Source: Planctomycetota bacterium (GTDB lineage Bacteria; Planctomycetota; Phycisphaerae; WQYP01). Taken from it: a DNA stretch of 64,000 nucleotides. Positions within the stretch are counted from its first letter, which is position 1, and every line of letters starts with the position of its first letter. Under the pieces are notes generated by a model, which had not been told where the DNA came from, searched no databases, and saw only the letters and a program-made list of their open reading frames with translations. The translations under genes and the position numbers were made by a program. The stretch spans positions 1,223 to 65,222 of the forward strand of contig JAJYZF010000016.1 in the NCBI GenBank assembly GCA_021800165.1. Reading direction: 5' to 3'. Of this stretch, positions 1 through 64,000 are shown one piece after another.

Positions 1-1106
1 GGACCCATTTCGATGAAATCCTTTTGGGCTTCCACCACCACACGCAACAGCCGCAGCAATGTCGACCGCCGCTGTTCGATGGCTTCAATAATCCAGCGGG
101 CATTGCGGATGTTATTGGCCAGGAACTGCCGTGTGGCTTCATCCACCTCACGATTAGCGGCCATTTTGTGGTAGAGGTCATTGACATAAAGCCGCGGCAT
201 ACGTTCGTCGGTCAGACGTATGCGATAGGCTCCGGTGGTTTCGTCGCGTTCGATAATGGCGTCGGGAGTAACCGCCGGTACCGTTTCATTGACCAGGCTG
301 CGCCCCGGCCGCGGATTCAATTGTTTGGCCATGAACTGACGGGCCGCATTAATCTGGTCCAGGGTCAGGCCGGTTTTGCGGGCAATTTGCGGCAGCCGAT
401 TCATTTCCAAATCATGGAGATGATGCTGAATCAGCAGACGCGGAATTGTTACATCTAAGCCCAGGTCTCGCTGACGGGCATCTAGCTGTAAGAGCAAACA
501 TTCCTGCAGGTTCCGGGCGCAAATTCCCGCCGGCTCCAGGCGCTGTTGGAGAACTGGAAAGGCCGCTTCGATATCGGGTCGGCGGATCCCCGGAGGTAGA
601 TCGTGACAGATCGAGTCAACACTCTGGCGGATATAACCGTCGTCATCCAAGTAATCGATCAGCACATCGCCAGCCAAGCGAATGGATTCGCTGATGCCAT
701 CCACCAATCCCCATTGTTGATGTAGTTGCTCCTGCAGGGAATCGCTACGAGCTTCGGCATTGGCCATGGCTTCCATTTTTGGATCACGGTCTCCCGAACC
801 GGAACTGCGCGGCCGAGGACCAACGGAATAGGTTTGTTCCTCCAGAAAGCGGGACAAGCCATCCGAATCTGCCTCTGCGGTGGTGGTGGAGGCCGCATTT
901 GCCGGCAAGGTTTCGGTGGAGTGATCAGGGGTGGGTGACGTGGCGGAATCCTGTCGTTCCAGTACGGGATTGGAGGCCAACTCCTGATCTATACGCTCCT
1001 CCAAAGCCAAGGCGGGCAGTTGGAGAATTTCCATGGATTGTATCATCCGCGGAGCCAGCTTCATCCGCTGGTCGAGTCGCATGTGTTGATTTGTGTCCAG
1101 CCGCAT
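1..1106 (-). CDS. rpoN: RNA polymerase sigma-54 factor RpoN, N-terminal ~2/3 (C-terminus lies beyond the window start)
   Basis: Reverse-strand translation gives MRLDTNQHMRLDQRMKLAPRMIQSMEILQLPALALEERIDQELASNPVLE at the N-terminus, a Gln/Leu-rich region I. The window edge reads ...ARWIIEAIEQRRSTLLRLLRVVVEAQKDFIEMG, which matches the conserved sigma-54 core (E. coli [29 protein letters not shown]). An in-frame TAG lies upstream of the ATG at 1106. The plus-strand ORFs 24..458, 446..694 and 779..1327 are antisense shadows. Confidence 0.85.
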   Translation of the reverse strand, partial: MRLDTNQHMRLDQRMKLAPRMIQSMEILQLPALALEERIDQELASNPVLERQDSATSPTPDHSTETLPANAASTTTAEADSDGLSRFLEEQTYSVGPRPRSSGSGDRDPKMEAMANAEARSDSLQEQLHQQWGLVDGISESIRLAGDVLIDYLDDDGYIRQSVDSICHDLPPGIRRPDIEAAFPVLQQRLEPAGICARNLQECLLLQLDARQRDLGLDVTIPRLLIQHHLHDLEMNRLPQIARKTGLTLDQINAARQFMAKQLNPRPGRSLVNETVPAVTPDAIIERDETTGAYRIRLTDERMPRLYVNDLYHKMAANREVDEATRQFLANNIRNARWIIEAIEQRRSTLLRLLRVVVEAQKDFIEMG

Positions 1107-1210
1107 CAATAATTCTCTCTAGCGGCACTGGTAAAGTGCCTGCAGCAAATTCCATACCAATCGACGATTATAGACGAAAGTTTGGACGGTGGCATACTTC
1201 CACTGTCCCG

Positions 1211-4200
1211 CTATTGTTGAACCGCTTGGAGAGCACTGGAACTGGTGATTCCGTATTGGGGATAGCCGGCAGGCCAAATATTGACGAAAACGGATTCGCT
1301 GGCATTGTCGGCATTGTAGCTCAATGACAGTGCCGCGTAGAAATGAGGCAATTTACGCACAATTGTCACGGCGGAAAGGATATTATGTGAAAGTGAAAAG
1401 TCATAGCTTTCGGTGGCGGAAAGAGCATATTTTCGCGTCAGTTTGTAATTAATGGAAAATGTCCATTGATCAGAATCGACCGCCCGAATGTACCGATTAC
1501 CCAAGAAGTAGCTGATCGAAGGCGATTGATCGACCATCACACCCGCGTCGGCGGTTTCAAGCTGCTGCAAATCCACATTGTAACTTTCATCTCCAAGCAG
1601 CCGCACGTTGGCCCCGGCGCGCCACGTGGCGTTGGCGTTGATGCTGTCGGCGACCTGGCTAAGCTCCGGCTGGCTAAAATCGTAATAGCCCACCAACGGC
1701 TGGCCATAATCGCTGGTGGAAAACGGCCCTCCCGCATAAATCGGATTGTTGGAACTAAAGGGACCGATCGCCGACTTGTTCCAAAACATATCCGCGGCAA
1801 TATTGAAAGTCATCCAATCCACAATTTGCTCATGACCGGGCGAACCACGTTTGGTTTGCAACGTCTGCCGCAGCGCAAATTCCGCACCGCTGGCATCGGT
1901 GATGCCTTCGACATTACGGTCGAACGGCTGCAAATATCCCTGCTGTACGTTGGATCCGGAAACAAAAACATCGACCTCGGGCTGAATAATGTGCCGGAGT
2001 TGATGCACATCCAGAAAATTGGAATTAAATCCTTTGTAAACTTTCCAAAATGTGGTGGTGGCCCGCAGACCTACCGCGCCCCACGCCCGAGTGGTGCTGC
2101 CGTTGACTTGATCGCTGGAAAAACTGGAATCCCAATAGGTGAGGCGTCCTGTTACGTAGGGCACCACATGCAACGCCCCAAAGGACAGCGGCAGGTCAAT
2201 TTCCTGTCGACTGTCCAATCGGGCCACATTTTGATCGGTCCAGCCGTTATTGAGATAATACTGCTGGAAAGTTTCGTTCTGATTCATGCTTGGAAAATCG
2301 GTTTGCAATCCACGCTGCGCCGGTGTGGACTGACTGAACTGGTCGTTCACCAGCCCGCCACTGCTCTGGCTGTAATAGGTGAAAATACCCAACAGCGGAT
2401 CACCCTCGCGCCAATACTGCACTTCGGGTGTCTTTTGCACGGTAAATTCGTCGTCTTCAAGATCGGCATTGGTCACAAAGTGGTTTAAATTCCATTTGCC
2501 CAAAATGGTCAGACCTTCGGTATCGTGCTGCTGTTTCAGGTAAACCGATGTTTGGTGCTCTGAATCCGCTTCATACCGACTGTCAAAATACTGTTCCAGA
2601 AAATTCGGGTCCGAAAAATATGCCCCTTCCAGTGAAACGGTCCACTGTTCGGACAGCCGCTGCATGTACTTAGCAAAAATATAGCCGCGTGTGTGCCTCA
2701 GCAGTGGCAGCGACGTACGGTTGTTACCCAAATCGTCGGTACCGTGGTCGTCAATGAGAAAACTCTGAACGCTGCCGTGCCCCCCAAACGCCTGATCATA
2801 CGCATTAATCCCGCCGCCGAAACCGCGGTTGGAATAGTACAAAGCCTGGCCATCGGCATGAAAATTAAAAGGCGGATGATAACCCAGCAGATCAAGCAAA
2901 TCCCAGTTGGTCCGCACCGACGTGCCATAAATACTGGAAAAGCCGACCGTTGCACTGCGCAAAGCCATGGAATGTTGCTTCGTGTCGCCGGCCAAATAGG
3001 GCCAGTAAAAGAGTGGCACGTCATGGACGGCAAAGATAACACTCTTAGCGGTATAGGCATAAACGGGCTTGGGATGTGGACTGGGTGTAACGCTCGCTGG
3101 AGTAATATTTCGCAGGGTCATGGAACTGGCACCGATGTAATAATGCGGATTGTAAAATTCATCGGTGGAGAGCTTGGCGGACTTCGCCTCCAGCCGGCCT
3201 TGCGCGAGTTGGAGAATCTCTTTGGCCCGTATGTACAGCGGCGATTTGGTTTGTACATCCACATCGCTGAGCACCGCATTTAGCAAAATGGCACGGTTGG
3301 TGGTGAGATCATAATACACCCGGCTGGCGTGCATGGTTTCGTAGCCATCGGTAACACTGACATCTCCCTGGAGATACACGCCCTCCACAGACCTGGCAAT
3401 CCGCGACACCTTGCCGCTGGCAGGGCCAGGTTCTTTCTGGCCCAGTGGGCTAAAGAGCACGGCATTGTCCGCCCGCAATTCCAGCGGCGGCTGGCCCGGT
3501 ACCGTTTCCCGAACCAGATAAAAATTGCCTCGGGCCACGGTGATGCGCTGGTTGCCGATGGTGCGCACTTCAATATGGTTACCGGTGGCAAAAATTCTTG
3601 GCGGCGTCGTGGGAGCCTTGGGTCGATGCTTATGAACCAACTGGCGAGGAGTGGGCACGGAATGTACCACCGGCGAGGGAATGCCCTGGATCACACCGCT
3701 GGCACTGCGGGTGATCCAGCCTTCGCGCAGCGCCAATTCGGTTTTCTGAATTTCAATGGTCGGAACGAATGGCACGGGCCGTGGCCGCGAGGCCAGTTGC
3801 AGCCGCAATTTCTTGCCACGCATCACCACGGGATTTTTGGATTGATTTTTTGGCACCGGAGCCGAACCGGCCAGTTCTATTTTGGAAAGCACCCGCGTAG
3901 TAACCAGTAGTTCCCGGGCCTTGCTGACCGCTTGGCCTCTGACACCTTCACTAATGCGCACCTGCCCCTGCAAATAAATAGTAGTCGCAAAAACCCCCGT
4001 ACCGCCACCGCGGATAGGACGCAGGCGAACCGACGCCGCATTGGCCGACAACAGGCGATATCCCACTTCAATACGCACGTGCCCTTGCAGGTAAATATGC
4101 TGGATGTCGGTACCGCTGATCCAGACATCACTATGGTCCGCAGCGACTTGCAGCGGCAAGTCAATGGGCGTGGTTGGGGTGAGTACTGGAAAAACTGTGG

Positions 4201-4279
4201 GTGTGATCAAGGTACTGGTGGGCACGGCATGAACCGGTGGGCCACAAAGCAGGCTGCCGGATACAGCAGCGGCAATCAT
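1211..4279 (-). CDS. Large outer-membrane protein, putative LptD/OstA-family LPS-assembly protein
   Basis: 1099-codon ORF. The probable start is the ATG at 4279 (MIAAAVSGSLLCGPPVHA, signal-peptide-like). The long upstream extension is Arg-rich and untypical. Total size is ~1000 aa, with an N-terminal beta-jellyroll-like region and a long C-terminal region rich in Y/F/N/D/G alternations typical of beta-barrels. It is adjacent to rpoN. Function is inferred, not proven. Confidence 0.45.
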   Translation of the reverse strand: MIAAAVSGSLLCGPPVHAVPTSTLITPTVFPVLTPTTPIDLPLQVAADHSDVWISGTDIQHIYLQGHVRIEVGYRLLSANAASVRLRPIRGGGTGVFATTIYLQGQVRISEGVRGQAVSKARELLVTTRVLSKIELAGSAPVPKNQSKNPVVMRGKKLRLQLASRPRPVPFVPTIEIQKTELALREGWITRSASGVIQGIPSPVVHSVPTPRQLVHKHRPKAPTTPPRIFATGNHIEVRTIGNQRITVARGNFYLVRETVPGQPPLELRADNAVLFSPLGQKEPGPASGKVSRIARSVEGVYLQGDVSVTDGYETMHASRVYYDLTTNRAILLNAVLSDVDVQTKSPLYIRAKEILQLAQGRLEAKSAKLSTDEFYNPHYYIGASSMTLRNITPASVTPSPHPKPVYAYTAKSVIFAVHDVPLFYWPYLAGDTKQHSMALRSATVGFSSIYGTSVRTNWDLLDLLGYHPPFNFHADGQALYYSNRGFGGGINAYDQAFGGHGSVQSFLIDDHGTDDLGNNRTSLPLLRHTRGYIFAKYMQRLSEQWTVSLEGAYFSDPNFLEQYFDSRYEADSEHQTSVYLKQQHDTEGLTILGKWNLNHFVTNADLEDDEFTVQKTPEVQYWREGDPLLGIFTYYSQSSGGLVNDQFSQSTPAQRGLQTDFPSMNQNETFQQYYLNNGWTDQNVARLDSRQEIDLPLSFGALHVVPYVTGRLTYWDSSFSSDQVNGSTTRAWGAVGLRATTTFWKVYKGFNSNFLDVHQLRHIIQPEVDVFVSGSNVQQGYLQPFDRNVEGITDASGAEFALRQTLQTKRGSPGHEQIVDWMTFNIAADMFWNKSAIGPFSSNNPIYAGGPFSTSDYGQPLVGYYDFSQPELSQVADSINANATWRAGANVRLLGDESYNVDLQQLETADAGVMVDQSPSISYFLGNRYIRAVDSDQWTFSINYKLTRKYALSATESYDFSLSHNILSAVTIVRKLPHFYAALSLSYNADNASESVFVNIWPAGYPQYGITSSSALQAVQQ

Positions 4280-4464
4280 CGCCCGCACGGCCAACGCGGC
4301 CCTGCCCCAGCGGCGCACCACTCCCGGTGGTGCCCCGGACGGATGGAGATTTTTCTGATACACGGACACGCTCACGCGGAAACTTCTCCGAAAACAAGCC
4401 GGATGATAGCCGCTGCGGACCCGGATGCAAAGTGACCGGCCAACGTCGATTGGGCTGGAGCCTG

Positions 4465-4493
4465 AAAAAAAAAGCCGCGGCGTATGCCGCGGC
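4465..4493 (-). terminator. Rho-independent terminator downstream of galM
   Basis: A perfect palindrome GCCGCGGC-GTAT-GCCGCGGC (4474..4493) is preceded on the plus strand by A9 (4465..4473). On the minus strand this is an 8-bp GC stem followed by U9, lying 30 bp after the galM stop. Confidence 0.7.
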
Positions 4494-4523
4494 TCGCAAG
4501 ACTCTGCCATCCGCAGGCGACTT

Positions 4524-5747
4524 TTACATCGTGCGGAATTTGTGAATGGTTCTTTGATAGTAGTAAGCCGGCATCGGATTCAACACTGTGGATGGAAAAT
4601 TGGGCTGGTTGGGGGAGTTCGGATAGTGCTGCGTTTCGAAGGTGACAGCCCCGTGCTTGGGGTATTTTCCACCGATACCGTCGAGCGTTCCATCCAGAAA
4701 GTTGGCGGTGTAAATCTGAATGCCGGGCTGGGTGGTGTAAACCTCCATAACGCGGCCAGTGGTCGGCTCGCTGACGCGGGCGGCAAACGCCATCTTGCCG
4801 GATTGCCCGTTCAGACAGAAGTTGGTGTCGTAACCGTAAGGATATTGGTCAAAGTTAGCTTTGGATTTAGCCGGAAATGGCTTGATGCGACTGCCCAGGC
4901 GCACCGGCTTGCGGAAATCGTAGGGAGTTCCGGCCACCGGGGCGATTTGGCCGGTGGGAATAAGCATGGTATTCACCGGGGTATAATGATCGGCGTTCAG
5001 TTCCAGAACATGATCCAGAATCTTTTTGCCCGGACCGGCCAGATTCCAATAGCCATGATTACAGATATTCACAACGGTGGCTTGATCAGTGTTGCAACGA
5101 AAACGAATGTGCAATTCGTTATTTTCCGTCAGTACGTAGGTAGCCGTGGTGAGCAGATTGCCGGGGAAGCCATTTTGCATGTTGGGACTGAAATACTGGA
5201 AACGCACACCGAAGCCGCCGGGTTCCTGGTATTCCGTAGCGGTCCAGACTTGTTCGTCAAAAGCGTGCGGCCCACCGTGCAGTGTGCTGGTCCCATCGTT
5301 AAGCGGAATATGGTACGTTTTGCCGTTGAGGGTGAAGGTGCCTCTGGCGATGCGATTGGCGTAGCGACCAATGGTGGCTCCAAAGTAGGGATCGGTGTTG
5401 TGGTGAATATAGGGAGCCAACGTGGAATAACCCAGCAGCACATCGCCGATCTGGCCTTTTTTATCTGGCGCACCCAGCCGTACCAGCCGGGCTCCGTAGG
5501 TGATAAATTGTGCCACCAACCCATTGCCATTGGTGATGGAGTACATTTCCACGGCCTTGCCGCCGGGTGTGGTGCCGAACGGACACTTGTAAACCCCGGC
5601 CTTTTTGGATTTGAGCATGGCCAGTTTGCTGGAACTGCATCCAGTAATGGTCCATGCGGCGGCCGCGGTGGCAGCGGTGACAAAAGTACGCCGGGTCCAC
5701 TGGCGGCCCTTGGAAGTGGTTGAAGGATTTGCGGTTTGAACAGCCAT
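4524..5747 (-). CDS. galM: Aldose 1-epimerase (galactose mutarotase) with a Tat/lipoprotein-type signal
   Basis: Family motifs: YFGATIGRYANRI, HGGPHAFD, and VFETQHYPNSPNQPNFPSTVLNP (a CFETQ-like C-terminal motif). The start is placed at the ATG at 5747 (GGAGG RBS 7 nt upstream), giving MAVQTANPSTTSKGRQWTRRTFVTAATAAAAWTITGCSSS, a twin-Arg motif plus lipobox Cys. The upstream in-frame extension of ORF 4524..5930 is unlikely to be coding. Confidence 0.85.
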   Translation of the reverse strand: MAVQTANPSTTSKGRQWTRRTFVTAATAAAAWTITGCSSSKLAMLKSKKAGVYKCPFGTTPGGKAVEMYSITNGNGLVAQFITYGARLVRLGAPDKKGQIGDVLLGYSTLAPYIHHNTDPYFGATIGRYANRIARGTFTLNGKTYHIPLNDGTSTLHGGPHAFDEQVWTATEYQEPGGFGVRFQYFSPNMQNGFPGNLLTTATYVLTENNELHIRFRCNTDQATVVNICNHGYWNLAGPGKKILDHVLELNADHYTPVNTMLIPTGQIAPVAGTPYDFRKPVRLGSRIKPFPAKSKANFDQYPYGYDTNFCLNGQSGKMAFAARVSEPTTGRVMEVYTTQPGIQIYTANFLDGTLDGIGGKYPKHGAVTFETQHYPNSPNQPNFPSTVLNPMPAYYYQRTIHKFRTM

Positions 5748-6301
5748 AAAATAACCTCCAAAAAAAGGACAACGGTCGATACAACCGTCAACGACCCAAA
5801 ATATATGCCCAGTAGCGGATTTGGGCAAGCGTGCAACCGGTGCATGTTGCCAGCCCATTCGCCTGGGCAACATGGCAGGCCAAACGGTTTCGGTTACAAT
5901 TTTCAGTGTCCGCACCCTTTGGAGATGCATGGCGTTTATGATCGGGTGGTGGTTGGAGGTCGATGAAGGCGTAATCTACCATTTAGATTGGGGCCGCAAA
6001 CGGTAAGCTGGGGAGAGGTGGTTAAGATGAGGCTGGCTATGTCGCAGCAAGTTGGCTTTGGGGATTTATCCGGTCCCGTGGAGGTCGCAGTAGGCTTCCC
6101 TGCAGGCCGATCGCCCCCCCACTGCGGGAACGTTCACCGGGCTGTTGGGATACCGGACGGCGGAGACTGTTAAGGAGATTCCCAGCGAAGCGGTACCGTC
6201 AGAAGTGGCACAATCCAGGTGAGTTAGGCCCGACAGTAGCCCCCGACGAGAGCTTGATCCCGGGCGAACTTGATTGCGGGACTTTTAATTAGGATTTTTT
6301 G

Positions 6302-7126
6302 ATGCGTGTAGTAAATCGGGCGGCATTGTATGCGCCATGGGCTGGCTTATGGAAGCATCGCGGCTTGGTTTGGCAGATGACCAAGCGCGATGTACTGGGG
6401 CGGTATCGCGGGTCTTTTATTGGTTTGGCCTGGTCTTTTTTTAACCCTCTGTTTTTACTGGCGATATATACCTTTGTTTTCTCAGTGATCTTCAAGGTGC
6501 AGTGGCGACCAACCGGTTCCAAAAGCACGGGCGCTTTCGCCTTGGCGCTGTTTAGTGGTTTAATCGTTTTTATGCTTTTTTCAGAATGTTTAAACAAAGC
6601 CCCAGGCATCATCTTGGCCAACCCCAATTTAGTCAAAAAAGTGGTCTTCCCTTTGGAGATACTTCCATGGGTAACTCTTGGGTCGGCATTTTTTCACTTC
6701 CTGGTAAGCTTTGGCGTGCTCTTGGTGGCGTGCCTTTTAATCACCCATACGCTGCAATGGACGGTGATATTTGTGCCGCTCGTACTGTTGCCGCTGCTGC
6801 TTATTTGTGCAGGTCTGATGTGGTTTCTTTCTTCGCTCGGGGTGTATCTGCGCGATGTGGGCCAGGCCATGGTAATGATTACCATGGCGCTGAATTTCTT
6901 GTGTCCTATCTTTTATCCCGTGACGGCGGTGCCGGCCCGCTACCGGATACTTCTATATTTCAATCCGATTACACCGCTGGTGGTGCAGATGCGCCATGTC
7001 GTTATCTGGGGCCAATTGCCGGACTGGACAGAGTTGGCTGCGACTGCGCTGGTCGGGTTGATTTTCAGTTTCCTGGGCTTTATGTGGTTCCAAAGAACCA
7101 AGAAGGGATTCGCGGATGTCGTCTGA
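6302..7126 (+). CDS. wzm: ABC-2 type polysaccharide export permease (Wzm/KpsM/TagG family)
   Basis: About 6 predicted TM helices and the ABC-2 family N-terminal motif KRDVLGRYRGSFIGLAWSFFNPL. It overlaps the downstream ATPase gene by 11 nt, suggesting translational coupling. Confidence 0.8.
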   Translation: MRVVNRAALYAPWAGLWKHRGLVWQMTKRDVLGRYRGSFIGLAWSFFNPLFLLAIYTFVFSVIFKVQWRPTGSKSTGAFALALFSGLIVFMLFSECLNKAPGIILANPNLVKKVVFPLEILPWVTLGSAFFHFLVSFGVLLVACLLITHTLQWTVIFVPLVLLPLLLICAGLMWFLSSLGVYLRDVGQAMVMITMALNFLCPIFYPVTAVPARYRILLYFNPITPLVVQMRHVVIWGQLPDWTELAATALVGLIFSFLGFMWFQRTKKGFADVV

Positions 7127-8528
7127 ACCGGCCATCGCAATTCGTGGCGTGGGCAAGCACTATGAGATTTATGACAAGCCGCAGCACCGGCTTTGGCAGA
7201 GCGTTTTTCGCGGAAAACGGCAATTCTACCGCGAATTCTGGGCACTAAGGGGTGTCAATTTTGACATCCAACGCGGTGAGACCTTCGGGATTGTGGGGCG
7301 GAACGGCTCCGGCAAATCAACCCTGTTGCAGATTGTCGCCGGCACCCTTCAGCCCACTACCGGCGAGGTGCGCGTCCACGGCCGCGTAGCCGCTCTCTTG
7401 GAACTTGGCAGTGGCTTTAATCCGGAATTCACCGGGCGTGAAAACGTATTCTTGAACGCTGCCATGCTGGGGCTCTCCCGTGGCGAAATCGAAGCACGCT
7501 ATGACGATATCGTGGCGTTTTCCGAGATTGGCGATTTCATGGACCAGCCGGTAAAGACGTATTCCAGTGGTATGTACGTGCGACTGGCATTTTCAGTATC
7601 GATTAATGTAGATCCTGATATATTAATTGTTGATGAAGCCCTCTCCGTGGGCGATGAAGCCTTTCAACGCAAGTGCTATGCTCGGATTCGGACGATTCGT
7701 GATAGCGGCGCCACCATTCTTTTTGTGTCCCACGCCTGCGCTATTGTGCTGGAGTTGTGCGACCGTGCGGTGCTGCTTGATCACGGCGAACAGTTACTTC
7801 TAGGGGCACCGAAACCGGTCATATCTTATTACCAGAAACTCATGTTCGCCCCGCCGGAGGTGGCGGCCCGATTGCGAGAAGATTTCAGGGCAATGGATAC
7901 CCAGACGCTCGCCTCCCAAACCGCTGTGGATGCATCAGGCTCCAACAGCACACCCGAGTTCCAAGCCGGTGTAGCCGCCACCGCCTCGTCTTTAGTACCC
8001 GTCACCCCGGCCGATCCAACACCTTCACCGTCTGAACGCTTCGATCCAAACCTGGTCCCGAAAAGCACGATCGTGTATCCCTCCCGCGGCAGCCGGATTG
8101 AGAACCCGCGCATTACACGCCTGGACGGATCACCGGTGAACATTTTGCGCCGACGGCGGGAATATGAGTACCGATACGACGTGCACTTCGACCAGACAGC
8201 GCAGAGAGTCCGCTTCTGCATGCTCATCAAAAGTGTAACAGGATTGGAATTGGGTGGTTTCGCGACACCTCTTGGCCAAGAGGTGCCCATCATCCGGGCC
8301 GGATCCGTGCTGGAGGTGGCGATGAGATTCCGCTGCACGCTCGCACCCGGCGTGTATTTCAACAATGCCGGTATTCTTGGCGAAGATGCCACCGGTGTCG
8401 AACAATATCTGGCCCGCATGATCGACGCCGTGATGTTCCGAGTTGAACCGGAAGCCAGATCCTCCCTCACAGCCACCATGGATTTTCTCATTGAAGCCCG
8501 TTACACTGCTGTTCAAGAGGCATTATAG
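7116..8528 (+). CDS. wzt: ABC transporter ATP-binding protein (Wzt/TagH family) with a ~220-aa C-terminal extension, putative glycan-terminus-binding domain
   Basis: Walker A GRNGSGKST, signature YSSGM, Walker B ILIVDEALSVGD and H-loop FVSHA. A further ~220 aa lie beyond the nucleotide-binding domain, as in O-antigen Wzt proteins whose C-terminal domain recognises a chain-terminating modification. Confidence 0.85.
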   Translation: MSSEPAIAIRGVGKHYEIYDKPQHRLWQSVFRGKRQFYREFWALRGVNFDIQRGETFGIVGRNGSGKSTLLQIVAGTLQPTTGEVRVHGRVAALLELGSGFNPEFTGRENVFLNAAMLGLSRGEIEARYDDIVAFSEIGDFMDQPVKTYSSGMYVRLAFSVSINVDPDILIVDEALSVGDEAFQRKCYARIRTIRDSGATILFVSHACAIVLELCDRAVLLDHGEQLLLGAPKPVISYYQKLMFAPPEVAARLREDFRAMDTQTLASQTAVDASGSNSTPEFQAGVAATASSLVPVTPADPTPSPSERFDPNLVPKSTIVYPSRGSRIENPRITRLDGSPVNILRRRREYEYRYDVHFDQTAQRVRFCMLIKSVTGLELGGFATPLGQEVPIIRAGSVLEVAMRFRCTLAPGVYFNNAGILGEDATGVEQYLARMIDAVMFRVEPEARSSLTATMDFLIEARYTAVQEAL

Positions 8529-8600
8529 TTGCGGAGCCTTTACCCGCGACCTTCCAACTCGGCTTCAATTCGGCCCGTATCACCGTTAGAGTTAGCATAC

Positions 8601-11600
8601 ATGAACAATGATATCAATCAACACCCAAAAAACGCGACCTCGCCTCTTACCTCCGCCACCAAGACTGCCATCTTTGTCGTTGGCTTCCATCGCAGCGGCA
8701 CCTCCGCTTTCGCTCGCTTCTGCAACTTGCTGGGAGCCCAGATGCCCACAGGCGCTGGATTGATCGCTCCGGATAACCCGACGGGATTCTGGGAGCCAGA
8801 ATCCATTGTTGCCATACATGATCAGTTTCTGGCGTCCAGTGGGTTGTCGTGGGATACGGTCGACGAGATGCCACAATCTGCATTTGACGGCCCAAATGGT
8901 ACCGCAGCACGCGGGAAGTTGCGGTACTGGCTCGCCCGCGAACTCGCCGGCACGGATTTACTGGTGCTTAAGGATCCACGGCTGTGCATGTTGTTGCCGT
9001 TGTGGGTACCGGTGGTTAAAGACCTGAACATTCGTCCCGTTTATTTGATCCCCTTCCGGAATCCGCTTGAGACCGCACAATCTCTTAAGCAGCGCAACAG
9101 CCTGCCAATTTCGCTGGGATTGGCGCTTTGGTCACAATATATTGTCGCCACGGAGCGTCATACGCGCCAAGCTCCGCGGGTATTCGTGTCATACGATGCC
9201 CTGCTGCAGGATTGGTCCCGATGCGCCGCAATGATTAGTAGACGACTAGATCTGCGCTGGCCCGTCGATTTCATGGTAGCCCAACCGCGGATCGACGAAT
9301 TCCTGTCGGCACGGTTGCGTCACCATGAGGCTACATGGGCCAGCCTGATGCAAATACCGGAATCCAACTTGTGGATACAAGGGTTGTACCGCACACTGAA
9401 ACGGCTGGAAAATGATCCTTCGCTCGACGTCGCTGGAGAAATCGGCGAAGCTGCACAGAATCTCAAGACCTTATGGCTTGTCACGCGGCAGGCTCAGGCC
9501 TACGCCTCGGGGTTGAAGGATCAAATCCAGGCCGCAAACCTCGCGGCGGAGCAACTCCAACGCGACCATACCGCCGAATCAACAAAGCTCAAGGACCAAA
9601 TCCAGGCCGCAAACCTCGCGGCGGAGCAACTCCAGCGCGACCATACCACCGAATCAGCAAAGCTCAAGGACCAAATCCAGGCCGCAAAATTGGATTTGCA
9701 GCGAACCGGGATCGAACGTGACCATCTGGCCAGCATTGAGACCCAGTTGCGGCGACAAATTTACGACTTCGAGCACTCCAGGTCGTGGCGGTATACGCGC
9801 CCTTTACGTCAGTTTCGCGGAGCCGTTCGTCTGAAGTTCTCATGGATTTTGTCTCTCTCCAGACGATCAGCATCGGTTATTCGCCATCAAGGGCTGATGG
9901 CTTTCTTCACGCGAGCCAGAGGCTATCTTCACAACCGCTGGCGGTATCAATGGAAGAGATTCCCGAGGGCCTTTTCCGATCAAAGCATGCACGTACAAAA
10001 AAAGGAATCGGATCCGGTCATCATCGCCAGCGTAATAATTCCCGTGTATGACAGAACAGATATCTTGCGTCAAGCCATTACCTCAGCGCTCAACCAGACC
10101 GTCGGAAATATCGAGGTGATCTTGGTGACGGATGGTTCACCACCTGAGACTGTGGCCGTCGTAAACGAGTTCCGCAGAGATCCTCGCGTGAGAGTGTTTA
10201 ATTATCCTGAAAAGTCCGGCACCGCAGTTCGGGGCCGCAACAAGGGCATACTTGAAGCGAGAGGAAAATACATAGCCTTTCTTGACAGTGACGACATCGC
10301 CGATCCGCAGCGCCTTGAGAAAAGTCTTCCCGTGCTTGAAACGGGCGCGGCGGATGTTGTCTACGGAGCATGGAAAGCGATGCTCGATGGATCGCGAAAA
10401 ATGGAGGATCTGTTACATGACCAGGTGGTTGTCAGTCCCAATTGCGATTTAAAAATGTTGCTGCAGGTGTGCGTTCCATGCCAAAGCACTGTGACGGTCC
10501 GCAAAAGCCTCTTTGATAAAGTGGGATTGCTCAAAAGGCACATGCGCTATAGGGAAGATCACGAGCTATGGGTCCGCTTGGCCCATTATGGAGCTCGCTT
10601 CCAATCAATACCCGAGGTGTTAGTCCAACTCCGGTTGCATAAAGGCAATAACGAGCTGAATTTCAAGGCTGATGATCATCAATGGGCGGAAGCCTTGCAG
10701 GCCGAATACAAATTGCCCGGCCCCAAGCCCAAGAAAATAGTCTTTATTCTGCCCGGCGTCGGTATCTCCGGAGGTGTAGCCGTGGTCTTCAAGCACGCCC
10801 TGGCGCTGATGGAAGCAGGCCATGATGTTACGATAGTCAATATTGGCGTAGAACAAAAATGTGATTGGTTCCCGGACAATTCCATTCCTATCGTCCATGG
10901 TTCGGATGAACGGGATTACCTTTTTGATAACATAGATCTACTTTTTGCGACAGGATGGTCAACCGTAGAATGGTTGGAGCGATATCGAGCAAAGCGAAAA
11001 CTATACTTCGTTCAATCTGATGAACGCCGTTTCGTTGACGAATACGGCCTGAAGCAGAAAATTCATAATGAATACAAAACGCCCTGTGAATATGTCACAA
11101 TAGCGCGGTGGCTCAAAGCCATGTTGAAAGACGAGTTTGGCCATGAGGCCGCCTATGTTCCCAATGGGATCGATCTTAAGGCCCTTTATCCAGGCAGTCC
11201 CTTAAGCCCAAAATGCGGCCCGCGTCTTCGTGTCCTCATCGAAGGACCTATCACGATTCCTTTTAAGGGCATGGCTGACGCACACGCGGCAATCGCCACG
11301 CTCGACTGCGACATTTGGATTGTCAGCAGTAGCGGACGACCGCCCCCTCATTGGAGATATAACCGATTCTTTGAAGCTGTTCCTTTTACCGGAATGAGGG
11401 AAATATATGCATCCTGCGATATATTTCTCAAAATGAGCCGGATTGAAGGGTTCGGATTACCGCCGCTGGAGGCAATGGCCTGCGGGTGCGCCGTAGTTAT
11501 CGGACGGGTTGAGGGTTGTGATGAATATGCGAAAAATGGCTATAATGCGATCGTTGTCGATCAGGGGAACATCGAAGCGGCAAAGTGTGCGGTTCAACAT

Positions 11601-11774
11601 CTGATAAATGACCAAGCGCTACGGCAGAAGCTTGTCACCAACGGATTTCAAACTGCGCGCCAATGGACATGGGAAAACGCAACCAAAGCGATGCTGGCGG
11701 TGGTGGTAGGACCAGACGCGGACAATGATGATTCTTCGGGCAAACGAGTGGACAAGGTAGGCTCGAAAATGTGA
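8601..11774 (+). CDS. Multidomain glycan synthase: N-terminal sulfotransferase domain, coiled-coil with tandem repeats, GT2 domain, C-terminal GT4 (GT-B) domain
   Basis: N-terminal domain: FVVGFHRSGTSAFARF (5'-PSB-like P-loop) and LVLKDPRLCMLLPLW (3'-PB-like). Coiled-coil region: KDQIQAANLAAEQLQRDHTxESxKL repeated about 2.3 times. GT2 domain: SVIIPVYDR...VILVTDGS...YIAFLDSDD. GT4 domain: KIVFILPGVGISGGVAVV...EGFGLPPLEAMACGCAVV. The first ATG is at 8601. ORF 8529..11774 begins at a TTG at 8529, immediately after the wzt stop, which is an alternative start. Confidence 0.8.
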   Translation: MNNDINQHPKNATSPLTSATKTAIFVVGFHRSGTSAFARFCNLLGAQMPTGAGLIAPDNPTGFWEPESIVAIHDQFLASSGLSWDTVDEMPQSAFDGPNGTAARGKLRYWLARELAGTDLLVLKDPRLCMLLPLWVPVVKDLNIRPVYLIPFRNPLETAQSLKQRNSLPISLGLALWSQYIVATERHTRQAPRVFVSYDALLQDWSRCAAMISRRLDLRWPVDFMVAQPRIDEFLSARLRHHEATWASLMQIPESNLWIQGLYRTLKRLENDPSLDVAGEIGEAAQNLKTLWLVTRQAQAYASGLKDQIQAANLAAEQLQRDHTAESTKLKDQIQAANLAAEQLQRDHTTESAKLKDQIQAAKLDLQRTGIERDHLASIETQLRRQIYDFEHSRSWRYTRPLRQFRGAVRLKFSWILSLSRRSASVIRHQGLMAFFTRARGYLHNRWRYQWKRFPRAFSDQSMHVQKKESDPVIIASVIIPVYDRTDILRQAITSALNQTVGNIEVILVTDGSPPETVAVVNEFRRDPRVRVFNYPEKSGTAVRGRNKGILEARGKYIAFLDSDDIADPQRLEKSLPVLETGAADVVYGAWKAMLDGSRKMEDLLHDQVVVSPNCDLKMLLQVCVPCQSTVTVRKSLFDKVGLLKRHMRYREDHELWVRLAHYGARFQSIPEVLVQLRLHKGNNELNFKADDHQWAEALQAEYKLPGPKPKKIVFILPGVGISGGVAVVFKHALALMEAGHDVTIVNIGVEQKCDWFPDNSIPIVHGSDERDYLFDNIDLLFATGWSTVEWLERYRAKRKLYFVQSDERRFVDEYGLKQKIHNEYKTPCEYVTIARWLKAMLKDEFGHEAAYVPNGIDLKALYPGSPLSPKCGPRLRVLIEGPITIPFKGMADAHAAIATLDCDIWIVSSSGRPPPHWRYNRFFEAVPFTGMREIYASCDIFLKMSRIEGFGLPPLEAMACGCAVVIGRVEGCDEYAKNGYNAIVVDQGNIEAAKCAVQHLINDQALRQKLVTNGFQTARQWTWENATKAMLAVVVGPDADNDDSSGKRVDKVGSKM
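9516..9690 (+). repeat. 78-bp (26-codon) in-frame tandem repeat, ~2.3 copies, inside the coiled-coil segment of the synthase gene
   Basis: AAGGA(T/C)CAAATCCAGGCCGCAAACCTCGCGGCGGAGCAACTCCA(A/G)CGCGACCATACC(G/A)CCGAATCA(A/G)CAAAGCTC occurs at 9516 and 9594, with a partial third copy from 9672. Confidence 0.9.
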
Positions 11775-12092
11775 TTTGGTGGGCTTCTGGCCGTGATTTT
11801 TCAGCCTTTCGGAGCGCGGTCATCATTTGTGGCAAACGGTGCGGTGGAGGCGGCGTCCCAGTTCTTAATATACTCGATGCGGCCATTGGTCGGCAGCCAT
11901 AAACCGTTTGAACTCTTTGGAGTTGTTCGTAACAGTTTGCGACGAGCTACCCCTTGAGCCTGCATGCCAAGCGTTCCCGGAGAACTACAGCCCAGCTCCG
12001 GATGGAAGAAAATAGCTCCCCAGCACAACAGTCGCACCAGAGATCAAGGCGCAAAAACTACCTGAAATGGAGCCGCTGGCGGCGGCCCCCGA

Positions 12093-13958
12093 TCAGGAAA
12101 TGGTGCTCCTGAAAGTGGACGAAGGTACACCGCTTTGCGGGTTGATCACCGTAAACGTAACGTTGTTTCCCGAAGCGATGATCCAACCATTGGTGCCGTA
12201 GGCACCCGTTAAGCCGCTGATGACGATCTGGGTGTTCGTCCATGAGGTCACATTGGTGGTAACGCCATCACCAGTGTTGCCCCCCGCCCAAGGGCCTGCG
12301 GTATCCACCAGCTTAAGGTCGGCGCTGTCGCCATTGTATGGCGATTGCACCCCAAAGCCACTGCCATCAATTGTAATCTGCCAGTTGTTGCTGGTGCCCG
12401 CGAGAAGTTGCGACGAAACCGACGAGATCACCGGATTTGGGGTTGTGGGCATGGCATAGCTAAACGTGGTTGCGGCAATACCGGACTGCGGATTGGAAAC
12501 ATTGATGGCTAGCGCATCACCCGGACTGATCACCCAGCCGTTGGTGCCATACGCACCCGTCAAGCCGCTGATGACAATTTGGCTGTCCGTCCACGAGGTG
12601 ACATTAGCCGTCACACCGTTGCCCGTATTACCCCCCGCCCAGGGGCCTGTGGTATCCACCAGCTTAAGATCGGTGCTGTCGCCATTGTATGGTGATTGAG
12701 CGCCAAAGCCGCTGCCATTAATTGTGATATCCCAGTTGTTGCTGCTGCCCGCAAGAAGTTGCGTAGCAACCGAGGCAATCACGGGCGTCAACGCCGGAAC
12801 AGTATAGGAAGCTGGATTGGACACAAGACCATCTTGGACGTTATTAACAGTGAAACTCAATTGGTTCCCCGTATTAATCACCCAGCCGTTGGTGCCATAC
12901 GCTCCCGTCAAGCCGCTGACGACAATTTGGCTATCCGTCCACGAGGTGACATTAGCCGTCACACCGTTGCCCGTATTGCCGCCAGCCCACGGGCCGGTGG
13001 TATCCACCAGCTTAAAATCGGCGCTGTCGCCGTTGTAGGCCCCTTGAGTGCCGAATCCGGTGCCATTGATCGTGATCTGCCAATTATTGGGATTGCTCGC
13101 AATGGCCTGGATGGAAATGGAAGTGATATCAGGCGTCGCAATGGCGTACGAAAACTGGGGAGCGGCAAGGCCGTCTTGGGGATTATTCACCGTAAAAATC
13201 AGGGTGTCGCCGGGATTGACCACCCAACCGTTGGTGCCGTAGGCCCCACTCAGCGAACCGATAACAATTTGGTCGTTGGTCCAGGAGGTAACATCAGCCG
13301 TCACACCGTTGCCCGTCTTGCCGCCAGCCCACGGCCCAGCGGTATCAACAAATTTCAGGTCCGCATTATCGCCAGTATATGCCGCTTGTAAGCCAAGACC
13401 ATGGCCGTTTATTGTGATCGCCCAGTTGTTTATGCTCGTCAACCGCTGTACAGACACTGCGTCAATCTGCGGAGTTCCCGGAACTGTCTGGTAGGTAACG
13501 GCGGCGACATTCGTTTGTGGATTCGTTACGCTGATCACCAGGGAATCCGCCGGACTGATTAGCGCACCGTTCACCCCATACGACCCGCTCAAACCGTCAA
13601 TGATAATTTGGTTGTTTGTCCAAGAGGTTACGTTCACGCCAACCCCGTCGCCTGCTTGGCCGGCCGCAAAAACCCCGGCATCTACCACTACCAGATCGCC
13701 GCTTCCACTTCCGCTATACGCCGCACTGGTGCCGAGATTACTTCCGTTGATGGTAATGGAATAATTGTTGGTGCTCCCCAACTCCGTCGCAATCACCGAC
13801 GTTATCACGGGTGTCGCACTAAGCATCACGCGAGGCTCCAAGGCCTCAAACAAGCGCCGAGGCCGATGGGAATGTTTGCGACTTTGTGACTCATTGACCA
13901 TTCTCTTGGAATTGGATACCTGACGGCCATGACGCATGACTCGAGATAACAGACTCAT
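12093..13958 (-). CDS. LEPR-XLL domain protein with six tandem ~95-aa beta-rich repeat domains (secreted, function unknown)
   Basis: The N-terminus reads HRPRRLFEALEPRVMLSA (LEPR-XLL motif). Six repeats follow, each with consensus NNWxITINGSGFGxQxxYNGDSADLKLVDTxGPWAGGNTGNGVTANVTSWTxxQIVISGLTGAYGTNGWVIxxGxxLxFTVxNPQxG. Confidence 0.8.
   Translation of the reverse strand: MSLLSRVMRHGRQVSNSKRMVNESQSRKHSHRPRRLFEALEPRVMLSATPVITSVIATELGSTNNYSITINGSNLGTSAAYSGSGSGDLVVVDAGVFAAGQAGDGVGVNVTSWTNNQIIIDGLSGSYGVNGALISPADSLVISVTNPQTNVAAVTYQTVPGTPQIDAVSVQRLTSINNWAITINGHGLGLQAAYTGDNADLKFVDTAGPWAGGKTGNGVTADVTSWTNDQIVIGSLSGAYGTNGWVVNPGDTLIFTVNNPQDGLAAPQFSYAIATPDITSISIQAIASNPNNWQITINGTGFGTQGAYNGDSADFKLVDTTGPWAGGNTGNGVTANVTSWTDSQIVVSGLTGAYGTNGWVINTGNQLSFTVNNVQDGLVSNPASYTVPALTPVIASVATQLLAGSSNNWDITINGSGFGAQSPYNGDSTDLKLVDTTGPWAGGNTGNGVTANVTSWTDSQIVISGLTGAYGTNGWVISPGDALAINVSNPQSGIAATTFSYAMPTTPNPVISSVSSQLLAGTSNNWQITIDGSGFGVQSPYNGDSADLKLVDTAGPWAGGNTGDGVTTNVTSWTNTQIVISGLTGAYGTNGWIIASGNNVTFTVINPQSGVPSSTFRSTIS
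12150..13815 (-). repeat. Coding tandem repeat array, period ~285 bp, six copies
   Basis: DNA-level periodicity is visible as near-identical antisense shadow ORFs at 12220, 12466, 12817 and 13276. It is a coding tandem repeat, not a CRISPR array: there are no short fixed repeats with spacers. Confidence 0.85.
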
Positions 13959-14541
13959 AAAAACTCTCCAGAAACAATAGCCAACAGAATAAACATCAGA
14001 CCGCCACTATCATATTCATAGTATACACACTTGGCGGTAATAAGGCAAGAAAAGGCGAGGCAAGGGTGCCCCAAGACCGGGCGGGAGCCACTGTCCGTCA
14101 TGGGCAGGTCCGAGATCCAAAATCCTTCCGACTAGGTTAAATTGCTACACGCACGGCCATTTACGCGTTCATGTAATAAGCGAGAGAGGATATGCCATCT
14201 TGGGCGTTCCCCACAAAGAACATCATGAGGTTCCCGGGATTAATCACCCAGCCGTTAAGCCCGTAGGCACCCGTCAGGGCGCTGATAACGATCTGGTTAT
14301 TTGTCCATGATGTAACATCCGTCTCCACTCCATCTCCGGTATTGCCCGCCACCATAGCAGTGGTGAAGTCACCAATTCCCAAGTCCGCGCTATCGCCATT
14401 GTACGCCGCTTGAGTACCGAAGTTACTGCCGCTTATCGTGATGTGCCAATTGTTTGGACTACCGGCTACAACCCGGCTGGTCACAGACGAGATTTCCGGA
14501 ACTATCGCCGGCATGGTGTACGAAAAGCCCGCCGACGCTAA

Positions 14542-16375
14542 CCTGACTTCCCCCGATGAAGAGCGAAAGTCCTTGGTTTGCGGCCTTTCCGCGGTAATGC
14601 ACTTGCTACAATCAACCCGGTGCCCACGCTGGCGGCTGGGTAAACAGTGGCAGCAGCTCCAGTTGGCCGAGGATGGCGTTAAGGTCTTTGGGCACGCGGG
14701 TAACCTTGGTTTTGAGCCTTTTACCGTTCACCTCCAGACGTCCCAGCCGGATGGTCTGTAATTGCCGGAGCAAATGATGTACTTCAATAGTCTGGCCTTT
14801 GCGCCGCCATTGGGCCTCAAGTTTGGCGCTGAGCCAATAGGCCAGGAAGCAGATTCGCACATGATTGCGCACGCGATCAGGGCGGTAATGAAATACCGGG
14901 CGTACACGCAGATAATCTTTCAGATGGCAGAAGGCATCTTCAACTTCCAACAAGTTCTTATAATGCACGACCACTCCCGCGTTGGAGATCCGTTGGGCCG
15001 AGGCATTGGTTCGCAGGAGATACAGGCCGTCGCGTTGGGCTTCGGCCCGGATCAAATCTTGGCGATGACTCCATTGTAACTGCCCTTTCTCATCCACTGC
15101 GTAATGGAAATATTTGTGGGCCTTAAGCCGTTGCAGCATCCGTCCCACCTGGCGGGCCAGCTTTTGCGCGTTGACCTTCTTACGCGGCACCGCCGCCATT
15201 CGCTGGAGTTCGTTTTCCGCCTTGGTGATGCGGGCCTGGCGTCGCTGCCGGTCCCGCTCTTGCCGCCACGGTCCCCCGGCAATCACATACCGTTGACCCT
15301 CTTTAACTATTTCCATCAGCCCTGTGCGATCCCACAGTTCAGGCGACTGATCGCTGGGTAATTCCGCCAACAGTTCAGCCAAAACCCCTGCCCCGCAGCG
15401 GGTCACATACATCAGGCCCAGCGCCTCGATCGCCTCCAAATTCACCTTACTACTCATGCCGCCATCGAAGACGAACACCGCCTCCTGAATCCCCAAACGC
15501 CGACGCAACGTATGGAGCAACCCCTGCAAGGTCGTGGTATCGCCCCGGTTGCCCCGCAAGACCTCCAAGTGCAACGGCAGACCTTTGGTATCGGTGGCTA
15601 CGGCCAAGAGCACCTGGGGACGATCGCCGCGATGGTCCCGACTGTAGCCGTAGCGACTGATCCCCGCCGGTCCCTGGCCTTCAAAGTACACACTGGTCAA
15701 GTCATAGAGCACCAGCGAGACGCCTGAATTCAAGCCTTGGGCATAGAGTTGCTTTTCCATGGCCACCCAACGCCCGTTGAATTCATCCATCGCCGCATAC
15801 AGGTCGTCTTCATCGAAGGTCTCCCGATCCTGCCAGAGCCCGCAGGCGGCGGCCAACAGCGTGCCCCGGGCGTGATCCCGCAAGGCCAGCTTGGCGCTGG
15901 GGAACAAGATACGCCCAAAGATCATGGCCTTGATGAGGCCGGCGTGCCGTGGCACCGCAACTGCCGCCAGAACTTTATCCAACCCGAAGTCATCCCAGGC
16001 CCGGCGTAACACGGCCAGGCCGCCAAAGCTCTGGGCTTCCGACAACTCCAGGCTCTCCAAGTCCACCAAGTTCTGGCCCCGCAAAGATTGGGCGATGAGT
16101 TGGCGGGTCTGGGGCGGCAAGGCGGTGATATTGCAAAGGGTGCGTGAGCGTGGCCCCTTGGGGGTGCGGAAGGATTCACGCACCAGGTAGGTGAGGTAGG
16201 TTTTCTTGCCGCGTTTACAGGTGGTCGTCTGCACAAACATACAAGCTACATGTTACTAGGATATAAACCATAATACAAGCATCATATACAATAATATAGC
16301 CGAAGATTACTTGCTACATTTTTGCCCAAAACAGCGTTTTTACGGCCTTTTTTAAAAAGCCGGGGGGAAGTCAGG
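14542..16375 (-). mobile_element. IS4-superfamily (IS1634-like) insertion sequence, 1834 bp, terminal inverted repeats CCTGACTTCCCCC(C)G, 4-bp target duplication CTAA
   Basis: IRL lies at 14542..14555 and IRR at 16361..16375 (reverse complement CCTGACTTCCCCCCG). CTAA occurs at 14538..14541 and again at 16376..16379. The element carries a single 542-aa DDE transposase ORF. Confidence 0.8.
14612..16240 (-). CDS. DDE transposase, IS4 superfamily (IS1634-like)
   Basis: 542 aa, with the motifs YDLTSVYFEG...SRDHRGDRPQV, FVFDGGMSS and HYKNLLEVEDAFCHLK (a Y..E..K-type C-terminal signature). The size is typical of IS1634-group transposases. Confidence 0.75.
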   Translation of the reverse strand: MFVQTTTCKRGKKTYLTYLVRESFRTPKGPRSRTLCNITALPPQTRQLIAQSLRGQNLVDLESLELSEAQSFGGLAVLRRAWDDFGLDKVLAAVAVPRHAGLIKAMIFGRILFPSAKLALRDHARGTLLAAACGLWQDRETFDEDDLYAAMDEFNGRWVAMEKQLYAQGLNSGVSLVLYDLTSVYFEGQGPAGISRYGYSRDHRGDRPQVLLAVATDTKGLPLHLEVLRGNRGDTTTLQGLLHTLRRRLGIQEAVFVFDGGMSSKVNLEAIEALGLMYVTRCGAGVLAELLAELPSDQSPELWDRTGLMEIVKEGQRYVIAGGPWRQERDRQRRQARITKAENELQRMAAVPRKKVNAQKLARQVGRMLQRLKAHKYFHYAVDEKGQLQWSHRQDLIRAEAQRDGLYLLRTNASAQRISNAGVVVHYKNLLEVEDAFCHLKDYLRVRPVFHYRPDRVRNHVRICFLAYWLSAKLEAQWRRKGQTIEVHHLLRQLQTIRLGRLEVNGKRLKTKVTRVPKDLNAILGQLELLPLFTQPPAWAPG

Positions 16376-17180
16376 CTAAGCCATCTTGCGCATTACTCGC
16401 CGCAAGGATGAGCGAGTCGCCAGCATTGATCACCCAGCCATTAGAACCATACGCTCCGGTTAAAGAACTAATTACAATCTGATTGTTGTTCCATGAGGTC
16501 ACATTCGCCCCGACGCCATCCCCAGTATTGCCCGCCACCATAGCAGTCGTGAAGTCACCAATTTCCAAGTCCGCGCTGTCGCCATTGTACGCCGCTTGAG
16601 TACCAAAGCCACTGCCATTAATGGTAATCTGCCAGTTGCTCCCACCTCCTAATGCAACCATCGACACCTCGGAAATTACCGGAGCCGGACCGGCAACCTC
16701 CGCAACCAAACCTGGCACCAGTAAATTAGCTATCGGAGAACCGCGGCCGGTTACCAGATTATAGCCGGGGCCGGCCCAATAGCCGCCATTACCGCCGGTG
16801 GTTATCGCATGAAAATCCCCGGCCGGCAGAGCGTATAGGTCCGGCAGTGTTTGCGTGGCCCCGGCCAAAGACCCATCGCCCGCCAGCGCCAACCCCTGAT
16901 CGGCAATGGCAATAATGCCTGCCCAGGCAGGGGCACCCACACTTGTACCACCCTCCTCGGCCCATGGAGTGGATGCTCCATTGCCGGTGTTATAAACCGC
17001 CACCCCGGTGTTGGGATCGCCATCAAAAGCCACATCCGGAATGGTACGTGCCGTGACACTTTGCGTGACAACACCCTGCTGATACCCAGGCTGAGCTTCA
17101 TATTGGCTGATGCCGCCACCGCTGCCGCTCCAAGCGGTCTCACTGATGTAATTACCCTGACTATCCATATTCAGCGTAGT

Positions 17181-17188
17181 CCCCCCCC
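17181..17188 (-). other. C8/G8 homopolymer tract causing a +1 frameshift in the protease gene
   Basis: Plus strand tagtCCCCCCCCac. The two overlapping ORFs (17161..17967 and 16371..17258) are offset by one frame exactly across this tract. Confidence 0.8.
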
Positions 17189-17982
17189 ACCGCCAGCACA
17201 TTGGGCGAATACGCCGGATAATACCCCGGTGAACCGTTGTCACCAGTGCTGGCCACAAAAGTCACGCCCGTATGGCCGCTGGGGGTTGTAAAATAAGTAT
17301 CGTAGGAGGTTTCAAAATTGGTTTCGGCGGAACCATAACTCATGGAAACCACCGATACCCCCGGCTGCCGGGCGGCGAATTGGGCTGCCGCATAAAGATC
17401 CGTTGACGAATTAGTATTGGCCTCCACCAACAAGATGTTGGCCTGCGGCGCAACGGCATGTGCCCATTCTACATCCAACGCGACCTCGCCAAAGTATCCC
17501 CCACCACCGGTACCCGGATAATTGGTCCCGCCGGTCTGATTTACCTTGGTAAACGACGGCGGATTCGGTAGCCCAAAATCCTGATCGAACTGATATAAGT
17601 CGCTGCCGGAGAAGCTCGGACTGCCGCTGCTGACGAAATACGGATCATTGTACGGATCAATGATGGCGATCGTTTGACCCGCTCCGCTTCCGGCAACCGC
17701 ACCGCCATCGAATGAAATCTGGTTGATGCCGTAGGCCTGCCGAATTTCCGCGGGGGTGTGGCCATACGCGGAGGAACCGCCGTCCGAAGCTGTCACCATC
17801 AGTGTGGGTCCGACCGCGTGGAAAGCGGAAAGCAGCAGACGCGGTTCCAACGGCTCAAAGAAACCACGCCGACAGGCGTGGCGTTTGCGCTGATCCACAG
17901 CTAGAGACACCGCGCCGTTTTTTCTCCCTTGGAACAATCGCCCAAGCCAACTCATTGTCGTCGCCATCCAAGCTATGGCCGC

Positions 17983-19092
17983 TTACACGATCAATACTTC
18001 CTTGCCCGCCGCGTCGGACCTGTACACGCCATCAATGATTTTCTGCACCGCCATGCCCGCTTCACCTGGAGCCTCCAGGGCGGTGTTGTGGATGATGGCA
18101 TGAATAAAGTTCCGCTGCTTATCCAGAAACAACGAGGCAAAATCAGAATTCTCCAGAAATGCCGGCTGGGAATTAATCATGGTTCCGGCACGATCCGTAA
18201 ACAGCCCCGGCGGATCCCAGTTCGCTCCGCCCTTGTCGCCGATCAGGCTGAAATTCCATACATCCTTTTCGATATGGGCCGCAAATGACGCTTCAATCTG
18301 CATCACCGCGCCGTTGGCAAAACGAATGTGGCCGATGGCCAAATCTTCCACGGTATAGGTCTTCCAGTCCCAATTGGGCCAACCGCAGGAAACATTGCTG
18401 GGCTTGTTGCCCATGTAGGTCCAAATATTGCCGGTGGCGGCAATCGGCTTGGGAGATCCCATGATATAGTGCGCCATCTCAATGACATGCACCCCGATGT
18501 CAATCATGGGGCCACCACCCTGCAACTTTTTCTGACCAAACACACCCCAGTTGGGAATGCCCCGGCGACGCAGTGCCCGGCACTTCACATACATAATATT
18601 GCCAAACTGACCCTCATCCCGTGCCCGCTTGATCATCTGCGTGGTGGGGTGATAGCGGTATTGAAAACCAACCGCCAGTTTGCGCTTGTTTTTCTTGGCC
18701 GCGTCAATCATGGCCTGACATTCCTTCGGGCTCATGGCCATGGGTTTCTCCGTCATGACGTGCGCACCGGCATTCAACGCGGCAATCGCCGCCGGGGCGT
18801 GAACCCCATTGGGCGTGCACACATCCACAGCATCGGGCTTAACTTCCTTGAGCATCTTTTTGTAATCCAGGTAAACACCCTGAACACCGTGTTCATCACG
18901 CAGCCAGTCGAGACGGTCGGATTTGATGTCGGCTCCGGCGACCACTTCCACCTCGGGAATTTTTTTATAAGCCGCCAGGTGGGTTGCCGAAATTCCTCCG
19001 CAGCCGATAAACGCCACCCGAATTTTCCGCCCTTTGAATTCCTGTTTTTTCTCTCCACCCAATGATTCCGTTGAAACGCCTGAGTTAGCCAT
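17983..19092 (-). CDS. Gfo/Idh/MocA family NAD(P)-dependent oxidoreductase
   Basis: N-terminal Rossmann motif IRVAFIGCGGISATHLAAY, followed by the EKP motif (HVMTEKPMA) typical of the family. An AAAGGAA RBS lies upstream. Confidence 0.8.
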   Translation of the reverse strand: MANSGVSTESLGGEKKQEFKGRKIRVAFIGCGGISATHLAAYKKIPEVEVVAGADIKSDRLDWLRDEHGVQGVYLDYKKMLKEVKPDAVDVCTPNGVHAPAAIAALNAGAHVMTEKPMAMSPKECQAMIDAAKKNKRKLAVGFQYRYHPTTQMIKRARDEGQFGNIMYVKCRALRRRGIPNWGVFGQKKLQGGGPMIDIGVHVIEMAHYIMGSPKPIAATGNIWTYMGNKPSNVSCGWPNWDWKTYTVEDLAIGHIRFANGAVMQIEASFAAHIEKDVWNFSLIGDKGGANWDPPGLFTDRAGTMINSQPAFLENSDFASLFLDKQRNFIHAIIHNTALEAPGEAGMAVQKIIDGVYRSDAAGKEVLIV

Positions 19093-19256
19093 TACTAGAT
19101 TCCTTTCGATTCAATAAATCCGCTTAAGCCAATCTTAAGTCACAGGCGATCATTGTCGGAACTTCGCCACAATTTGCAAGTCAACCCAAAGTCCAAAGAG
19201 CCCAGTGCGATGTGGGGTTGGTGAGTCTGGCTTCCAGGCAATCGCCGGCGGCACCG

Positions 19257-19667
19257 TTATCCAAGATGGTTCAGATATTCCTGCAATATGCCCGCCGCGG
19301 CCACAGCGTCCACGCGCCGCCGCTTTTGCTTGCGCGTAAAATGGCCCGCCAGGCGGGCTTGGGCTTCATGGCTGGTTAAACGCTCGTCCACCCTGGCAAC
19401 GGCAATTCCCGTCACCTCCGCCACCCGCTGAAGAAACTTTTCCACCATCACGGCCTGCGGCCCGGTAGTTCCGTCCATGTTCAACGGAATGCCGCACACG
19501 ATTAAATCCACCGCTTCCGCTTTGGCCAAACGCCCAATTTCGATAATTAACGCCGTATCGGAAAGATTTTCCAGCAGCTTCAGTGGCGTGGCCAGGCGCG
19601 ATTCTGTCTCACCCAGAGCCACTCCGGTACGTTTGCCGCCGTAGTCAATGCCAAGTACGCGTGCCAT
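19257..19667 (-). CDS. ruvX: Holliday-junction resolvase-like protein YqgF/RuvX
   Basis: MARVLGIDYGGKRTGVALGE... (the RuvX N-terminal acidic catalytic motif) and ~137 aa from the ATG at 19667. It lies 23 bp downstream of manC on the same strand. Confidence 0.8.
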   Translation of the reverse strand: MARVLGIDYGGKRTGVALGETESRLATPLKLLENLSDTALIIEIGRLAKAEAVDLIVCGIPLNMDGTTGPQAVMVEKFLQRVAEVTGIAVARVDERLTSHEAQARLAGHFTRKQKRRRVDAVAAAGILQEYLNHLG

Positions 19668-19690
19668 GTGTTTATCCATCGCCCCCGGCA

Positions 19691-20767
19691 TCACACATAC
19701 CGGTCCCCAAATTCATTTTGCAGTTTACTGACCATCTGTTTGATGTTTTCCGCCTGCGCGGTGGAACAAACCAGCGTCGCATCCGGCGTATGCACAATGG
19801 CAATGTCTTGAAGACCGATCGTGGCGATGAGATGATCGTTTTGGGATACCGCCAGTACGCCATGCGAATCCAGTGCCGCAAGCCTGCAACCGGCGGATTT
19901 ATTGCCCGCCGCATCGCCGGTCAGTGTGGCGGCAAAGCTGCCCCAACTGCCTACATCCAGCCATTGCACCGGCATCGGAATCACCGCCACGTCCGCGGAT
20001 TTTTCCATCACCGCATAATCTATGCTTACCTTCGGTAAGGAAGGATATATCTCCGCCAGCGTGCGGTGATAATCGGGCTGATTCCAATGCCGCGCGATTT
20101 CCATCACTCCGGCATGGGTTTGCGGCGCATACTGTTGGATCTTCTCCAGAATCGTACGCACCTTCCATACAAACATGCCGCTGTTCCACAAATATTCCCC
20201 CGACGATAGGTATTGCTCGGCCGTTTTCCGATCCGGCTTTTCCCGAAAGGCCTGCACTCGCAGCGCCTGGTTTGCAGCGGCCAGCGGCCCGCCCCGCTGG
20301 ATGTAACCAAACCCGGTGGCCGGATACGTGGGCGTTATGCCAAACGTCAACAGCGTCTGCGGAGATTGTTCAACGGTGTCAAACCCCGCTTCCAGACATC
20401 GCGTAAAGGTGTCAAGCGGGTCGATAAGATGATCGGCCGTCAATACCGCCATGGTGGCATCGGCATCCAACCGGCTTAGAATGGCCGCCGAAAAACCGAC
20501 GGCGTTGACGGTATCCCGGCCACAAGGTTCACCCAAAATTTGGTGGACCGGAAACGCTGGCATTTCCTTCTGAATTTTATCAATATAATCGGTGCCTGTA
20601 CAGATATACACTCGCGACGATTCCACCGCCCCCGCCGGGCGTCGCACCGCAATGTCCAACAAACAACGCCCCCCTATCAAAGGCAACAACTGCTTGGGCC
20701 TGGCCCGTGTGGACATCGGCCAGAGCCGCGTTCCTGTTCCGCCCGCCATGATCACCGCATACCGCAT
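19691..20767 (-). CDS. manC: Mannose-1-phosphate guanylyltransferase (GDP-mannose pyrophosphorylase), short form without a PMI domain
   Basis: YAVIMAGGTGTRLWPMSTRARPKQLLPL (nucleotidyltransferase G-rich loop) and the LTADHLI motif. The start is placed at the ATG at 20767, which has a GGAG RBS. Confidence 0.8.
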   Translation of the reverse strand: MRYAVIMAGGTGTRLWPMSTRARPKQLLPLIGGRCLLDIAVRRPAGAVESSRVYICTGTDYIDKIQKEMPAFPVHQILGEPCGRDTVNAVGFSAAILSRLDADATMAVLTADHLIDPLDTFTRCLEAGFDTVEQSPQTLLTFGITPTYPATGFGYIQRGGPLAAANQALRVQAFREKPDRKTAEQYLSSGEYLWNSGMFVWKVRTILEKIQQYAPQTHAGVMEIARHWNQPDYHRTLAEIYPSLPKVSIDYAVMEKSADVAVIPMPVQWLDVGSWGSFAATLTGDAAGNKSAGCRLAALDSHGVLAVSQNDHLIATIGLQDIAIVHTPDATLVCSTAQAENIKQMVSKLQNEFGDRYV

Positions 20768-21012
20768 GATTTTCTCCGTCACCTGGACATACTATTGATC
20801 CCGTCAATTCTTTTTATCGGCTGGCCTGCGGCAACGCTCGCCACAACCGGACGGCATTTGGGTTAAGGGATGCAGACACTTCCGCACACCGCCATCGCCC
20901 CTATAATGCTCTGTGGGGAGCATAATGCCAAGCGCCAGGGGCGCATGCCTGAAAATAAACCAGCTCGCCATGCGCTGCTGGAGCAAGGTACACAACCGAA
21001 AGGAATCTCAAG

Positions 21013-22632
21013 ATGTCACGCAATCACTTACGGTTCATCATCGCCACTGCGCTCGCCTTGCTGATGACGACTGGCGCAAAGCTGCCGTCACTGGCCGCTA
21101 AAACCCCCGCCACCGAACTGGTGCGGCTGGCGGCCCCGCAGTTGAATGCCGCCAAAAACGGCTTTTCCATTCCGGCAGCGTTCTGGAACGAACATCTGAC
21201 CAATTGGCTCGATGTAGCCATCTGTGGTCGTCCCAGCAACTTTCTTCATGAAACTATTTTAAGTATACAGACCACCCGCACCATCATCCGCCATGCGATG
21301 AAAACCATTGGCTTTCATAACGCCGATGACTGGGCTCCTGATTTTCGCGATTTTGTGCAAGTTCGCGGCCAACCGCTGCTGATTTTGGTGCGTTTTCGGC
21401 GAGGCGGAAAAATACAGACCTTTCCGCTGGAAGAGTTGATCTCTCTGGAACAGTGGAATATCTCCATCGGCCCTATCGGCTGGATCTATCTAGGCACCCC
21501 TGAAGCTCACGCATCCGCCCTGCATGCCCAGAACTACCAGCCTGGACAACTGGCCGGTCCCAATGCCATTCTGGTAGATGATCCGCAGGTGGCCATGCAG
21601 TTTCGCGGCATTCAATCTTCCTCGCAGGCCCTGGTGGATAATCCGTTGTGCTTTGACGGTTGGATTTATCCCAACATCCGCTATTTTCGCAATATTTCCC
21701 GCATCCCCTGGAAAGTTTACAACAGCAACGGAGCTATCCACGCAACGCTTATTTTTCGTCACGTATCCGAGGTGCAATACCTCCAGCAGTGTGCGCGATA
21801 CTGGCATGACGCCGCCTTCGCCAAATACATTCTGGCTCAATTGCCCGTCGCCCGAAAGATTGACCGCTTCCGAAAGGAACTCTGGCAACTTACGCATCTG
21901 AAGCACAAAATCTGGCGCAGCTCGCCCACCGTACAATATGCCGCCGCCAACCTCCAGGCCAACTATGCCGCCCTTGATGCGGCGTGGATCAGTTGGGATT
22001 TCCACCACGCTCGATTTGGCCCCGGCTCGCCCGCCATGCTCGCGGCCATTAAGGCTCGAGCCACGCTTTTCCACCAGTACATGAACCAGCGCAAAGAGCG
22101 CTGGGCACAATGGCTTATTGCCGCCGGAGCCGTACGCCAACTGGCCCTGTTGCGGAAAGCATCCCCGCAGCCTCCGGCACCCGCGATATTGGCCCGGCTG
22201 CAGGCCCGGGAGTTGGCCGCCCGTTCCCGCTCCATGCTGTTCAAAAATGCCCAGACGCTGCAAATGTGGACCCGAAAATTGAAAAACCTCTCCCCCAACG
22301 ACCCACGCAAACAATGGATCAAAGATGTCCATGCCGAATTTCATTTAGCCCGCGCCCGCCAACGACTCGGCCATGCCGGAATCGCCTATGCTCACGCCCT
22401 GCGTTTGCATTCGCCAAAACAACTCGCCGCCGCCCAGAACCAATACCTCGTGGCCATTTTGCGCACCACTCTCGCCCGAGCCGTCGTTCGCCTGGTGAAT
22501 ATCGAATTTGAGATTTCCAGCCAGCGCGGGTTCGCCTCGAAAGCCCACATGAGCCGGTTACAAGCCGCCAAGGCCGCGTTGCTCCGGGAAATCAAAGCCA
22601 TACGTAGCCACATTTCCCAGGTGCGCCGCTGA
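21013..22632 (+). CDS. Hypothetical secreted protein (signal peptide; helical, Ala/Arg/Gln-rich C-terminal half)
   Basis: 539-aa ORF with an AAGGAA RBS. N-terminus MSRNHLRFIIATALALLMTTGAKLPSLAA. No recognisable family. Confidence 0.55.
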   Translation: MSRNHLRFIIATALALLMTTGAKLPSLAAKTPATELVRLAAPQLNAAKNGFSIPAAFWNEHLTNWLDVAICGRPSNFLHETILSIQTTRTIIRHAMKTIGFHNADDWAPDFRDFVQVRGQPLLILVRFRRGGKIQTFPLEELISLEQWNISIGPIGWIYLGTPEAHASALHAQNYQPGQLAGPNAILVDDPQVAMQFRGIQSSSQALVDNPLCFDGWIYPNIRYFRNISRIPWKVYNSNGAIHATLIFRHVSEVQYLQQCARYWHDAAFAKYILAQLPVARKIDRFRKELWQLTHLKHKIWRSSPTVQYAAANLQANYAALDAAWISWDFHHARFGPGSPAMLAAIKARATLFHQYMNQRKERWAQWLIAAGAVRQLALLRKASPQPPAPAILARLQARELAARSRSMLFKNAQTLQMWTRKLKNLSPNDPRKQWIKDVHAEFHLARARQRLGHAGIAYAHALRLHSPKQLAAAQNQYLVAILRTTLARAVVRLVNIEFEISSQRGFASKAHMSRLQAAKAALLREIKAIRSHISQVRR

Positions 22633-22734
22633 ACCCCCATTCACACCATGAGCATCCAGACACATGGGCTGCCACTGCGGCGGAGATCAAGCCGCCAATA
22701 CCAACTCAAGCCCTCAGGCGACTGTCAACACGAT

Positions 22735-23607
22735 TCAATTGCAAAACTTTTGCGTCCGCAACCATTGGGCGCAAACACCTGGCCACTGGGCCAGCACGGG
22801 GTCGTTGCCGCCCAAACCATAGCCGTGGCCACCATGGTCATAGGTTACCACCTGATTGGCAATTTGGCGGCGGGTCAGGGCCTCGGCCATCATGACGGAA
22901 TTTTCCACCGGTACCGCCGTATCATCTGTAGAATGGACAAAAAAGCACGGCGGCGTCTGGGCCGTCACCTGTAGATGACTGGAGAGTGATTTCCGCAGCT
23001 CGATGGGAGCATCCGGCCCGAGCAAATTTGCACAAGACCCCTCGTGGCACATCGGACCGGTAAGGGTAATTACAGGATAGACCAAAATGCCGACATCGGG
23101 CCGCGAACTGTGGCGATCCACGGGGTCCTTACGCTTGGCGTCGGCGGGTTCAAAAAGGGTGGCGGCAGTGGAGGCCAGATGGCCGCCGGCGGAAAAACCC
23201 AAGATACCCACTCGCCCCGCGTCGAGTTGCCACGGCCCCGCCATGGCCCGGACCGTGCGTATGGCCCGCGCCGCATCCATCAGCATGGCCGGGTGTCGAT
23301 AATGCGGTGCCAATCTGTAGCGCAACACCAAGGCGGCAATGCCCAGGGAATTCAACCATAGTGCCACCGGGTTGGCCTCGTGTTCCGCCAGGCCCCCATA
23401 GCCTCCGCCCGGACAAACCACGACCGTGGCGCAATGCGCGGCTAAATTAGCGGGGATAAACGCAATCATCGCTGGAATATCGGTGGGGGCGTCGCCATGG
23501 CTATGCGGTGCGGCCTGATCCCACAGACGAATAAAAGTGCCCACGCCCGGTCGAGATTTCAGCGTTGAGACACTTTGGTAATCGGTGCGCTGCGTTAATG
23601 GCATCAT
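22735..23607 (-). CDS. Alpha/beta-hydrolase fold esterase/lipase
   Basis: Nucleophile elbow GFSAGGHLA, an oxyanion-type HGGGY-like segment (CPGGGYGG), and a C-terminal HGGHGYG. The start is placed at the ATG at 23607, which has a GGAGAAG RBS. Confidence 0.75.
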   Translation of the reverse strand: MMPLTQRTDYQSVSTLKSRPGVGTFIRLWDQAAPHSHGDAPTDIPAMIAFIPANLAAHCATVVVCPGGGYGGLAEHEANPVALWLNSLGIAALVLRYRLAPHYRHPAMLMDAARAIRTVRAMAGPWQLDAGRVGILGFSAGGHLASTAATLFEPADAKRKDPVDRHSSRPDVGILVYPVITLTGPMCHEGSCANLLGPDAPIELRKSLSSHLQVTAQTPPCFFVHSTDDTAVPVENSVMMAEALTRRQIANQVVTYDHGGHGYGLGGNDPVLAQWPGVCAQWLRTQKFCN

Positions 23608-23838
23608 TAGACTTCTCCTTTGCAACAAGGCATTGTTCACGATTTGTGGTGGAATTTCAACCTCGACCGGTGCGGTCGCTGGGCGTTGGGACGCTGCGTC
23701 CCAAACGCCGTTGACGACTTGGGCTACTGCGAATACACTTGATGTTGTGGTCCAAGGCTGTGAATAAGGTGGTACCGGCCCGGCAAAAAAAGAACGTTGA
23801 GAGAGGAGCGGAAATCTCACAGGGAATACGATTGGTAC

Positions 23839-23913
23839 GGTGGATTTAGCTCAGCTGGCTAGAGCACGAGGTTGTGGTCCTCGGGGTCGCGGGTTCGAAT
23901 CCCGTAATCCACC
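23839..23913 (+). tRNA. tRNA-His (anticodon GTG) with genomically encoded G-1
   Basis: Cloverleaf: G-1, acceptor GTGGATT/AATCCAC, D-arm GCTC-AGCTGGCTA-GAGC, anticodon stem CGAGG/CCTCG with loop TTGTGGT, T-arm GCGGG-TTCGAAT-CCCGT, discriminator C. CCA is not encoded. Confidence 0.75.
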
Positions 23914-24124
23914 CTTCTTTGCTCACCGCGCCGGGCACCTGAAAGCGGACTCTTGCAGCCCGTGCCACAAAGCGGTAAACTGGCTCATCTTTCCCGGTGG
24001 TACCGGGATCGCCGTCCGGGTGCTGCCAGGCCGGGGAGCCTGCAAGAATGCAGGCGGTGGGTGCAAGTGCCGCACTTGGCTGATGGTTCCGGACCGGCTA
24101 AGATAACCGGGCACCGGCGGTAAC

Positions 24125-24197
<73 letters not shown>

Positions 24198-24351
24198 TGA
24201 TGGGCTGGCCGGTGTGATCGCGAAAGCACCGCCGCTCTAGACCAACCGCGGTGAAAAGCGGTGCCTGAAACGTGTTGTAGGCGGGTGTAATCCGTTGTTG
24301 GTGATCACGCCCTTTTTAGATTTTGTTTTTTACCTGTAGGAGTTTATTTCC

Positions 24352-25563
24352 ATGGCTAAAGGCGTATTTGAACGTAAGAAACCTCATGTGAACGTCGGTA
24401 CAATCGGACATATCGATCACGGCAAGACCACGCTCACCGCGGCTCTGACCACCGTGCTGGCCCAAAAAGGTCTGGCTACGGCAGTGGCCTATGACACCGT
24501 CGCCAAGGCGTCGGAGAAGCAGGGTAGGCGTGATCCAAGCAAAATCGTCACGATTGCCGTCTCCCACGTGGAATACGAATCAGACAAACGGCACTATGCC
24601 CACATTGACTGTCCGGGACACGCCGATTTCGTCAAAAATATGATCACCGGCGCTGCCCAGATGGATGGTGCCATTCTCGTGGTTTCCGCGGCCGACGGTC
24701 CCATGCCCCAAACCCGCGAACACGTATTATTGGCCCGCCAGGTGAACGTGCCGCGGATCGTGGTATTCCTTAACAAAGTCGATCTGGTCGATGATCCGGA
24801 ACTGCTGGAATTGGTGGAACTGGAAATCCGTGAATTGCTTAACAAATACAAATTTCCCGGTGACGAAATTCCGATCATCCGTGGGGCTGCGGTCAATGCC
24901 CTCAAGAACCCCACGGATGCTAAAGCTATCGAGCCGATCTTGAAGCTCGTGGAAGCTCTGGACAGCTACATACCCGAACCGGTGCGCGAAACCGACAAAC
25001 CATTCCTCATGCCGGTTGAAGACGTGTTTTCCATCAAGGGCCGGGGCACGGTCGGCACGGGCCGTGTGGAACGTGGTACGGTCAAAGTTGGTGACGAACT
25101 GGAAATTGTCGGTCTGAAAAAGGACTCCCAAAAAACGGTGGTTACCGGCGTGGAAATGTTCCAGAAAACGTTGGATTCCGCCATTCCCGGCGACAACGTG
25201 GGCCTTCTGCTCCGTGGTGTGGAAAAGGAACAACTGGAACGCGGCCAGGTGCTCGCGAAGCCCGGCTCCATCACGCCACATACCAAGTTTGAAGCTGAAA
25301 TTTATGTTCTTACCAAAGAAGAAGGTGGTCGACATACCGCATTTTTCAAGGGCTATCGTCCGCAATTTTATTTCCGGACTACCGACGTTACCGGATCGCT
25401 GGATCTGCCGGCTGGAACGGAGATGGTTATGCCCGGCGACAACGTGAAAATTACCGTCGACCTTGGCGAATGTCCCATCGCCATGGAACAGGGCGTGCGC
25501 TTTGCCATCCGTGAAGGTGGTCGCACGGTTGGCGCCGGCGTGGTGACCAAAATTATTGCCTGA
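24352..25563 (+). CDS. tuf: Elongation factor Tu
   Basis: [21 protein letters not shown] and NKVD motifs. 403 aa, with an AGGAG RBS. Confidence 0.97.
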
Positions 25564-25600
25564 CCCGGAACAGTGAACTTTGTACGACGGAGTATAAAAA

Positions 25601-25759
25601 ATGGCGCGCGAATGGGTTTGGCTGCAATGCACGCAAACACAGGATTTGAATTATCGCCTGAGTATCAATCCCAAGGAGATGGACACCAAGAAATTGTTCC
25701 ATAAATTCTCCCCGCGTTTGCGCAAGCACACGGAGCATAAGATAAAGAAGGGCAAGTAA
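25601..25759 (+). CDS. rpmG: 50S ribosomal protein L33 (Cys-less, zinc-independent form), 52 aa; absent from the ORF track
   Basis: MAREWVWLQCTQTQDLNYRLSINPKEMDTKKLFHKFSPRLRKHTEHKIKKGK fits the L33 pattern (..NY.t.kN.....kLel.K..P..rkHt.HkE.K). A GGAG RBS lies 10 nt upstream. The position between tuf and tRNA-Trp/secE is canonical. Confidence 0.75.
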   Translation: MAREWVWLQCTQTQDLNYRLSINPKEMDTKKLFHKFSPRLRKHTEHKIKKGK

Positions 25760-25858
25760 TCGATCAGGCCGTCGGCTTTGGAGTGCCCGCTGATTTGGCA
25801 AGATGCTGCGTAAATGCTATTGCGGATCCGAAGCCTTGGGCTGCGATGAGCGGATGAT

Positions 25859-25931
25859 ACGACAGTAGCTCAATTGGCAGAGCACCGGTCTCCAAAACCG
25901 GGGGTTGCAGGTTCGACTCCTGCCTGTCGTG
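25859..25931 (+). tRNA. tRNA-Trp (anticodon CCA)
   Basis: Acceptor ACGACAG/CTGTCGT, D-arm TAGCTCAATTGGCAGAGC, anticodon stem CCGGT/ACCGG with loop CTCCAAA, T-arm GCAGG-TTCGACT-CCTGC. Confidence 0.85.
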
Positions 25932-26052
25932 GTGGTCAGACAGGTGCGTAAAGTCAGCCGAAAACCGGGGCTGCATACAGGAAATATCGCACGACTGCGC
26001 CGCAGACCCCCGCGATCTTCGGCCAGACGAGAAACAAAAAAGAGGACTACCG

Positions 26053-26442
26053 TTGTCGGTGTTTAACATATATAAAAAGGGACAGGGTAAATACGTGCGT
26101 ATGGGCACGGTGGCCGGAATAGCCATTATATTGCTCCTGGGCATACGCTGGGTGGACAACCGCATCATCCCTCTGCAACCCAGTTATATCAAAGCTATTG
26201 TTTCGCTCATTTTGGCGGCGGCCGGCGCGATCTTCTGTTTCTGGGTCGTCAACAAGCCCAAGTTCGCCGATTTTATGATTCTCACCGAAAGCGAAATGCG
26301 TAAGGTGGCCTGGCCATTGCCGCGGGTGGTGGTCAATGCCACCAAACTCGTGGTATTGATGGTATTTCTGCTGGCCGGAATGTTGTGGTTGGCGGACTTT
26401 GGCTTTATTTGGCTCTTTCAGGCCATTCATGTGCTATCATAA
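26053..26442 (+). CDS. secE: Preprotein translocase subunit SecE (three-TM form)
   Basis: C-terminal core ESEMRKVAWPLPRVVVNATKLVVLMVFLLAGMLWLADFGF matches the SecE pattern (E.r.V.WP.....................). Position is upstream of nusG. Confidence 0.8.
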   Translation: MSVFNIYKKGQGKYVRMGTVAGIAIILLLGIRWVDNRIIPLQPSYIKAIVSLILAAAGAIFCFWVVNKPKFADFMILTESEMRKVAWPLPRVVVNATKLVVLMVFLLAGMLWLADFGFIWLFQAIHVLS

Positions 26443-26551
26443 GATGGATGAAGACTCTGGCGGATGCCGCCCAGTCTGCAAGGTGAATCGGATTGTCCAT
26501 GCATAAAAGCGATTCAGACAGGTTAAGACAGATGAAATTCTCGGAGTTCCT

Positions 26552-27112
26552 GTGACAACTTCAACAAAACAATGGTTTGTGCTTAAAGTGGCCTCGAATC
26601 GGGAAGATTCCGTGCGCGAAGCGCTGGAACGAAAAATTAAGATCGAAAACCTCGGCGATTTGATTGGTCGCGTGTTGGTCCCCAAGGAGGTGGTCAAGCA
26701 CGTCAAGGGTGGCCAACAAAAGTTAGCCGATCGCAAACTTTATCCCGGCTATGTGTTTATCGAGATGGATCTGGCCTCTGATGGCACCATCCAAGAGCCG
26801 GCCTATTATCTTTTTAAGGAAACGCAGGGAGTGGGAGACTTCATCGGCCACAAAAATAAGCCCACGCCGATGGCCGATAAAGAAATCGAGAAAATCCTCG
26901 CCGAGGCTGAAAAGCCCGAAGCGGGTCCAGCAGTCAAGGTGGATTTCCAAAAGGGCGATGCGGTTAAAATTAAGGAAGGGCCTTTTGAGAGCTTCGAAGG
27001 CAATGTCGACGAAATCTTCCCGGACAAAGGTATCGTCCGGGTTATTGTTACGATTTTTGGTCGCGCCACCCCGCTGGAACTCGAATACTGGCAGCTTGAA
27101 AAGGTTCAGTAA
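26552..27112 (+). CDS. nusG: Transcription termination/antitermination factor NusG
   Basis: KQWFVLKV...GYVFIEM...KIKEGPFESFEGNVDEI... (a KOW domain). GTG start with a GGAG RBS 6 nt upstream. Confidence 0.9.
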   Translation: MTTSTKQWFVLKVASNREDSVREALERKIKIENLGDLIGRVLVPKEVVKHVKGGQQKLADRKLYPGYVFIEMDLASDGTIQEPAYYLFKETQGVGDFIGHKNKPTPMADKEIEKILAEAEKPEAGPAVKVDFQKGDAVKIKEGPFESFEGNVDEIFPDKGIVRVIVTIFGRATPLELEYWQLEKVQ

Positions 27113-27163
27113 ATATAATCCGGCCGCAACAGGCGGTCATTGATACTGGAACTATATCTTAAA

Positions 27164-27508
27164 ATGATAAAAATCGTGGCATATCAGGGCTTTGGGCAAT
27201 CGGTTGAGCCTTCGCGTCGAAACTGGAGGTTGCCCTATGCGCTGCGCGTGGTATTAACGCTGCTCGTTGGTGCCGCCACCTTTATTGCCGCATTCTTTTT
27301 TCTTTTTGTGGTTGTCGCCGTGCTGCTGGGCCTGGCGGCTTTCGCCATTGCCGCATATACGGTTAGGCGTGTTGTTTCGCAAACCCGGTCCAAGCTTCAA
27401 CACGGACACCGTGTCACCCGCATCAGTGTGTTGCACGAGCCGCCCTACGAATCAGCAGGAGAACGAAAGGAATACTGGTCGAATGAGCAACGACCTTCCG
27501 GAACCTGA
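27164..27508 (+). CDS. Hypothetical small membrane protein (2 TM)
   Basis: ORF between nusG and rplK. The first ATG is at 27164; the track ORF starts at a TTG at 27140. Hydrophobic core LVGAATFIAAFFFLFVVVAVLLGLAAFAIAAY. It may be spurious. Confidence 0.3.
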   Translation: MIKIVAYQGFGQSVEPSRRNWRLPYALRVVLTLLVGAATFIAAFFFLFVVVAVLLGLAAFAIAAYTVRRVVSQTRSKLQHGHRVTRISVLHEPPYESAGERKEYWSNEQRPSGT

Positions 27509-27578
27509 AAAGCGGCGGATTTTTGTTGGTTTTCGCTGGTAAAATTGTTTACCTTTTTACAGAAAGTTGAGGCATCCA

Positions 27579-28010
27579 ATGGCCAAAGCTAAGGAAATAG
27601 TCAAACGTTTCAAAATGCAGGCTCCCGGTGGAACGGCCACACCCGCTCCACCACTGGGGCCGGTTCTGGGTGCCAATGGTGTCAATCCCGGACAATTTAT
27701 TCAGCGGTTTAACGCCGCCACTGCTGCGCTCAAGGGCAAAGTAGTTGGCGTGGAAGTCACCGTCTACAACGATAAGTCCTTTGACTTCGTGATAAAAACC
27801 CCACCCGCCTCGGTCATGATTAAAGATGTGCTCGGTCTGGAAAAGGGCAGCGGCGAACCGAACAAAAACAAGATCGGCAAGCTGACCAAGGCCCAATTGC
27901 GCAAAATCGCCCAGGAAAAATATCCCGACCTGGTCGCTTCAGACGTTTCGGCCGCCGAACGTGTGATTGCGGGCACCGCCCGATCGATGGGTGTGGATAT
28001 TGCCGATTGA
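27579..28010 (+). CDS. rplK: 50S ribosomal protein L11
   Basis: MAKAKEIVKRFKMQAPGGTATPAPPLGPVLGANGVNPGQFIQRFNAAT... (canonical L11). The start is placed at the ATG at 27579, which has a GAGG RBS. Confidence 0.9.
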   Translation: MAKAKEIVKRFKMQAPGGTATPAPPLGPVLGANGVNPGQFIQRFNAATAALKGKVVGVEVTVYNDKSFDFVIKTPPASVMIKDVLGLEKGSGEPNKNKIGKLTKAQLRKIAQEKYPDLVASDVSAAERVIAGTARSMGVDIAD

Positions 28011-28011
28011 C

Positions 28012-28836
28012 ATGGTAAAACTCGCGTTTTCAACCAATGCCTATAAAAAACATTCCCTGGAGGAAGCCATCGGCAGTATTGCCGCTCTGGGTTATGCGGG
28101 GGTTGAAATTATGGCCGATGTACCCCATGCGTACCCACCGCATATATCGCCCGAGCGGATACATTCCCTGAAAAGTCTGCTCGAAAAATTTAAACTCGGC
28201 ATTTCGAATGTCAACGCCTTTACCCTCTTTGCCCTGGGCGATACGTACCATCCATCATGGATTGAGTCGGATCCCGCGTTGCGCCAACAGCGCATCGCCC
28301 ATACCCTCAATTGCATTGAGATGACCGCGGCACTGGGAGCCAAAACTATTTCGCTCCAACCCGGCGGACCGATGGGCCATGATACTCGCTCCGCCTGCCT
28401 CGACCGTTACGAAGCTGGCTTGCGGGAAGTGTTGCCCGCTGCTCAAAAACACCACATTATCCTTATGGTGGAGCCTGAACCCGGCCTGCTCATAGAAACC
28501 AGCGCACAGTGCATCGAATTTCTTTCCCGCATCAATCATCCGAATCTCAAAATGAACTGTGACCTGGGGCATTTCTTTTGCGTCGGTGAAGACCCGGCCC
28601 ATGTACTCAAGAGTGCCCAGCCCTGGATTGCCCACATTCATCTGGAGGATATCCGGGAAGACCGCATCCATCAGCACTTAATTCCAGGCCGTGGAGCTAT
28701 GAACTGGCCCGCAATTTTTTCAGCCATCCGGACAATCCAATACGGCGGTTGGATCACGGTGGAATTATATCCGTACGAAAGTACCGCGGAAGAAGCGGCC
28801 CGTGCCGCCATCGATTTTATCCAGAAAGTTGCTTAG
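28012..28836 (+). CDS. Sugar phosphate isomerase/epimerase (xylose-isomerase-like TIM barrel)
   Basis: AP-endonuclease-2/xylose-isomerase-like fold motifs: GYAGVEIMAD, ILMVEPEPGLLIE, HIHLEDI. The ATG at 28012 overlaps the rplK stop. This gene sits where rplA normally lies. Confidence 0.7.
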   Translation: MVKLAFSTNAYKKHSLEEAIGSIAALGYAGVEIMADVPHAYPPHISPERIHSLKSLLEKFKLGISNVNAFTLFALGDTYHPSWIESDPALRQQRIAHTLNCIEMTAALGAKTISLQPGGPMGHDTRSACLDRYEAGLREVLPAAQKHHIILMVEPEPGLLIETSAQCIEFLSRINHPNLKMNCDLGHFFCVGEDPAHVLKSAQPWIAHIHLEDIREDRIHQHLIPGRGAMNWPAIFSAIRTIQYGGWITVELYPYESTAEEAARAAIDFIQKVA

Positions 28837-28921
28837 CAAGGTACCAGCTTCTCCTGCACCCAATCCGGCGTGATCGGTGACACCGCAACCCTGACCGCCC
28901 GCATCTACGAAAGCACGCACC

Positions 28922-30196
28922 ATGGACCACTTCACATATCGCCAGGGACAACTTTACTGCGAACAGGCCCCCGTGGAGGAGATCGTTCGGCAAGTTGGTA
29001 CGCCCGCCTACATTTACTCTTTATCCACGCTCCAGACTCACTATCAGCGTATCGCCGCGGCATTTGCCCCGCTGCACCCGCTGATATGCTATTCCGTTAA
29101 AAGTTGCGGTAACTTGACCATCTTGGCAGCGCTGCGGGCCTGCGGCAGCGGGTTTGATGTAGTTTCCGGCGGTGAACTTTTTCGCGCCCGCCGGGCCGGC
29201 GCGGATCCGTCAAAAATCGTTTTTGCCGGGGTCGGTAAAACCGACCAGGAAATAAATGACGCTTTGGACGCCGGCATTGGCTGGTTTAATATCGAAAGCG
29301 AAGCCGAATTCTGGAATTTGCAGCAACTCGCAGCGCAAAAGTCCGTCCATACCAGGGCCGCGCTCCGCGTCAATCCGGATGTTACCAGCCACGGAACCCA
29401 CGTCAAAACACTTACCGGAAAAAAGGATACGAAATTTGGAGTGGATATTGACCGAGCGGAGGAATTTTATGTACAGGCCGCCGCTGCCACACACGCCCGG
29501 CTCAATGCCTTGCATTTGCACATCGGCTCACCCATTAAAACGGTGCAACCCTACGTGGACGCCATTGGCAAGGCTCTCAACCTGATCCAACGCCTCAAGC
29601 AGCGCGGCATCACTCTGGACACCATGGATATCGGGGGAGGATTCGCCGCGTTCTATGAAGGGAACGAAGCCCCGCCAGCGGAAACCTACGCCGCGGCCAT
29701 TGTCCCCCTGCTGCAAAATTCGGGACTGAAAGTGTTGCTTGAGCCGGGTCGATCCATTTCCTGTAACGCTGGTATCCTTGTGTCCCGCGTCCAATACGTG
29801 AAACAGGGCGGTCGCCGCAAATTTATCATCGTGGACGCCGCCATGAACGATCTCATTCGCCCCACCCTTTACGAAAGCTACCATTTTATATGGCCGACCG
29901 CATCGACTCACCCGCCAGCCAGCCGACTTAGCACACTGCGAAGTCCCGATGATGAACTCGTCGATGTGGTGGGACCGATCTGCGAAAGTGGTGATTATTT
30001 TGCCCGGGATCGCTATCTACCGACGCTGCGCCGAGGCGATCTGCTGGCCGTCTTTTCCGCTGGAGCCTACGGCTTTGCCATGAGCAGCCAATATAATGCT
30101 CGCCCCCGGGCCGTGGAAGTTCTTGTGGATGGTTCCAACTGGCGCATCATCCGCAAACGCGAAAGCTATGAAGATCTTATTCACGGCGAGGAATAA
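28922..30196 (+). CDS. lysA: Diaminopimelate decarboxylase
   Basis: PLP fold III decarboxylase with the motifs YSVKSCGN, HIGS, EPGRSISCNAGILV and CESGD. Confidence 0.85.
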   Translation: MDHFTYRQGQLYCEQAPVEEIVRQVGTPAYIYSLSTLQTHYQRIAAAFAPLHPLICYSVKSCGNLTILAALRACGSGFDVVSGGELFRARRAGADPSKIVFAGVGKTDQEINDALDAGIGWFNIESEAEFWNLQQLAAQKSVHTRAALRVNPDVTSHGTHVKTLTGKKDTKFGVDIDRAEEFYVQAAAATHARLNALHLHIGSPIKTVQPYVDAIGKALNLIQRLKQRGITLDTMDIGGGFAAFYEGNEAPPAETYAAAIVPLLQNSGLKVLLEPGRSISCNAGILVSRVQYVKQGGRRKFIIVDAAMNDLIRPTLYESYHFIWPTASTHPPASRLSTLRSPDDELVDVVGPICESGDYFARDRYLPTLRRGDLLAVFSAGAYGFAMSSQYNARPRAVEVLVDGSNWRIIRKRESYEDLIHGEE

Positions 30197-30202
30197 ATCA
30201 CC

Positions 30203-30613
30203 ATGATCAGCCGTTACATGGACTCTGTTCCCTATCTAAAAAGCCAACAATTCATCGAAGGCTATATCTGGGCGATTGCCGCAACGCCGGAGTTCCCGGC
30301 CGGCACAGTATTATCCCTTGAGTCTCCGCAGGCTTATGTGGGCACTTTGCCTGATGGCACAAAACTAATCGCATCTCCATCCGATACCCCGCCGCAGCTA
30401 TCAGGTGCTCTGGTCCGACCCTGGACCGTGCAACTCTACAATGACGCGGCAAAAACCATTCCCCTGGCTTTTCTGGAGCAAAACAGCGGACGCTACGTGC
30501 AACTCGAATCCTTTGGCCTGGGTCTTGATGGCGAACCCCTGATCGACCGGCCCGCAAGATGTAAATTCCTGGTCGGCACGACCAATGCGCAAACACGCGT
30601 GTGTCCGGAATAA
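30203..30613 (+). CDS. Hypothetical protein
   Basis: 136-aa ORF 6 bp after lysA. Composition is coding-like. No family recognised. Confidence 0.4.
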   Translation: MISRYMDSVPYLKSQQFIEGYIWAIAATPEFPAGTVLSLESPQAYVGTLPDGTKLIASPSDTPPQLSGALVRPWTVQLYNDAAKTIPLAFLEQNSGRYVQLESFGLGLDGEPLIDRPARCKFLVGTTNAQTRVCPE

Positions 30614-30630
30614 CTCCATCATCATGGAAG

Positions 30631-31854
30631 TCATTCCCGCGGGGCCAGTACTTCGGTTTCCAGCGGGCTAACCATGCGATACCGTATGCCGCGCCACGTC
30701 ATGCGCCGCCCCACACCCGCCACAATCAGTGTCAGCAGTATCCATGCCTGCACCAGCGGAAAGCCCAGCGCATACCACCATCGCACACGATCCAACTCTG
30801 CGGCGTGATTTGGCAGCAGCCGGCGGCCACCGCGCAAGAGCATCAGTCCGCGCAATATACTCAGCACGTACAGCACGACCAACACCGCCAACGAGCCCAT
30901 CGCTCCACCCCATTGGTGCAGATAAAGACCAATAACCGCGAAATAAAACGCTGAAAACAGTGTCAAAAGATATAGTGCGGAACCTGCGGTAGCGCTGGCC
31001 CATAAGTGCCACGAACTTATCCGGGTAATACGAAACTGCCGGGTCATAAACTCAAAGAGCCTGGAAAAACTATAATCTGCCGTAGATGCAACCAGACACT
31101 GTGGCACAAAATGAATCTTCACGCCGTTTTTTTTTCGAACACACCATGAAAGCGTAAAATCGTCACTAAGAGCGTGGTTCCACGCCGCGTCCACACCATA
31201 GCCATAAAAATCGGCGCGCCGAATAGCCATGGAGCCGCCCCATGCCACCGTGCGCCTGTAGGGACCAAATAGACTCGCCACAATCGCATTGGATATCGAA
31301 ACAATGGCATTGGCTGGATGCGAGTTCACCGGTATATAAAACCTGTAACCCGTCGTCGCACCGATGTGCGGGCCATATCCCAACGGCCCGACCAAGGCCT
31401 GCAAACACTGCGGTCCTAAATTTGCATCGCCATCCACAAACGCCAACACTTCGTCCTGCTCCGTCGTCGCCGCAACCGCCCTTAACGCGTTTTGCACCTT
31501 CTGACCTCTTTCCGTCGCCCGGCCGGCCACCACAAGAGCCAGCTTGCCCGACGGCAGCTTTTCTTGAAACTCACGAATCGCATCGCACACCGGATCATCC
31601 AAGCTTTCCACCGTGGCAATGACCCGATAATTCCGATAGGCTTGATTGAGTATCGCTTCCAAATTTGCGCCAGTGCCCGATTCCACGCCCTTGATGGGCA
31701 AAATGACCGCCACCTGTGGGGACCAGTCCGGAACAGGGCGAGCTGCCACCTTCGGCATTCTATAGCTGAAAAACTGCGCAATTCTCAGGCCCCACACCGC
31801 CAGCAGCAACTCTATGCCCCAAAGCACCAGGAAAATCAGCGTTTGCAAAATCAC
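30631..31854 (-). CDS. Membrane-associated glycosyltransferase family 2 (ceramide-glucosyltransferase/HpnI-like architecture)
   Basis: N-terminal TM, a GT-A core (VAVILPIKG...D, a DxD-like FVDGD), and C-terminal TM helices. Specific assignment is uncertain. Confidence 0.55.
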   Translation of the reverse strand: MILQTLIFLVLWGIELLLAVWGLRIAQFFSYRMPKVAARPVPDWSPQVAVILPIKGVESGTGANLEAILNQAYRNYRVIATVESLDDPVCDAIREFQEKLPSGKLALVVAGRATERGQKVQNALRAVAATTEQDEVLAFVDGDANLGPQCLQALVGPLGYGPHIGATTGYRFYIPVNSHPANAIVSISNAIVASLFGPYRRTVAWGGSMAIRRADFYGYGVDAAWNHALSDDFTLSWCVRKKNGVKIHFVPQCLVASTADYSFSRLFEFMTRQFRITRISSWHLWASATAGSALYLLTLFSAFYFAVIGLYLHQWGGAMGSLAVLVVLYVLSILRGLMLLRGGRRLLPNHAAELDRVRWWYALGFPLVQAWILLTLIVAGVGRRMTWRGIRYRMVSPLETEVLAPRE

Positions 31855-32175
31855 CTCTTGTTCAAACCCACGCCATCATACCCTCGATTTTAAATGGCGC
31901 AAATGGCCTCGGTACCAGCGCCTGGCAGGTTCATTTTAATCTGTCTCACGCGAAATCGCATAACATTCCTCAAAAAAACGCGGCCAAATCATCCGACACA
32001 CGATGAGGCTGGAATCTATGGTTGCATAGAAAGCCCGTGGAGGGCCTGGCTTGATAATCGTCCACGGAACACCAGCCCCGCCCATCAAATAACAGAAAAA
32101 TGCCTCTGATTTGACTATCATTTACTATAATCTTGGCTCTTGACTTCACCGGCAGGAAGCTTATGATTCTTAACT

Positions 32176-32406
32176 ATGAGCAGCAATCGGTCTGTTATTT
32201 TCATACGCGTCGTCTCTGGCATCATCGCTTCTGCGACGCTGGTGGCGGCACCGGAAGCCGTGCAGGCGCAACTGCGGAAGGTGCCACCCGCGATTCCACG
32301 TATCACCCAGCCCCACGGACCGATGCCCGCATATATTATCTCCGGCTTGGCACTGGTGATGGTCACGGTGATGGCGTTTCGCAGTGCCCATCGCCGCAAG
32401 CCGTAA
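32176..32406 (+). CDS. Small hypothetical protein with N-terminal signal-like and C-terminal TM plus basic tail (RRKP)
   Basis: 76 aa. The C-terminal architecture (short motif, one TM helix, Arg/Lys tail) resembles sorting-signal proteins. Weak evidence. Confidence 0.3.
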   Translation: MSSNRSVIFIRVVSGIIASATLVAAPEAVQAQLRKVPPAIPRITQPHGPMPAYIISGLALVMVTVMAFRSAHRRKP

Positions 32407-32547
32407 ATGGCCGGAATTGGCGGACCACGAATGGTAAGAACCACGCAGGATAAAGTAAGGCTTAATGAACGCTGATTTTCACAGCATCATACTGGCGCTT
32501 TTCCCTGGAGATGGTTTCAGATCGTTTTTTTTATAAGGAGGTGTCTT

Positions 32548-32835
32548 ATGACACGAACCAAATGGCTGATTGGCGGACTGGCTGCACTTAACCTGGTCCT
32601 GTTGGCGGGAATCGCCCAACACCTGCATACGCCGGCCGCGCGTGGTCAGGTGGCTGGTGCCGGCGGATATTTATTTGCATCCGGACAGGCCAATCTTGGT
32701 GGCGTGGTGTATGTGCTCAACACCAACACCGGCGTCATATCAGGCATCATCTCACAGGGCAACAGTATACAAAATCCTCTTTTTATTGCCCCGCACAACA
32801 TCGGTGCCGACGTGAAACGCATTCTCAAACGCTAA
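32548..32835 (+). CDS. Small secreted hypothetical protein (paralog A)
   Basis: 95 aa with a strong AAGGAGG RBS and a signal peptide MTRTKWLIGGLAALNLVLLAGIA. Same size and organisation as the next ORF. Confidence 0.55.
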   Translation: MTRTKWLIGGLAALNLVLLAGIAQHLHTPAARGQVAGAGGYLFASGQANLGGVVYVLNTNTGVISGIISQGNSIQNPLFIAPHNIGADVKRILKR

Positions 32836-32939
32836 AAGGCCCGTTGCCTGTGACCCACCTGGCCGTCAATATTGTCCATTGGCCAACGCTGGCCCGGCCA
32901 CACGATAAATTCTGACCACCCCATACACGGAGTATCAAC

Positions 32940-33227
32940 ATGAAACGTGATTCACTTTTGATCGGCATGCTTCTCACCACCGCTCTGATCATGAGCGTGG
33001 CATTTCTCACCTCCGGTAATCGACCAGCCACGCGGGCGGACATCCTGACCACCGGCGGAGATTACACCATGCTTACCTGGGGCAGCGGTGGCATGAATGC
33101 CAACTTTCTGACCGTCTACGACCAGCGCCATAAACTGATGCTTTCTTACCTCCTTGATGGCCGGGTACTTAAACTGCAAAGTTATGTGTCCTTGCGGCGC
33201 CGGTTCCACCCGCAACCCCTGCGCTAA
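32940..33227 (+). CDS. Small secreted hypothetical protein (paralog B)
   Basis: 95 aa with a GGAG RBS and a signal peptide MKRDSLLIGMLLTTALIMSVAFLTSG. Loosely similar to paralog A (GG.Y...G.GG...). Confidence 0.5.
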   Translation: MKRDSLLIGMLLTTALIMSVAFLTSGNRPATRADILTTGGDYTMLTWGSGGMNANFLTVYDQRHKLMLSYLLDGRVLKLQSYVSLRRRFHPQPLR

Positions 33228-33342
33228 AAACGCACCAGCAAGACGTGGCATTACGTTTTACCCTTTTGGACCCGCTGGCCGGAGAGCCGGGATTTAATGC
33301 CTTGGACCCCCTACTCAAAACGCCAAGCGTAAGGAGAATTTC

Positions 33343-34461
33343 GTGCTGCAACTGGTTGAATCCCTGGCCCAAAAGGCTTTGGCGGGTGAAATGCTCACCC
33401 GCGCCGATGCTCGATCGCTTATCGCGGTGAACGATGACGATGTTTACGATCTGTTTTACTGGGCCAACAAAATCCGCATCCGCTTCAAAGGTCGGGACGT
33501 AAGGTTTTGTGCCATTGTGGCCGCCAAGGTCGGAGGATGCTCCGAAGATTGCAAATTTTGTGCCCAGTCATCCCATTACCAGACCACCATACAAGGCCAG
33601 GCCAAATTAACCGATCAGCAGGTACTCGATAGCGCGGTCCATGCCGCTGAAGTCGGGGCGGATAGCTTCGGCATTGTCAACAGTGGGCGCGGTCCGACCC
33701 GCGGAGAACTGGAAGGCTGGCTGGCACCTTTGTTGCAAAAGATCGCTACCGCCGGCAAAACCCGTGCCTGCGCTACACTTGGAGCGCTCACTCCGGAAAC
33801 CGCCCGCTTTCTGCATGACAATGGCGTGCGGCGCGTGAATCACAACTTGGAAACCAGTCGGAATTTCTATCCGTCCATTGTCTCAACCCACCCTTATGAA
33901 GAGCGCCTCAACACGCTTAAAATTGCCAAGGACGCCGGGCTTTCACTGTGTTCCGGCGGCATTTTCGGCATGGGTGAAACATGGGAAGACCGCTTGGACA
34001 TGGTCTTTACCCTGCGCGATATCGGTGTGGATGTAATGCCGCTGAACTTTCTCAACGCCATCGCCGGCACGCCGTTGCAGGATATGCCCAAGCTGCCACC
34101 GATGGAATGTCTCAAAATTATCAGTCTATGCCGCTTCATTTATCCCGCCGTGGAACTCAAGGTAGCCGGTGGGCGCGAAGTATGCCTCCGCGACATGCAA
34201 AGCTGGATATTCTTTGCCGGGGCCGACAGCACCATGATCGGCAATTATCTGACCACTTATGGCCGCAGTCCAGCCGCGGATCACCAGATGGTTCGCGATC
34301 TGGGCTTGCACTGGCGCGGCTACGCCGATGGCCCGGTGCCGCCCAATGCCGACCGGCCAACGCTTTCCCGAGTCAGCCATACCGGCCGCTTCAACATTCC
34401 GATTTACCACGAAGCTGAAGCATCGGTCACGCAGGAAACCGCCGCCGCGGCTTTGCGCTAA
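33343..34461 (+). CDS. bioB: Biotin synthase with a ~50-aa C-terminal extension
   Basis: Radical-SAM motif CSEDCKFCAQS (BioB-type CxxxCxxC) and the YNHNLETS motif. 372 aa versus ~320 typical. Confidence 0.8.
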   Translation: MLQLVESLAQKALAGEMLTRADARSLIAVNDDDVYDLFYWANKIRIRFKGRDVRFCAIVAAKVGGCSEDCKFCAQSSHYQTTIQGQAKLTDQQVLDSAVHAAEVGADSFGIVNSGRGPTRGELEGWLAPLLQKIATAGKTRACATLGALTPETARFLHDNGVRRVNHNLETSRNFYPSIVSTHPYEERLNTLKIAKDAGLSLCSGGIFGMGETWEDRLDMVFTLRDIGVDVMPLNFLNAIAGTPLQDMPKLPPMECLKIISLCRFIYPAVELKVAGGREVCLRDMQSWIFFAGADSTMIGNYLTTYGRSPAADHQMVRDLGLHWRGYADGPVPPNADRPTLSRVSHTGRFNIPIYHEAEASVTQETAAAALR

Positions 34462-35306
34462 CGCTTGGGTGGACGGAGAGGCTCCACCGGCTGCAAAATT
34501 TTCCGGCGGGCCGGCGTAAGCCGTTGCAGCAACGATTGCGAATATTCAAACCCAAACCGCGTGGCCGCCCACAGCGGCCCATAGCGATATATCGTCACCC
34601 GTCGCTCGCCGGTGAGGTTGGTCCGGCTGGATCCACCATGCATCAGACCATCGACAAAAAGCACCGCATCCCCGGCTTTGAGATACACCGGAATCGCCCC
34701 GGGAAGCATGTCCATGACATCACCCTTGGCATAATCCCCGGCCTGCGGATGTGGAAAGTTGGATTTGTGGCTGCCCGGAATTACCATCGTCGGCCCATCA
34801 CCGGGGCCGATGTCGGCCAAGGCCAGAATGATGTTGCATTGGCCGCACCGAAACACCCCGTTGGCGTAGTGATACGCCCCGCGCAAAGCCCCACGATAGC
34901 CGCCGGAATGAACCGGGTGGTGCCCACCCGAGCGACGGATTGAAGCAATGGCCTCGTCTATAAACAACCCCTGCACGTAACTGTCCTGTTCGCCGCAGTA
35001 CCGCAGTACGTATTGAATCCAACCGGGATGATCGATCAACTCCTCAAACGGCGCGCCACATTCCACCGCATTGTGCAGCTCGTAACCGGTGTGCTCGTTA
35101 TAGTCCCGCCGCTGGGCATTGCCCCACCATTCGTTGAGCTTCAGATCGGGAAATTGATCAAACGCGGCGTTGAGCCGCATCAGCAACGCCGCGTCCACCG
35201 CTTGGTGCAGGATCAGGTAGCCGTTGAGATCAAAGAAAAAATCGTCCAAGGCCGTCGGCTCGCGCACCAAACTCGAAACCTTTCCTGATGAACTGGCAGT
35301 CGCCAT
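34458..35306 (-). CDS. Phytanoyl-CoA dioxygenase (PhyH) family Fe(II)/2-oxoglutarate oxygenase
   Basis: PhyH-like size and motifs (FIDEAIAS..., GGHHPVHSGG, a C-terminal ...HGGSSRTN... with a 2OG-binding R/T). The start is placed at the ATG at 35306, which has an AAGGAAA RBS. Confidence 0.5.
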   Translation of the reverse strand: MATASSSGKVSSLVREPTALDDFFFDLNGYLILHQAVDAALLMRLNAAFDQFPDLKLNEWWGNAQRRDYNEHTGYELHNAVECGAPFEELIDHPGWIQYVLRYCGEQDSYVQGLFIDEAIASIRRSGGHHPVHSGGYRGALRGAYHYANGVFRCGQCNIILALADIGPGDGPTMVIPGSHKSNFPHPQAGDYAKGDVMDMLPGAIPVYLKAGDAVLFVDGLMHGGSSRTNLTGERRVTIYRYGPLWAATRFGFEYSQSLLQRLTPARRKILQPVEPLRPPKR

Positions 35307-35423
35307 AACGTTTCCTTTCAATGAAACATAGCCGTTCTCATCTTTTCTTATAATTACGGATAGAGGCCGTGCAATCATCCACTTTTTGTGCTATACTTCT
35401 CCTGTTTCCTAAGTAAACCTAGG

Positions 35424-36284
35424 ATGGCCATTGTCATGGGTTTCCCATACCAGCACCCCCACCAACAGGAAAACTTTGGATTTAATGTCTGGAGCGGCCC
35501 GCTTCAGCCCCAGCACCAGGCCCATGCCCATACCGAAATTGAATGGAATTTCCTTTTATCCGGAGCCGCTCGCTACTTCATCGCCGGTCGATTCCAACCC
35601 CTTAGCGTCGGCCGTCTGGCCCTGTTCTGGGCCGCCATGCCGCACCGCCTGATGGATGCCCAACCCGGTTCCCGTATGATCTGGGTAACCCTGCCCATCG
35701 CCTGGCTGATGCAATGGAATCTTGGCCCACGCCTCGTTGAACCCATGCTGGAGGGTCAATTACTGCTGGAGCCAAACACAACTTCCGGCCCATGCGACCG
35801 CGCCCTGCTGGAGCGATGGACTCTCGACTGTGCCAGTTCCTCGCCCCACCGCCGTCAGGCTGCAATCCTGGAGGTCCATGCCCGTTTGCACCGCTTCGCC
35901 GACGCACTAAGCGCCCAACGCGCCAAACAGTCGCTCGACGAAACAGGTGCAGATCATATTCATCGGCTCACCGCTTTCGCCAGTGTTCATTTTCTTGAAG
36001 ATATCCAAGTGACCGCAATCGCACGAGCTGCGGGCTTGCATCCCAATTACGCCATGGGACTATTCAAAGCCGGCTGTGGTATGAGCCTGTGGGAATATGT
36101 CACCCGCCTGCGCATCGGGCACGCCCAGCGGCTATTACTCACCACCAACCACAAAATAACCATGGTCGCCCTGCACAGCGGATTCAACTCTCCCAGCCGC
36201 TTTTACCAAGCCTTCCAAGATATTGTGGGCTGTACCCCCACCGCCTACCGCCAGTCCGTCGGCCAGGCCGGACGATCACGCTGA
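35424..36284 (+). CDS. AraC-family transcriptional regulator (cupin N-domain plus AraC HTH)
   Basis: C-terminal HTH IARAAGLHPNYAMGLFKAGCGMSLWEYVTRLRIGHAQRLLLTTNHKITMVALHSGFNSPSRFYQAFQDIVGCTPTAYRQ. It is divergent from the PhyH gene. Confidence 0.75.
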   Translation: MAIVMGFPYQHPHQQENFGFNVWSGPLQPQHQAHAHTEIEWNFLLSGAARYFIAGRFQPLSVGRLALFWAAMPHRLMDAQPGSRMIWVTLPIAWLMQWNLGPRLVEPMLEGQLLLEPNTTSGPCDRALLERWTLDCASSSPHRRQAAILEVHARLHRFADALSAQRAKQSLDETGADHIHRLTAFASVHFLEDIQVTAIARAAGLHPNYAMGLFKAGCGMSLWEYVTRLRIGHAQRLLLTTNHKITMVALHSGFNSPSRFYQAFQDIVGCTPTAYRQSVGQAGRSR

Positions 36285-36301
36285 TGGTCCGGCCGCCGCG
36301 G

Positions 36302-38278
36302 TTAATCCGGCCCGCTGCCCCCGACACTTTCCGCCACTTCATCGGCGTTGCGGTGCCCAATGACCTGGCCATTATCCCGCACATCCACCGCCCGTTCCTT
36401 AAGAATTTTGAACAACTTGCCCAGGTCCACAATCACGCCCCAGGTAAACCACGCGGTCGTCAGCGGAGAGAGCACAATCAGCACAATAATGTAGACCAGA
36501 CCCCAATTCCACCAATCCAAATTAGACCACGGATCAACCAAGTTGATCCCCGTGATCACCACAAATGCCGCAAACCAGAACATGCTCCAGACAAAAAAAC
36601 TCGCCGAGATAAATTTATCCCCACGGGTAAAGTTTTCATCGAATCCCAGCAGCAATTTTTTCCATTGCCGGATACGCGAGCGTGTTTCCACATTGACCGC
36701 ATCCTCCGCCCGGGCATAGATGCCGCGATGCAACATGCGATCCATATTAAACGGTTCGCGGCAGGTGGCCAATGAGACAATGACGTAGCTGGCGACGGCG
36801 ACGATCATGGTAATACCGAAAATCTCCTGGCCATTGAGGAAAAAGTGTGGCCAAATCTGCTCAATGACAATGCCGGCGGTCGCCAATACGGAACCGACCA
36901 GTTGCCCGGCCCAGGCCCCGGCGGCCGTGCCGCGGTTCCAGTACATGCCGCCGATAATCACCGCGCCGCTGCCGCCAAGATAGATCGCCCCGGTAATGGC
37001 AAAGAACATGAAAATATACTGGGTCTGCGAAAACAGCAGGCTAAACAGAAACGCAAAGATCGCAACACCGGTAATCGATAATCGCAGCAACCACAATTGG
37101 CTTTGGGGGGCAATGGTCCGCCGGCGTATCGGCAGAACAATATCCTGAATGAATATGCTGCCCCAGGAATGTAAATAGCTGATATCCACCGCCACCATCA
37201 TCAAAAACATCATCGCCGCAAAGCAGCCGCGTACCCCGGAGGGTAACAAATGCGTTAAGGCCAGCGGTATTTGCTCCTGACTTCTTATCGCCGGATTGGT
37301 GATATGGCTCAATTGAGCACGCACCACCGCGGCCTGCGGGGCAAACTGCGGATTTTTCAGATAAGTAACACCCGCAATTCCCAACAGCAGAAATACCAGC
37401 GTTCGCGATATGCCGCGCCAATTACCCAGTATCCCCGCCATTTTCGCCTCATGAGCATTGGCCGGCGCTGCATTAAACCCCTGATTGCCCTGCCAGCTCA
37501 TCGCGCCGTAGACCCCGCCCACCAAACCAATGACCACGTAGAGAACATTGAAGTTGTGCTGCCCACCCATATCAAACGGATTCAGCAGTGATTTCCCCGG
37601 TGGACCAGAATCCATACCCACATACATCTGATGAAAACTGAACTTCGTTAAAATAGCTCCCGCCACCACCAGAAACAGGACCCCGGATATAAGTCCCTCA
37701 ATACAATCCGTGAGCATACCCTGCAACTGCCCGCCCAGCAGCACGGTATACAGAGCGAAGGCCAGTTCGCACGCCATAAAAAACGGAAATGTCCGTACCG
37801 GCACTGGTCCGAAATGCAATACGTGCGGCATCTGGCAATAGTAGATGAAAAAGTGTGCTCCCACCGCCGGAAAAATCGCGTAATTGAGTACGCCCGAGAT
37901 CACCATGGTCAGGCCCATGAAAATCCGGAAATTGTGCGAGTAACGCACCTCGAAAAACTGGCCCATCGTGAGTACGCGGGTTTCACGGTACCGATAGTAT
38001 ACAAAACCGGTAACGGTCATAATCATCGACAGAGGCAGGGCAATATTGCCCCACCAGTTGATGGCCGTACCCGCCTTGTAAAACATCTGAAACACGGCCA
38101 CCGCGCTGATGGCTCCCATGCTTGCCGTTCCACCCGCCAACGAAAGCAAATACCGCCCTCCCGCCCGACGACTGGCCAGAAAATCCGCCACGCCCACAAT
38201 ATACCGCCGCGATTGCAGACTGATGATAAACACCACCACCGGCGTGGCCAGAAAGATGGCCCAATCAAGTCCCGACAT
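36302..38278 (-). CDS. Sodium:solute symporter family (SSF) transporter
   Basis: 658 aa with ~14 TM helices and SSF-like motifs. Confidence 0.75.
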   Translation of the reverse strand: MSGLDWAIFLATPVVVFIISLQSRRYIVGVADFLASRRAGGRYLLSLAGGTASMGAISAVAVFQMFYKAGTAINWWGNIALPLSMIMTVTGFVYYRYRETRVLTMGQFFEVRYSHNFRIFMGLTMVISGVLNYAIFPAVGAHFFIYYCQMPHVLHFGPVPVRTFPFFMACELAFALYTVLLGGQLQGMLTDCIEGLISGVLFLVVAGAILTKFSFHQMYVGMDSGPPGKSLLNPFDMGGQHNFNVLYVVIGLVGGVYGAMSWQGNQGFNAAPANAHEAKMAGILGNWRGISRTLVFLLLGIAGVTYLKNPQFAPQAAVVRAQLSHITNPAIRSQEQIPLALTHLLPSGVRGCFAAMMFLMMVAVDISYLHSWGSIFIQDIVLPIRRRTIAPQSQLWLLRLSITGVAIFAFLFSLLFSQTQYIFMFFAITGAIYLGGSGAVIIGGMYWNRGTAAGAWAGQLVGSVLATAGIVIEQIWPHFFLNGQEIFGITMIVAVASYVIVSLATCREPFNMDRMLHRGIYARAEDAVNVETRSRIRQWKKLLLGFDENFTRGDKFISASFFVWSMFWFAAFVVITGINLVDPWSNLDWWNWGLVYIIVLIVLSPLTTAWFTWGVIVDLGKLFKILKERAVDVRDNGQVIGHRNADEVAESVGGSGPD

Positions 38279-38557
38279 TTAATTTACCCCACATTCCACA
38301 GGCCGTGGCCCGCCACATCTTGCACCAACATCTGGACCGAACATTCCGGATCGCTTGGCCTGTATTCTAACCGCACCTCGACCTTCGGCAATCGTCTTAT
38401 CACGTATCGCGCCTTCCGACACAACAGGCCAGTTCATACCCATCTCCGCCACGCCTCTCAGCTCCGCCGGGAAAAGCCCCTTTGTACCTACTGCCCAGCG
38501 GCGACGCCCGCCCACCCCGGCATTCTCCGATGCTTCACCGTATTCCCAAATCTCTTT

Positions 38558-40216
38558 TCAATTCCCATTCTCCCGCCCCCCTGCGGCCCGAGCGTGCTCT
38601 TTCGCCCAAGTCTCCAACTCTGCCGGCTTGGCGGCATAAGCGCCGGTGGTCAACACCATCACCGTCGCGGGATCACCGGCAAATGCATCCCACCAATAAC
38701 GCGAGCCTTGCCCCCACAGTGGCCTCAACACTCCCCCACGAAACATCTTCGCCCGCGGCGTCACCCGTTTCAAAACCTGGCAGCGTGGCGGCCGCTGAAA
38801 CGTAAAATGAGGCCTATCGTCGTTGCCATGCGGCAACCCCCAATTCAACGCCACCCCGGTGATCCATGCCGAATAATCTCTGGATACCTCCGGCATGATC
38901 CGTATCCCCCTCCGCCGCCATTGCTCCAACAGCGTCAGGTATCCTTCCGGCGTAAAGCTCGGATACGCCATCCCACCGGTATCCCAGAATGCCATACTCA
39001 CACCATTCTCCGCCAGATTATCTCGCATCTTAAGCAGGTAGGATTGAGCCAAGGTGGCTTGAGACGCCATCGGCACCACCAGCGCCGGCAAGAACCTCTG
39101 ATCCAGCTTCCAAGCCGCGGCGCTTTGGTCAACACGCGGCGAAAAACGCGGATCAATCAGCACGCCCAAGGGGATGCCAACTCTACTGGCTGCCTTTAAT
39201 TGTTTGAACCAGGCGAGCCTTTCCGGAAACGGTTCATAAAAGCCCTTTCCATCAGGCGGCGCCCATTGAATATATCCCCGTGCCCCCAGCGATTTGGCCT
39301 GGGCCACCTGCTTCACCAGATCCGGAAACGGCCAGCCGGTGCAGGCCCATGGGCTTTCGGTTTTCAGCGCGGATGATTCCACCATGCCGTATCGCTTCAT
39401 AGTGGGCGCTAGCCGCAGCTCGCGATATTCGTCTAGCGCAATATCCGGCATTCCCCGTGCATACGATCGCACATAAAAATCCAGCGTGGTCTGGCGTCCC
39501 TTGCTTAAATTCAGATAGCTATGCACCCGCGGCCGACACACGTTTCCATCTATATGCCAGGAACAACCCGACTGCCGCAGTCGGTCATCAAAAAAATCAA
39601 CACTCACACCCGCCCCGCTCCGCGCATCATAAAACACCACCAGAGCCGAATAGCGGTAATAATCTTCCCCGTCATCGCCGTGGCCTGCCCGCCACGCATA
39701 CCCCCTCCCACCGCAACAGGAATCGAGCACTCGGGTATCCGCCGGTGCCCGTGCGGTGAATTCCGGCAAATCAAAAGAGATCGTGCGAATATTAAACCGA
39801 AAGCCGTTGCCCACACGCAACCGCACATGCACGGGCTGATCACCCCGGCCAGCCTGGTGAATCTCTACCCAGACGCGCACACTGCCGTGGCCGCCAATCC
39901 ATAGTTGCTCCAGCACAGAGTGTTTTTCACCGCTGGATTGGCACATAAAATCCGATACCCCAAACAGATCGCGGACCAGATGGCCCGCCTGGTTTAGATG
40001 GTCGGCCATCGCGTTGTGCGCCTGCAAAGCGGCGACGGTAAAGCCGCGTTGCCGGTCCGCCGCCGATACCAGCCGGAAACCTGTTCCAGACGCCTCCGCT
40101 CGTGCCGGGCCATACCCGCCGACCGCCGCGATACCGGCAAAGCCAGTGGCCACCAGAAATTTCCGCCGCGCTATCCGCCGCCCTTCTGCGTCTCTGAGGT
40201 TATGGTTATTTGTCAT
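38558..40216 (-). CDS. Tat-exported protein, uncharacterised paralog family member 1 (putative GH-A-like TIM-barrel glycoside hydrolase)
   Basis: Tat motif RRKFLVATGFAGIAAVGG. Family blocks: CCGGRGYAW, YYRYSALVVFYD, GYIQWAPPDGKGFYEPFPERLAWF, GIPLGVLIDPRFSPRVDQSAAAWKLDQRFLP, YLLKMRDNLAENGVSMAFWDTGG, GIRIMPEVSRD and PRCQVLKRVTPRAKMFRGG. Confidence 0.85.
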   Translation of the reverse strand: MTNNHNLRDAEGRRIARRKFLVATGFAGIAAVGGYGPARAEASGTGFRLVSAADRQRGFTVAALQAHNAMADHLNQAGHLVRDLFGVSDFMCQSSGEKHSVLEQLWIGGHGSVRVWVEIHQAGRGDQPVHVRLRVGNGFRFNIRTISFDLPEFTARAPADTRVLDSCCGGRGYAWRAGHGDDGEDYYRYSALVVFYDARSGAGVSVDFFDDRLRQSGCSWHIDGNVCRPRVHSYLNLSKGRQTTLDFYVRSYARGMPDIALDEYRELRLAPTMKRYGMVESSALKTESPWACTGWPFPDLVKQVAQAKSLGARGYIQWAPPDGKGFYEPFPERLAWFKQLKAASRVGIPLGVLIDPRFSPRVDQSAAAWKLDQRFLPALVVPMASQATLAQSYLLKMRDNLAENGVSMAFWDTGGMAYPSFTPEGYLTLLEQWRRRGIRIMPEVSRDYSAWITGVALNWGLPHGNDDRPHFTFQRPPRCQVLKRVTPRAKMFRGGVLRPLWGQGSRYWWDAFAGDPATVMVLTTGAYAAKPAELETWAKEHARAAGGRENGN

Positions 40217-40294
40217 CCTGTTGATCCCGCAAAAAGACTCTCTTCCGGGATCAGCAGCCGTCCAGCCCGCCAACCAGAACGCCCACTGCCCGCC

Positions 40295-42016
40295 TTAGCT
40301 GCGATGATGTTTCGCCCATACATCAAACACCGACGCTCTAATCAGCGGTATGCCAAAGCCGCCGCCTCCCACCACATCCCACCAATACGTATTGCCCTGA
40401 TGCGTGGTATTCGGGATATCGCCGCTGATAAACAACTTGGCTTTGGGCGTCACCCGCCGCCACACCTGGTACCGCGGTGGATGAGCCAACGAAAACAGCG
40501 GGCCGCCATAAACCGCTTCCTTGGCTTTCAACAAAGCGCCACGCAATTCAAACACGTTCAGGATGCCGGCATAGGTAGTCCCTGTGATAAACGCCGCATG
40601 ATCGCGCACCGCCTCCTGCAAAATGGTGATGCCCCCCCTTTTCCACTGGTACAGCAAGTTAAGGTATTGCTCCACTGTGGCATGCTTGTACGGCAAACCA
40701 CCCGTATCCCAAAACGCCATGCTCACGCCGTTGGCCACCAGGTTGTCCCGCATTTTAAGCAGGTAAGCCTCCGCCGACGCAGCGCCATAGGCCATTGGAG
40801 CGACATGATTCGGCAAATAGCGACGGTCCAGCGCCCAATGCTTGGCCCTTTGATCCAGTCGCGGTGATTCATTCGGGTCGATCAGCACCCCCAGCGGTAT
40901 GCCAAGCTTGCTGGCTTTTTTTACCCCCGCAAACCACTCAAACCGCTCCGGAAAAGGTTCGTAATCCCCCTCACCGTCCGGGGCCGCCCACTGAATATAG
41001 CCATGCGAACCGAGCGCCTTGGCCCGGGCCACCGCCTTGACAATGTTGCCATCCAGCGGCCAGCCGCTGGAGGTCCACGGCCCGGTTGTTTCCAAGCGGC
41101 CTTCCGGAATACCGTAACGCGCCATCAGCGGCATCAGCCTTTGCGTGCGATAAGCATCCAGGGCCATATCCGGCAATCCTTGAGCATATTTCTTCATGCG
41201 AAAGCCAAAATCCGCGGCGCAGCCTTTATCCAAAACAAAGCAGTTGCAGTCCAACCAGGGCCGACATTCTTTTCCACTTACATTCCAATGCAGTTCAAAA
41301 TTGCGCAGTCGGTCGTCAAAATACTCCACGCACACACCCGCCGTGCTCCGTTGGTCATAGTAAACCACCAGCGAAGACGATCGGAAATATCCCAAGCCAT
41401 CGTTACAAACCCCGTCGCCCCAGTTCCAATCCCGCTCGCGTCCGCCGCCAAACGCATCCAGCACCCGCGTCTGCTCCGGAGCCGGCGCCGTAATCGTGGG
41501 CATCCGAAACGTGATGCTCTTGAGATCAAACGCCCACCCATTTTCCACCCGGGAATGAAAAACCAATTCTTGGCCGGGAGCCTGATGAATATCCGTGTAC
41601 ACACGCACATGACCGGTGGTATCGGCCCACACCTGCTCAACAACATTCCCCTGCGCACGGCTGGATTTACATACAAATTTCAGACCAAAGGTATCTTGAA
41701 TTAAATGGCCGGAGGAATCCACATAAGCCGCCGGCTCCGGTCCCGGTTTGGCCGGCCCCCGTCCGATGCGATCCTTCAAGGGGTTCACCGCCACCGCCCC
41801 AAGAACCGCGAATCCATCCTTCTTATCCGCCGGCGAAGCCAGGCCAAACTCATAACCAAGGTGTAGCCCCTGTTCAGGAACCACCGCGTGCGGAACCGGT
41901 TGGCCATTCCACAGCGGCTGCGCCCGCAAAGTGCCCGCCCCCGCCGCACCAGCCGCAGCCAGCGCCGCCGACACCAAAAATTCACGCCGCGACATCGAAC
42001 TCATTTTACACCCCAT
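40295..42016 (-). CDS. Tat-exported protein, paralog family member 2
   Basis: SRREFLVSAALAAAGAAGAG. Same conserved blocks: GYIQWAAPDGEGDYEPFPERFEWF, LLKMRDNLVANGVSMAFWDTGGLPY and GITILQEAVRD. The start is ambiguous between 42016, 42004 and 41995. Confidence 0.85.
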   Translation of the reverse strand: MGCKMSSMSRREFLVSAALAAAGAAGAGTLRAQPLWNGQPVPHAVVPEQGLHLGYEFGLASPADKKDGFAVLGAVAVNPLKDRIGRGPAKPGPEPAAYVDSSGHLIQDTFGLKFVCKSSRAQGNVVEQVWADTTGHVRVYTDIHQAPGQELVFHSRVENGWAFDLKSITFRMPTITAPAPEQTRVLDAFGGGRERDWNWGDGVCNDGLGYFRSSSLVVYYDQRSTAGVCVEYFDDRLRNFELHWNVSGKECRPWLDCNCFVLDKGCAADFGFRMKKYAQGLPDMALDAYRTQRLMPLMARYGIPEGRLETTGPWTSSGWPLDGNIVKAVARAKALGSHGYIQWAAPDGEGDYEPFPERFEWFAGVKKASKLGIPLGVLIDPNESPRLDQRAKHWALDRRYLPNHVAPMAYGAASAEAYLLKMRDNLVANGVSMAFWDTGGLPYKHATVEQYLNLLYQWKRGGITILQEAVRDHAAFITGTTYAGILNVFELRGALLKAKEAVYGGPLFSLAHPPRYQVWRRVTPKAKLFISGDIPNTTHQGNTYWWDVVGGGGFGIPLIRASVFDVWAKHHRS

Positions 42017-42062
42017 ATTTCAGCACATTCCAGCAACCATCGTCGCCCACCCGCCGCACCGC

Positions 42063-43724
42063 CTAACCATCCCTATGCTCCTTAGCCCAGCTTACCAGTT
42101 GTGCCGGCTGCGGGACGTACACTCCTGCACTCAAAAGCAATATTGTTGTGGGATCGCCATTGAAGGCGTTCCACCAATGAGGATTACCTGCCAGCGTAGG
42201 CGGGTTGATACCGCCTCGGAACATTTTCACATTTGGCGTAACCCGCTTCAAAATCTGGCATCGTGGGGGGGTGGCAAAAGTAAAAAGTGGGCCACCATAG
42301 ACTCGTGTGGAACTCGGAAGTCCCCAATTGAATGCGACGCCCGTTATCCAACTGCTGTGATCGCGGGAAGCCTCCGGCATAATGCTGATACCGGCTTGTT
42401 TCCATTGCCGCAACAAGGTCAAAAACTGTTCCGGAGTCCAGCCCTTATTGGGCAATCCTCCGGTATCCCAGTACGCCACCGTCACACCATTGGCGGCCAA
42501 GTTGTCGCGCATCTTCAGCAGATAGGCCTGCGAAGCGGCGGTACACGCCAGCGGGGTCATGCCCATTGGCACGTATTTCTGGTCCAGTTTCCAAGCCGCG
42601 GCGCTCTGCCCGATCATCGGCGAAAAATTCGGATCAATCAACACGCCCAACGGTACGCCCAGTTCACTGGCCTTTTTTACTCCCGAAAACCAGCCGATCC
42701 TCTCCGGAAATGGCTCATATTGTGGAATGCTCGGCGGGGCCCACTGAATATACCCTTTGGCCCCCAAAGATTTGCAATATTCCACCATTTTCGGCAAATT
42801 ACCGCCATTGGGCCAACCACTTTGCGCCCACGGACTGGTAGCCTTAAACGCTGGCGACTCCGGCATGTCATAGCGTTTCATAAATGGTGCCAAACTGTAA
42901 GTACGGTAGTCGTCTAAGCCAATTTCCGGCATCCCATGGCTATAAGCGCGCATGCCAAAATCAAAAGTCGCCCTGCGCCCCTTTTGCAGCGAAAAATAAC
43001 TGCAATCCAGCCGCGGCTGGCATTGCCCCCCATGCGTGTCCCAATGCAGTTCGAAGTTCCTCAGCAAATCGTCAAAATATTCGACTGCCACCCCCGCCGT
43101 GCTGCGCCGATCATAAAATGCCGCTACGGACGAATACCGGTAGTACCCTAGGCCATCATTGGCCCTTCCGTTCGCCCACCTCCGCTCCCGACCGCCGCAA
43201 CATCCGTCCAGGACGGCGGAATGTTGCGGATCAGGACACAGCACCATCGGTAACTGAAACGTAAGCCCTCTGATGTTGAAGGCCCAGCCATTGTAAACTT
43301 CCACACGAAACCGCAGCGCGTCGCCTTTTTGATCAATCCGCGCATGAATATGCACGTGCCCGTCGGTGTCCTGCCATACCTGTTCCCATGTGCCGCCCTG
43401 GCCGCGTCTGGCCTTGCACACAAATTTGATATTAAAACTCTCTTCCACCAGGTGGCCACCGGTACCCATCGCCGCTGGCATGGGTACGCCCAGCCGCTTG
43501 CCATGCTTGGCCTTAGCCCCAATATGATCACCCATCGGGTTGTGGACCGAGGCCCCCTTCACCGCAAAGCCCAGAAGCCTGTCCATGGGAGAAACCACTC
43601 GCCATCCCCTTCCAGCACCCACCGCCACGGCAGTATCCGTCGGCGAAGCCGCCGCCACATACGGCCCGGCCGCCACCGTCGCCGCAACCGCGCCGGCCAC
43701 CACAAGAAAATCCCGGCGGCTCAT
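42063..43724 (-). CDS. Tat-exported protein, paralog family member 3
   Basis: MSRRDFLVVAGAVAATVAAG. Same blocks: GYIQWAPPSIPQYEPFPERIGWF, LLKMRDNLAANGVTVAYWDTGGLPNKGW and GISIMPEASRD. Confidence 0.85.
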   Translation of the reverse strand: MSRRDFLVVAGAVAATVAAGPYVAAASPTDTAVAVGAGRGWRVVSPMDRLLGFAVKGASVHNPMGDHIGAKAKHGKRLGVPMPAAMGTGGHLVEESFNIKFVCKARRGQGGTWEQVWQDTDGHVHIHARIDQKGDALRFRVEVYNGWAFNIRGLTFQLPMVLCPDPQHSAVLDGCCGGRERRWANGRANDGLGYYRYSSVAAFYDRRSTAGVAVEYFDDLLRNFELHWDTHGGQCQPRLDCSYFSLQKGRRATFDFGMRAYSHGMPEIGLDDYRTYSLAPFMKRYDMPESPAFKATSPWAQSGWPNGGNLPKMVEYCKSLGAKGYIQWAPPSIPQYEPFPERIGWFSGVKKASELGVPLGVLIDPNFSPMIGQSAAAWKLDQKYVPMGMTPLACTAASQAYLLKMRDNLAANGVTVAYWDTGGLPNKGWTPEQFLTLLRQWKQAGISIMPEASRDHSSWITGVAFNWGLPSSTRVYGGPLFTFATPPRCQILKRVTPNVKMFRGGINPPTLAGNPHWWNAFNGDPTTILLLSAGVYVPQPAQLVSWAKEHRDG

Positions 43725-43830
43725 CGCGTCCTCCGATACGTACGACCGTCGGCGCGTTACTGCCATTATCAACTCCTGCAATTAAAATCACCCACCCCTC
43801 CGCAGCGCGTCGGTGGTGGATTAACACAAA

Positions 43831-44859
43831 TTACGTCCCGCTGTGAAACGAAAACTTTTTGATATTCTCCGTTGCCTGGCACGCCGTGGTCCCACCGGTG
43901 ATACCCACCCAGCCGGTTTTGGATCCCAGCAGCTTGGTGATGCTTTCCGGCAGTTTCACCTTATAGCTGTAGACGCCGGTACCATTGGCCTTAAGCCCAC
44001 CGTGTGCCTGCACCGCCTTGAACGTTAAACGGTTTTTACCATCGTAGGAAATAGTAATCTTCACCGGGGCATTAAATGCGCTGAAATTCACCGTACCTGT
44101 GGAATGCAGACCTGACAAACCGGATGGATAATAATCAGGCCGTTTCACCCCCCCCTTCGGACTCTGATAAGAACAGGCCAACCCCACGTTGTTGTACTGC
44201 CATTTTTTCCCCGTGTAGTAGCAGTCCGTGCGAATGCCGATCCCCACACTGGCGGCCGGCATGGTTTGTTGCGGCCATTTTCCCATCAATATCCCGCGCC
44301 CGTTCCAAGCCGGACTGATCAAATGAGTTCCCGCCGGGTTATTCTCAAGCACAACAAAAAAGCCCGATCCCGGAGCCCCGGCCACACCCTTGGCCAGCGC
44401 CGTGGGACCGTGATAATTTTTAGACGGCATGTCCCAGATGAACTCCATGGTCCAAGGCTTGCCCACCACCTGCTTGGCGTCAAACCACACCGCCGCACTC
44501 GCACCCTGGTCCGCCCAGTGCGTCAGGTTGATCAGGGGACTGCGACTATATCTAAAGGCCGGTGGGGCCTCGCCACCTTTGTAGGAAGCAACAGTCGGCG
44601 GCAAGAACGTATTGTATTTGTTGGCCGCTCCCTCTATATAATTTATCGTAACCGTGCCATTATCATACGAATAGAGTTTTTTACTGGGTGTGGATGGCGG
44701 AGACTTTGTAAAATCCGCGGGCGTCGCCGATCTACCGAACCCCGCTAAATCCGCCTGAGCAGCGGAAGTGGGCATGCAGATCGCCGCCCCGACCAGACAT
44801 GTTCCCACCAACACCACATGTTGCCATCTCTCGGTATGTCGCACCCGTGCCCTTGACAT
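43831..44859 (-). CDS. Secreted L-type-lectin/concanavalin-like domain protein (no PEP-CTERM)
   Basis: Signal peptide, then ADLAGFG...YSYDNGTVTINY...WFDAKQVVGKPWTMEFIW...GFFVVLENN...ASVGIGI...GTVNFSAFNAPVKITISYDG..LTF...WVGITGGT. This is a legume-lectin-like block order. AAGGA RBS. Confidence 0.7.
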   Translation of the reverse strand: MSRARVRHTERWQHVVLVGTCLVGAAICMPTSAAQADLAGFGRSATPADFTKSPPSTPSKKLYSYDNGTVTINYIEGAANKYNTFLPPTVASYKGGEAPPAFRYSRSPLINLTHWADQGASAAVWFDAKQVVGKPWTMEFIWDMPSKNYHGPTALAKGVAGAPGSGFFVVLENNPAGTHLISPAWNGRGILMGKWPQQTMPAASVGIGIRTDCYYTGKKWQYNNVGLACSYQSPKGGVKRPDYYPSGLSGLHSTGTVNFSAFNAPVKITISYDGKNRLTFKAVQAHGGLKANGTGVYSYKVKLPESITKLLGSKTGWVGITGGTTACQATENIKKFSFHSGT

Positions 44860-44978
44860 AATTTTCCTTTCCGAGTCTTCGCTATACGCGCCATCCACGA
44901 CCGCCAGTCGCGCCGCAGGTATTTCAGAATATAGCAGGAGATCAACCTGGTTTCAAATCACAGCATATCCGCCCGGCT

Positions 44979-46067
44979 TCACCGCAGCCGTCGCCCAGGC
45001 CATGCAATCAAGCCCAGCCCACCAAAGGCCAGCAGGCTAACCGTGCCCGGCTCGGGCAATGTGCTACCACCGGTTACCAAAGTAAAGTTACTGATGCTCT
45101 CATTGGCCTGATTCCCCGAGTTCCCACCGGTAATGCCCACCCATCCACCCGGCCCCCCAAGCAAGTCAGCCAGCGTGGTGGGCAACGCCAAGCTGTATTC
45201 GAAGGCGTCGGCCCCCGCGTTTTGCGTCGCCAAAAACGTGAGCGTTCGGTTGCCGTCATACGAAATAGTCACATGCACTGGCGTACTGAAGGCATCAAAA
45301 TTGACTGTCCCGGTGGATCCAGGCCCAGCCCCATCCGGATTTTCCACAATCTGATTCACGCTGCCACCTGCGCTCTGATACGCTACTGTCAGCCCATAAT
45401 CACTTGCCGGCACCACCTCTCCCGTGCTGGAATTATAATTGCCCGTATTGTTCACGCCGATACCCACGCTCGCCGCCGGTGCCTGGCCCGTGTAGCCGTC
45501 AATAAATCCCCGGCTGCCGCCATCCCAACCACCCGTAGTCAAACCCGAAACGGTAGGAAACAGTTGCGTGCCGGCGCTGTTGTTCTGCACCACAAAAAAG
45601 AAACCCAAGCCCGGATATTTATCATTGCCCAAGCCCGACGATTGCATATTCCAATCAAAATTGGCCGTCCATGGCCCCCCCACCGCCTGCTTGGCGTCAA
45701 ACCAGGCCGCAGCGCTATCACCCATCGTACCCGCATACGTGAGATTAAATAATTCCGCCCCGGTATTCCCCCCGTTATCCGGCACCGTTGGCGGCACAAA
45801 TGTGTTGTAGCTGTTGACGGTGGATTCCTGATACACCGCGGTAAAAGTCCCGTTGTCATAGGAATAAACATTATTGTTCGGGGCCGTCGGGGCCGGATTG
45901 GCGTAATCCGCCGGCACCGTGCTCACGCCAAAGCCGGAAAGATCCGCCCGCGCGGATCGCCACCCCCCGGCCAGCATCAGCAATCCGGCCATCACACCAG
46001 CCGCACTGGAAAGCACCGGCTTGACTGTAGCGCGGCCCTTTAAGCCCATTACCAATTGTTTTCTCAT
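44979..46067 (-). CDS. L-type-lectin-like domain protein with PEP-CTERM sorting signal
   Basis: Same lectin-like blocks as 43831..44859, plus a C-terminal LPEPGTVSLLAFGGLGLIAWPGRRLR. AAGGAGAG RBS. Confidence 0.75.
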   Translation of the reverse strand: MRKQLVMGLKGRATVKPVLSSAAGVMAGLLMLAGGWRSARADLSGFGVSTVPADYANPAPTAPNNNVYSYDNGTFTAVYQESTVNSYNTFVPPTVPDNGGNTGAELFNLTYAGTMGDSAAAWFDAKQAVGGPWTANFDWNMQSSGLGNDKYPGLGFFFVVQNNSAGTQLFPTVSGLTTGGWDGGSRGFIDGYTGQAPAASVGIGVNNTGNYNSSTGEVVPASDYGLTVAYQSAGGSVNQIVENPDGAGPGSTGTVNFDAFSTPVHVTISYDGNRTLTFLATQNAGADAFEYSLALPTTLADLLGGPGGWVGITGGNSGNQANESISNFTLVTGGSTLPEPGTVSLLAFGGLGLIAWPGRRLR

Positions 46068-46099
46068 AACGCTCTCCTTAAATGATCAAGCCCCAACCA

Positions 46100-47005
46100 T
46101 CACGCCACCCGACGCCGCGGCATCAGAAACAGCCCCAACCCAACACCCAATATCCACACCGATCCCGGTTCCGGCACGGCCGCAATGGCGGCCTGCGCAT
46201 CGGTCAAGTTCATCAGCGCCTGAATCTGCGGCAGGTAATACGGCACCAGCACAGCTCCCGATTCATAACCATTGATGAAGCTGTTGGTACCAACCAATGC
46301 CAGCGCGCCATCGACTACGGCAAATTCCGGTCCACCCGAATCGCCCGGCTGCAAATATGCTTCCTCAAGCCCGCCGGGCAGCGGATCAAAACCATCCGAA
46401 TACAGCGACTCCGAAATTTCCGTCCCGTTTTGCACTCCCAACGGCTGCATTGCGGTAGCGGCAATATGGTTGTAACCCAGCCGGTTCGGCACGCCGTATA
46501 CATAAATACCAAGTCCGTCATAATTACCACTGGCGCTATAGGCGATAGGGTAATACGCAATATCCGCCGAAGCCGGTATCGGCGCAGTTAATTCACCCAG
46601 CCACAAATCGGTATAGTTGCCGGCCGCATCGATAATCGGCGTGCCGCTGGCCACGATGCCCGTGTAGCTTGGCCCGTTGGCGTTGTTGGTGCTATAAAAG
46701 GTTAAAGCCGTTCCCGGCCCCGGATACGCGTGCGAAGCGCTGACAAAATACTGCGGTGATATCATCGTGCCCCAAACGCCCGTCCCCGCGGCTCCACTGG
46801 AATTGCCCACCCCCGAAAAATTATAGCCCTCCCCTAAAAAGCTCGTACTGTTATTAAACCGGTCGTTAACGCTCGGCGAATACCCCTGCACCTGCATGTC
46901 CGCCCCGCACCGCCCCGCACCCACCAGTAGCATCACGCCGACCGCCGCCAGCAAAACACCCCGCGCCACTGCAAACCTCCGTATGCCGCCATCAATCCTC
47001 TCCAT
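46100..47005 (-). CDS. Trypsin-like (S1 family) serine peptidase with PEP-CTERM sorting signal
   Basis: Catalytic-triad contexts VSASHAY (His), DLWLGEL (Asp) and QPGDSGGPEF (Ser), then a C-terminal AVPEPGSVWILGVGLGLFLMPRRRVA. The start is placed at the ATG at 47005. The longer track ORF begins in an AT-rich TATATATAT tract. Confidence 0.7.
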   Translation of the reverse strand: MERIDGGIRRFAVARGVLLAAVGVMLLVGAGRCGADMQVQGYSPSVNDRFNNSTSFLGEGYNFSGVGNSSGAAGTGVWGTMISPQYFVSASHAYPGPGTALTFYSTNNANGPSYTGIVASGTPIIDAAGNYTDLWLGELTAPIPASADIAYYPIAYSASGNYDGLGIYVYGVPNRLGYNHIAATAMQPLGVQNGTEISESLYSDGFDPLPGGLEEAYLQPGDSGGPEFAVVDGALALVGTNSFINGYESGAVLVPYYLPQIQALMNLTDAQAAIAAVPEPGSVWILGVGLGLFLMPRRRVA

Positions 47006-47090
47006 AAAATAATTTAAGATATATATATTACAATATGTTTTTTCGGTCTCCATACTGTACTCCTCACATCCATTGCCAATCACCAGACCA

Positions 47091-48026
47091 TTACGGCAAC
47101 GTCGGCACCGTTGTCGGCGTCACCCAGCCCTGGCACCAGTTCTGCTTCCACAAATCCGCCAGCTTGACCGAAGCCGCATGCCCGTCCAGGTACGAAACAT
47201 TAATCGAACCACCATGACGGTTGATATCCAGCCGCCACATCTGCGGGTACGGTACATAGCTTGATACGCCGTAATCGCCGTTCAGGTTCGCCGGAGGCGG
47301 TGCGCTAGGCCCCCAGTAAGACGACCCCGGCTCATACCATGGCGAAGCATCCAGGTAAATACAATCAAAAAATACCGGTATTGTCGCGCTGCTCACGCTG
47401 GCGCTGCTTAGATTCGCCGGCCATGGATCATTAGCCCCCAGACACACTTCCCAGCCTGACGGCGGCGCCGGATTGTACAACCAGGCGTTAAAGCCGTAAC
47501 TGCCCACATATTTCGCCGGGAATGGATAACCCCAGCCATCCGTCCAACTTTGCGTGGAAGTACCCCAACCCAAAGACGTCCAGTTAAAAGGTTCGCTGGT
47601 GGTGGTGGATGGACACACCAGCACCGGCGCACTCTGAAAATTCACATTGTTCCAAGTCGTTTGATTCGGTTGTACGGCACTGTAGTAATTTTGCAGATAC
47701 GCCGGCCAATAATAGTCCGCCCAGGTGCCAATGGACGGATCTGTCGCCGCGGTCGGCAGCGGCTGCCACGAAATGGTCTGGCCGTCGTAATCGCTTTGGT
47801 ATTCCTGAAAAGCCGTGCCCAGTTGGCGCTCGTTAGACAGGCATACCACCGAATCCGCATCTTGCCGCGCTGCCGCCAGCGCCGGCAGCAGCAGGGCTAT
47901 CAAAATGGCGATAATGGAAATCACCACCAAAAGTTCAACCAGCGTAAAACCACGATCCCAGCGTGCCGAGGACCGCCAGAGGAGAGAATGACGCTCGGCG
48001 GAAGAATCAAATGAGCCTATTTCCAT
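47091..48026 (-). CDS. Prepilin-type N-terminal cleavage/methylation domain protein, DUF1559 (H-X9-DG) family, copy 1
   Basis: [30 protein letters not shown] after a 26-aa leader. The C-terminal half has [17 protein letters not shown] (H-X9-DG). Confidence 0.8.
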
Positions 48027-48165
48027 GTTCGTGCTCCACCAAAGCCAACATGCCGACATGCCCACCGCGCCCCTTCTTGCGCTCGTTGCCCCGATGCTCA
48101 CCCGGCCGCCGTCAAGCCAAGCTCCCCGCCGACGCGATAACGGCGGCGGGAAGCTACATATTGGC

Positions 48166-49029
48166 CTACGCCGTTCGCCGCCGCTTCAACATTAGCAGCC
48201 CCAAACCACCGAGACCAAGCAATCTCAAATTCGCCGTTTCCGGGACCGGGGTAATTTGCAAACCGGATACGGTTGCCTCGCTCCCGTATTCGGTGCTCGA
48301 TCCGGTTCCCGAATAAATGTAAGCAAGCGAAATATTGCCGTTCGCATCCGGAGCCAGAGTGAATTTGTAATAATCATTACCCGAAACCCACGCGGAGGTG
48401 TTGGCGTCGGTGTACGTGTTGACGGTGCCTGTTAGTACGGTGGCACCGGTGACGGTATAGGTGGTGTCATCCTGCCCATTTTCAACGTAGAGATTATATT
48501 CCAGCGACGGATCCAGTCCACCAATAGTCGCAAAGACTACGTTTCCTCTGAAAGGGCTGACAGTTGTCCCGTACGTCCCCATGTTACCGTTGAGCAGGTT
48601 AAAATTCACGGTCGTGGACGGACTTAAGTACGGTACGTCGTTGGCCCCATTGCTGCCAATGTATGTCCCGCTACCGCCCCCGGTTCCGGCTACGGTAAGC
48701 GTTGCACCGCTCGCACCGCCCGTTACGTTGTCAACGCCAACCCCCGTTGAGCCAGTCGTCACATTAACCGCCACAGTGTTGGTGGTACTGCCTTCCGTTA
48801 CGGTGTTCCAATAGTCTGTAGCTAAACCGATCACTCCTGCGCCACTCGCTTGGCCGCTGACAGTCGACTGGTTAGTGCCATAAAACTGCACGTCGACCAA
48901 CCCACTGGTAAACGCTGCATTGGCCGCATGGCCACCCATAGCCATCGCCGCCGCCCCGATGGCCGCCGCCCCCAGGGCCCACACCATCCCGTTGCTCTTG
49001 ACCCGTTCGGTCCCGTTGTTGGTAAGCAT
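48166..49029 (-). CDS. Thr/Gly/Asn-rich PEP-CTERM protein (variant VPET...RRR tail)
   Basis: N-terminus [33 protein letters not shown], shared with 58359..59249. C-terminus [40 protein letters not shown]. Confidence 0.8.
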
Positions 49030-49135
49030 AACACTCTCCTTATAAAAAATGCGCTTACTATCTCACCGCGATTCGCTTACCGCGATACACCGCCCGGCAA
49101 ACCGCCTCGCCTAAAACGCCATTAAACCGTGCATT

Positions 49136-49164
49136 ACTATAACACACGCCCAAGCCCGTGTCAA
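49136..49164 (-). promoter_or_regulatory. Sigma70-type promoter (TTGACA, 17-bp spacer, TATAGT) for the PEP-CTERM gene, followed by a ~100-nt conserved leader
   Basis: Minus-strand sense cTTGACAcgggcttgggcgtgtgtTATAGTaatg. The -35 lies at 49159..49164 and the -10 at 49136..49141. Conserved copies occur at 59356..59384 and 61739..61767. Confidence 0.6.
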
Positions 49165-49356
49165 GTTGCACACCCAAACCAGAGTATACCATACGAAGCC
49201 CAGCCATTGCAACCCAATTCTAACTTAAAAATTCTCGGCCCCAATTCGCACCACCGCGCCTTGACTGCCCAACATCCACCCCAACACAATATACCAACTC
49301 AACCTCGTTTCCCGTTCCCACCCGTCCTGCCATCGCCCCCCGCCGCACCGCCTAAC

Positions 49357-50722
49357 GAGATACTATCAAAAGTTGTGGACGGAGTAAAAGAGGCAGCGTA
49401 ACCTAAAGGTTGGTTTCAATGTTCTTTTTTAGGAGTACGCCACCATGAGTAATAGTATGAACGAAAACATGAAGTTGGCAATCCCCTTCGCCGGTGATGC
49501 TTTGACCGAGGTGATCGCGCAAAGCGCCAAGGAGATTCTGGCCGCCGCCGTACAGGCGGAAGCCAGACAATGGATTGCCGAACGCTCTGATCTTCGGGAC
49601 CAGCGTGGCCACCGTCTGGTGGTGGCCAACGGCTATCTGCCGGAGCGGCAGGTTCTTACCGGTATTGGGCCAGTGTCGATCAAACAGCCCCGCATCGAAG
49701 ATCGGCGTCCCGCGGAACAGCGCGAAAAGCTCAATCGCCGGATACTGCCTGCGTATCTGCGTCGCACCAGCAGTATTGATGAAGCCATCCCCTGGATGTA
49801 TCTCTATGGCATAAGCACCAACGACATGGGGGATTCGCTCAAGGCTCTACTGGGACCCGCCATTGAGCATTTATCGCCCCATACCGTCAGCCGGCTGGTC
49901 AGCCAGTGGCAAACGCAATATGCCCACTGGAACCAACGTTCTCTGGCGGATGGACAGTACGTGTATCTCTGGGCGGATGGGGTGCATTTCAATGTACGTC
50001 TGGGCGATGACAATTCCGCCTGTATTCTGGTGATTCTGGGAGCCACGGCGGATGGAAACAAGGAGATTCTGGCCATCGCCGACGGCTACCGGGAAAGTGC
50101 GCAATCCTGGAAGGCCGTGCTTCTGGACCTGAAGAACCGCGGACTGCAGGCACCAAAACTGGCGATTGGAGATGGTGCCATGGGTTTCTGGGCGGCCATG
50201 GAAGAGGTGTACCCGTCCACAAAAGGCCAGCGCTGCTGGGTGCACAAAACGCTCAATGTATTGAGCTATTTTCCGAAGAATCTGCATGGTCAGGCCAGGG
50301 ACAAGATACATCAGATTTGGATGGCGGCAACGGAAGCGGATGCCCACAAGGCCTTTGATCTGTTCGTGCAAACCTACCAGGCTAAATACCCCAAAGCAGT
50401 AGCATGCTTAGGCAAAGATCGTGAAGCGTTATTGGCTTTTTATTATTTTCCAGCAGAGCATTGGGTGCATATCCGCACCACCAATCCGATCGAAAGTATC
50501 TTTTCAACTGTGCGGTTACGCCACGACAAGACGCGGAACAATGCCAGTCGGAAAGCCTGTCTGGCGATGGTATTCAAGCTATGTCAGAGTGCCCAGAGGG
50601 GCTTTCAGAGACTCAATGGCTCGGAATTAATCCCGGAGGTATTGGCCGGAATCAAATTCGAAAACGGAGTCAAACAAATTGCCGCCTGATTGCCCCAATC
50701 CACAACATTTGACAGTAACTCC
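49357..50722 (+). mobile_element. IS256-family insertion sequence (1366 bp) with imperfect ~26-bp terminal inverted repeats and 8-bp target duplication CGCCTAAC
   Basis: IRL GAGATACTATCAAAAGTTGTGGACGG (49357..). IRR reverse complement GAGTTACTGTCAAATGTTGTGGATTG (..50722). CGCCTAAC occurs at 49349..49356 and 50723..50730. The uninterrupted target ...CCGCCGCACCGCCTAACCAT.CC.ATGCTCCTTAGCCCA... is seen intact at 42051..42088, downstream of paralog 3. Confidence 0.85.
49445..50689 (+). CDS. IS256-family (mutator-type) transposase
   Basis: 414 aa with the motifs LWADGVHFNVR, NKEILAIADG, CWVHKTLNVLSY and TTNPIESIFSTVRLR (the IS256 C-terminal signature). Confidence 0.9.
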   Translation: MSNSMNENMKLAIPFAGDALTEVIAQSAKEILAAAVQAEARQWIAERSDLRDQRGHRLVVANGYLPERQVLTGIGPVSIKQPRIEDRRPAEQREKLNRRILPAYLRRTSSIDEAIPWMYLYGISTNDMGDSLKALLGPAIEHLSPHTVSRLVSQWQTQYAHWNQRSLADGQYVYLWADGVHFNVRLGDDNSACILVILGATADGNKEILAIADGYRESAQSWKAVLLDLKNRGLQAPKLAIGDGAMGFWAAMEEVYPSTKGQRCWVHKTLNVLSYFPKNLHGQARDKIHQIWMAATEADAHKAFDLFVQTYQAKYPKAVACLGKDREALLAFYYFPAEHWVHIRTTNPIESIFSTVRLRHDKTRNNASRKACLAMVFKLCQSAQRGFQRLNGSELIPEVLAGIKFENGVKQIAA

Positions 50723-50725
50723 CGC

Positions 50726-52387
50726 CTAACCATGCCCATGCTCCTTAGCCCACTGGCCCAACTCCGATTTTGCCGGCTCATTGTTGGCACCCAGTAAAAA
50801 CATCGTGGTGCCATCCGTTTCCATCGCCTCCCACCAATGCCGCTGGCCCGTGCCCAACAACGTCGCCGCCGTTACCCCACCCCGAAACATCTTCACATTG
50901 GGGGTCACACGCCGCAGCACTTGACAGCGGGGCGGATGATCAAACGTAAACTGTGGACCGCCATACACCTTCACCGAATCCGGCAAATTCCAGTTGATCG
51001 CCACACCCGTAATCCACCCGGTATGGTCCCGCGAAACCTCCGGCATAATGCTGATTCCGCCCTGTTTGAACCGCCGCAACAGCGTGAGGTTTTGCTCCGC
51101 TGTGGCAAAACCGTAGGGCAGGCCGCCCGTATCCCAAAACGCCACCCGCACGCCGTTGGCCGCCAGATTATTCCGCACGCGCAACAGGTAAGATTCCGCC
51201 ATCGGATTGCCATAAGCCATCGGGGCCGCACGATCGGGAAGGAACTTTTTATCCAATGCCCAGTGGGCGGCGTTTTGATCGATTCGCGGCGAAAAATTCG
51301 GATCAATCAATACCCCCATGATCATACCCGACCGGCTGGCCTGCTTCACCTGGGCAAACCACGACAACCGCTGGGGAAATGGCTCATAAATACCCTGTCC
51401 ATCCGGCGGCGCCCATTGAATATACCCATGGGCACCCAGCGCCTTGCATTGGGCCACCTTTTTTTCCAGACTGGGAAATGGCCAGCCCGTGGCCGCCCAG
51501 GGATTACTGGTGGCAAACACCGGCGATTCCGGAATCTCATAACGGGCCATGAATGGCACCAGACGCTCCTGCCGATAATCATCCATCGCAATTTCCGGCA
51601 TGCCGTGGCTGTAGTCACGCAGGCGAAAGCCAAATTCGGCACTCTGGCCCTTTTCAATGGTAAAGCAACCGGAGTCCAGCCATGGACGACACTCATCGCC
51701 CCGCGTTTGCCAGTGCAACTCAAAATTGCGCAACTCCTCATCAAAATATTCCACGCACACCCCGGCGGTGCTCCGCCGGTCATAAAACATCACCAGCGAT
51801 GAATACCGGTAATAACCCAAACCATCATTGCCCACTTCATTTTGCCACACCCGCTCCCGTCCGCCGCAGCACGCATCCAGGATCGCCCCGTGCGCAGGAT
51901 ATGGCGCGGTAAATGCCGGCAGGTCAAAGTTAATGCCCCGAATCGAGAATCCGTACCCATTTTCCACGCGGATTTTGAAATCCAGATTGCGTCCGTGTTG
52001 CCGCACTCGCGCATGAATCCGCACCTGCCCCCCCGCATCCTGCCACAGTTGCTCCAGCACCCCGCCCTTTTGCCCACTGGATTTACATACGCACCGGACC
52101 GTAAAAACATCTTGCGCCAAATGCCCCTTGCTATTGATATGGTCCCCCATCGCGTGGTGCGCTTGCACACTACGCACGGCGAATCCGCGGGTCTTATCCG
52201 CCGGCGCAACGATCTGAAACTCACGCCCCGCGTGCAGCAATTGACCGGCAACGCCGCGTGTACCCGCCGCGCCGGCCGCCGCCCCCGCGATTCCCGCGAT
52301 GGCCAAAAACTTACGCCGCGAAACACCCGCCGCATCGCGTCTGGTCTCCCCCGTCCAACCGTTGCCGCACTTGTTTGCATCCATCAT
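50726..52387 (-). CDS. Tat-exported protein, paralog family member 4
   Basis: SRRKFLAIAGIAGAAAGAAG. Same blocks: GYIQWAPPDGQGIYEPFPQRLSWF, LLRVRNNLAANGVRVAFWDTGGLPY, GISIMPEVSRD and PRCQVLRRVTPNVKMFRGG. The stop codon lies inside the right IS256 target duplication. Confidence 0.85.
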   Translation of the reverse strand: MMDANKCGNGWTGETRRDAAGVSRRKFLAIAGIAGAAAGAAGTRGVAGQLLHAGREFQIVAPADKTRGFAVRSVQAHHAMGDHINSKGHLAQDVFTVRCVCKSSGQKGGVLEQLWQDAGGQVRIHARVRQHGRNLDFKIRVENGYGFSIRGINFDLPAFTAPYPAHGAILDACCGGRERVWQNEVGNDGLGYYRYSSLVMFYDRRSTAGVCVEYFDEELRNFELHWQTRGDECRPWLDSGCFTIEKGQSAEFGFRLRDYSHGMPEIAMDDYRQERLVPFMARYEIPESPVFATSNPWAATGWPFPSLEKKVAQCKALGAHGYIQWAPPDGQGIYEPFPQRLSWFAQVKQASRSGMIMGVLIDPNFSPRIDQNAAHWALDKKFLPDRAAPMAYGNPMAESYLLRVRNNLAANGVRVAFWDTGGLPYGFATAEQNLTLLRRFKQGGISIMPEVSRDHTGWITGVAINWNLPDSVKVYGGPQFTFDHPPRCQVLRRVTPNVKMFRGGVTAATLLGTGQRHWWEAMETDGTTMFLLGANNEPAKSELGQWAKEHGHG

Positions 52388-52389
52388 AA

Positions 52390-53964
52390 TTACATCCCTT
52401 TGTCTCGACCATGTTCTTTGGCCCAGGTTTCAAGCTCACCGTTGGCGTCCACACACAAAACCGGCACGCTCACGCCATCGTCTTCCAACACATCCCACCA
52501 ATATCGACCGGCCCGTTGTTCCACTTTTCCCACACCACCTCGAAACATCCGGGCGTGGGGTGTCACGCGCCGCAACACCGGATACCGCGGTGGATCACCA
52601 AATGGAAACGCCCGGCCATAATACCACCCCAGCGTGGCCCCGGTCACCCACGCTGTAAAATCTTGCGCGCCTTCTGTAATAATCATGATGCCGGCCTTTT
52701 TCCATTGATATAAAAGTGTTAAATACTGCTCCGGCGTAGTGTTGCACTGCTGGTTATAGCCGTTATAGCCGCCGCAATCCCAATAGGCTACGCTCACCCC
52801 GTTGGTCGCTAGATTATCACGCATTTTATACAAGAAGGACTGCGCTTCGGGCCGGGCCACCGCCATCGGCACCACCCGGTTTGGCACAAATTTCCGGTCC
52901 AACGCCCAATGCGCCGCGCTTTGATCGATCCGCGGAGAATACCACGGATTGATCAGCACGCCCACCGGAATACCCAACTTACTGGCCGCTTTCATCTGCA
53001 CAAACCACTCAAGTCGCTCCGGAAATGGTTCGTAATAGCCCTGCCCATCCGGCGGTGCCCATTGAATGTAACCGTTCGCCCCCAGCGACTTGCAGTAGGC
53101 CACGTCCTTGACCAGATCATTCTTCGGAAAAGGCCAGCCGCTGCTCGCCCATGGACCTGTGGTTTCATAAGGGGGAGCTTCCGGAATCCCCAGCCCAGCC
53201 ATAAACGGCACCAGCCGTTGCCGACGATAGTCATCCAGCGCCGCCTCCGGCAGCCCCTGTCGATAAGAGGTCATGCAAAAAACCACGTCGGCGGTCTTAC
53301 CCTTTTCCAATCCCAGCGTGTAACCCAAAAAGGGCTGAAAGCCCGCCGGATCGGCGAACCAGAACACGCCGGATTGGGCATGACGCAAAAGTCGGTCGAA
53401 ATATTCCACACACATACCTTCGCCGCTGCGGCTGTCAAAAAACACCGCCAGCGGCGAATACCCTCCACCCCCGCATTGACCAAAACCATGCCCACCCAAG
53501 CGCCGAATGTTGCCTCCCCAGTACGTGTCCATGACCGCAATACCCTCGCCCGGCACGATACGCAAGGGCAAACGGAAATTAATTGTCCGGATGTCGAACG
53601 CATAACCATTTTCCACCCGCAAACGCACCGTTACCCGCTCTCCCGCCGCAGCCAGTTGCGCCGGCAGCAGCGCCGCCTCCACCGGATCCCTCTTCGGATA
53701 TTGCTCGCTGCAAATGCTCACCTGCACCTGCACATGGCCGCCGACATCCTGCCACATCTGCTCCCATGCCCCCCGCCGCCCCCGGCTGGATTTGCAAACA
53801 AACTTCCTGATCTCAAAAAGTCTTGGCTCCAGATGCCCCTTCGCATCCAGCCGATCCCCCAATGGATCGTGCGCTTTGACGCTCTCCACCGCAAAGCCGT
53901 GCTGAATATCGGTGGGCGGATAAAATTGCCCCCATCCGCCGCGTCTGCTATTGGTCGTCGCCAT
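52390..53964 (-). CDS. Paralog family member 5 (divergent, no signal peptide, canonical I-I-T-E motif)
   Basis: MATTNSRRGGWGQ... has no hydrophobic signal. Same blocks: GYIQWAPPDGQGYYEPFPERLEWF, LYKMRDNLATNGVSVAYWDCGG, GIMIITEGAQD and PRYPVLRRVTPHARMFRGG. AAGGAG RBS. Separated from member 4 by 2 bp. Confidence 0.85.
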   Translation of the reverse strand: MATTNSRRGGWGQFYPPTDIQHGFAVESVKAHDPLGDRLDAKGHLEPRLFEIRKFVCKSSRGRRGAWEQMWQDVGGHVQVQVSICSEQYPKRDPVEAALLPAQLAAAGERVTVRLRVENGYAFDIRTINFRLPLRIVPGEGIAVMDTYWGGNIRRLGGHGFGQCGGGGYSPLAVFFDSRSGEGMCVEYFDRLLRHAQSGVFWFADPAGFQPFLGYTLGLEKGKTADVVFCMTSYRQGLPEAALDDYRRQRLVPFMAGLGIPEAPPYETTGPWASSGWPFPKNDLVKDVAYCKSLGANGYIQWAPPDGQGYYEPFPERLEWFVQMKAASKLGIPVGVLINPWYSPRIDQSAAHWALDRKFVPNRVVPMAVARPEAQSFLYKMRDNLATNGVSVAYWDCGGYNGYNQQCNTTPEQYLTLLYQWKKAGIMIITEGAQDFTAWVTGATLGWYYGRAFPFGDPPRYPVLRRVTPHARMFRGGVGKVEQRAGRYWWDVLEDDGVSVPVLCVDANGELETWAKEHGRDKGM

Positions 53965-54099
53965 AAGCCTACTCCTTAAGAAGGTCCGCGCCGCCCTCTA
54001 CTTTCTACTTTCACTCCTCCCGCGCAGCCACCCATTGCGCCGTCTTCCTTGGCCACGCCTGTTTACCAACTCACCTTTCTCACGCAGCGCTCCGCCAAG

Positions 54100-57000
54100 C
54101 TAATGATTTCGCACCAGTGCGATAAGCCGCACGCCATACGGACCGATGTTCAACGCAATGACATTGCCGTCCACCGGAATTGGCAGCGTTCCCAAGCTTT
54201 CGGCGTTATAAGCTTTGAATCCATTTTCTTTCAAGCCCAATGCCGCCAAATTCAACTTAACCTTAACTTGGCCCTTGATCGACCCCAGTGTGCGCGCATA
54301 GCCGCTGTTATTAAGCACCACCACCAGCGCTTTACCCAGGTCCGGTTTCAGGTAAACGCTGCATCGCGTAGCCCATCCCGCGTTAGCCGCCGGATTTTTC
54401 CGCCACCAGGGCAAAAACCGCACGTCCTTAGCCGCGATGTTCCACCAATCCACTGCGGGCATAAATATCCCGCTGTAGCCCCCGATGTCACCCCATCCCC
54501 AGATATCGTTAAGCATAAACAGTCCCATCACCATGCGGGCATTTTGCACCCGCACGCTGGCTATGCCCCCGTTCGGAAATGATTTGTTGTTGAGCACCCA
54601 GTCCACATAGCGTGAATCCATCATCGGAACCTGTCCGAACATCCGATTGCTGAACGTACAACGCAGCAGATTATCCGTCAGCGCAGCGCGAATACCGTGT
54701 GTCACCATCTTGTGCAGGATGTCCGTCCAGCCCATGAACTCGCCGTCCAGGGTAACGTTGCAGAAGCTTTGCACCGGCATGAGCAAACAGGTGGACCGAT
54801 GAACCCAGATGATGCCGTTTCTGCCGCGATGATCCAGCATCACCGCATACATCCGCCGCGCCATGCGACGCGCCGCCAGAATCGGATACGTGGGCTTGAC
54901 GCGTCCGTGGCCGGCGTCGTAGCCGAAGCCCGCCATCCGGTTGGAAGACGGCATGTTGCCCGCATCGCCGTCAATGTAAATCCCGGCCGCGGGGTAATGC
55001 GCTAAAAACTTGTTCAACTGCCATACGTAATGATCCACAAAACTCGGCGACGGATTGACATTTTCCGTGGCCCAGCCCGGAGCACTGCCAATTTGACCGC
55101 TTTCCGGAACTATTCCCCATTCCGGAGCAAACTCTTTCCACAGCGGCATCAACTTCCTGGGATTCTTTTGCGCAAACGCGCGAATGCCACAAAAATCAGT
55201 GCTCGTAAATGGACACCAGGCTCGGTAGCGCCCGGGTTCAAAGGGCTTCTGTAAGATTCCCGGACCGGGGACGAGCCACGCCGGCGAAACCGACCACCAT
55301 GAATAATCCAATTGCAAACACCGCCACGGACGGCCGATGCCCTGCCGATACCTGTCCGGCGGACTGTTGCTCCATCCACGCCATCCACGAGGCATTGCCC
55401 GTACTGGGGTGCCCATCAGCCCAAAGGCGATGGTAAAATGACGGGGCATCGTAGCCGTCTGGCCGATCACGTTCATGACTATACGCCCCCCTCCGCCCGT
55501 CACCGGTAGCACCTCCATTTGCTTATTGGGATCCGCATTGTGCCAGTACTGATCCGACTGGGCAAACCATTCCAACCCCGCGCTGGTGCCGCCCACAAAA
55601 ATATACGCCAGATACGGCATAAATGGGTGGCTCCAGCGCCGCGTTGGAAAGGCATTGCTGCGACGTGTGTCGTACTGCATAAACAAGCTATGTTGCGCAT
55701 TGATCGGCACACGCACCTTCAGCGGACCGATTTGCTCCTTGTGCCCCGCCGCAAACGCAAAGCTGCTCCACAAAAATCCGTCATAATCCACCCGCGTCGT
55801 GGCCACCACGCGGTAAGGCCCCGCATGCCCCACCGACCTTAACACCACCCGCGCCGGGCCATGGCTTACCACCTGCGCCGGACCGAAGACTACCGTCGAT
55901 TTTCCCAAAACCCAGTGCACCGGACCGGAAAGAAGCTCCTGGCCCCGGCTGACCATGGAAGTAGGCAGCGGCCCCCCAAAAAAATCGTACGCACGGCCCC
56001 ATAGGCTTACCGTCGGACCATGCGGCGTAGCGGTTAATCGGATCGGTGTCCATGGCCACAGAACCACATCCTTATCCCCGAGCTTATTGCCCATCCAGCG
56101 CGGATGCACCTTCTTAAAACTCAGGGCGGGCGTGTGAAAACCAGTCTGGGCTATACCGCTGACATAATACCTGCCCACCGGCAGATCCGAAAAATGTACT
56201 GTGGCTTTTGTCTGAACTTTTTTCCCCGACAACGCAAAAGCCTGCTGGGCCACCGTTTTTCCGGCGGCATTTTTAACCACAATACGACCCAGCCTTGGCC
56301 CCCGCCCCGGCATGACCACATTCACCGCCAAGATCGACGCCGTTTGATAGAATTTCGCGTAAATAGCCAAGTGCCTGCCGCGGCTGGCTAAAGCCCATCG
56401 CCGCGCCCCCATCTGATAAATTTTCTTGGCTTGTTCCGCTAAAACAAAGCTCTTCAAGACCGTCACTTTCGCCAGTAGACTTTTCCATGGCTTAGCCGCC
56501 AGCGGCCTGGCCTTGACTCCGGTATATGGTTCCCAATAGGCCCGGGCGATTTTCTTGTCCCATCCCAGATAAATGCGATTGCCCAAATGACGGAGAAAAA
56601 TTGCGGAATCACGCACCACACCCCGGCGCTGGCCGTTCAGGTACATCGCGTCGTACCCCTTCCGCCAGGTAATAATATAGTTATACCACTTGCCGGGACC
56701 CAGCACGCTTGCTAAATCGCGGGCCATCCTCAGCGGTGCCGTGCAGCCGATACCGGTCGGAAAGCCACTGATCAGATGGCCATGGTTGTACCACGCCAGC
56801 AGCAAGTCCCCAAACGGGTAAAATGTTTGTACCACCAGTTGCTGGGCCTTGCGGCCGCCGTTGGTATGCATCAACACCTGCAAGGCATTGCCGTTGGAGC
56901 CGTCCCAATTCACCGGCGATAGCCATAGGCTGATTGTCCCCTGACGCGGATTCAAATTGCCTTTCAATTTGTATACCAACGCATCTCTGCCATTGCGCAA

Positions 57001-57234
57001 CTCCACCGCCTTGCCGCCCTGCGGACCCGCCACAATCCGCGGATGACCAATGATTTTTACCGGAACCGGATCGCCCCCCGCAATCGTGGCCTTGAAACCG
57101 TGTGCGAAATTAAGGTATAACCCCACATCTTTACTGGAAGCCGCAGCCGAATTTACCCTGACCGCCACCGACAACGCCACCGTGAGGCCCACTACGATTT
57201 TGCCCCATGTCGGCCACCGAATTGATGCTAGCAT
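54100..57234 (-). CDS. Large secreted hypothetical protein (~1044 aa) with an N-terminal concanavalin/LamG-like region
   Basis: Signal peptide MLASIRWPTWGKIVVGLTVALSVAVRVNSAAA from the ATG at 57234 (GGAG RBS). No confident family assignment. The C-terminal half is rich in W and G, as in carbohydrate-active enzymes. Confidence 0.6.
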   Translation of the reverse strand: MLASIRWPTWGKIVVGLTVALSVAVRVNSAAASSKDVGLYLNFAHGFKATIAGGDPVPVKIIGHPRIVAGPQGGKAVELRNGRDALVYKLKGNLNPRQGTISLWLSPVNWDGSNGNALQVLMHTNGGRKAQQLVVQTFYPFGDLLLAWYNHGHLISGFPTGIGCTAPLRMARDLASVLGPGKWYNYIITWRKGYDAMYLNGQRRGVVRDSAIFLRHLGNRIYLGWDKKIARAYWEPYTGVKARPLAAKPWKSLLAKVTVLKSFVLAEQAKKIYQMGARRWALASRGRHLAIYAKFYQTASILAVNVVMPGRGPRLGRIVVKNAAGKTVAQQAFALSGKKVQTKATVHFSDLPVGRYYVSGIAQTGFHTPALSFKKVHPRWMGNKLGDKDVVLWPWTPIRLTATPHGPTVSLWGRAYDFFGGPLPTSMVSRGQELLSGPVHWVLGKSTVVFGPAQVVSHGPARVVLRSVGHAGPYRVVATTRVDYDGFLWSSFAFAAGHKEQIGPLKVRVPINAQHSLFMQYDTRRSNAFPTRRWSHPFMPYLAYIFVGGTSAGLEWFAQSDQYWHNADPNKQMEVLPVTGGGGRIVMNVIGQTATMPRHFTIAFGLMGTPVRAMPRGWRGWSNSPPDRYRQGIGRPWRCLQLDYSWWSVSPAWLVPGPGILQKPFEPGRYRAWCPFTSTDFCGIRAFAQKNPRKLMPLWKEFAPEWGIVPESGQIGSAPGWATENVNPSPSFVDHYVWQLNKFLAHYPAAGIYIDGDAGNMPSSNRMAGFGYDAGHGRVKPTYPILAARRMARRMYAVMLDHRGRNGIIWVHRSTCLLMPVQSFCNVTLDGEFMGWTDILHKMVTHGIRAALTDNLLRCTFSNRMFGQVPMMDSRYVDWVLNNKSFPNGGIASVRVQNARMVMGLFMLNDIWGWGDIGGYSGIFMPAVDWWNIAAKDVRFLPWWRKNPAANAGWATRCSVYLKPDLGKALVVVLNNSGYARTLGSIKGQVKVKLNLAALGLKENGFKAYNAESLGTLPIPVDGNVIALNIGPYGVRLIALVRNH

Positions 57235-57348
57235 TAAACGAACTCCGTTAATACACCCACTAACGACACCGAAATCCCGATGCCGCACGAACTGCCAATC
57301 AGGCACCATCCCCCCGTCTGCTGCTCACCTCTCTCGCGCAGCGCCGTG

Positions 57349-58218
57349 TTACGGCAACGTCGGCAACGGACTAGGCGTTTTCCAGCCTTCACACCAGTTT
57401 TTAGTGTAAAGCTGGGTCAGCGGCACGCTCGCGGCATGCCCATCCAGATACACCACATTGTTTACTCCCTGATGCCGATCTAAATCCAATCGCCACATCG
57501 AGGGAAATGGAGTCCACGCCGTGAGCGCGAAGCTGCCCTTTAGATCAGATGGTGGCCCATAGGTGGAAGGATCCTGATACCACGGCGAGTCGTCCAGGGA
57601 CATGCTGTCTGAAAAAACCGGCACGCTTGCCGAGCTTACGTTAATACTGGCGATATGTTCCGGCCATGGATCCCACCAGCCCACTTCCCAAGCCGGCGGC
57701 GGCCCGGGACTGTACAGCCAGCCGTTAAATCCATAACTGCCGTAGCGATAGACGTTGTCATAAAGGGGATAGCTGCTGTTATACCACGATCCAGCCGTCC
57801 ACGCTTCATTGGTGGATCCCCATCCCCAGGAAACGGTGTTAAAAGGCAGAGTTACGCTCGCCGACGGGCAAAGCAATACCGGTGGGCTTTGCGCCCCATC
57901 CGGATTGCTGCCCCAATAAGGTTCCAGCGAATGCACCCAGAAGTTCGCCGAGTAAACCCACCCCAAGGTATCCCCTTGGTTGGTGGTCACGTACATCTGA
58001 TAAGCCAGACCCAGTTGGCGCTCGTTGGACAGGCATACCGCGGTGTTGGCCTCCTGCCGAGCCGCCGCCAGCGCCGGCAGCAGCAGGGCTATCAAAATGG
58101 CGATAATGGAAATCACCACCAAAAGTTCGACCAGCGTAAAACCACGCTCCCGCCGTGCCGAGGACCGCAAGACGGGAGAACGACGCCCAGTGGAAAAGTC
58201 AAATGCGCCTATTTCCAT
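57349..58218 (-). CDS. Prepilin-type N-terminal cleavage/methylation domain protein, DUF1559 family, copy 2
   Basis: [32 protein letters not shown], then [17 protein letters not shown]. About 80% identical to copy 1. Confidence 0.8.
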
Positions 58219-58358
58219 GTTCGTGCTCCAGTAAAGCCAACATGCCCACACGCCCGCCGCGCCCGTCCTTGTGCTCGTTTCTCCGATGCTCAACCGGCCG
58301 CCGTCAAGCCAAGCTCACCGCCGACGCAATAACGGCGGCGGTGAGTTCTCTTACCAGC

Positions 58359-59249
58359 CTACGCCGTTCGCCGCCGCTTCACCAGCAGCATCCCCAAACC
58401 GCCCGCCGCCAGCAATCCCAGCGCCCCCGGTTCGGGAGTCGCGATAACTTGGAACCCATCCAGTGCTGCTCGAGAGCCACTGTTTCCAACCGCAACTGTA
58501 ATATTCAACGTGGTTCCTGTTATTCCCGTAAATTCCACGTAATTACCGACGGTAGAGGCCGTGGCAAGGGTAAAGGTACCAGAATCGACGAAACTATTAT
58601 TCGGATTACTGCTACCCGTATTACTAAGCTTAACATTGCTTAGCGTAGCTCCATTAACCGTGTAATCGGCCACGTCCGTATAGCTACTATTGGCCGAATT
58701 TACATAAAGGATCACGTCATACGGCGTGGTTCCGGTTCCAGCAATGCTTGTTGGAAGACTGCTCACCGTCACTGTCGCGTCCGGACCGTAGGTAGCGCTG
58801 TAATTGCCCGACCCAGTCGACGGGTAGCCGACATCAAGGTAGCTCTCTTGCAGATATACGTTCTGTTGCTCTTGGGTTGAAATTCCATTGGACGGCAACG
58901 CTCCCGAACCCACCAGCCCGGGTGCCCCGAAGGAAAGCAAAGTGCCGCTGGCGGAACTGCCATCGCTCAAGACCAAGTTGCCCACATTATTACCGGCTCC
59001 CGGATAATTCCCGCTGCCATTGGCCGGGTTATCCACGTTGTTCCAGTTGGCCTGAGCCACGTAACCCGCCGTTCCGGTGACCGCTGTTGTTTGGGTACTT
59101 GTAGTGTGTTGCCAGAAATGTACGCCTAGCATCGCCGCATTGGCCGCCTGGCCACCCATAGCCATCGCCGCCGCCCCGATGGCTGCGGCCCCCAAGGCCC
59201 ACACCATCCCGTTGCTCTTGACCCTCTCGGTCCCGTTGTTGGTAAGCAT
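58359..59249 (-). CDS. Thr/Gly/Asn-rich PEP-CTERM protein
   Basis: N-terminus [33 protein letters not shown], identical to 48166..49029. C-terminus TPEPGALGLLAAGGLGMLLVKRRRTA. Confidence 0.8.
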   Translation of the reverse strand: MLTNNGTERVKSNGMVWALGAAAIGAAAMAMGGQAANAAMLGVHFWQHTTSTQTTAVTGTAGYVAQANWNNVDNPANGSGNYPGAGNNVGNLVLSDGSSASGTLLSFGAPGLVGSGALPSNGISTQEQQNVYLQESYLDVGYPSTGSGNYSATYGPDATVTVSSLPTSIAGTGTTPYDVILYVNSANSSYTDVADYTVNGATLSNVKLSNTGSSNPNNSFVDSGTFTLATASTVGNYVEFTGITGTTLNITVAVGNSGSRAALDGFQVIATPEPGALGLLAAGGLGMLLVKRRRTA

Positions 59250-59355
59250 AACACTCTCCTTATAAAAAATGCGCTTACTATCTCACCGCGATTCGCTTAC
59301 CGCGATACACCGCCCGGCAAACCGCCTCGCCTAAAACGCCATTAAACCGTGAATC

Positions 59356-59384
59356 ACCATAACACACGCCCAGGCCCGTGTCAA
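59356..59384 (-). promoter_or_regulatory. Sigma70-type promoter (TTGACA, 17-bp spacer, TATGGT) plus conserved leader for PEP-CTERM gene 58359..59249
   Basis: Minus-strand sense cTTGACAcgggcctgggcgtgtgtTATGGTgattc, a conserved copy of the 49136..49164 element. Confidence 0.55.
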
Positions 59385-59583
59385 GTCGCACCCTCAACCA
59401 GAGTACACCACACGAAGCCCAACCATTGCAACCCAATTCTCCCCCCCCAAAAAAACTCTCAGCCTCAGTTCGCACCACTGCGCCCTGGCCGCCCAACATC
59501 CACCCCAATACAATATACCAACCCAGCCCCGCCTGCCAAGCCCCTCCGCGGAAAATCAGGGCGGCGCGAAGCTACATATTGGC

Positions 59584-60426
59584 CTACGCCGTTCGCCGCC
59601 GCTTCACCAGCAGCATCCCCAAACCGCCCGCCGCCAGCAACCCCAGCGCCCCCGGTTCGGGAACAGCATCGAAGGCGATCCCGCCCGTGACGGCTTGGTA
59701 GTTGGTTGAGGCCACGGTATCAGCCAGCGTGAACACATCGCCCGCTGCCGCTCCGACGATGTCGAAATGGTAGAACGCATATTGTGTGTTGTACACCCGA
59801 TTGTCCAATGTGGATGCCAGCATCGTAACCGATCCGGGGCTGTAAACGCCCGTGGCCACGTCGCCGCTAAGCAAATCCACCGCCCCGCCATTGTTGGAAA
59901 TAGTTCCCCCAATGTCGTCCAGGACGCTGAACTCAAAATTGCTCGGAGCGCCCGCACCAAGCGTAATCGTCAGCAGTGTGGCAACATTTCCGGGGACGTT
60001 ACTTATATTATTGGTAGTTGTGCCAGAATTGTTATATGTGCCAACATGGTACTCAGTACCATTAATGGTCATGTTCGGATAATTAACCCCCTGGTAGCCG
60101 TAGTTTCCCTCCAAGGCCACCGTGGCCCATGAGACGGGGTTGCTAAACGTGTTGGTGAATGTGCTGTTGGAACTGCTTGGGGTATAGGTACCGTTACCCG
60201 ACCCGGTGGCGGTTGGAACAGTGCCGTAAAAGATGTAACCAAGATCGCCGGGCGGCGGCACCGTAGCGGACTGAGTGGTGAAGGAAGTAACGCCCGCCGA
60301 GGTCGCCGTCATAGTGGCCCGCGCCACGTGCGGCGTTGCCGCCAGCACCGCCGCCAGCGCCGCAGTCCCAATCCCCAGCAACAAAAAGTTGGCTTTGACC
60401 CTCTCGGCCCCGTTGTTGGTAAGCAT
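59584..60426 (-). CDS. PEP-CTERM protein (Thr/Gly-rich)
   Basis: N-terminus MLTNNGAERVKANFLLLGIGTAALAAVLAATPHVARA. C-terminus VPEPGALGLLAAGGLGMLLVKRRRTA. The upstream leader is conserved, but the -35 region is replaced by the 3' end of the upstream gene's module, so it is probably co-transcribed. Confidence 0.8.
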   Translation of the reverse strand: MLTNNGAERVKANFLLLGIGTAALAAVLAATPHVARATMTATSAGVTSFTTQSATVPPPGDLGYIFYGTVPTATGSGNGTYTPSSSNSTFTNTFSNPVSWATVALEGNYGYQGVNYPNMTINGTEYHVGTYNNSGTTTNNISNVPGNVATLLTITLGAGAPSNFEFSVLDDIGGTISNNGGAVDLLSGDVATGVYSPGSVTMLASTLDNRVYNTQYAFYHFDIVGAAAGDVFTLADTVASTNYQAVTGGIAFDAVPEPGALGLLAAGGLGMLLVKRRRTA

Positions 60427-60564
60427 AACACTCTCCTTATAAAAAATGCGATTACCATCTCACCACGATTCGTTTACCACGCTACATCGCCCGGCAAACC
60501 GCCTCGCCCGAAACGCCATTAAACCGTACATTACTATAACAGCGGCGCGAAGCTACATATTGGC

Positions 60565-61632
60565 CTACACCGTTCGCCGCCGCTTCACCAGCAGCATCCC
60601 CAAACCGCCCGCCGCCAGCAACCCCAGCGCCCCCGGTTCGGGAACAAAGCTAAAATTGCTGATACTTTCGTAGGATTCGGCCCCGCTGTTACCGCCCGTC
60701 AATCCCACGTAGCCGGTAGTTGACCCCAGCAGGCTCGTGACGCTTTCCGGCAGGGTATAGGTGTAGCTGAAGCTACCGGTCCCGTTCTGGTTAAACCCGC
60801 CAGTAGCCTGTGTCGCACTGAAAGTCAGGCCGTCGGCCCCATTATACGAAACGGTAACATTGATTGGAGTCTGGTAGACATCGAAATTAACGCTTCCGGT
60901 ATTGTTATAGTTGCCGCTGCCGGCACCTGAGCCTGCATTCGGATAGGTGACCGCCTGCTTGATGCTGCCGCTGGCGTTGCTGTAAGCTACCGTTAGCCCG
61001 TATTGTGCGGTGGTGGTATTGATGCCAATACCCACACTGCTGGTAGGCGCAATGCCGCTGTTACCAATGTAGCCGCGAGGGCCTCCATCCCAGCCGCCGT
61101 TGGTGGTGGTCAACAAGCCCGTCCCCGCACTGTTGTCCTGCACCACCAGGAAGAAGCCCAATCCTGGATTTTGATCCTTCCCCGTGCCTAAAACGGTGGT
61201 CGGCGGGGAGTTGGCGGATGGCATCTCCCACACAAAGCTCGCCGTCCATGCCCCGCCCACGCCCTGCTTGGCATCAAACCATACCGAGGAATTCTCTCCT
61301 TCCGTCGTGCGGTAGCTCAGATCGCTAACCTCGCCGCCACTGTTGACAATGGTCGGCGGCACCCAGGAGTTAAACGCGTTGGTGGTGCTTTGTTCATAAT
61401 TGGTGGTAACGGTGCCATTATCGTAGGAGAAAACGTTGTTGGTGGTAGAGTTCGGGTATTCGTAACTTGCAGCAGTACCGAAGTCTGTGGAGGTGGTGTC
61501 CGTACCGAAGCCGGAAAGATTGGCCCGCGCCCCGTGCGGCGTTGCCGCCAGCACCGCAGCCAGCGCCGCAGTCCCAATCCCCAGCAACACAAAATTAGCT
61601 TTGGCCCTCTCGGTCCCGTTGTTGGCAAGCAT
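60565..61632 (-). CDS. L-type-lectin-like domain protein with PEP-CTERM sorting signal
   Basis: N-terminus MLANNGTERAKANFVLLGIGTAALAAVLAATPHGARA. Lectin-like blocks: NLSGFG, VFSYDNGTVTTNY, WFDAKQGVGGAWTASFVW, GLGFFLVVQDN, SVGIGI, GSVNFDVYQTPINVTVSYNG, YVGLTGG. C-terminus VPEPGALGLLAAGGLGMLLVKRRRTV. Confidence 0.8.
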   Translation of the reverse strand: MLANNGTERAKANFVLLGIGTAALAAVLAATPHGARANLSGFGTDTTSTDFGTAASYEYPNSTTNNVFSYDNGTVTTNYEQSTTNAFNSWVPPTIVNSGGEVSDLSYRTTEGENSSVWFDAKQGVGGAWTASFVWEMPSANSPPTTVLGTGKDQNPGLGFFLVVQDNSAGTGLLTTTNGGWDGGPRGYIGNSGIAPTSSVGIGINTTTAQYGLTVAYSNASGSIKQAVTYPNAGSGAGSGNYNNTGSVNFDVYQTPINVTVSYNGADGLTFSATQATGGFNQNGTGSFSYTYTLPESVTSLLGSTTGYVGLTGGNSGAESYESISNFSFVPEPGALGLLAAGGLGMLLVKRRRTV

Positions 61633-61738
61633 AACACTCTCCTTATTAAAAATGCGATTACTATCCCACCGCGATTCGTTTACTGCGCTACATCGCCCGG
61701 CAAACCGCCCCGCCCGAAATCATGTTCAACTGTGCGCC

Positions 61739-61767
61739 ATAATAGCACACGCCCAAGCTCGTGTCAA
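61739..61767 (-). promoter_or_regulatory. Sigma70-type promoter (TTGACA, 17-bp spacer, TATTAT) plus conserved leader for PEP-CTERM gene 60565..61632
   Basis: Minus-strand sense cTTGACAcgagcttgggcgtgtgcTATTATggcg. Confidence 0.6.
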
Positions 61768-62001
61768 GGCCCCTCGGAAAAATCACCATACACCTGCACC
61801 ACCACCCCAAAAAGCCATTTCAAACCGATCCCCCTAAAAAAATTTTGGCCCTAATCCGCACCACCGAGTCATGGCTCAAACGAAAGCCGCGACGGCTCCA
61901 TACCAACCGCTTGCTCCAGCCCGGTCCCGAAGACCTTCGGCACCCGCCCGCAACGTCGGTCCACCGCAGCGCCGCTCCAGTCTCCCGCCGCCGTAGCCAT
62001 C

Positions 62002-63741
62002 CTACTCTCTACCTTCCCCTTTCTCGCGCCGCGTCGCTGGCGTCAAAAGCATCAGCCCGGCCCCAAGCACCAGAAGCATCCCGGCGGATGGTTCCGGCAC
62101 AGGAACCCAGTTATATGCTAATGCGTAGGTATCATTCGCGGAAGCCTCGGACGTGCTCCCCACTTTTAACACCTGCAAATCATAGAGGCCGGCGCTCAAA
62201 CCGCCCAGATAAAGTTGCTGCACATTATCAATGGAGCTATCACTTAGCCCAACAATGGTACCCGCCGCGTTAACCAAAGCCAAATCCAGATTGTTAATCC
62301 CCGTCGCACCGGTATTGAGATTCCAGACCAGCGTGGCAGTAAGCGTGTAGGTTGTTTTTGACGATCCGCCCAGATCAAAAATGTAGTGGTCCACCCCATC
62401 CGTGGTCGCACTACTGGCAATGGATGCCTTATTCCATCCTTCCAGCGTACTTTCCGGCGTGGTGTAACTGCCGTCAAAGCTAAAAGTAGGTCCTGAGAAA
62501 GGTGCCTGTGCCTGGCTGGTTTCAGCGCTGTAGCCGTGTTCCCCAGCCACCAGATTCTCGTAGGAATTATACGCATTTACCACGCCCGATCCATATCGCG
62601 GGTCCAGCGGCGTTTGCGTGGTTGCGGTCGGGGCCAGATACGTTTCGGTATTCACACCTCCGCTGACCGTAACCGTATAGTTATTGGTCCACCCCTGCGG
62701 CTTGGATGCCCCATTAAGCAGCAGCGCTTTAATGGTACGAATATCTGTGGCGTCAGGTTGCGTGCCCGTCCCACCAAAGCCATCCATACCCGCCTGAGCT
62801 ATCAGCGCCGCCACGCCCGAAACCATCGGCGTGGTAAAGCTGGTGTACGGGCCTGGGCCAGGCGCGGTGATATCCGGCTTACTTCGTCCATCCGTGGTCG
62901 GACCAACCCATGCCGCTGAGGCTCCGCTGGTCGGACTAAACACGCCGTTGGTTTCCGTACCCGAATAGGCCGCCACCGCCAGACCGTTGTACATGGTAGA
63001 GGGCGCGTTAATGTAGCTGGAACCCGTGGTCGTTCCGTCACCAATGGAGCTAACGTAGAGCGTGTTATAAGTGGAGGCGTTACTATCGAAATAGGACGTG
63101 CTTACGCCAGGGTCAATATAGCTCTGATTCACAATTAACGGTGATACCGCCGCCGGCGTGCCCGCAGGCGTACTGGCGGCTTGACTGGAAAAAATATAAT
63201 AGTTGATGTACCCATCCGCTTCCAAGTTATAAATCTGCGATACCCCAGGCGCCACTCCGGAATGAGAACCATCGCTATAAGACCCATTCCCGTAGAACAC
63301 CGTCGCCACAAGGTTGGCATGGCTGGAATAATCAGCGCTGTCATAGCTGGAACTAACCGTTCCGCTTTCATCCATAAACGTAAATTTAGAAGGTGATTGA
63401 TTCACCGAGGAGGACGTTGGATTCACCTCATACTCGCCCGGGCCAACCATAGCCTCTATCGTCGCCACCGACACGCCGCTGCCATTGATGTTTGGCGCAA
63501 CTTGCTCCAACTGCGGCAGCCCGATCTGGTCATAAAACAGGGCATTGGGATTGGAATTACCCCACACCGTGGAGCCGCCGTAAGTCACAGCCGCCGCTAT
63601 CAATAGCGCCGCCCCACCGTGCCGCCACCCCCCACCCGTGCGGCAACGCCGCGATACAACCGTCGGCCAAAGGCTCTGTCGGCCGCTCATCGCGAAATTA
63701 AATTTCTGCCCCGCTAAAGAAAATTTCAAACCCTGTAACAT
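62002..63741 (-). CDS. Subtilase-like (S8 family) serine peptidase with PEP-CTERM sorting signal
   Basis: Ser-region DITAPGPGPYTSFTTPMVSGVAALIAQ. C-terminus VPVPEPSAGMLLVLGAGLMLLTPATRREKGEGRE. The start is placed at the ATG at 63741 (AGGAGG RBS, then signal MLQGLKFSLAGQ...RRCRTGGGWRHGGAALLIAAAV). Confidence 0.7.
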   Translation of the reverse strand: MLQGLKFSLAGQKFNFAMSGRQSLWPTVVSRRCRTGGGWRHGGAALLIAAAVTYGGSTVWGNSNPNALFYDQIGLPQLEQVAPNINGSGVSVATIEAMVGPGEYEVNPTSSSVNQSPSKFTFMDESGTVSSSYDSADYSSHANLVATVFYGNGSYSDGSHSGVAPGVSQIYNLEADGYINYYIFSSQAASTPAGTPAAVSPLIVNQSYIDPGVSTSYFDSNASTYNTLYVSSIGDGTTTGSSYINAPSTMYNGLAVAAYSGTETNGVFSPTSGASAAWVGPTTDGRSKPDITAPGPGPYTSFTTPMVSGVAALIAQAGMDGFGGTGTQPDATDIRTIKALLLNGASKPQGWTNNYTVTVSGGVNTETYLAPTATTQTPLDPRYGSGVVNAYNSYENLVAGEHGYSAETSQAQAPFSGPTFSFDGSYTTPESTLEGWNKASIASSATTDGVDHYIFDLGGSSKTTYTLTATLVWNLNTGATGINNLDLALVNAAGTIVGLSDSSIDNVQQLYLGGLSAGLYDLQVLKVGSTSEASANDTYALAYNWVPVPEPSAGMLLVLGAGLMLLTPATRREKGEGRE

Positions 63742-64000
63742 CGTAATCCTCCTGTGCCGCCTTGCCGACCCAACACTTACATTACCACAATATACCATAA
63801 AAATTCCGCCCGTCAAGCCCCCCAACCAAAAAACTCGGCAGGCGCTGCCCAACCAAGCCGCGTGATTTCCAGATGAGCCGCGGCACTGCGTCCCCAATCC
63901 CGACCAGTGAAAAAAAATGGCAGGCCCGACACCGGCCTCGGCAACCGTTTACGGGGTAAAAACCATACAAATAAGCAGATGTTGCAGGCCATCGGAGCAA

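Follow-up and report, generated by a model that had tools for sequence, protein, structure and literature searches.

The locus described here raises the question of whether a tandem repeat, lying within the gene for a probable surface glycan assembly enzyme, alters the length of a helical spacer and, with it, the length to which the glycan is grown. It is situated in a window of 64,000 nucleotides, the whole stretch of DNA that was analysed, from a metagenome population of Phycisphaerae (Planctomycetota). The gene (8601..11774, + strand) encodes a protein of 1057 amino acids, identical to database protein P0121, in which translation, Pfam matches and AF2 modelling delineate a sulfotransferase-like domain, a helical stalk and GT2 and GT4 glycosyltransferase modules, and which we regard as a putative terminator, ruler and polymerase combined in a single chain.

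Tandem Repeats Finder returned one array, at 9516..9688 on the + strand, with a period of 75 bp, 2.3 copies, 95% matches, no indels and a score of 318; it is the sole array scoring at least 80 in the 64-kb window, and it is in frame with the open reading frame that begins at the ATG at 8601, coding for residues 305/306 to 363. Unit-by-unit comparison divides it into unit 1 (9516-9590), unit 2 (9591-9665) and partial unit 3 (9666-9688), all on the + strand. The first-pass annotation had described perfect in-frame DNA repeats of 78 bp, or 26 residues, within a putative ruler stalk; the repeat, its frame and its setting are borne out, whereas the period must be corrected to 75 bp and 25 residues, the length of that annotation's own consensus, and the Tandem Repeats Finder result rules out the 78-bp reading. 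Nor are the copies perfect: comparison of units 1 and 2 reveals 4 mismatches in 75 positions, of which two are synonymous (GAT/GAC and CAA/CAG) and two are replacements (A/T and T/A). The longest exact identities between units are a 38-bp core of units 1 and 2 (9522..9559, with a second copy at 9597-9634) and a 31-bp junction repeat (9583..9613, with a second copy at 9658-9688), both on the + strand.

Directly upstream of the gene, on the same strand, are wzm (6302..7126), encoding an ABC-2 type transporter permease (Pfam ABC2_membrane, E=4e-25; a 274-aa gene call in L004 and L050), and wzt (7116..8528), encoding an ABC transporter ATPase (ABC_tran, E=2e-22) with a C-terminal carbohydrate-binding Wzt_C domain (aa 321-449; E=4e-21, above the Pfam gathering score) and NCBIfam matches to TagH and to Wzt/RfbE-type exporters. 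In characterised systems, the C-terminal carbohydrate-binding domain of Wzt recognises the capped terminus of the glycan. The C-terminal part of the 1057-aa protein contains a GT2 module (aa 477-641; 10029..10523, + strand; Pfam Glycos_transf_2, E=3e-32), with PDB matches that include chondroitin synthase and PglI, followed by a GT4 module (GT-B, group 1; approximately aa 710-1040; 10728..11720, + strand; Glycos_transf_1, E=5e-20, and Glyco_trans_1_4), which displays a Rossmann-type alternation in the AF2 model. The window ORFs that were scanned yielded neither a gene for PAPS synthesis nor one for an initiating glycosyltransferase. Pfam, AF2 and Foldseek together support the view that the repeat falls in an extended helical spacer and that the protein, which adjoins Wzm/Wzt, is of the terminator-stalk-polymerase type.

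The first 277 residues (8601..9431, + strand) constitute the putative chain-terminating module, and its predicted structure has a sulfotransferase fold: the best 13 PDB matches obtained with Foldseek were without exception PAPS sulfotransferases (E from 4e-5 to 7e-4, probability 1.00), including TPST1/2 and the sulfotransferase domains of CurM and OLS. The HRSGTS stretch (aa 30-35), R153 and S161 are invariant across 55 homologues; the first is of the 5'-phosphosulfate-binding loop type (P-loop-like xRSGT[ST]) and is covered by the Pfam match, and the other two, within RNPLETAQS, resemble the 3'-phosphate-binding motif, an equivalence judged by eye. The Pfam match itself, to Sulfotransfer_3 (PF13469), is weak (E=0.0017, 19.1 bits, under the cut-off of 27); PF13469 is precomputed on many homologues, and PF00685 also on some. 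In a profile search of PDB sequences with alignment A1, matches to the GT2 domain prevailed and nothing was learned of the N-domain.

We suggest that this putative terminator would cap the growing chain, probably with sulfate donated by PAPS. It could instead be a sulfotransferase that decorates the glycan along its length, or a P-loop kinase-like enzyme, with the helix acting as a dimerisation element or tether rather than as a ruler; such a role would accord with the subthreshold Pfam match, with the appearance of the P-loop kinases PFKFB3 and adenylate kinase lower in the Foldseek list and with the presence in other O-antigen clusters of sulfotransferase genes whose role is unassigned (PMC4483657). 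No sulfotransferase terminator, and no sulfate-capped O-polysaccharide or other glycan, was found in the searchable literature, which covers few subscription papers. We nevertheless consider a non-terminating N-domain unlikely: the leading structural matches are all sulfotransferases, the Wzt protein bears a carbohydrate-binding module typical of cap-dependent export, and the sulfotransferase-fold module sits at the stalk's distal end, away from the glycosyltransferase modules, as does the terminator in all characterised systems (PMC11231755). Moreover, in one homologue (P0003) orthologous GT2-GT4 modules are linked by a comparable stalk to a methyltransferase instead of the sulfotransferase-like domain, and methyltransferases are a known class of terminator.

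The stalk that carries this module, the putative ruler, was modelled by AF2 as a monomer and is predicted to be one continuous alpha-helix from aa 278 to aa 391 (9432..9773, + strand), 114 residues and about 170 Å in length, with pLDDT >90 over aa 300-370. The repeat units had been held to form the coiled coil; they account for only 58 of the 114 helical residues. Each unit contributes one L-I-A-A-L-H-E stripe at 25/7 periodicity and a polar half, RDHTAESTK. Hydrophobic periodicity, scored against shuffles, peaked at 3.54 residues over the whole helix, a value within the range of coiled coils, but the signal was weak (z=2.0, p~0.05) and was not significant for the part of the helix that follows the repeat. 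Coiled-coil character is only moderately supported overall, the long helix being predicted with confidence and the periodicity reaching only z~2, and the stalk may be an oligomeric coiled coil. At its base lies a conserved SWRxTxPLR motif (aa 395-403; 9783..9809, + strand), recognised from the homologue consensus and found straight after the stalk in 50 of 118 homologues, in a region of low AF2 confidence; a basic, aromatic segment comes next, and we infer that the two could have a membrane or docking role.

The repeat had been expected to differ in copy number between related genomes, and it does: 2.3 (2.31) and 1.3 (1.31) copies occur among genomes that are 99.97-100% identical over about 22 kb, all of them short-read metagenome assemblies of which several may come from one population. 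Forms of 1057 and 1032 aa belong to the same protein cluster, and over 21.7 kb the window and L002 are alike except for the repeat. In one-unit alleles of type A, the 5' part of unit 1 is fused to the 3' part of unit 2, and the 38-bp core is the inferred zone of crossover or slippage; in type B, represented by L002, unit 1 is intact and unit 2 has been lost, the 31-bp junction repeat being the inferred zone. The existence of two distinct one-unit junctions therefore indicates two independent deletions. These were the only two lengths seen among the genomes and public contigs compared, where alleles of at least three units did not occur, and an exact-pattern scan of metagenome contigs for the left junction of the array gave no match.

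Such differences could in principle be generated by assembly, through collapse of the repeat in the 1.3-copy contigs or false duplication in the 2.3-copy contig, and the reliance on short-read metagenome assemblies throughout, together with the fact that MEGAHIT built all five one-unit contigs whose assembler is known and the two-unit contig is a JGI assembly, lends this some plausibility. Because the units differ at four sites, however, a collapsed unit would require k-mers that are missing from the 2.3-copy sequence, namely those in which T at position 6 is combined, over a distance of 39 bp, with G at position 45, and false duplication from a mixture of short alleles would require a k-mer joining C6 to the core, which neither short allele contains. 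The one-unit form has its two different junctions in different samples. In addition, two Logan contigs (k=31, from two SRA runs) end at 9551, and a k=31 simulation produced a break at this position only if the reads included an allele with at least two units; the breaks show only that such an allele is present in the two runs. On the basis of the junction k-mers and the simulation, collapse or false duplication appears very unlikely.

A genuine change in length invites the interpretation, put forward in the first-pass annotation, that the array is a contingency locus; in the full sense, this would be an evolved hypermutable site at which stalk length is switched frequently and reversibly, creating heterogeneity of glycan length within the population. 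In favour of this, the gene has to do with a surface glycan, otherwise identical 22-kb haplotypes differ in the repeat alone, contraction has taken place twice independently and alleles of both lengths can be detected in public data; there is also a parallel in another lineage, in which a distant orthologue exists as two proteins (P0006 and P0293) that are identical save for one stalk unit of 28 aa, or 84 bp. The array is nonetheless a minisatellite with a 75-bp unit and two full copies, rather than a simple-sequence tract of the short, many-copy kind found at classical contingency loci, and alleles with at least three units were not seen. Because the exact repeat left in the one-unit alleles is just 17 bp long, re-expansion is expected to be rare, by orders of magnitude in comparison with contraction, and length change at the array is effectively one-way. 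Its standing as a contingency site in the strict sense is not supported, and reversible switching seems to us decidedly improbable.

The sulfotransferase-like domain is widespread in environmental bacteria and belongs to a very large family, for which a search at E<=1e-10 gave 12,897 representatives, equivalent to some 12,900 clusters at 50% identity. Of 118 homologues, about 28 have a stalk with clear tandem repeats, the periods being 7n or 11 residues in most cases, and the distance from the P-loop to the motif that follows the stalk ranges among homologues from 330 to 716 aa. Stalk indels within clusters are infrequent: they were present in 2 of 21 clusters checked, this one included, a further 20 (>=90%) yielded one case, and most length differences within the checked clusters reflect alternative start codons. 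An initial protein scan of genome contigs found no relative; a second, conducted with an alignment, found 43 loci that carry the GT2-GT4 module, none from the same species, and an ORF survey of these disclosed repeats in L016 (14 aa, three copies) and L010 (28 aa, 1.9 copies) and little else. The searchable literature, which includes few subscription papers, yielded nothing relevant on natural variation of repeats in rulers of glycan length.

These family data bear in both directions on the simplest alternative, that the array is a neutral minisatellite in a tolerant helical spacer, subject to slippage that has no effect on the glycan, whose length would be set by other means, for instance the stoichiometry of terminator and polymerase, or with a stalk that merely mediates oligomerisation. 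In E. coli, tandem repeats of ~100 bp are deleted by RecA-independent slippage at known rates, and two deletions beside 0 to 6 SNPs in 22 kb are about what known deletion rates would yield in the absence of selection. The small proportion of clusters that vary and the weak hydrophobic periodicity of the helix also favour neutrality, as does the dependence of E. coli O9a chain length on the WbdD:WbdA stoichiometry as well, for which PMC11231755 cites its reference 27. On the other hand, terminator-like and polymerase modules at opposite ends of a long helix represent the layout in which length has proved to matter (PMC5082667, PMC11231755). The strong preference of stalk repeats across the family for periods of 7n or 11 residues, furthermore, suggests selection for an unbroken coiled-coil register while length changes. 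We consider neutrality possible but not probable, and the strongest of the competing accounts.

The architecture invites comparison with a small number of known length-control systems, although the likeness to WbdD and WbbB is one of architecture and not of orthology; a phmmer search of PDB chains at E<=1 produced only generic GT2/GT4 proteins, without WbbB or WbdD, among the best 60 of 82 matches. WbbB of Klebsiella pneumoniae O12 and Raoultella terrigena is likewise a single polypeptide with a distal terminator, an extended coiled-coil spacer, two C-terminal polymerising glycosyltransferase modules and a Wzm/Wzt exporter (PMC11231755). Its terminator, in contrast to the sulfotransferase-like fold of the window protein, is a beta-Kdo glycosyltransferase, and we found no report of a tandem DNA repeat or of natural length variation in WbbB. 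ORF6 of K. pneumoniae O7 shares an N-terminal terminator that is not a glycosyltransferase, a central coiled coil and C-terminal glycosyltransferase modules (PMC11231755); it consists of a methyltransferase-kinase, the coiled coil and two GT2 modules, and the methyltransferase is a feature that it has in common with homologue P0003. It differs in its methyl-phosphate cap and GT2+GT2 arrangement, whereas the planctomycete protein has a presumed sulfate cap and GT2+GT4. In WbdD of E. coli O9a and K. pneumoniae O3 and O5, a coiled coil also spaces the terminator from the membrane-bound polymerase, and experiments have shown that the length of the coil sets modal chain length (PMC5082667, PMC3482155), insertions raising and truncations lowering the modal length of the O-antigen (PMC5082667). 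Unlike the present case, polymerisation is the task of a separate protein, WbdA, the terminator combines a kinase with a methyltransferase, and the length changes were introduced by engineering and are not natural.

Natural variation in a ruler is documented for YscP of the Yersinia injectisome, the length of which, in the account that PMC3469391 gives with reference to Wagner et al. 2009, varies with how many in-frame repeats, 14, 25 and 46 residues long, it contains; the same account has its size correlating linearly with needle length. YscP, a helical ruler, resembles the window protein, a putative one, in having repeats of tens of residues in the helical segment that sets, or here would set, length and a copy number that varies between strains, but it is unrelated, is secreted and measures a protein needle, not a glycan, and is therefore a conceptual analogue only. 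The streptococcal M protein, a coiled-coil surface protein, provides a further parallel, as recombination between its intragenic tandem repeats gives rise to in-frame length variants within a clone; there, the exposed antigen itself varies, not the spacing of two enzyme modules.

We favour, with moderate confidence in the account as a whole, a young duplication in the ruler-type stalk of a glycan assembly enzyme that has since been contracted by deletion. The array would be a recent tandem duplication of a 25-residue segment, equal to seven helical turns, within a stalk that holds the sulfotransferase-like module apart from membrane-proximal GT2 and GT4 modules; the latter would together form the polymerase, and the adjacent Wzm/Wzt would export the product, with the carbohydrate-binding domain of Wzt reading the capped end. 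Because units 1 and 2 share the 38-bp and 31-bp exact stretches, one unit could be removed by slipped-strand mispairing or unequal recombination, and such a loss would have occurred at least two times in a Phycisphaerae population that is otherwise nearly clonal. Each deletion would shorten the helix from 114 to 89 residues, by about 37 Å or 22%, and leave a native unit-to-unit junction; the AF2 model of the short allele, also a monomer, has its helix at aa 278-366. If stalk length sets glycan chain length, as the analogy with WbdD and WbbB suggests that it may, the shorter stalk would be expected to yield a glycan of shorter modal length. More tentatively, and with considerable doubt, stalk minisatellites might be a general evolutionary device for tuning the length of sulfate-capped glycans across this large, uncharacterised family. 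Under such a reading, helix-compatible units of 7n, 11 or 25 residues would be those duplicated or deleted in tandem.

To our knowledge, proof of coiled-coil rulers for O-antigen length has come only from a handful of enterobacterial enzymes altered by engineered insertion or deletion. Two natural alleles that are one 25-residue unit apart, at a locus that is otherwise identical, offer a direct natural test of the ruler, and the second lineage provides an analogous pair differing by 28 residues; were the family-wide device to hold true, natural allele pairs of this kind would be ready-made tests of the ruler model outside the Enterobacteriaceae. The stalk-fused sulfotransferase-like domain, absent from the searchable literature, may also represent a new class of chain terminator, and, should this be confirmed, sulfate would take its place beside methyl, phosphomethyl and Kdo as a cap with which bacteria end their glycan chains.

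A tandem repeat lies in frame within the glycan gene, an ORF that runs from ATG 8601 to 11774, and Tandem Repeats Finder placed the array at 9516..9688 (75-bp period; score, 318), where 2.3 copies align without indels at 95% matches; it was the sole array with a score of at least 80 in the 64-kb window. The first-pass annotation had described perfect copies of 78 bp (26 residues), figures that we correct here: the measured period is 75 bp (25 residues), and four positions distinguish unit 1 from unit 2, two of them synonymous and two replacements. Translated, the array gives two rounds of LKDQIQAANLAAEQLQRDHT(A/T)ES(T/A)K and then KDQIQAAK. A 38-bp exact stretch is common to both units (9522-9559 and 9597-9634), and a second, of 31 bp, is found at 9583-9613 and 9658-9688.

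Comparison of copy number across related genomes, as proposed in that annotation, revealed 2.31-copy and one-unit-shorter forms in near-identical genomes. The 90%-identity cluster of the 1,057-aa protein comprises one 1,057-aa form (the window, JGI 3300039716; 2.31-copy allele), three 1,032-aa forms, and one fragment; the DNA around its members is 99.97 to 100% identical to the window over approximately 22 kb, and one homologous locus, L002, differs from the window over 21.7 kb in nothing but the repeat. Every short form lacks exactly one unit, by two different routes. In type A (GCA_027339985.1, ERZ27237044, ERZ27237460, and ERZ27237183), the 5' part of unit 1 is joined to the 3' part of unit 2, with the crossover zone in the 38-bp core; in type B (ERZ27237177), unit 1 is intact and unit 2 is lost, with the crossover zone in the 31-bp junction repeat. 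The simplest history suggested by these sequences is a two-unit ancestor, with units already diverged, that underwent two independent deletions. A DDE_Tnp_1 transposase gene (542 aa; 14612-16240, reverse strand) is located about 3 kb from the glycan gene in all near-identical contigs.

It is unlikely that the length difference is an assembly artifact, arising by collapse or false duplication, as a collapsed unit would require k-mers absent from the two-unit sequence and false duplication from a mixture of both short alleles would require a k-mer found in neither. Two Logan contigs (SRR13203224 and SRR22746138) match the window exactly to the last base, and both stop at 9551; in a k=31 de Bruijn simulation, the left unitig stopped at 9551 only when an allele of at least two units was present, continued through with either short allele alone, and stopped at 9559 with the short-allele mixture. 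By virtue of the k-mer arguments, the contig ends, and the simulation, each length class has support from independent pipelines; several of the samples may come from one population. The proposal that the repeat is a contingency site tuning polysaccharide length is not established: the array is a two-copy minisatellite rather than a simple-sequence tract, only contraction is seen, and the short allele retains only 17 bp of exact repeat, so that change is near one-way. RecA-independent deletion between tandem repeats of approximately 100 bp could, without selection, give two deletions over the few-SNP time scale seen here.

Pfam places a GT2 domain (E=3e-32) at aa 477 to 641 of the 1,057-aa product and assigns the C-terminal domain to GT4/group 1 (E=5e-20); the N-terminal domain of about 277 residues has a marginal Pfam match to Sulfotransfer_3 (E=0.0017; 19.1 bits versus a cut-off of 27). 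For an AlphaFold2 model of aa 1 to 470 (55 input homologues; mean pLDDT, 83.6), the best Foldseek PDB matches were all PAPS-dependent sulfotransferases (E=4e-5 to 7e-4), namely, tyrosylprotein sulfotransferases and the CurM and OLS sulfotransferase domains. HRSGTS (aa 30 to 35), R153, and S161 are invariant across homologues and resemble two PAPS-binding motifs, the second matched by eye; PF13469 is among the precomputed matches of many homologues, and one homologue bears the name sulfotransferase in its source. The genes directly upstream encode an ABC-2 permease and an ABC ATPase; the ATPase carries a carbohydrate-binding domain, Wzt_C (E=4e-21). A mannose-1-phosphate guanylyltransferase gene lies farther downstream. 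Also downstream, an ORF of 621 aa (12093-13958, reverse strand; 621 or 577 aa, depending on where an assembly places the start) has an internal repeat at 12177-13346, seen as offset BLAST self-hits, whose units span approximately 351 bp (117 aa) and are approximately 76% identical; sub-threshold TEP1_CUB2 was its only Pfam match.

Elsewhere in the window, tRNA-His, tRNA-Thr, tuf, and tRNA-Trp stand in a row at 23840-25932; the EF-Tu is 94 to 100% identical to proteins source-labelled as Phycisphaerae or Phycisphaerales MAGs, which makes the host a planctomycete represented by metagenomes alone. Three adjacent paralogous ORFs of 571 to 573 aa (38558-43781, reverse strand; 45 to 49% mutual identity) had no Pfam match, and two begin with a segment, MSRR(E/D)FL..., judged by eye to be signal-peptide-like. 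A 1,099-aa ORF (1211-4510, reverse strand; called as 1,050 to 1,054 aa in assemblies), likewise with no Pfam match, lies between a sigma-54 gene just outside the window and an aldose epimerase gene.

In the AlphaFold2 model, residues 278 to 391 form a single unbroken helix of 114 residues (pLDDT of >90 over aa 300 to 370), with the repeat (aa 305/306 to 363) in its middle. Hydrophobic periodicity of the stalk peaks at 3.54 residues (z=2.0 versus shuffles; p of about 0.05) and was not significant in the same comparison for the post-repeat part of the helix alone. The 25-residue unit is not a multiple of seven but equals seven helical turns of 3.57 residues, a periodicity at which one stripe, L-I-A-A-L-H-E, is displayed per unit. 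Support for a coiled coil is only moderate. Positions 300 to 433 of the family alignment profile (A1), in the stalk region, gave a weak PDB match to the trimeric coiled-coil tail needle gp26 of phage P22 (E=9e-6), which is probably compositional and fits a coiled-coil character of the family stalks. Directly after the helix is the motif SWRxTxPLR (9783-9809; aa 395 to 403), present in 50 of 118 homologues whichever GT modules come next, and then a basic, aromatic segment of low model confidence, which may be the membrane-proximal end; our guess is that the motif serves membrane association or docking.

The N-domain matches 12,897 representatives of 50%-identity clusters (E<=1e-10). In our family set of 124 proteins, drawn from the first homology search plus a cluster look-up, it is present in 118, among which the P-loop and the post-stalk motif lie 330 to 716 residues apart. 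Tandem repeats are clear in the stalks of about 28 of them; the periods are overwhelmingly 7, 14, 21, 28, 35, or 56 residues, with 11 or 22 residues as the alternative. The most extreme expansion seen is that of P0102, an ENA assembly homologue with 15 copies of the 14-residue unit RDARIETLASELAE at aa 348 to 563 (99% identity). Of 21 clusters containing two or more full-length proteins, only two show a stalk indel the size of a unit: the window's own and that of P0006 (990 aa) and P0293 (1,018 aa), which show zero mismatches apart from one 28-residue stalk unit; the 84-bp unit, present once in P0006 and twice in P0293, forms 2.2 copies at 98% identity in the P0293 locus (L058 3149-3336; JGI 3300045439), nested in a 42-bp periodicity. 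Judged by their DNA, the repeats of these two clusters are also the youngest (95 to 98% identity). Orthologues of the GT2-GT4 module at 50 to 60% identity occur in many phyla, and those of two homologues, P0003 and P0005, are 52 to 56% identical to window 10029-11720 and follow a helical stalk with different N-domains: a methyltransferase replaces the sulfotransferase-like domain in P0003, and the domain in P0005 has no assigned family. This suggests that terminator modules have been swapped on one polymerase.

As an architecture, the ruler-type helical stalk claimed in the first-pass annotation is well supported by domain order, the long predicted helix, and the Wzm/Wzt neighbors; its ruler function is putative. 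The layout is that of characterized ruler systems: a catalytic module other than a GT at the distal end, GT modules near the membrane, a long helix between the two, and a Wzt equipped with a binding module. WbbB and Klebsiella pneumoniae O7 ORF6 combine terminator, coil, and GT modules in a single polypeptide, and the terminator is distal in every case (PMC11231755); in WbdD, coiled-coil insertions raise and truncations lower modal O-antigen length (PMC5082667). The nearest conceptual parallel is YscP, in which 14-, 25-, and 46-residue repeats vary among Yersinia strains and size scales with needle length (PMC3469391). In the AlphaFold2 model of the 1,032-aa allele, the helix spans aa 278 to 366; deletion of one unit thus shortens it from 114 to 89 residues (about 37 Å, or 22% of the stalk), with register preserved because a native unit-to-unit junction is left. 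Relative to the literature searched, natural repeat-mediated length alleles in a glycan-ruler-type stalk are new, as is a putative sulfotransferase-like module at the terminator position. By analogy with the ruler systems, the shorter stalk would give a shorter modal glycan.

Follow-up and report, generated by a model that had tools for sequence, protein, structure and literature searches.

A planctomycete LEPR-XLL S53 peptidase gene disrupted by a G8 frameshift and an IS1634-family insertion

The closest described counterparts of the gene analysed here are the sedolisin/kumamolisin peptidases (MEROPS S53; PDB 1sio, 1t1i, 1ga1) and, for its N terminus, the planctomycete LEPR-XLL proteins (NF012209), on which a paper search gave no useful descriptive literature. 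The element inserted in it belongs to the IS1634 family, which was formerly placed within IS4 (De Palmenaer et al. 2008, PMC2266710). Members of this family are 1,500–2,000 bp long, with terminal inverted repeats and ends of the form C-----YT, and generate AT-rich target duplications of 5–6 bp or, in IS1634 and IS1549, long and variable ones (PMC2266710). We analysed the locus within a 64,000-nucleotide stretch of DNA from an uncultured planctomycete (the window; contig JAJYZF010000016.1), to which all coordinates refer. The protein reconstructed from it resembles the sedolisins and kumamolisins in its catalytic residues, but differs from them in having no detected prodomain, in its C-terminal β repeats and in its pseudogene state. 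We think it very probable that this is a recently decayed accessory gene that has suffered two independent mutations, slippage in a G run and insertion of the IS element.

Three minus-strand ORFs make up the locus: 17161..17967 (268 aa), 16371..17258 (295 aa) and 14161..14514 (117 aa). The original prediction that they derive from one gene of about 660 aa is confirmed by in silico repair. When the IS (14542..16375) is cut out together with a single CTAA copy, and the G8 tract is shortened by one base, 1,968 nt remain, a length divisible by three, and form a single stop-free ORF of 655 aa comprising a LEPR-XLL N terminus, an S53 peptidase and two β repeats of ~115 aa. The repaired protein aligns to single homologues, the frameshift being spanned by kumamolisin-As and by 119 planctomycete S53 proteins, and the IS site by four paralogous repeat junctions. 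Apart from the two lesions, the ORF is intact. Its N-terminal fragment (17161..17967, minus strand) carries the LEPR-XLL region and the opening portion of the S53 domain, including Glu161, Asp165 and Asp243. The middle part, in a shifted frame (16374..17180, minus strand, inside ORF 16371..17258), carries the remainder of that domain, including Ser342, and the first repeat. The C-terminal fragment (14161..14535, minus strand) consists of the second repeat (residues 532–655) and the stop codon; since coding sequence reaches 14535, the ATG-bounded ORF is a remnant that understates this fragment. Promoter and terminator sites predicted in 13800..18100 were no more numerous than in shuffled sequence.

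The N terminus of the repaired protein contains the proposed LEPR-XLL motif, FEPLEPRLLLSA, at residues 37–48, and scores above the NF012209 cutoff (21.1 bits, with 27.3 bits for the neighbouring protein; cutoff 17). It shares the F-E-x-L-E-P-R-x-L-L-S-A pattern of other planctomycete LEPR-XLL proteins and shows nothing unusual among them. The catalytic domain, originally described as S8/S53, proves to be of the S53 (sedolisin/kumamolisin) type and not S8. Residues 118–429 (~310 residues) match kumamolisin-As continuously across the frameshift (E 6e-22), and in a phmmer alignment to 1sio residues E78, D82, D164 and S278 of kumamolisin correspond to E161, D165, D243 and S342. The Ser-Glu-Asp triad and the oxyanion-hole Asp that mark the subtilisin-like domain of S53 peptidases are thus all conserved, with the nucleophile Ser342 lying within GGTSVGAP. 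When scanned against Pfam, the repaired protein had no match at E ≤ 0.01, and the S53 assignment therefore derives from the PDB sequence matches and from the source annotations of its homologues as S53 family peptidases. The same scan detected no activation prodomain of the pro-kumamolisin type, and the mature-domain alignment begins only ~20 residues beyond the LEPR-XLL motif. Absence of the prodomain extends to the large planctomycete subfamily to which the protein belongs and looks like a subfamily trait.

Both of the C-terminal repeat domains that had been described are present in the repaired protein (residues 416–531 and 532–655), and among the best 120 S53 matches they are unique to it. 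Five copies of the same ~115-aa repeat occur in the neighbouring paralogous LEPR-XLL protein (12093..13958, minus strand; 621 aa), which provides an uninterrupted reference for the linker between repeats. An AlphaFold model of one repeat, built from a seven-sequence alignment, was of mediocre quality (pLDDT 65.7) and contains six β strands. Foldseek comparison of this model with the PDB returned nothing at E ≤ 0.001, the weak matches being Ig-like or IPT-like. The predicted fold is all-β and probably Ig-like.

The first lesion is a +1 insertion in a G homopolymer (17181..17188; C8 on the plus strand). A G7 run, read as GTG GGG GGG ACT, is needed to encode the VGGT motif, and the locus has one G in excess. 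Removing it restores AVGGTTLNMD, as predicted, in agreement with the family at this motif: across the 95 alignments without gaps, out of 119 homologues, V260, G261, G262 and T263 hardly vary, and all 119 span the site in a single frame. Beyond the tract the out-of-frame run ends after 7 codons at a TAG (17161..17163), so that Glu161, Asp165 and Asp243 are divided from the nucleophile Ser342. Judged from the reading frames, the frameshift is clearly the inactivating lesion, and no catalytic domain could be made.

Sequencing or assembly error, phase variation and genuine decay had all been offered as explanations of the extra G. An error, with a true G7 and the IS as the sole disruption, is what the reputation of homopolymers as classic sites of indel error would lead one to suspect, but the G8 tract and the IS at the same base recur in JGI 3300039716, ENA ERZ27237177, GCA_027436055.1 and GCA_027339985.1, and in the Logan contigs SRR22746122, SRR22746139 and SRR22746145. 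These represent at least three separate SRA runs and the output of different assemblers (JGI, MEGAHIT-style k141 contigs, MAG contigs and Logan unitigs). Altogether 13 contigs encode an identical 265-aa frameshifted, IS-truncated product, and the carrier loci differ by 1–2 SNPs elsewhere; the carriers may all come from one study or habitat and one clonal population, in which case the count of 13 overstates their independence. The source assemblies are moreover short-read, and consensus indels in 8-mers are rare in such assemblies. The window holds 24 other homopolymers of at least 7 bases, none of which disrupts a gene; among them are G/C runs of 7–8 bases that sit inside uninterrupted long ORFs. 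We also considered an A7 run (61836..61842) as a second frameshift and rejected it, as it is intergenic, between two minus-strand genes. As every contig read, whatever its source, shows the same G8 and insertion, an error is very unlikely.

A phase-variable tract, G7 being ON and G8 the OFF state captured by the assemblies, would make the lesion reversible. A G8 run is intrinsically hypermutable, the catalytic domain has no lesion besides this one, its tetrad and all other residues being intact, and genes for exported or surface-type proteins at strain-variable loci are the kind that carry such switches in other bacteria. Contingency loci of Neisseria, Haemophilus and Campylobacter likewise have a coding poly-G in an exported-protein gene, in which one base switches the frame. 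Here, however, only the OFF state is seen: every contig read across the tract has G8 and none has G7 or G9 (at least three runs, five assemblies). Nor is the run a dedicated tract, for it arises from the Val-Gly-Gly codons of a near-invariant motif in the middle of the gene, and the same allele carries a fixed IS downstream. Clustering the products of the three fragments at 90% protein identity recovered fragments only, with no intact or ON allele. Phase variation is thus left without support, and we regard it as very unlikely.

The shifted frame might instead be decoded, by programmed +1 ribosomal frameshifting or transcriptional slippage, into a partly functional peptidase with one repeat. 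On GGG GGG G the peptidyl-tRNA(Gly) could re-pair in the +1 frame, and RNA polymerase can slip on homopolymers. Yet efficient transcriptional slippage is known on A/T runs of 9 or more, the A site, with GAC as its codon, presents neither a stop nor a rare codon, and no sign of a stimulatory element is seen. Not one of the 119 homologues needs a frameshift here, and the feature is hence not conserved; we put the chance of decoding as next to negligible. Genuine decay is the explanation that we favour for the extra G.

The intact ancestor of the gene is a reconstruction, since no intact allele was found anywhere. A pattern allowing G6–G10 between the exact flanks, valid on the window, gave 0 matches in JGI metagenome contigs, a collection from which this population is simply absent. 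Those contigs also yielded no intact orthologue when scanned at the protein level with the repaired protein, the only match being a distant repeat-domain relative (L020; 41% identity). An empty IS site was likewise absent from the assembled contigs read, although a minority of cells may have G7 or an empty site.

The second lesion is the IS itself, whose precise insertion with a CTAA duplication is borne out by direct reading: the two copies lie at 14538..14541 and 16376..16379, and on the strand that encodes both the gene and the transposase they read TTAG. The junction coincides with the boundary between repeats 1 and 2, and the restored linker, NAQDGLA followed by SAGFSYTMPAIVPE, lines up, column for column, with the linkers that join the neighbour's repeats, as had been anticipated. 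Bases 3–5 of the IS (16371..16373) form a TGA directly after QDGLA, which ends repeat 1. From the reading frame, the IS alone would delete only the terminal repeat and leave a 531-aa form. Free of the frameshift, this truncated form could have retained function, in which case the IS would not inactivate the gene by itself. Of the original description of the gene as inactivated twice, the two lesions are real, but the standing of the IS as an independent inactivating event is uncertain in that it removes the last repeat only.

The course of events that we favour begins with an intact ancestor that would have encoded a 655-aa exported protein, with a LEPR-XLL region, an S53 serine-carboxyl peptidase and two ~115-aa all-β repeats. 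Replication slippage would have added one G to the G7 run encoding Val-Gly-Gly of VGGT, shifting the frame between Glu161/Asp165/Asp243 and Ser342 and ending production of the catalytic domain. A mobile IS1634-family element would have inserted by cut-and-paste at a YTAR-type tetranucleotide, TTAG, and duplicated it. The order of slippage and insertion is inferred. What is observed directly is that both lesions exist, that every available assembly carries them, that the ORF is otherwise intact and that close relatives lack the gene; the gene appears to be dispensable and to be decaying under relaxed selection.

The history of the locus was traced in relatives located via the neighbouring GFO_IDH gene. 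In these, GFO_IDH is followed by ~330 nt and then directly by the repeat protein. The peptidase gene is absent from L028–L030 (~97% identity of the upstream DNA), L032 (88%) and L021 (81%), as well as from L034, whose GFO_IDH protein is 99.2% identical, and this absence of the whole gene from close relatives makes it an accessory gene. The segment specific to the window haplotype (13867..17950) comprises the peptidase pseudogene with its IS, as well as the upstream region and the first ~30 codons of the next gene; the Logan contig L033 breaks off exactly at the ~17950 boundary. Parsimony, applied to a plainly hypervariable locus, suggests a gain of the peptidase gene by this lineage in preference to repeated loss.

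Alternatively, the peptidase gene may be ancestral at this site and have been deleted in the relatives. All strains are hypervariable downstream of GFO_IDH, and genomes with 81% identity in their flanking DNA share only ~54% identity in the repeat proteins, so recombination could have removed the gene repeatedly or spread a deletion. Against this, relatives at four distances (99.2% in protein; 97%, 88% and 81% in DNA) all lack the gene and share one conserved ~330-nt intergenic sequence that is replaced in the window haplotype, and in L021 no peptidase remnant is detectable beyond a shared N-terminal signal region. We regard an ancestral gene as unlikely, and gain in this lineage as the better account.

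The haplotype-specific segment ends exactly at the start of the DNA encoding RRLFEALEPRVMLSA, which is conserved between strains, and the LEPR-XLL-coding motif could on that ground serve as a recombination anchor. In a more elaborate scenario, cassettes for LEPR-XLL exported proteins would be exchanged at a hotspot that lies downstream of GFO_IDH and is anchored at this motif, the S53 peptidase would be a newcomer furnished with repeats borrowed from its neighbour, and the G run would be a reversible off-switch; taken as a whole, this seems to us very improbable. Recent decay of an accessory gene remains our preferred reading, and as such the locus is an ordinary case of accessory-gene decay with little significance beyond annotation, where the three ORFs should be entered as one S53 peptidase pseudogene and not as three genes. 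It is a small but clean illustration of an accessory gene for an exported protease that is found only in a doubly disrupted form at a strain-variable locus, consistent with rapid turnover of LEPR-XLL surface and secreted proteins in planctomycetes.

The element is 1,834 bp long (14542..16375, minus strand) and carries an intact DDE transposase gene (14612..16240, minus strand; 542 aa). Its boundaries are those originally proposed, but its assignment to the IS4 superfamily is now refined to IS1634, which was split from IS4. The transposase scores 309.3 bits against the IS1634 model NF033559 (cutoff 100), covering 459 of the 483 profile positions, and has a DDE_Tnp_1 domain (PF01609, 60 bits). 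Perfect 13-bp terminal inverted repeats, CCTGACTTCCCCC, lie at 14542..14554 and 16363..16375, the only matches to this sequence in the window (~0.1 expected). The ends, beginning CCTGACTT, fit the family consensus C-----YT, and the element also resembles the family in its single ORF and in its length, which falls within the family range. Its 4-bp target duplication is a minor departure from the family that is consistent across this subgroup: copies in other MAGs (L010, L024 and L025) have the same ends and matching 4-bp flanks on both sides, the duplications in the four complete copies being TTAG in the window, TTAA in L010, CTAG in L024 and TTAT in L025. Transposase relatives in GTDB representative genomes are 58–87% identical, the full-length ones 74–87% at the amino-acid level. 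Five further copies of the element, 99.7–99.8% identical, occupy other sites, which indicates that it has been mobile recently. The 1,834-bp element could be registered as a new member of the IS1634 family that has been active recently and uses a YTAR-like target of 4 bp. It is found in MAGs of Planctomycetota and Verrucomicrobiota, and the L024 copy interrupts a sulfatase gene.

The three minus-strand ORFs of the LEPR-XLL peptidase gene reassemble into one. In the ORF list they occupy 17161..17967 (N-terminal fragment, 268 aa), 16371..17258 (middle fragment, 295 aa) and 14161..14514 (C-terminal fragment, 117 aa), as originally predicted, with a 542-aa minus-strand transposase ORF (14612..16240) between the latter two. 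Both predicted lesions are present in the raw sequence: a 1,834-bp IS at 14542..16375 with perfect 13-bp inverted-repeat ends (CCTGACTTCCCCC), flanked by CTAA at 14538..14541 and 16376..16379, and a G8 tract on the coding strand (C8 on the plus strand) at 17181..17188. Removal of the IS block, one CTAA and one G leaves 1,968 nt, a multiple of three, which translates as a single open frame of 655 residues without internal stops. In the 268-aa ORF, the first ATG falls within a stretch (17953..17967) that is conserved in relatives without the gene; the second (M5, MSWLGRLF...) resembles how the repeat proteins begin (MSLLSRVM..., MSILSRIF...), so it is a candidate for the true start.

The peptidase region (residues ~66–430 of the repaired protein) belongs to family S53. 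Kumamolisin-As, kumamolisin and sedolisin are the only solved structures matched (best E-value 6e-22, over residues 118–429), so that of the S8/S53 assignment first proposed, S53 is retained and S8 dropped. Counted through the alignment, E78, D82, D164 and S278 of kumamolisin correspond to E161, D165, D243 and S342. The homologue search returned more than 7,000 proteins, of which the best are ~50–63% identical across the catalytic domain. The few whose organism is named belong to Planctomycetota, and the source annotation of several reads 'S53 family peptidase' or 'subtilase family serine protease'. A Pfam scan of the repaired protein returned nothing at E ≤ 0.01, and no pro-kumamolisin prodomain was detectable in it. 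Residues 37–48 (FEPLEPRLLLSA) match the NCBIfam LEPR-XLL model (21.1 bits, cutoff 17), as does the neighbouring repeat protein (12093..13958, minus strand; 27.3 bits). Two of the best-scoring homologues, P0002 and P0003 from other metagenomes (proteins of 1,038 and 929 aa), each contain a tandem pair of complete S53 catalytic domains.

With seven G the codons GTG GGG GGG ACT encode V-G-G-T; the eighth shifts the frame into a TAG seven codons past the tract. The alignments of all 119 tested homologues, and that of kumamolisin, run through this site. Of 95 gap-free alignments, 90 conserve V260, 95 G261, 94 G262 and 95 T263, which bears out the claim that removing one G restores a conserved peptidase motif. 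Because homologues and kumamolisin run continuously through these conserved residues, the −1 repair is the correct reconstruction. The frameshift lies between Asp243 and Ser342, and hence neither fragment can be catalytically competent. It is the decisive lesion of the pseudogene.

It is unlikely that G8 is an artefact. By exact-protein look-up, 13 contigs encode the same 265-aa product, frameshifted and truncated by the IS, and six carry the identical transposase at the pseudogene locus. G8 and the IS are at the same base in every locus read (JGI 3300039716; ENA ERZ27237177; NCBI MAGs GCA_027436055.1 and GCA_027339985.1; Logan runs SRR22746122, SRR22746139 and SRR22746145). Two of these differ from the window by 1–2 SNPs elsewhere, so the loci are not copies of one consensus, and the contig names k141_ and NODE_ suggest short-read assemblies. 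As a control, one base was added to or removed from all 25 runs of ≥7 bases in the window and ORF fusion was scored: only the G8 tract gave a large ORF gain (296 to 536 codons, the limit being set by the IS), and the other G/C runs of 7–8 bases lie inside intact ORFs of 370–570 codons. The A7 run at 61836..61842 was rejected as a second frameshift, being intergenic between two minus-strand genes and affecting spurious plus-strand ORFs only.

The IS junction follows residue 531, the exact boundary between two repeats. The restored linker QDGLA/SAGFSYTMPAIVPEISSV (junction at the slash) aligns with linkers of the neighbouring protein such as QDGL-AAPQFSYAIATPDITSI and QSGIAA-TTFSYAMPTTPNPVISSV, as had been predicted. 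As worked out from the sequence of the interrupted gene, the first two IS bases finish the last Ala codon and bases 3–5 are TGA, such that the IS-bearing gene would end cleanly at ...QDGLA with zero foreign residues. The IS alone would then amount to a neat loss of the last repeat, not necessarily to a knock-out. The predicted double inactivation therefore holds for the frameshift, not necessarily for the IS.

The transposase, with a DDE_Tnp_1 domain, scores 309 bits against the IS1634-family model (cutoff 100) and below 32 bits against all other IS families. The earlier label 'IS4-superfamily' is acceptable, given that IS1634 counted as part of the IS4 family until the two were split in 2008. 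In the 64-kb window the 13-bp inverted repeat occurs only at the two IS ends (~0.1 matches expected by chance). IS1634 elements are described as 1,500–2,000 bp long, with ends C-----YT and 5–6-bp duplications (PMC2266710); the window IS agrees with this in its length and its ends, whereas its duplications are 4 bp long. Its flanks are TTAG/TTAG in IS orientation. Matching flanks recur at a copy with an 87% identical transposase in a Planctomycetota MAG (L010, TTAA/TTAA), at a 99.7% identical copy splitting a sulfatase gene (L024, CTAG/CTAG) and at a 99.8% identical copy (L025, TTAT/TTAT), and the single flanks of partial copies are mostly of YTAR type too. These relatives and other copies support the CTAA flank as a genuine target duplication. 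The element is a new IS from a known family, apparently unregistered and slightly atypical in duplicating 4 bp.

Five contigs (L023–L027: ENA ERZ27237063, ERZ27237515, ERZ27237319 and ERZ27237452; GCA_027435995.1) hold copies 99.7–99.8% identical to the window IS in other sequence contexts, indicating that the IS moved recently in the community. The flanks of L023 (CTAA/ATAG) and L027 (TTAA/CTAA) do not match, possibly as a result of a chimeric assembly or of rearrangement mediated by the IS. Of the four SNPs that separate other-site copies from the window copy, two (window 15154 and 14591; IS positions 1222 and 1785) are also present in the IS within the peptidase gene of L005 (GCA_027339985.1); this could stem from gene conversion between copies or from reads of several copies mixed in assembly. 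Three Logan loci from different runs (L007–L009) stop at one shared base, window 15977 (IS position 399), within codons of a conserved WDDFGLDK motif. This end is not accounted for by the SNPs that distinguish known copies, of which the nearest is at IS position 749. A k-mer shared at this point with a related IS in these samples may be the cause.

Residues 416–531 and 532–655 of the repaired protein form two copies of a ~115-aa repeat, 63% identical to each other and 46–57% identical to the five copies in the neighbouring protein; the seven copies lie at 12093..13958, 14164..14535 and 16374..16721. AlphaFold models a single repeat as all-beta, at moderate confidence (pLDDT 65.7). Searched against the PDB, the model gave nothing significant and weak Ig-like and IPT-like matches, a direction shared by precomputed 'faint' TIG matches on orthologues in relatives. 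No Pfam family matched the repeat at threshold, and NCBIfam gave only a sub-threshold match, 'choice-of-anchor Z'. Among the best 120 of >7,000 S53 homologues, the repeat occurs only in the neighbouring protein itself (P0001), and the S53-plus-repeat architecture was seen nowhere else. This architecture is new, but known only as a pseudogene.

Contigs were looked up for the ten variants in the 90%-identity cluster of the flanking dehydrogenase, GFO_IDH (17983..19092). In relatives L028, L029 and L030 (~97% DNA identity upstream), L034 (GCA_021818835.1; GFO_IDH protein 99.2% identical), L032 (~88% DNA identity) and L021 (GCA_021790385.1; ~81% DNA identity), only a conserved ~330-nt spacer separates GFO_IDH from the LEPR-XLL repeat protein that comes next; the peptidase gene is absent after GFO_IDH in each. 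Similarity to the window ends at ~17947–17950, shortly after the peptidase ORF, as annotated, begins, and restarts at ~13866, exactly where the next gene's DNA for RRLFEALEPRVMLSA begins; the right-hand boundary of the segment 13867..17950 is the start of conserved DNA encoding the LEPR-XLL motif. The ~4.1-kb segment (~2.2 kb without the IS) is hence haplotype-specific and the gene accessory. By parsimony, the gene would have been gained in this lineage; repeated loss in the relatives is a possible alternative, given that the locus is hypervariable. Downstream, the repeat proteins of different strains diverge strongly, to ~54% amino acid identity for flanks that match at 81% of DNA positions. 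No intact copy was found in the homologue search, JGI metagenome contigs or fragment protein clusters. Locus L033 (Logan SRR13201255) breaks off at the edge of the variable segment, 8 nt past the stop codon of GFO_IDH; coexistence of haplotypes with and without the peptidase in that sample would be expected to give such an end.

These findings are read most economically as the ordinary decay of an accessory gene that the cell can dispense with. Slippage added one G to a G7 run, an independent transposition event inserted the IS, and both lesions are fixed in the sampled population. Both events are recent, since the other 655 codons still form an open frame and every catalytic residue is intact. 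Decay was one of three origins originally offered for G8; sequencing error fits poorly with its presence in independent assemblies, and switching by phase variation at the tract finds no support in the available consensus sequences. Programmed recoding, by which the frameshift would be read through, has no comparative support. The double lesion itself is a textbook phenomenon.

Elsewhere in the window, a 1,081-aa glycosyltransferase-like ORF (8529..11774) contains two tandem 75-bp copies, 95% identical (9516..9665), encoding the repeated peptide KDQIQAANLAAEQLQRDHT.ES.KL. The region 38500..62000 holds arrays of paralogous genes without assigned function, including ~570-aa paralogous proteins (38558..43781 and 50726..53964) and duplicated blocks ~10.2 kb apart (47805..49324 and 57997..59548); their only recognisable features are an N-terminal methylation (pseudopilin-type) motif and a weak TAT signal.

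Follow-up and report, generated by a model that had tools for sequence, protein, structure and literature searches.

The window, the whole 64,000-nucleotide stretch of Planctomycetota DNA analysed here, raises the question of what five paralogous proteins encoded within a single locus do, and whether they act on glycans at all. All five genes are intact open reading frames on the minus strand, at exactly the coordinates given in an earlier note on this DNA (Table 1). For paralog 1, the listed TTG start is probably too long. Stop codons are found upstream of the ATG at position 40216 in the ortholog from a related Planctomycetota MAG (L002), and the public gene call also gives 552 aa; this ATG is therefore probably the true start. 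In a sequence comparison of the five proteins, identity to member 1 is 48-53% and identity to member 4 is 50-56%, with 140 or more invariant columns. The genes had been regarded as one tandem array. Instead, they form a group of three (members 3-2-1) and a group of two (members 5-4) lying approximately 6.9 kb apart, with five other genes and an insertion sequence of the IS256/Mutator family in the gap. A gap of 2 nt separates the stop codon of paralog 5 from the paralog 4 start.

Table 1. Positions of the five paralogs, their neighbours and selected features of paralog 4 in the window
Feature	Position	Strand	Remarks
AraC-family regulator (cupin domain + HTH_18)	35388-36284	+	opposite strand, converges on the cluster end
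Sodium:solute symporter family transporter	36302-38278	-	658 aa; directly downstream of paralog 1, co-directional; position kept in the related MAG
Paralog 1	38558-40273	-	571 aa from TTG start as listed; Tat motif ARRKFLV
Paralog 2	40295-42016	-	573 aa; 569 aa in public gene call; Tat motif SRREFLV; strand-5 motif ILQEA
Paralog 3	42063-43781	-	572 aa; 567 or 553 aa from alternative starts; Tat motif SRRDFLV
Five accessory genes between paralog groups	43831-49029	-	
IS256/Mutator-family insertion sequence	49362-50716	+	transposase 49445-50689
Paralog 4	50726-52387	-	553 aa; member modelled; Tat motif SRRKFLA
Paralog 4, (beta/alpha)8 barrel	50738-51499	-	residues 297-550; AlphaFold2 model; eight alternating strand/helix units
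Paralog 4, Asp454 codon	51026-51028	-	
Paralog 4, Glu450 codon (IMPEV)	51038-51040	-	directly after barrel strand 5; predicted general acid/base
Paralog 4, Asp419 codon (WDTGG)	51131-51133	-	directly after barrel strand 4; predicted catalytic nucleophile
Paralog 4, Glu335 codon ("YEP" Glu)	51383-51385	-	loop after barrel strand 2
Paralog 4, beta-sandwich	51608-52219	-	residues 57-260; AlphaFold2 model
Paralog 4, RR codons	52313-52318	-	
Paralog 5	52390-53964	-	524 aa; no signal peptide
Upstream co-directional genes of second module	54100-63897	-	

The family is uncharacterised, as had been stated before: HMM scans revealed no Pfam or NCBIfam model for it. Scans of the five paralogs and 42 family members against Pfam, NCBIfam and PHROGs returned nothing for the protein body, and even at E <= 10 none of the 42 members matched a Pfam model, those of clan GH-D (Melibiase/GH36) included. 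When the family profile was compared with all PDB sequences at E <= 10, only chance matches were obtained, among them no GH36, GH27, GH31, 5opq or 5wzn chain. The only name on record for family members is "hypothetical protein", most being unnamed, and no description of the paralog family was found in the literature. The family has some 45 representatives in a set of 1.84 billion protein clusters. Used in a word-indexed search for homologs, the wide alignment found nothing past eight close clusters, and an exhaustive HMMER search widened the family beyond these. The scan for related loci with the close alignment led to one GTDB species only. Compared with the orthologs in the related MAG, dN/dS is 0.14 for paralog 1 (computed from the ATG start), 0.06 for paralog 2 (95% amino acid identity) and 0.16 for paralog 3. 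Judged by these values of 0.06-0.16, the paralogs are functional genes under strong purifying selection.

The AlphaFold2 model of paralog 4 obtained with a 42-sequence alignment has a mean pLDDT of 85.4 and a pTM of 0.84. It superseded a model from 12 close sequences, in which the barrel was poor (pLDDT 66.9). The model comprises a beta-sandwich and, in the C-terminal half, a (beta/alpha)8 barrel. Such a barrel had been expected from catalytic signatures resembling those of clan GH-A, and this part of the proposal stood, as did the invariance of two Glu residues among the five paralogs. The placement of these residues did not. According to the secondary-structure map of the model, strand 4 consists of residues 413-418 and is followed by Asp419; the Glu of the "YEP" motif, taken for a strand-4 acid/base of the NEP type, is Glu335 and belongs to the loop after strand 2. 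The Glu of the IMPE/IITEG motif, taken for the strand-7 nucleophile, is Glu450 and follows strand 5. Strand 7 (residues 499-503, KMFRG) is not followed by a conserved acid, and even the close paralogs lack an invariant Asp or Glu in the stretch from residue 462 to residue 533. The nearest structures are also not those of GH-A enzymes. The criterion set beforehand was the position of the two Glu residues at the ends of strands 4 and 7, and by this criterion the assignment of the paralogs to the beta-glycosidases of clan GH-A is already refuted; we consider it extremely improbable.

The acids that do map to C-terminal strand ends are Asp419, Glu450 and Asp454, at strands 4 and 5. The Asp nucleophile of clan GH-D, GH13, GH101 and GH129 enzymes has the same strand-end placement. 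We infer from the secondary-structure map, and not from a 3-D overlay, that Asp419 and Glu450 lie in the active-site pocket. All three residues are invariant in 12 close members. In the distant members (27-29 sequences, 22-30% identical) Asp419 is retained in 90%, Glu450 in 96% and Asp454 in 96%, and several Trp and Tyr residues of kinds typical for sugar-binding pockets are conserved across the same range of identity. Paralog 5 keeps the complete set in the motifs WDCGG, IITEG and AQD. The position of Glu335 is occupied by E in 55% of the distant members and by N in eight of them, so that this residue is not a family-wide catalytic acid. The strand-like motifs around the second Glu (IMPEV, ILQEA, IMPEA, IMPEV and IITEG) are present as originally read. 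The same is true of the long shared blocks GYIQWAPPDG..YEPFP, GVLIDP.FSPR.DQ, LLKMRDNL..NGV..A.WDTGG and RVTP..KMFRGG, but not of CCGGRER, which had been listed as nearly invariant. This site reads CCGGRGY, FGGGRER, CCGGRER, CCGGRER and YWGGNIR across the members, with only GG invariant.

The solved structures closest to the model are glycoside hydrolases, at 7-12% identity; the BFVD viral fold library gave only weak partial matches (TM <= 0.28). The predicted architecture matches that of the GH129 enzyme NagBb, the GH129-like enzyme DagB, GH36 and GH31, and more distantly that of GH13. For GH129 and DagB the fold similarity spans both domains of the model. DagB (ZGAL_3152; PDB 5opq), a GH129-like alpha-1,3-(3,6-anhydro)-D-galactosidase of Zobellia galactanivorans, shares about 9-10% identity and no HMM-detectable similarity with the paralogs. 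Its residues Asp486 and Glu517, validated by mutagenesis, are 31 residues apart (PMC5698469), which is also the spacing of Asp419 and Glu450 in paralog 4. DagB differs in carrying a C-terminal Ig-like domain, which the paralogs lack, and in drawing on an Asp (Asp202) of the partner monomer. The genes around DagB include one for an AraC regulator and others for transporters of the inner membrane (PMC5698469). The ORFs scanned in the window included no genes of the carrageenan pathway (sulfatases, GH127, dau genes). NagBb (PDB 5wzn/5wzp), an alpha-N-acetylgalactosaminidase of family GH129, is 10-12% identical to the paralogs, without a sequence-profile match. The catalytic pair of NagBb is Asp435/Glu478, a spacing different from that of Asp419 and Glu450, and the enzyme has a C-terminal domain that is missing from the paralogs.

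The GH36 and other clan GH-D alpha-galactosidases (TmGalA 1zy9/5m0x, AgaA 4fnr, FpGalNase 9awt) are likewise close known systems. As seen in the secondary-structure map, the likeness consists of an N-terminal beta-sandwich, a (beta/alpha)8 barrel and an Asp after strand 4. In GH36, GH27 and GH31 enzymes the acid/base follows strand 6 and is an Asp in clan GH-D, whereas the paralog family has no conserved acid after strand 6 and its acid candidate follows strand 5. The C-terminal beta domain of GH36 is also absent. The match to the alpha-amylase family GH13 of clan GH-H is limited to the barrel, with 217-269 residues aligned. The paralogs lack both the third catalytic Asp that GH13 enzymes have after strand 7 and the conserved GH13 sequence regions I-IV, and the arrangement of the N-terminal domain is unlike.

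Twin-arginine (Tat) signals had been ascribed to members 1-4. Each of these proteins indeed has an RR motif followed by an Ala/Gly-rich hydrophobic stretch, as do the orthologs (the motif criterion being S/T-R-R-x-F-L-K with a hydrophobic region after it), but only member 3 reaches a curated HMM cut-off. With TIGR01409 it scores 17.4 against a cut-off of 16.7, compared with 12.5 for member 1 and 14.8 for member 2; with Pfam TAT_signal it scores 20.2 against 22.7. Member 5 (MATTNSRRGGWGQFYPP), reported to be without a signal peptide, has neither a hydrophobic region nor a Tat motif and is predicted to be cytoplasmic. Elsewhere in the family, some members are fused to RTX or fn3 modules and have the N-terminal motif LExRxLL of planctomycetes, and further members have Sec or lipoprotein signals. 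Together with the Tat motifs, these features are consistent with an extracellular role across the family.

Both the related MAG and one public metagenome contig show synteny for the symporter and the AraC regulator near paralog 1. Of the five accessory genes, two encode paralogous proteins, one of 355 aa and one of 362 aa with a PEP-CTERM motif. The others encode a trypsin-like PEP-CTERM protein (327 aa), a prepilin-type N-methylation protein (336 aa) and a further PEP-CTERM protein (287 aa). The cluster had been described as embedded among PEP-CTERM proteins; some of the intervening products do end in this motif, but the 355-aa protein (43831-44898) does not. Those called lectin-like gave no Pfam, NCBIfam or PDB sequence matches. 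The IS256/Mutator element has 18-bp imperfect terminal inverted repeats (16/18) and is located 9 nt downstream of the paralog 4 stop codon; public metagenome contigs end within it. Upstream of the second group lie genes for a 1069-aa LamG-like protein, whose Laminin_G_3 and GH123_N matches are both below the Pfam cut-offs, a 314-aa prepilin-type protein sharing 52% identity with its 336-aa counterpart, PEP-CTERM proteins of 296, 280 and 355 aa, and another with 631 aa. The 1069-aa and 631-aa proteins were considered as divergent family members and rejected (hhalign probability <1%). The scans lent no support to the suggestion of a polysaccharide-degradation island for algal or sulfated polysaccharides. 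About 40 larger ORFs of the window were scanned, and they contained no sulfatase and no recognised glycoside hydrolase apart from the one sub-threshold GH123_N match. Directly within the cluster, no gene is recognisable as encoding a CAZyme, a sulfatase or a sugar-catabolic enzyme, and hence there is no pointer to the substrate. The window also holds an ABC-2/Wzt exporter, GT2/GT4 glycosyltransferases and a mannose-1-phosphate guanylyltransferase for polysaccharide synthesis and export.

We propose that the paralogs are retaining alpha-glycosidases of the alpha-galactosidase-like superfamily, built from a beta-sandwich and a barrel. For this reading, taken jointly with the mechanism and the export route, we estimate a probability of roughly 60%. 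Since such a fold is predicted in a rare and unannotated family, the paralogs represent a candidate new glycoside hydrolase family. They would hydrolyse an alpha-glycosidic bond by double displacement, with Asp419 after strand 4 as the putative nucleophile and Glu450 after strand 5 as the putative general acid/base. Asp454 may serve as a third carboxylate, which would either stabilise the transition state or bind a metal or the substrate. The Tat pathway would export paralogs 1-4 in the folded state, with paralog 5 remaining in the cytoplasm. The neighbouring sodium:solute symporter may take up the sugars or oligosaccharides set free, and the cluster may be under the control of the AraC-type regulator. 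The paralogs diverge from one another by roughly 50%, which suggests that they differ in the linkages or substrates they recognise. A glycan from the environment is one possible substrate, and a surface polysaccharide or exopolysaccharide of bacteria is another.

TIM barrels are also a scaffold for non-glycosidase chemistry, and transglycosylases occur among GH13, GH31 and GH36-type barrels. The paralogs might accordingly be transglycosylases, glycoside phosphorylases or polysaccharide-processing enzymes that act, together with PEP-CTERM/exosortase-type surface proteins, on the exopolysaccharide or surface glycans of the organism itself rather than in nutrient acquisition. The interleaving of the paralogs with PEP-CTERM and pseudopilin-like proteins and the exporter, glycosyltransferase and guanylyltransferase genes in the same window would fit such a role. 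So would the short family members found in phage-like loci, where the natural substrate would be bacterial surface polysaccharide. However, the biosynthesis genes are 5-30 kb off with unrelated genes between, the link between PEP-CTERM proteins and exopolysaccharide is an association only, and the adjacent symporter, the AraC regulator and the cytoplasmic paralog are better explained by catabolism. We regard this alternative as unlikely. Still less probable is that the proteins are non-catalytic and, while keeping a glycosidase-like fold, bind carbohydrate or have a structural role, for instance at a surface or in association with virions. In favour of this, some relatives are found within phage modules that look structural, or as fusions with Ig, fn3 or RTX modules. 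Against it stand the strong purifying selection, the cytoplasmic location predicted for one paralog, and the near-universal Asp/Glu/Asp set at barrel strand ends, together with the Trp and Tyr residues, in proteins only 22-30% identical.

The association with phages is one of gene context only: tblastn searches with P0011 and paralog 4 against 50,697 phage genomes and pattern scans of IMG/VR gave no match, and PHROG matches in neighbouring genes are sparse. The proposal of retaining alpha-glycosidases can be extended tentatively, at somewhat less than even odds. The family would then be a new sequence-defined glycoside hydrolase family with an alpha-galactosidase-like fold, an Asp (strand 4)/Glu (strand 5)/Asp set and an undescribed specificity. 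It would be concentrated in Planctomycetota as Tat-exported, RTX-fused and fn3-fused forms and would also be found on phages or prophages, depolymerising surface polysaccharides. The presence of five paralogs at this locus would then reflect a range of linkage specificities directed at a single complex alpha-linked glycan.

Planctomycetota play an important part in degrading recalcitrant glycans, and much of their enzyme repertoire is unannotated. The family described here is rare and without a Pfam, NCBIfam or PDB sequence match, yet it has a confident predicted glycosidase-like fold and a testable candidate catalytic triad, and its signal-less paralog 5 is an easy expression target. If active, the proteins would constitute a new CAZy family, probably with a new specificity, and a concrete case of the acid/base position diversifying in the GH-D/GH129/GH13 barrel. 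Possible phage-borne relatives would tie the family to bacterial surface polysaccharides.

The five paralogous genes are all found in the ORF listing as intact minus-strand reading frames, exactly where the earlier note had placed them. In a MAFFT alignment of the five members, identity to member 1 is 48-53% and more than 140 columns are invariant. The long shared blocks reported previously are present, and the motifs IMPEV, ILQEA, IMPEA, IMPEV and IITEG match exactly; of CCGGRER, described as a nearly invariant block, GG alone is invariant across the members. The listed TTG start of member 1 is probably too long and its first 19 codons untranslated, since this extension aligns to a stretch with three stop codons upstream of the ortholog in L002, a related Planctomycetota MAG, and public gene calls begin at the ATG at 40216, which gives 552 aa.

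Positions of the features discussed (window nucleotides, unless another contig or residues of member 4 are named)
Feature	Position	Strand	Remarks
Member 1	38558-40273	minus	571 aa as listed
Member 2	40295-42016	minus	573 aa
Member 3	42063-43781	minus	572 aa
Member 4	50726-52387	minus	553 aa
Member 5	52390-53964	minus	524 aa
Sodium:solute symporter	36302-38278		next after members 3-2-1
AraC regulator		opposite to paralogs	beyond members 3-2-1 and symporter
1069-aa protein	54100-57309	minus	directly upstream of member 5
ORF without family match	1211-4510	minus	sizeable
ORF without family match	21013-22632	plus	sizeable
ORF without family match	43831-46067	minus	sizeable
IS256/Mutator-family IS	49362-50716	plus	transposase 49445-50689; between paralog groups
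DDE_Tnp_1 transposase, IS4-like	14612-16240	minus	unrelated to IS256/Mutator element
ABC-2 permease and Wzt-type ATPase with Wzt_C domain (exporter); 1081-aa GT2-GT4 fusion; mannose-1-phosphate guanylyltransferase-like (ManC-like) gene; GT2/GT21 glycosyltransferase	6299-11774, 19691-20782, 30631-31854
Short family member	L013 6051-7412
Short family member	L006 7685-9160
Short family member	L010 3656-5074
Barrel strands 1-4 (model)	residues 297-300, 321-324, 356-361, 413-418
Barrel strands 5-8 (model)	residues 446-449, 462-466, 499-503, 528-533

The description of the family as uncharacterised was borne out. The conserved body has no Pfam match even at E <= 10, and a search of PDB sequences with the family profile gave no match. 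Among 5.8 billion proteins, a word-indexed search retrieved only eight clusters, comprising the window's own paralogs and close relatives. When 1.84 billion cluster representatives were searched exhaustively with a HMMER profile, 45 proteins were detected at E <= 1e-3 and 21 at E <= 1e-30, with 22-30% identity. Three low-ranking matches of this search (P0038, P0050 and P0051) were rejected as spurious, their HYR/Ig repeats matching one short stretch of the profile. Where members are named in any source they are called 'hypothetical protein'; most are nameless. Judged by these sequence searches, the family is extremely rare and unannotated in Pfam, NCBIfam, PDB and the other libraries queried.

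The structure of member 4 was modelled from 42 sequences with a mean pLDDT of 85.4 and a pTM of 0.84; a model from 12 close sequences was weak in its C-terminal half (pLDDT 66.9). The predicted protein consists of a beta-sandwich (residues 57-260), a long linker helix (265-282) and a C-terminal part of eight alternating strand/helix units. The Foldseek neighbours of the model include GH36 (E 1e-17), GH31, the GH129-like enzyme DagB (ZGAL_3152) of Zobellia galactanivorans and NagBb, an alpha-N-acetylgalactosaminidase of GH129, all with probability 1.00. Since identities are 7-12% and TM-scores 0.4-0.53, the predicted match is at the level of the superfamily.

The earlier note had tentatively regarded the paralogs as clan GH-A-like glycosidases with a putative catalytic Glu pair, expected at strands 4 and 7. 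The eight strand/helix units agree with the barrel it expected, but neither Glu lies where that clan has it, and neither of the two structural-neighbour lists contains a GH-A enzyme. The Glu of the YEP motif (E335) is located in a loop about 10 residues past strand 2, and among distant members this position is Glu in 55% only and Asn in eight. The Glu of the IMPE motif (E450) immediately follows strand 5. Because the two residues are not at strands 4 and 7, which the note itself had named as refuting its view, the GH-A reading was rejected. The polar residues conserved across 27-30 distant members are D419 (90%), E450 (96%) and D454 (96%), together with Y271, R272 and E287 of the linker; W226, W302, W325, Y334, W418 and W518 are the conserved aromatics. 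In the model, D419 of the WDTGG motif stands immediately after strand 4 and D454 at the start of the helix that follows E450, and no conserved acid is found after strands 6, 7 or 8 among the family members.

In the retaining alpha-glycosidases that belong to clans GH-D and GH-H and to GH101/GH129, the nucleophile is an Asp after strand 4, and the acid/base position in GH13 is a Glu after strand 5. We propose that the paralogs use retaining alpha-glycosidase chemistry, in which D419 would serve as the nucleophile and E450 as the acid/base. In DagB, Asp486 and Glu517, validated by mutagenesis, are 31 residues apart (PMC5698469), exactly the spacing of D419 and E450 in member 4, and the modelled pair may be equivalent to them in three dimensions. 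DagB is described as joining a distorted beta-sandwich to a TIM barrel, and its locus also contains transporters and an AraC regulator (PMC5698469); the predicted sandwich and barrel of member 4, and the AraC regulator and transporter near the paralogs, resemble this arrangement.

The genes do not form a single five-gene tandem array, as had been supposed. Members 3-2-1 form one contiguous group, in which 46 nt and about 21-78 nt separate the genes, and members 5-4 another, with a gap of 2 nt. The five genes between the two groups encode a 355-aa protein and its paralog of 362 aa, which is a PEP-CTERM protein, along with a prepilin-type N-methylation protein and two further PEP-CTERM proteins, one trypsin-like and one of 287 aa. 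A second accessory set upstream of member 5 is paralogous to this one and encodes a LamG-like protein of 1069 aa, a prepilin-type protein (52% amino acid identity to its counterpart), three PEP-CTERM proteins and a further one of 631 aa. The two paralog groups and the paralogous accessory sets indicate that the locus is composed of two paralogous modules, each with family copies at its end.

Segmental paralogy between the modules is also visible in the DNA, where 57349-61719 and 47805-49298 are 86-99% identical in stretches that cover 5′ ends of PEP-CTERM genes, PEP-CTERM tails and the initial parts of the prepilin-like genes. The 355/362/355b protein trio shares 39-48% identity. Gene conversion is suggested by the near-identity of the PEP-CTERM anchors in three upstream genes (PEPGALGLLAAGGLGMLLVKRRRT). 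The 1069-aa protein is unrelated to the paralog family, has no PDB sequence match and gives only sub-threshold Pfam matches (Laminin_G_3, E 0.003; GH123_N, E 0.002); it may be a further unclassified protein that acts on glycans. Neither the 1099-aa protein nor the 355/362-aa proteins match Pfam or NCBIfam, and the 362-aa and 539-aa proteins match no PDB sequence. Besides the five paralogs, the region holds many unannotated proteins.

Contigs of JGI metagenome 3300039716 and of an ENA assembly match the window at 99.9-100% identity and end inside the IS256/Mutator-family element. Among GTDB species representatives, only the Planctomycetota MAG JA3.bin18 has close relatives. Its orthologs of members 3, 2 and 1 (81%, 95% and 80% amino acid identity) are arranged as in the window, and it also carries the accessory genes and the symporter; the symporter and the AraC regulator are syntenic with the paralogs. 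The conserved order implies that the duplications are older than the split from the JA3.bin18 species. The dN/dS values between orthologs (0.16, 0.06 and 0.14 for members 3, 2 and 1) indicate that members 1-3 are functional genes under purifying selection. The IS256/Mutator-family element has 18-bp imperfect inverted repeats (16/18; ACTATCAAAAGTTGTGGA and ACTGTCAAATGTTGTGGA), ends 9 nt downstream of the member 4 stop codon and may be polar on downstream genes. Three independent metagenome contigs (L001, L003 and L004) all break within it, which suggests a multi-copy element. With the second, unrelated transposase, the region bears at least two kinds of IS.

Members 1-4 carry the Tat-type motifs ARRKFLV, SRREFLV, SRRDFLV and SRRKFLA, and a hydrophobic stretch rich in Ala and Gly comes after the motif in each. 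The Tat-signal HMM scores are borderline, and only member 3 passes a curated cut-off (TIGR01409, 17.4 vs 16.7). Member 5 was correctly described as having no signal peptide, its N-terminus being MATTNSRRGGWGQFYPP, without a hydrophobic region. Members 1-4 would be four periplasmic or extracellular isoenzymes of differing specificities, and member 5 a cytoplasmic enzyme finishing imported oligosaccharides.

The wider family shows three architectures: the Tat-signal type; proteins with the planctomycete N-terminal motif LExRxLL (LEPR-XLL / Planc_extracel; P0010, P0013, P0016, P0017, P0022 and P0042), in which RTX calcium-binding repeats or an fn3 domain lie between motif and conserved core; and short members (430-490 aa), of which some bear Sec or lipoprotein signals. 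Since the LExRxLL proteins occur beside other signal types, the family appears to employ at least three different export routes. Three short members (450-490 aa) are found in phage- or prophage-like contexts. On contig L013 the neighbours include an integrase and a DNA methylase together with DUF1064 and a P22-like small protein, and the flanking ORFs are 968 and 1059 aa long. L006 has a 1207-aa fn3 protein matching a 'tail' PHROG beside HNH and LexA-like genes, and L010 has genes matching PHROG families, one annotated as virion structural protein. Such members may be tail-associated depolymerases. As no relatives were found in 50,697 GenBank phage genomes, in a pattern scan of IMG/VR or in a structural search of BFVD, the link to phages is a lead and not a finding.

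The earlier suggestion of an algal or sulfated polysaccharide as substrate is without support, since the scanned window ORFs of at least 220 aa include no sulfatase or recognised GH, apart from the sub-threshold GH123_N match. A live alternative is that the paralogs process the cell's own surface glycans; genes for polysaccharide synthesis and export share the window with them, as do many PEP-CTERM proteins. The modelled fold and probable mechanism belong to a well-known superfamily, and the paralogs represent a candidate for a new GH family, in which a predicted fold like that of GH-D/GH129 is combined with a GH13/DagB-like Asp-Glu layout. For enzyme discovery the family offers a clean, testable target; it is not a conceptual surprise.

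Follow-up and report, generated by a model that had tools for sequence, protein, structure and literature searches.

Probable concerted evolution of the shared ends of four PEP-CTERM genes in an uncultured Planctomycetota bacterium

Introduction

Why should four genes with dissimilar bodies begin, and for the most part end, with nearly the same DNA? This question is raised by genes A to D in the window (the whole stretch of 64,000 nucleotides analysed here), all four of which were found as open reading frames on the minus strand. Gene A (48166..49029, 287 amino acids) combines an A/B-type N-module with a Thr/Gly-rich body and a degenerate VPET...LKRRRTA tail, and gene B (58359..59249, 296 amino acids) joins the same type of N-module to an unrelated body and a canonical PEP-CTERM module. 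C/D-type N-modules are carried by gene C (59584..60426, 280 amino acids), with its own body and a PEP-CTERM module, and by gene D (60565..61632, 355 amino acids), with a lectin-like body and a PEP-CTERM module.

These proteins resemble known PEP-CTERM cargo (TIGR02595, PF07589) in their C-terminal PEP motif, transmembrane helix and basic cluster, in their N-terminal signal peptide, in having bodies with little homology and many copies per genome, and in their long upstream regions with a common DNA element. The tails of PEP-CTERM/exosortase cargo cluster by species, which has been read as rapid paralogous expansion, and the upstream element shared by cargo families consists of a sigma-54 site and an activator site and occurs in Proteobacteria only (Haft et al. 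2006, PMC1569441). Unlike that element, the one described here is a sigma70-like extended -10 promoter, as predicted, with a 105-nt leader; also unlike that cargo, identity lies at the DNA level at both ends, including the signal peptide and the 3' flank, and gene A has PET, not PEP. As argued below, we consider it likely that the ends have undergone concerted evolution, by gene conversion or unequal recombination, within a very small, lineage-restricted tandem family. This is a known evolutionary process, of which the locus is a tidy example, and not a new kind of system.

Results and Discussion

We focused on the 5' module, which the original prediction had described as common to all four genes. 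This proved correct: the module comprises a promoter-derived -10, a leader of about 105 nt, AAGGAGAGTGTT-ATG and the signal-peptide start. The 64-kb window contains exactly four copies of ATAAGGAGAGTGTTATGCTT, one ahead of each gene (expected count 0), and GGCGGTTTGCCGGGCG is likewise present in exactly four exact copies, one per gene; when three mismatches were allowed, a single further match appeared, with three mismatches and at chance level (2.3 expected). The promoter scan bore out the predicted consensus promoters, as sigma70-like elements with a TG-extended -10 were predicted on the minus strand upstream of A (TTGACA-17-TG-TATAGT, 49136-49164, 11/12 matches), B (TTGACA-17-TG-TATGGT, 59356-59384, 10/12) and D (TTGACA-17-TG-TATTAT, 61739-61767, 11/12). 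Each is followed by its leader, so that the non-coding 5' modules span 49030..49164, 59250..59384 and 61633..61767, respectively, and no -24/-12 motif was found in the 5' module. Gene B has a second, distal promoter-like element about 270 nt upstream (59512..59539, minus strand; TTGGCA-16-TG-TATATT), homologous to the promoter region of a subtilase-like PEP-CTERM gene (63789-63816) and to a copy in a sister lineage; A's copy lacks the -35.

The 5' module of gene C (60427..60541, minus strand) contains only the TG-extended -10 (TGTTATAGT, 60533-60541) and the leader, and no -35 was found there in the promoter scan. The reason is that the stop codon and 23-nt flank of D (60542-60564) directly adjoin the TGT-TATAGT of C, a precise fusion of 3' module to 5' module, as had been proposed. 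No hairpin and no terminator were detected between D and C, which suggests that the two genes are probably co-transcribed. Given the near-identical promoter sequences, co-regulation of the four genes is plausible, provided that these promoters are active.

By blastn, the 5' modules of A and B align from -277 to +117 relative to the ATG with 90% identity and a 125-nt identical core, B being identical to A from -101 to +23 in the window. Those of C and D align from -86 to +112 (92%), whereas A/B match C from -114 to +32 (91%) and D from -135 to +32 (83-84%). Overall identity among the four copies is 83-99%, D being the most diverged.

At the other end, the PEP-CTERM modules of B (58359-58437), C (59561-59665 with its 23-nt flank) and D (60542-60646, likewise), all on the minus strand, share a 37-nt identical stretch; their last 81 nt are 97.5-99% identical (97-99% for the tail overall), and 25/26 third-codon positions agree. 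All three pass the cut-off of 16 bits for TIGR02595 (B scores 22); this model does not match A, whose PET-bearing tail is 76-78% identical in nucleotides to the others. The near-identical tails of B, C and D and the variant VPET tail of A had thus been recognized properly, but the flanks had not: the identical non-coding flank spans 23 nt, in C and D, instead of about 40 nt in three genes, and the divergent flank belongs to B and not to A, since GCCAATATGTAGCTTC follows A, C and D, and B carries a different 17 nt in its place.

Just 3' of A lies a predicted GC-rich hairpin without a U-tract (48120..48155, minus strand; -27.4 kcal/mol, z = -3.95), probably a terminator or an mRNA-stabilising stem. 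An equivalent hairpin 3' of B (58314..58345, minus strand; -24.4 kcal/mol, z = -4.9) is kept via compensatory changes (CCCGCCG/CGGCGGG in A, CACCGCCG/CGGCGGTG in B), and one also follows B' and D' in the sister lineage (-29.9 kcal/mol). Further downstream, A is followed by a prepilin-type N-methyl gene (H-X9-DG-like, Pfam N_methyl; 47091..48101, minus strand) and B by its paralogue (57349..58293, minus strand). The A and B units are 86% identical over 407 nt across the gene ends and the intergenic region, and A with its prepilin-type gene makes up one copy of a segmental duplication. The paralogue downstream of B is itself a mosaic, with its 5' 300 nt and last 51 nt conserved and its middle diverged. 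Between the B-unit and the region upstream of A sits an IS256-family (Mutator) transposase (49445..50689, plus strand; Pfam Transposase_mut, 1.5e-63), which is multi-copy in this organism, with variant copies that have other flanks in contigs L011 and L012.

No similarity among the four bodies was found by blastn, by blastp (E above 0.07) or by hhalign (probabilities below 1%), so they appear to be unrelated or diverged past recognition. The bodies are compositionally alike, being rich in Thr, Gly, Ser and Asn. They could be extremely diverged homologues and not unrelated sequences. While no homologue was found for the body of A, that of C has orthologues in other lineages (P0002, 47%; P0003, 44%). 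The claim of unrelated bodies held among the four genes, but D is no orphan: its body is 47% identical in amino acids to the minus-strand neighbour 44979..46067, which has another signal peptide and another PEP-CTERM tail, and 40% to 43831-44898, which also has other ends. Homology of D to its paralogues E and F runs only from the signal-peptide cleavage site to residues just before PEP, and matches of a low-confidence model to legume-lectin folds (E about 1e-6) suggest that the body is lectin-like. When modules were aligned and compared with bodies, module identity was far higher; the uniform divergence that simple paralogues would display was therefore not seen, and this test fails to refute the proposed special history of the ends.

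This history was then traced across lineages. In a comparison that rests on one sister lineage with short contigs, nucleotide identity of the PEP-CTERM modules reaches 97-99% within the trio B, C and D and 91% for the sister pair B' and D', whereas orthologues share only 78-81%. Similarly, the leader of B is 90% identical to that of C and 77% to that of its orthologue B', and over the remainder of the signal peptide D shares 95% identity with C and 73% with D'. Moreover, B' and D' have the same 3' flank, and at residue 9 the four copies here carry R where the two sister copies carry K. Module ends group by genome and not by orthology, and bodies with orthologues (B-B', D-D', C-P0002) have evolved independently and vertically. 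In addition, P0002 keeps an MLTN... N-terminus and a homologous leader with a different PEP-CTERM tail, and P0007, a distant homologue of D, has a module-like tail (VPEPGVLGLLAVGGLGMVLMGRRRR) with an unrelated N-terminus; given these discordant ends, we conclude that ends have moved between genes.

Could ordinary paralogues produce this pattern without recombination, if strong purifying selection held the promoter and leader constant together with the signal peptide and sorting signal, and left the bodies free to change? The region from the Shine-Dalgarno sequence through codon 13 is 87-92% identical between lineages, against about 80% in bodies, the 3' half of the leader is conserved to the same degree, and even distant orthologues keep (T)4-6..AAGGAGAG.GTTATGCTTACCAA. 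Purifying selection on RNA or DNA therefore contributes at the 5' end, and gene conversion explains only part of the pattern. Nevertheless, selection without recombination is quite unlikely: the third-codon identity of the tails and the identical 23-nt non-coding flank go beyond selection at the protein level, the genes resemble their paralogues in the same genome more closely than their orthologues in another, and the histories of the ends conflict with those of the bodies. In this respect the earlier view that the locus is more than ordinary paralogy was upheld.

Variation among assemblies points the same way. At least nine independent assemblies, drawn from ENA, JGI and NCBI, contain the modules, with an identical four-gene mosaic. 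Along 3000 nt that take in D and C and reach into the start of B, two independent, near-clonal assemblies depart from the window at exactly two sites in the leader of B, which lie 8 nt apart and both match C's state; a third assembly has a D-like state there. Between-assembly variation is confined to modules and always copies a paralogue's state. Hybrid 5' modules were also found, and their crossovers fall in three or more distinct intervals. In L003/L016, the sequence upstream of B leads into A and 10.2 kb are missing; in L012 and L014, the region upstream of A runs into B. In L013, A's upstream region and A-type signal codons precede the rest of B, with a crossover at +67..+101, and L007 has an A/B-type leader in front of C.

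These hybrid contigs come from short-read metagenome assemblies (MEGAHIT k141), and their joints could be assembly chimeras. Two ERZ27237285 contigs form the reciprocal swap expected of a mis-resolved two-copy repeat, the first copy-specific base of the ERZ27237044 contigs lies exactly 141 nt after their start, and the outer flanks disagree among contigs that cross the multi-copy IS256. However, that repeat collapse or chimeric joining created the modules or structural variants as a whole is extremely improbable. For the modules themselves it is refuted by the recurrence of the mosaic across three sources. Furthermore, two distinguishing leader SNPs split the identical stretch into pieces of at most 63 nt, which leaves copy-specific 141-mers, so that the copies should stay separate in a k=141 graph; the L013 crossover falls within a 35-nt identical stretch, the A..T leader haplotype is common to JGI and ENA assemblies, and the between-lineage comparison is independent of the hybrid joints.

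It had further been suggested that the homologous ends would permit shuffling of bodies. In a programmed, antigenic-variation-like system, fixed ends would serve as handles to swap bodies through an expression site, varying the surface repertoire. Unrelated bodies between homologous ends and the hybrid junctions are compatible with this, as is the sister lineage, in which a D-type body lies directly upstream of the prepilin-type gene, in the slot held by A or B here. However, all four copies are complete with Shine-Dalgarno sequence and ATG, three of them with full predicted promoters, and no promoterless silent cassettes were found; the only mobility gene nearby is the IS256-family transposase, with no invertase or site-specific recombinase. 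The search for further module copies was also negative, as a covariance model of the leader (166 bits for A's copy) found none in the window, and the N-module is carried by only four protein clusters among 1.84 billion representatives. No assembly shows two intact slots with a body swapped between them; the changes seen are exchanged ends or a deleted block. With neither silent cassettes nor a dedicated recombinase, programmed shuffling is unsupported and very unlikely, although recombination between homologous ends, the other half of the suggestion, agrees with the paralogue-state variation. What is seen is the homogenisation of ends across fixed bodies.

The conservation of the 5' end also raises the possibility, which we regard as tentative, that the module is conserved mainly as a cis-regulatory RNA, its leader hiding the Shine-Dalgarno sequence and AUG and freeing them on a signal (temperature or a bound factor). 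In fourU/ROSE-type RNA thermometers, a U-run pairs with the Shine-Dalgarno sequence immediately before the start codon. A similar, weak G-U/A-U-rich hairpin is predicted here, in which a fourU-like U-run may pair with AAGGAGAG, and GGUGAGAU with AUGCUUACC (-12.4 kcal/mol and z = -3.2 in A/B; z = -2.3 in C and -1.7 in D). Moreover, 93% of cells are paired in the consensus structure of five leaders, five pairs are changed on both sides against 2.1 in shuffles (6/500) and 0-2 in slid controls, and translational control by such a hairpin would account for the synonymous-site conservation of the first codons. However, the structure was derived from those same five sequences, no Shine-Dalgarno hairpin is predicted for L008 and L022, which are distant orthologues, whole-leader folding z-scores are unremarkable in three copies, and a U-rich tract before a Shine-Dalgarno sequence is also a common translational enhancer. 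Unlike the known thermometers, these are not heat-shock or virulence genes, and no Rfam match was obtained. In any case, an RNA role complements concerted evolution and does not exclude it.

Altogether, the likeness of the ends beyond that of the bodies, their clustering by genome and the paralogue-matching variation make recombination the best explanation. Under concerted evolution, the family of exosortase-type secreted proteins would draw on one common set of ends for expression and sorting: a sigma70-like promoter, leader, strong Shine-Dalgarno sequence and Sec-type signal peptide at the 5' end, and the PEP-CTERM anchor with a short flank at the 3' end. These ends would stay near-identical because neighbouring copies overwrite one another there through non-allelic gene conversion and unequal homologous recombination. 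Bacterial multigene families under concerted evolution by gene conversion include tuf, rrn, Neisseria opa and the Mycoplasma vsp/vlp 5' regions. The present genes share with them the greater likeness of paralogues within a genome than of orthologues, patchy polymorphisms matching paralogue states, and deletions via direct repeats; unlike in those families, homogenisation is restricted here to short terminal expression and sorting modules.

In working, the closest analogue is the set of erp genes (ospE/ospF/elp) of Borrelia burgdorferi, in which a conserved promoter/operator and leader-peptide region is joined to mature parts of many origins (PMC10016077). Passages of the same source describe frequent recombination, co-expressed surface proteins and an 'upstream homology box' (Marconi et al. 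1996, cited there). No sequence relationship to the erp genes exists, so this is an analogy and not membership. Unlike the present family, a chromosomal tandem array of four genes conserved at both ends, the lipoprotein-coding erp genes reside on cp32 prophage plasmids of a spirochaete, occupy allelic positions on many replicons, and lack a conserved 3' sorting module.

Conclusions

Judging from their common ends, the four genes are probably co-expressed, and their products probably follow the same secretion and anchoring route. As recombination substrates, the repeated ends can delete, duplicate or re-promote whole gene blocks.

Conserved Ends and Unrelated Bodies

The four minus-strand PEP-CTERM-type genes are A (48166-49029, 287 aa), B (58359-59249, 296 aa), C (59584-60426, 280 aa) and D (60565-61632, 355 aa), of which D, C and B are adjacent while A is set 10.2 kb further along. 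The original prediction that all four share their ends was confirmed: two leader motifs occur exactly four times each in the 64 kb, once per gene, and the 5' modules (promoter, leader of about 105 nt and signal-peptide start) are 83-92% identical by blastn. Relative to the ATG, the shared 5' DNA extends from -277 to +117 between A and B (90%, with an identical core of 125 nt), from -114 to +32 between A/B and C (91%), from -135 to +32 between A/B and D (83-84%), and from -86 to +112 between C and D (92%). A promoter scan identified TTGACA-17-TATAGT upstream of A, TTGACA-17-TATGGT upstream of B and TTGACA-17-TATTAT upstream of D, each with a TG extension. Gene C has an extended -10 only, and the proposed joining of its 5' module to the 3' module of D, with loss of the -35, was found as described: the D stop codon and its 23-nt flank directly abut the extended -10 at TGTTATAGT. 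At the other end, B, C and D agree at 97.5-99% over their final 81 nt, and C and D share 23 nt more. The claim of a common 3' flank was wrong in one detail, as GCCAATATGTAGCTTC is common to A, C and D and is absent after B, which has another 17 nt. Between these ends, no similarity among the bodies of A-D was detected by blastn, blastp (E > 0.07) or profile comparison (probability < 1%). Ends that are alike around bodies without similarity are clearly not the uniform divergence of simple paralogues.

The DNA between B and A contains a prepilin-type gene, three large genes without family match and, on the opposite strand, an IS256-family transposase (49445-50689, plus), which adjoins the upstream region of A. 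As a paralogous prepilin-type (N_methyl) gene lies downstream of each of A and B, each of these genes with its neighbour is one copy of a segmental duplication. Moreover, two of five paralogous genes encoding 524-573 aa (50726-52387 and 52390-53964, minus) lie within the 10.2-kb B-unit, and three lie beyond A (38558-40273, 40295-42016 and 42063-43781, minus), indicating that the duplication exceeds the PEP-CTERM genes alone. The two of these five members that were scanned gave no Pfam or NCBIfam match, and several of the five begin with twin-arginine-like signals (RRxFL). The prepilin-type genes downstream of A and B (47091-48101 and 57349-58293, minus; N_methyl, H-X9-DG-like) are themselves mosaics, with 86-87% identity over the first ~300 nt, 78% over the last 51 nt, and only ~70% or unalignable sequence in the middle; this pair repeats the pattern of the PEP-CTERM genes, with conserved ends and a diverged body. 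Apart from the abundance of PEP-CTERM genes, these H-X9-DG-like genes are the only features that hint at a PVC-type affiliation.

Sorting Features and Relatives of the Bodies

Proteins B, C and D scored 22.0, 24.2 and 23.8 bits, respectively, against TIGR02595, all above the cut-off of 16, and with Pfam PF07589 these tails reached 18-20 bits, slightly under the cut-off of 20.7. Protein A had no TIGR02595 match at E <= 0.01, although its tail matched the NF038129 C-terminus weakly, at 20 bits; the tail motif is PET, not PEP, and its DNA is 76-78% identical to that of the homologous B, C and D tails. By inspection, a putative Sec signal peptide is seen at the N-terminus, with a charged n-region (R9, K11), an h-region rich in Ala, Gly and Leu, and a site of the AxA type (ANA↓A, ARA↓T, ARA↓N). 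The genome thus encodes several PEP-CTERM proteins, given that B, C and D exceed the TIGR02595 cut-off and another copy is present in L011, a contig from another assembly. Further tails of this type were noted by inspection or through weak family matches at 44979-46067 (LPEPG...), 46100-47083 (VPEPG...) and 62002-63897 (VPEPS...). No exosortase-like protein was found among the window ORFs read or in a Pfam scan of 20 window proteins.

Paralogue homology starts directly after the AxA-type site. The body of D is related to two neighbours, 44979-46067 (47% identity) and 43831-44898 (40%), and this homology runs exactly from the putative signal-peptide cleavage site to just before the PEP motif, while the ends differ. 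The gene at 43831-44898 (minus), of the D-type lectin-like family, stops right after the body (…KKFSFHSGT), without a PEP-CTERM tail, so that one family at one locus holds proteins both with and without the sorting signal. AlphaFold models were of low confidence (pLDDT 47 for D, 43 for C); a fold search, carried out on D only, matched legume-lectin folds, which is a hint as to the nature of this body. Homologues of the bodies were very rare in full-length searches with C and D, made within 8000 word-sharing candidates, a procedure that also missed the in-window paralogues.

Internal repeats were also observed elsewhere in the window. A 621-aa protein (12093-13958, minus) contains five tandem repeats of ~100 aa (…WxITINGxGFG…VTSWTxxQIV…), and a neighbouring subtilase gene (16371-17967, minus), which is apparently split into overlapping ORFs (17161-17967 and 16371-17258), terminates in this repeat as well; an IS4-type DDE transposase (14612-16240, minus) lies between the split ORFs and the repeat protein. 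A large glycosyltransferase gene (8529-11774, plus) carries a tandem duplication inside a coiled-coil-like linker (9500-9700), with two copies of LKDQIQAANLAAEQLQRDHT.ES.K and part of a third.

Likeness of the Ends Within and Between Lineages

Two contigs from a sister lineage were available for comparison, L009 with D', the orthologue of D (79% amino acid identity), and L024 with B', the orthologue of B. For the PEP-CTERM tail, nucleotide identity within a genome is 97-99% among B, C and D and 91% between B' and D', against 78-81% between orthologues. The same holds at the 5' end, where the leaders of B and C are 90% identical and those of B and B' 77%, and where the rest of the signal peptide is 95% identical between C and D and 73% between D and D'. 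In addition, B' and D' have the same 3' flank, which is unlike every flank in the window, and residue 9 is Arg in all four window copies and Lys in both sister copies. Two more distant relatives carry other combinations: P0002, an orthologue of C, retains the MLTN start, and its leader is recognisably homologous, but its tail is different, and P0007, a distant homologue of D, has a module-like tail with a different N-terminus. Together with the within-genome likeness, these combinations argue that ends were transferred between neighbouring genes and then kept alike. Overall, the sequence comparisons make concerted evolution within a four-gene PEP-CTERM family quite a probable account of the locus; recombination between ends would then be real in an evolutionary sense, and is possibly ongoing.

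Variation Between Assemblies

At least nine ENA, JGI and NCBI assemblies contain this locus, as found by exact-protein look-ups. Across 3000 nt that comprise D, C and the beginning of B, two of them differ from the window at only two positions, both in the leader of B, 8 nt apart and in the state of C, and a third assembly shows a D-like combination at these two positions. Several contigs contain hybrid 5' modules. L003 and L016 have the B-type upstream region joined to gene A, the 10.2-kb block being missing, and L012 and L014 have the A-type upstream region, with IS256, joined to gene B. L013 likewise has the A-type upstream region with IS256 on gene B, and retains A-type synonymous sites to +66, with a crossover within +67 to +101, while in L007 gene C carries an A/B-type leader end. 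Such hybrids are the products expected of recombination between modules and, although known from short-read assemblies, are likely to be genuine recombinants. Against this, one sample yielded exactly the reciprocal contig pair that a mis-resolved repeat would give. Nevertheless, the argument for concerted evolution holds without the hybrid contigs.

An excised circle or a tandem copy was ruled out for L012, whose right end consists of another IS256 copy and, beyond it, unrelated DNA. The IS256-family element is multi-copy, with sequence variants and other outer flanks in other assemblies (L011 10560-10860; L012 10221-10792), and its copies fall at contig breaks and at places where the A- and B-units have inconsistent neighbourhoods. 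Across one IS copy, two NCBI genome assemblies hold a further PEP-CTERM gene, called at 246 aa, for which the longest ORF in L011 is 259 aa.

Leader RNA, Hairpins and a Second Promoter-Like Element

No leader matched an Rfam 15 family above the gathering threshold, and only three tRNAs were found in the window. In the consensus fold, the U-run pairs with AAGGAGAG, and GGUGAGAU pairs with AUGCUUACC, pairings that are predicted to bury the Shine-Dalgarno sequence together with the AUG. Compared with shuffles, the local hairpin has greater stability in A/B (z = -3.2), C (-2.3) and D (-1.7), and the sister lineage retains it. In a set of five leaders, 93% of cells pair, and five pairs change on both sides, as compared to 2.1 in shuffles and 0-2 in slid controls. 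On the other hand, whole-leader folding left three of four copies indistinguishable from shuffles. A regulatory hairpin in the leader is a sensible, though tentative, interpretation, given the small sample of leaders and the absence of the Shine-Dalgarno hairpin from two distant orthologues; it would account for the synonymous-site conservation in the first codons, even between lineages.

Very stable GC-rich hairpins without a U-tract follow A (48120-48155), B (58314-58345), D' (L009 1105-1140) and B' (L024 1855-1890), with z = -4 to -5 and compensatory base changes between copies. A scan of the locus found no intrinsic terminators of the U-tract type, and the GC-rich hairpins may be factor-dependent terminators or 3' structures stabilising the mRNA. 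As no such hairpin follows C or D, these two genes are probably co-transcribed.

A second conserved promoter-like element, GGGGCTTGACAGGCG-N10-TGGTATATTGT, was observed directly upstream of the subtilase-like PEP-CTERM gene 62002-63897 (63789-63816), as well as ~270 nt upstream of B (59512-59539) and upstream of B' (L024 695-730); in the copy upstream of A (~49285-49300), the -35 is missing. This element resembles the remnant of a different 5' module that is stacked on the upstream side of the main one.

Comparison with Known Systems

The original prediction interpreted the shared ends as recombining sequences that allow bodies to be shuffled as cassettes. Recombination of the ends is upheld in the evolutionary sense discussed, but a cassette-shuffling system was not borne out. 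Silent promoterless cassettes with a single expression site were not seen, A-D each having a Shine-Dalgarno sequence, an ATG and a complete ORF; unlike systems of the pilE/pilS, vlsE and vsp type, three of the four copies have a complete -35/-10 promoter and the fourth an extended -10. Nor was a sizeable repertoire of alternative bodies found on the same ends. An exhaustive profile search of 1.84 billion representative proteins placed the N-module, the signal-peptide start, in just four clusters (A, C, D and B'), and a non-exhaustive homologue search with a 38-40 aa profile of it gave nothing at E <= 0.01. A covariance model of the leader detected no further copy in either the window or the fetched loci, and the leader pattern GGCGGTTTGCCGGGCG-N40-60-AAGGAGAG had one chance match each in the genome and metagenome contig collections (Angelakisella and an unrelated GC-rich contig). 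Beside the genes, no dedicated site-specific recombinase or invertible element was present; the array holds only the IS256-family transposase, and the repeats are direct, not inverted.

In the survey of Haft et al. (PMC1569441), PEP-CTERM tails group by species, the upstream regions of PEP-CTERM genes are long, and a sigma-54 element common to these genes is restricted to Proteobacteria. That PrsR/sigma-54 element has -24 GG and -12 GC and lies 20-220 nt upstream of the start (PMC1569441). In contrast to the proteobacterial genes, the present locus lacks it: TGGCAC-N5-TTGCW, with up to two mismatches, had 30 matches against 43 expected, and none in the four upstream regions. By analogy, the closest functional counterpart would be the Borrelia erp, or upstream-homology-box, genes, in which recombination has placed a single set of promoter, leader and localisation sequence in front of many mature parts that are unrelated (PMC10016077). 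Both combine a promoter and leader-peptide module with unrelated mature parts, with evidence of recombination here, but the likeness is no more than an analogy: the sequences share no homology, the proteins described here differ in not being lipoproteins, and no prophage plasmid carries the locus, which is therefore not a member of that family. Given this close precedent, and the fact that concerted evolution of tandem families is a textbook process, the finding is illustrative rather than surprising.

A further-reaching alternative is that the paired modules are portable ends for expression, secretion and anchoring, actively transplanted onto new ORFs by recombination in the manner of exon shuffling, with the leader acting as an undescribed switch that occludes the Shine-Dalgarno sequence and AUG and coordinates PEP-CTERM cargo outside Proteobacteria. 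We regard this as rather improbable; if true, it would mean that new exosortase cargo arises through exon shuffling of a bacterial kind.

Environmental and biofilm bacteria contain abundant PEP-CTERM proteins, but, to our knowledge, little is known outside Proteobacteria of how the repertoires of these proteins originate and are regulated. With concerted evolution as the favoured account, the locus offers specific junctions open to checking in raw reads and, for exosortase cargo of a lineage outside Proteobacteria, a concrete candidate promoter and leader. It would represent a compact, well-resolved natural example in which a promoter, leader and signal peptide, on one side, and a sorting tail, on the other, are homogenised and moved as units between neighbours, and its repeated ends may also cause a 10-kb gene block to be gained and lost among strains.
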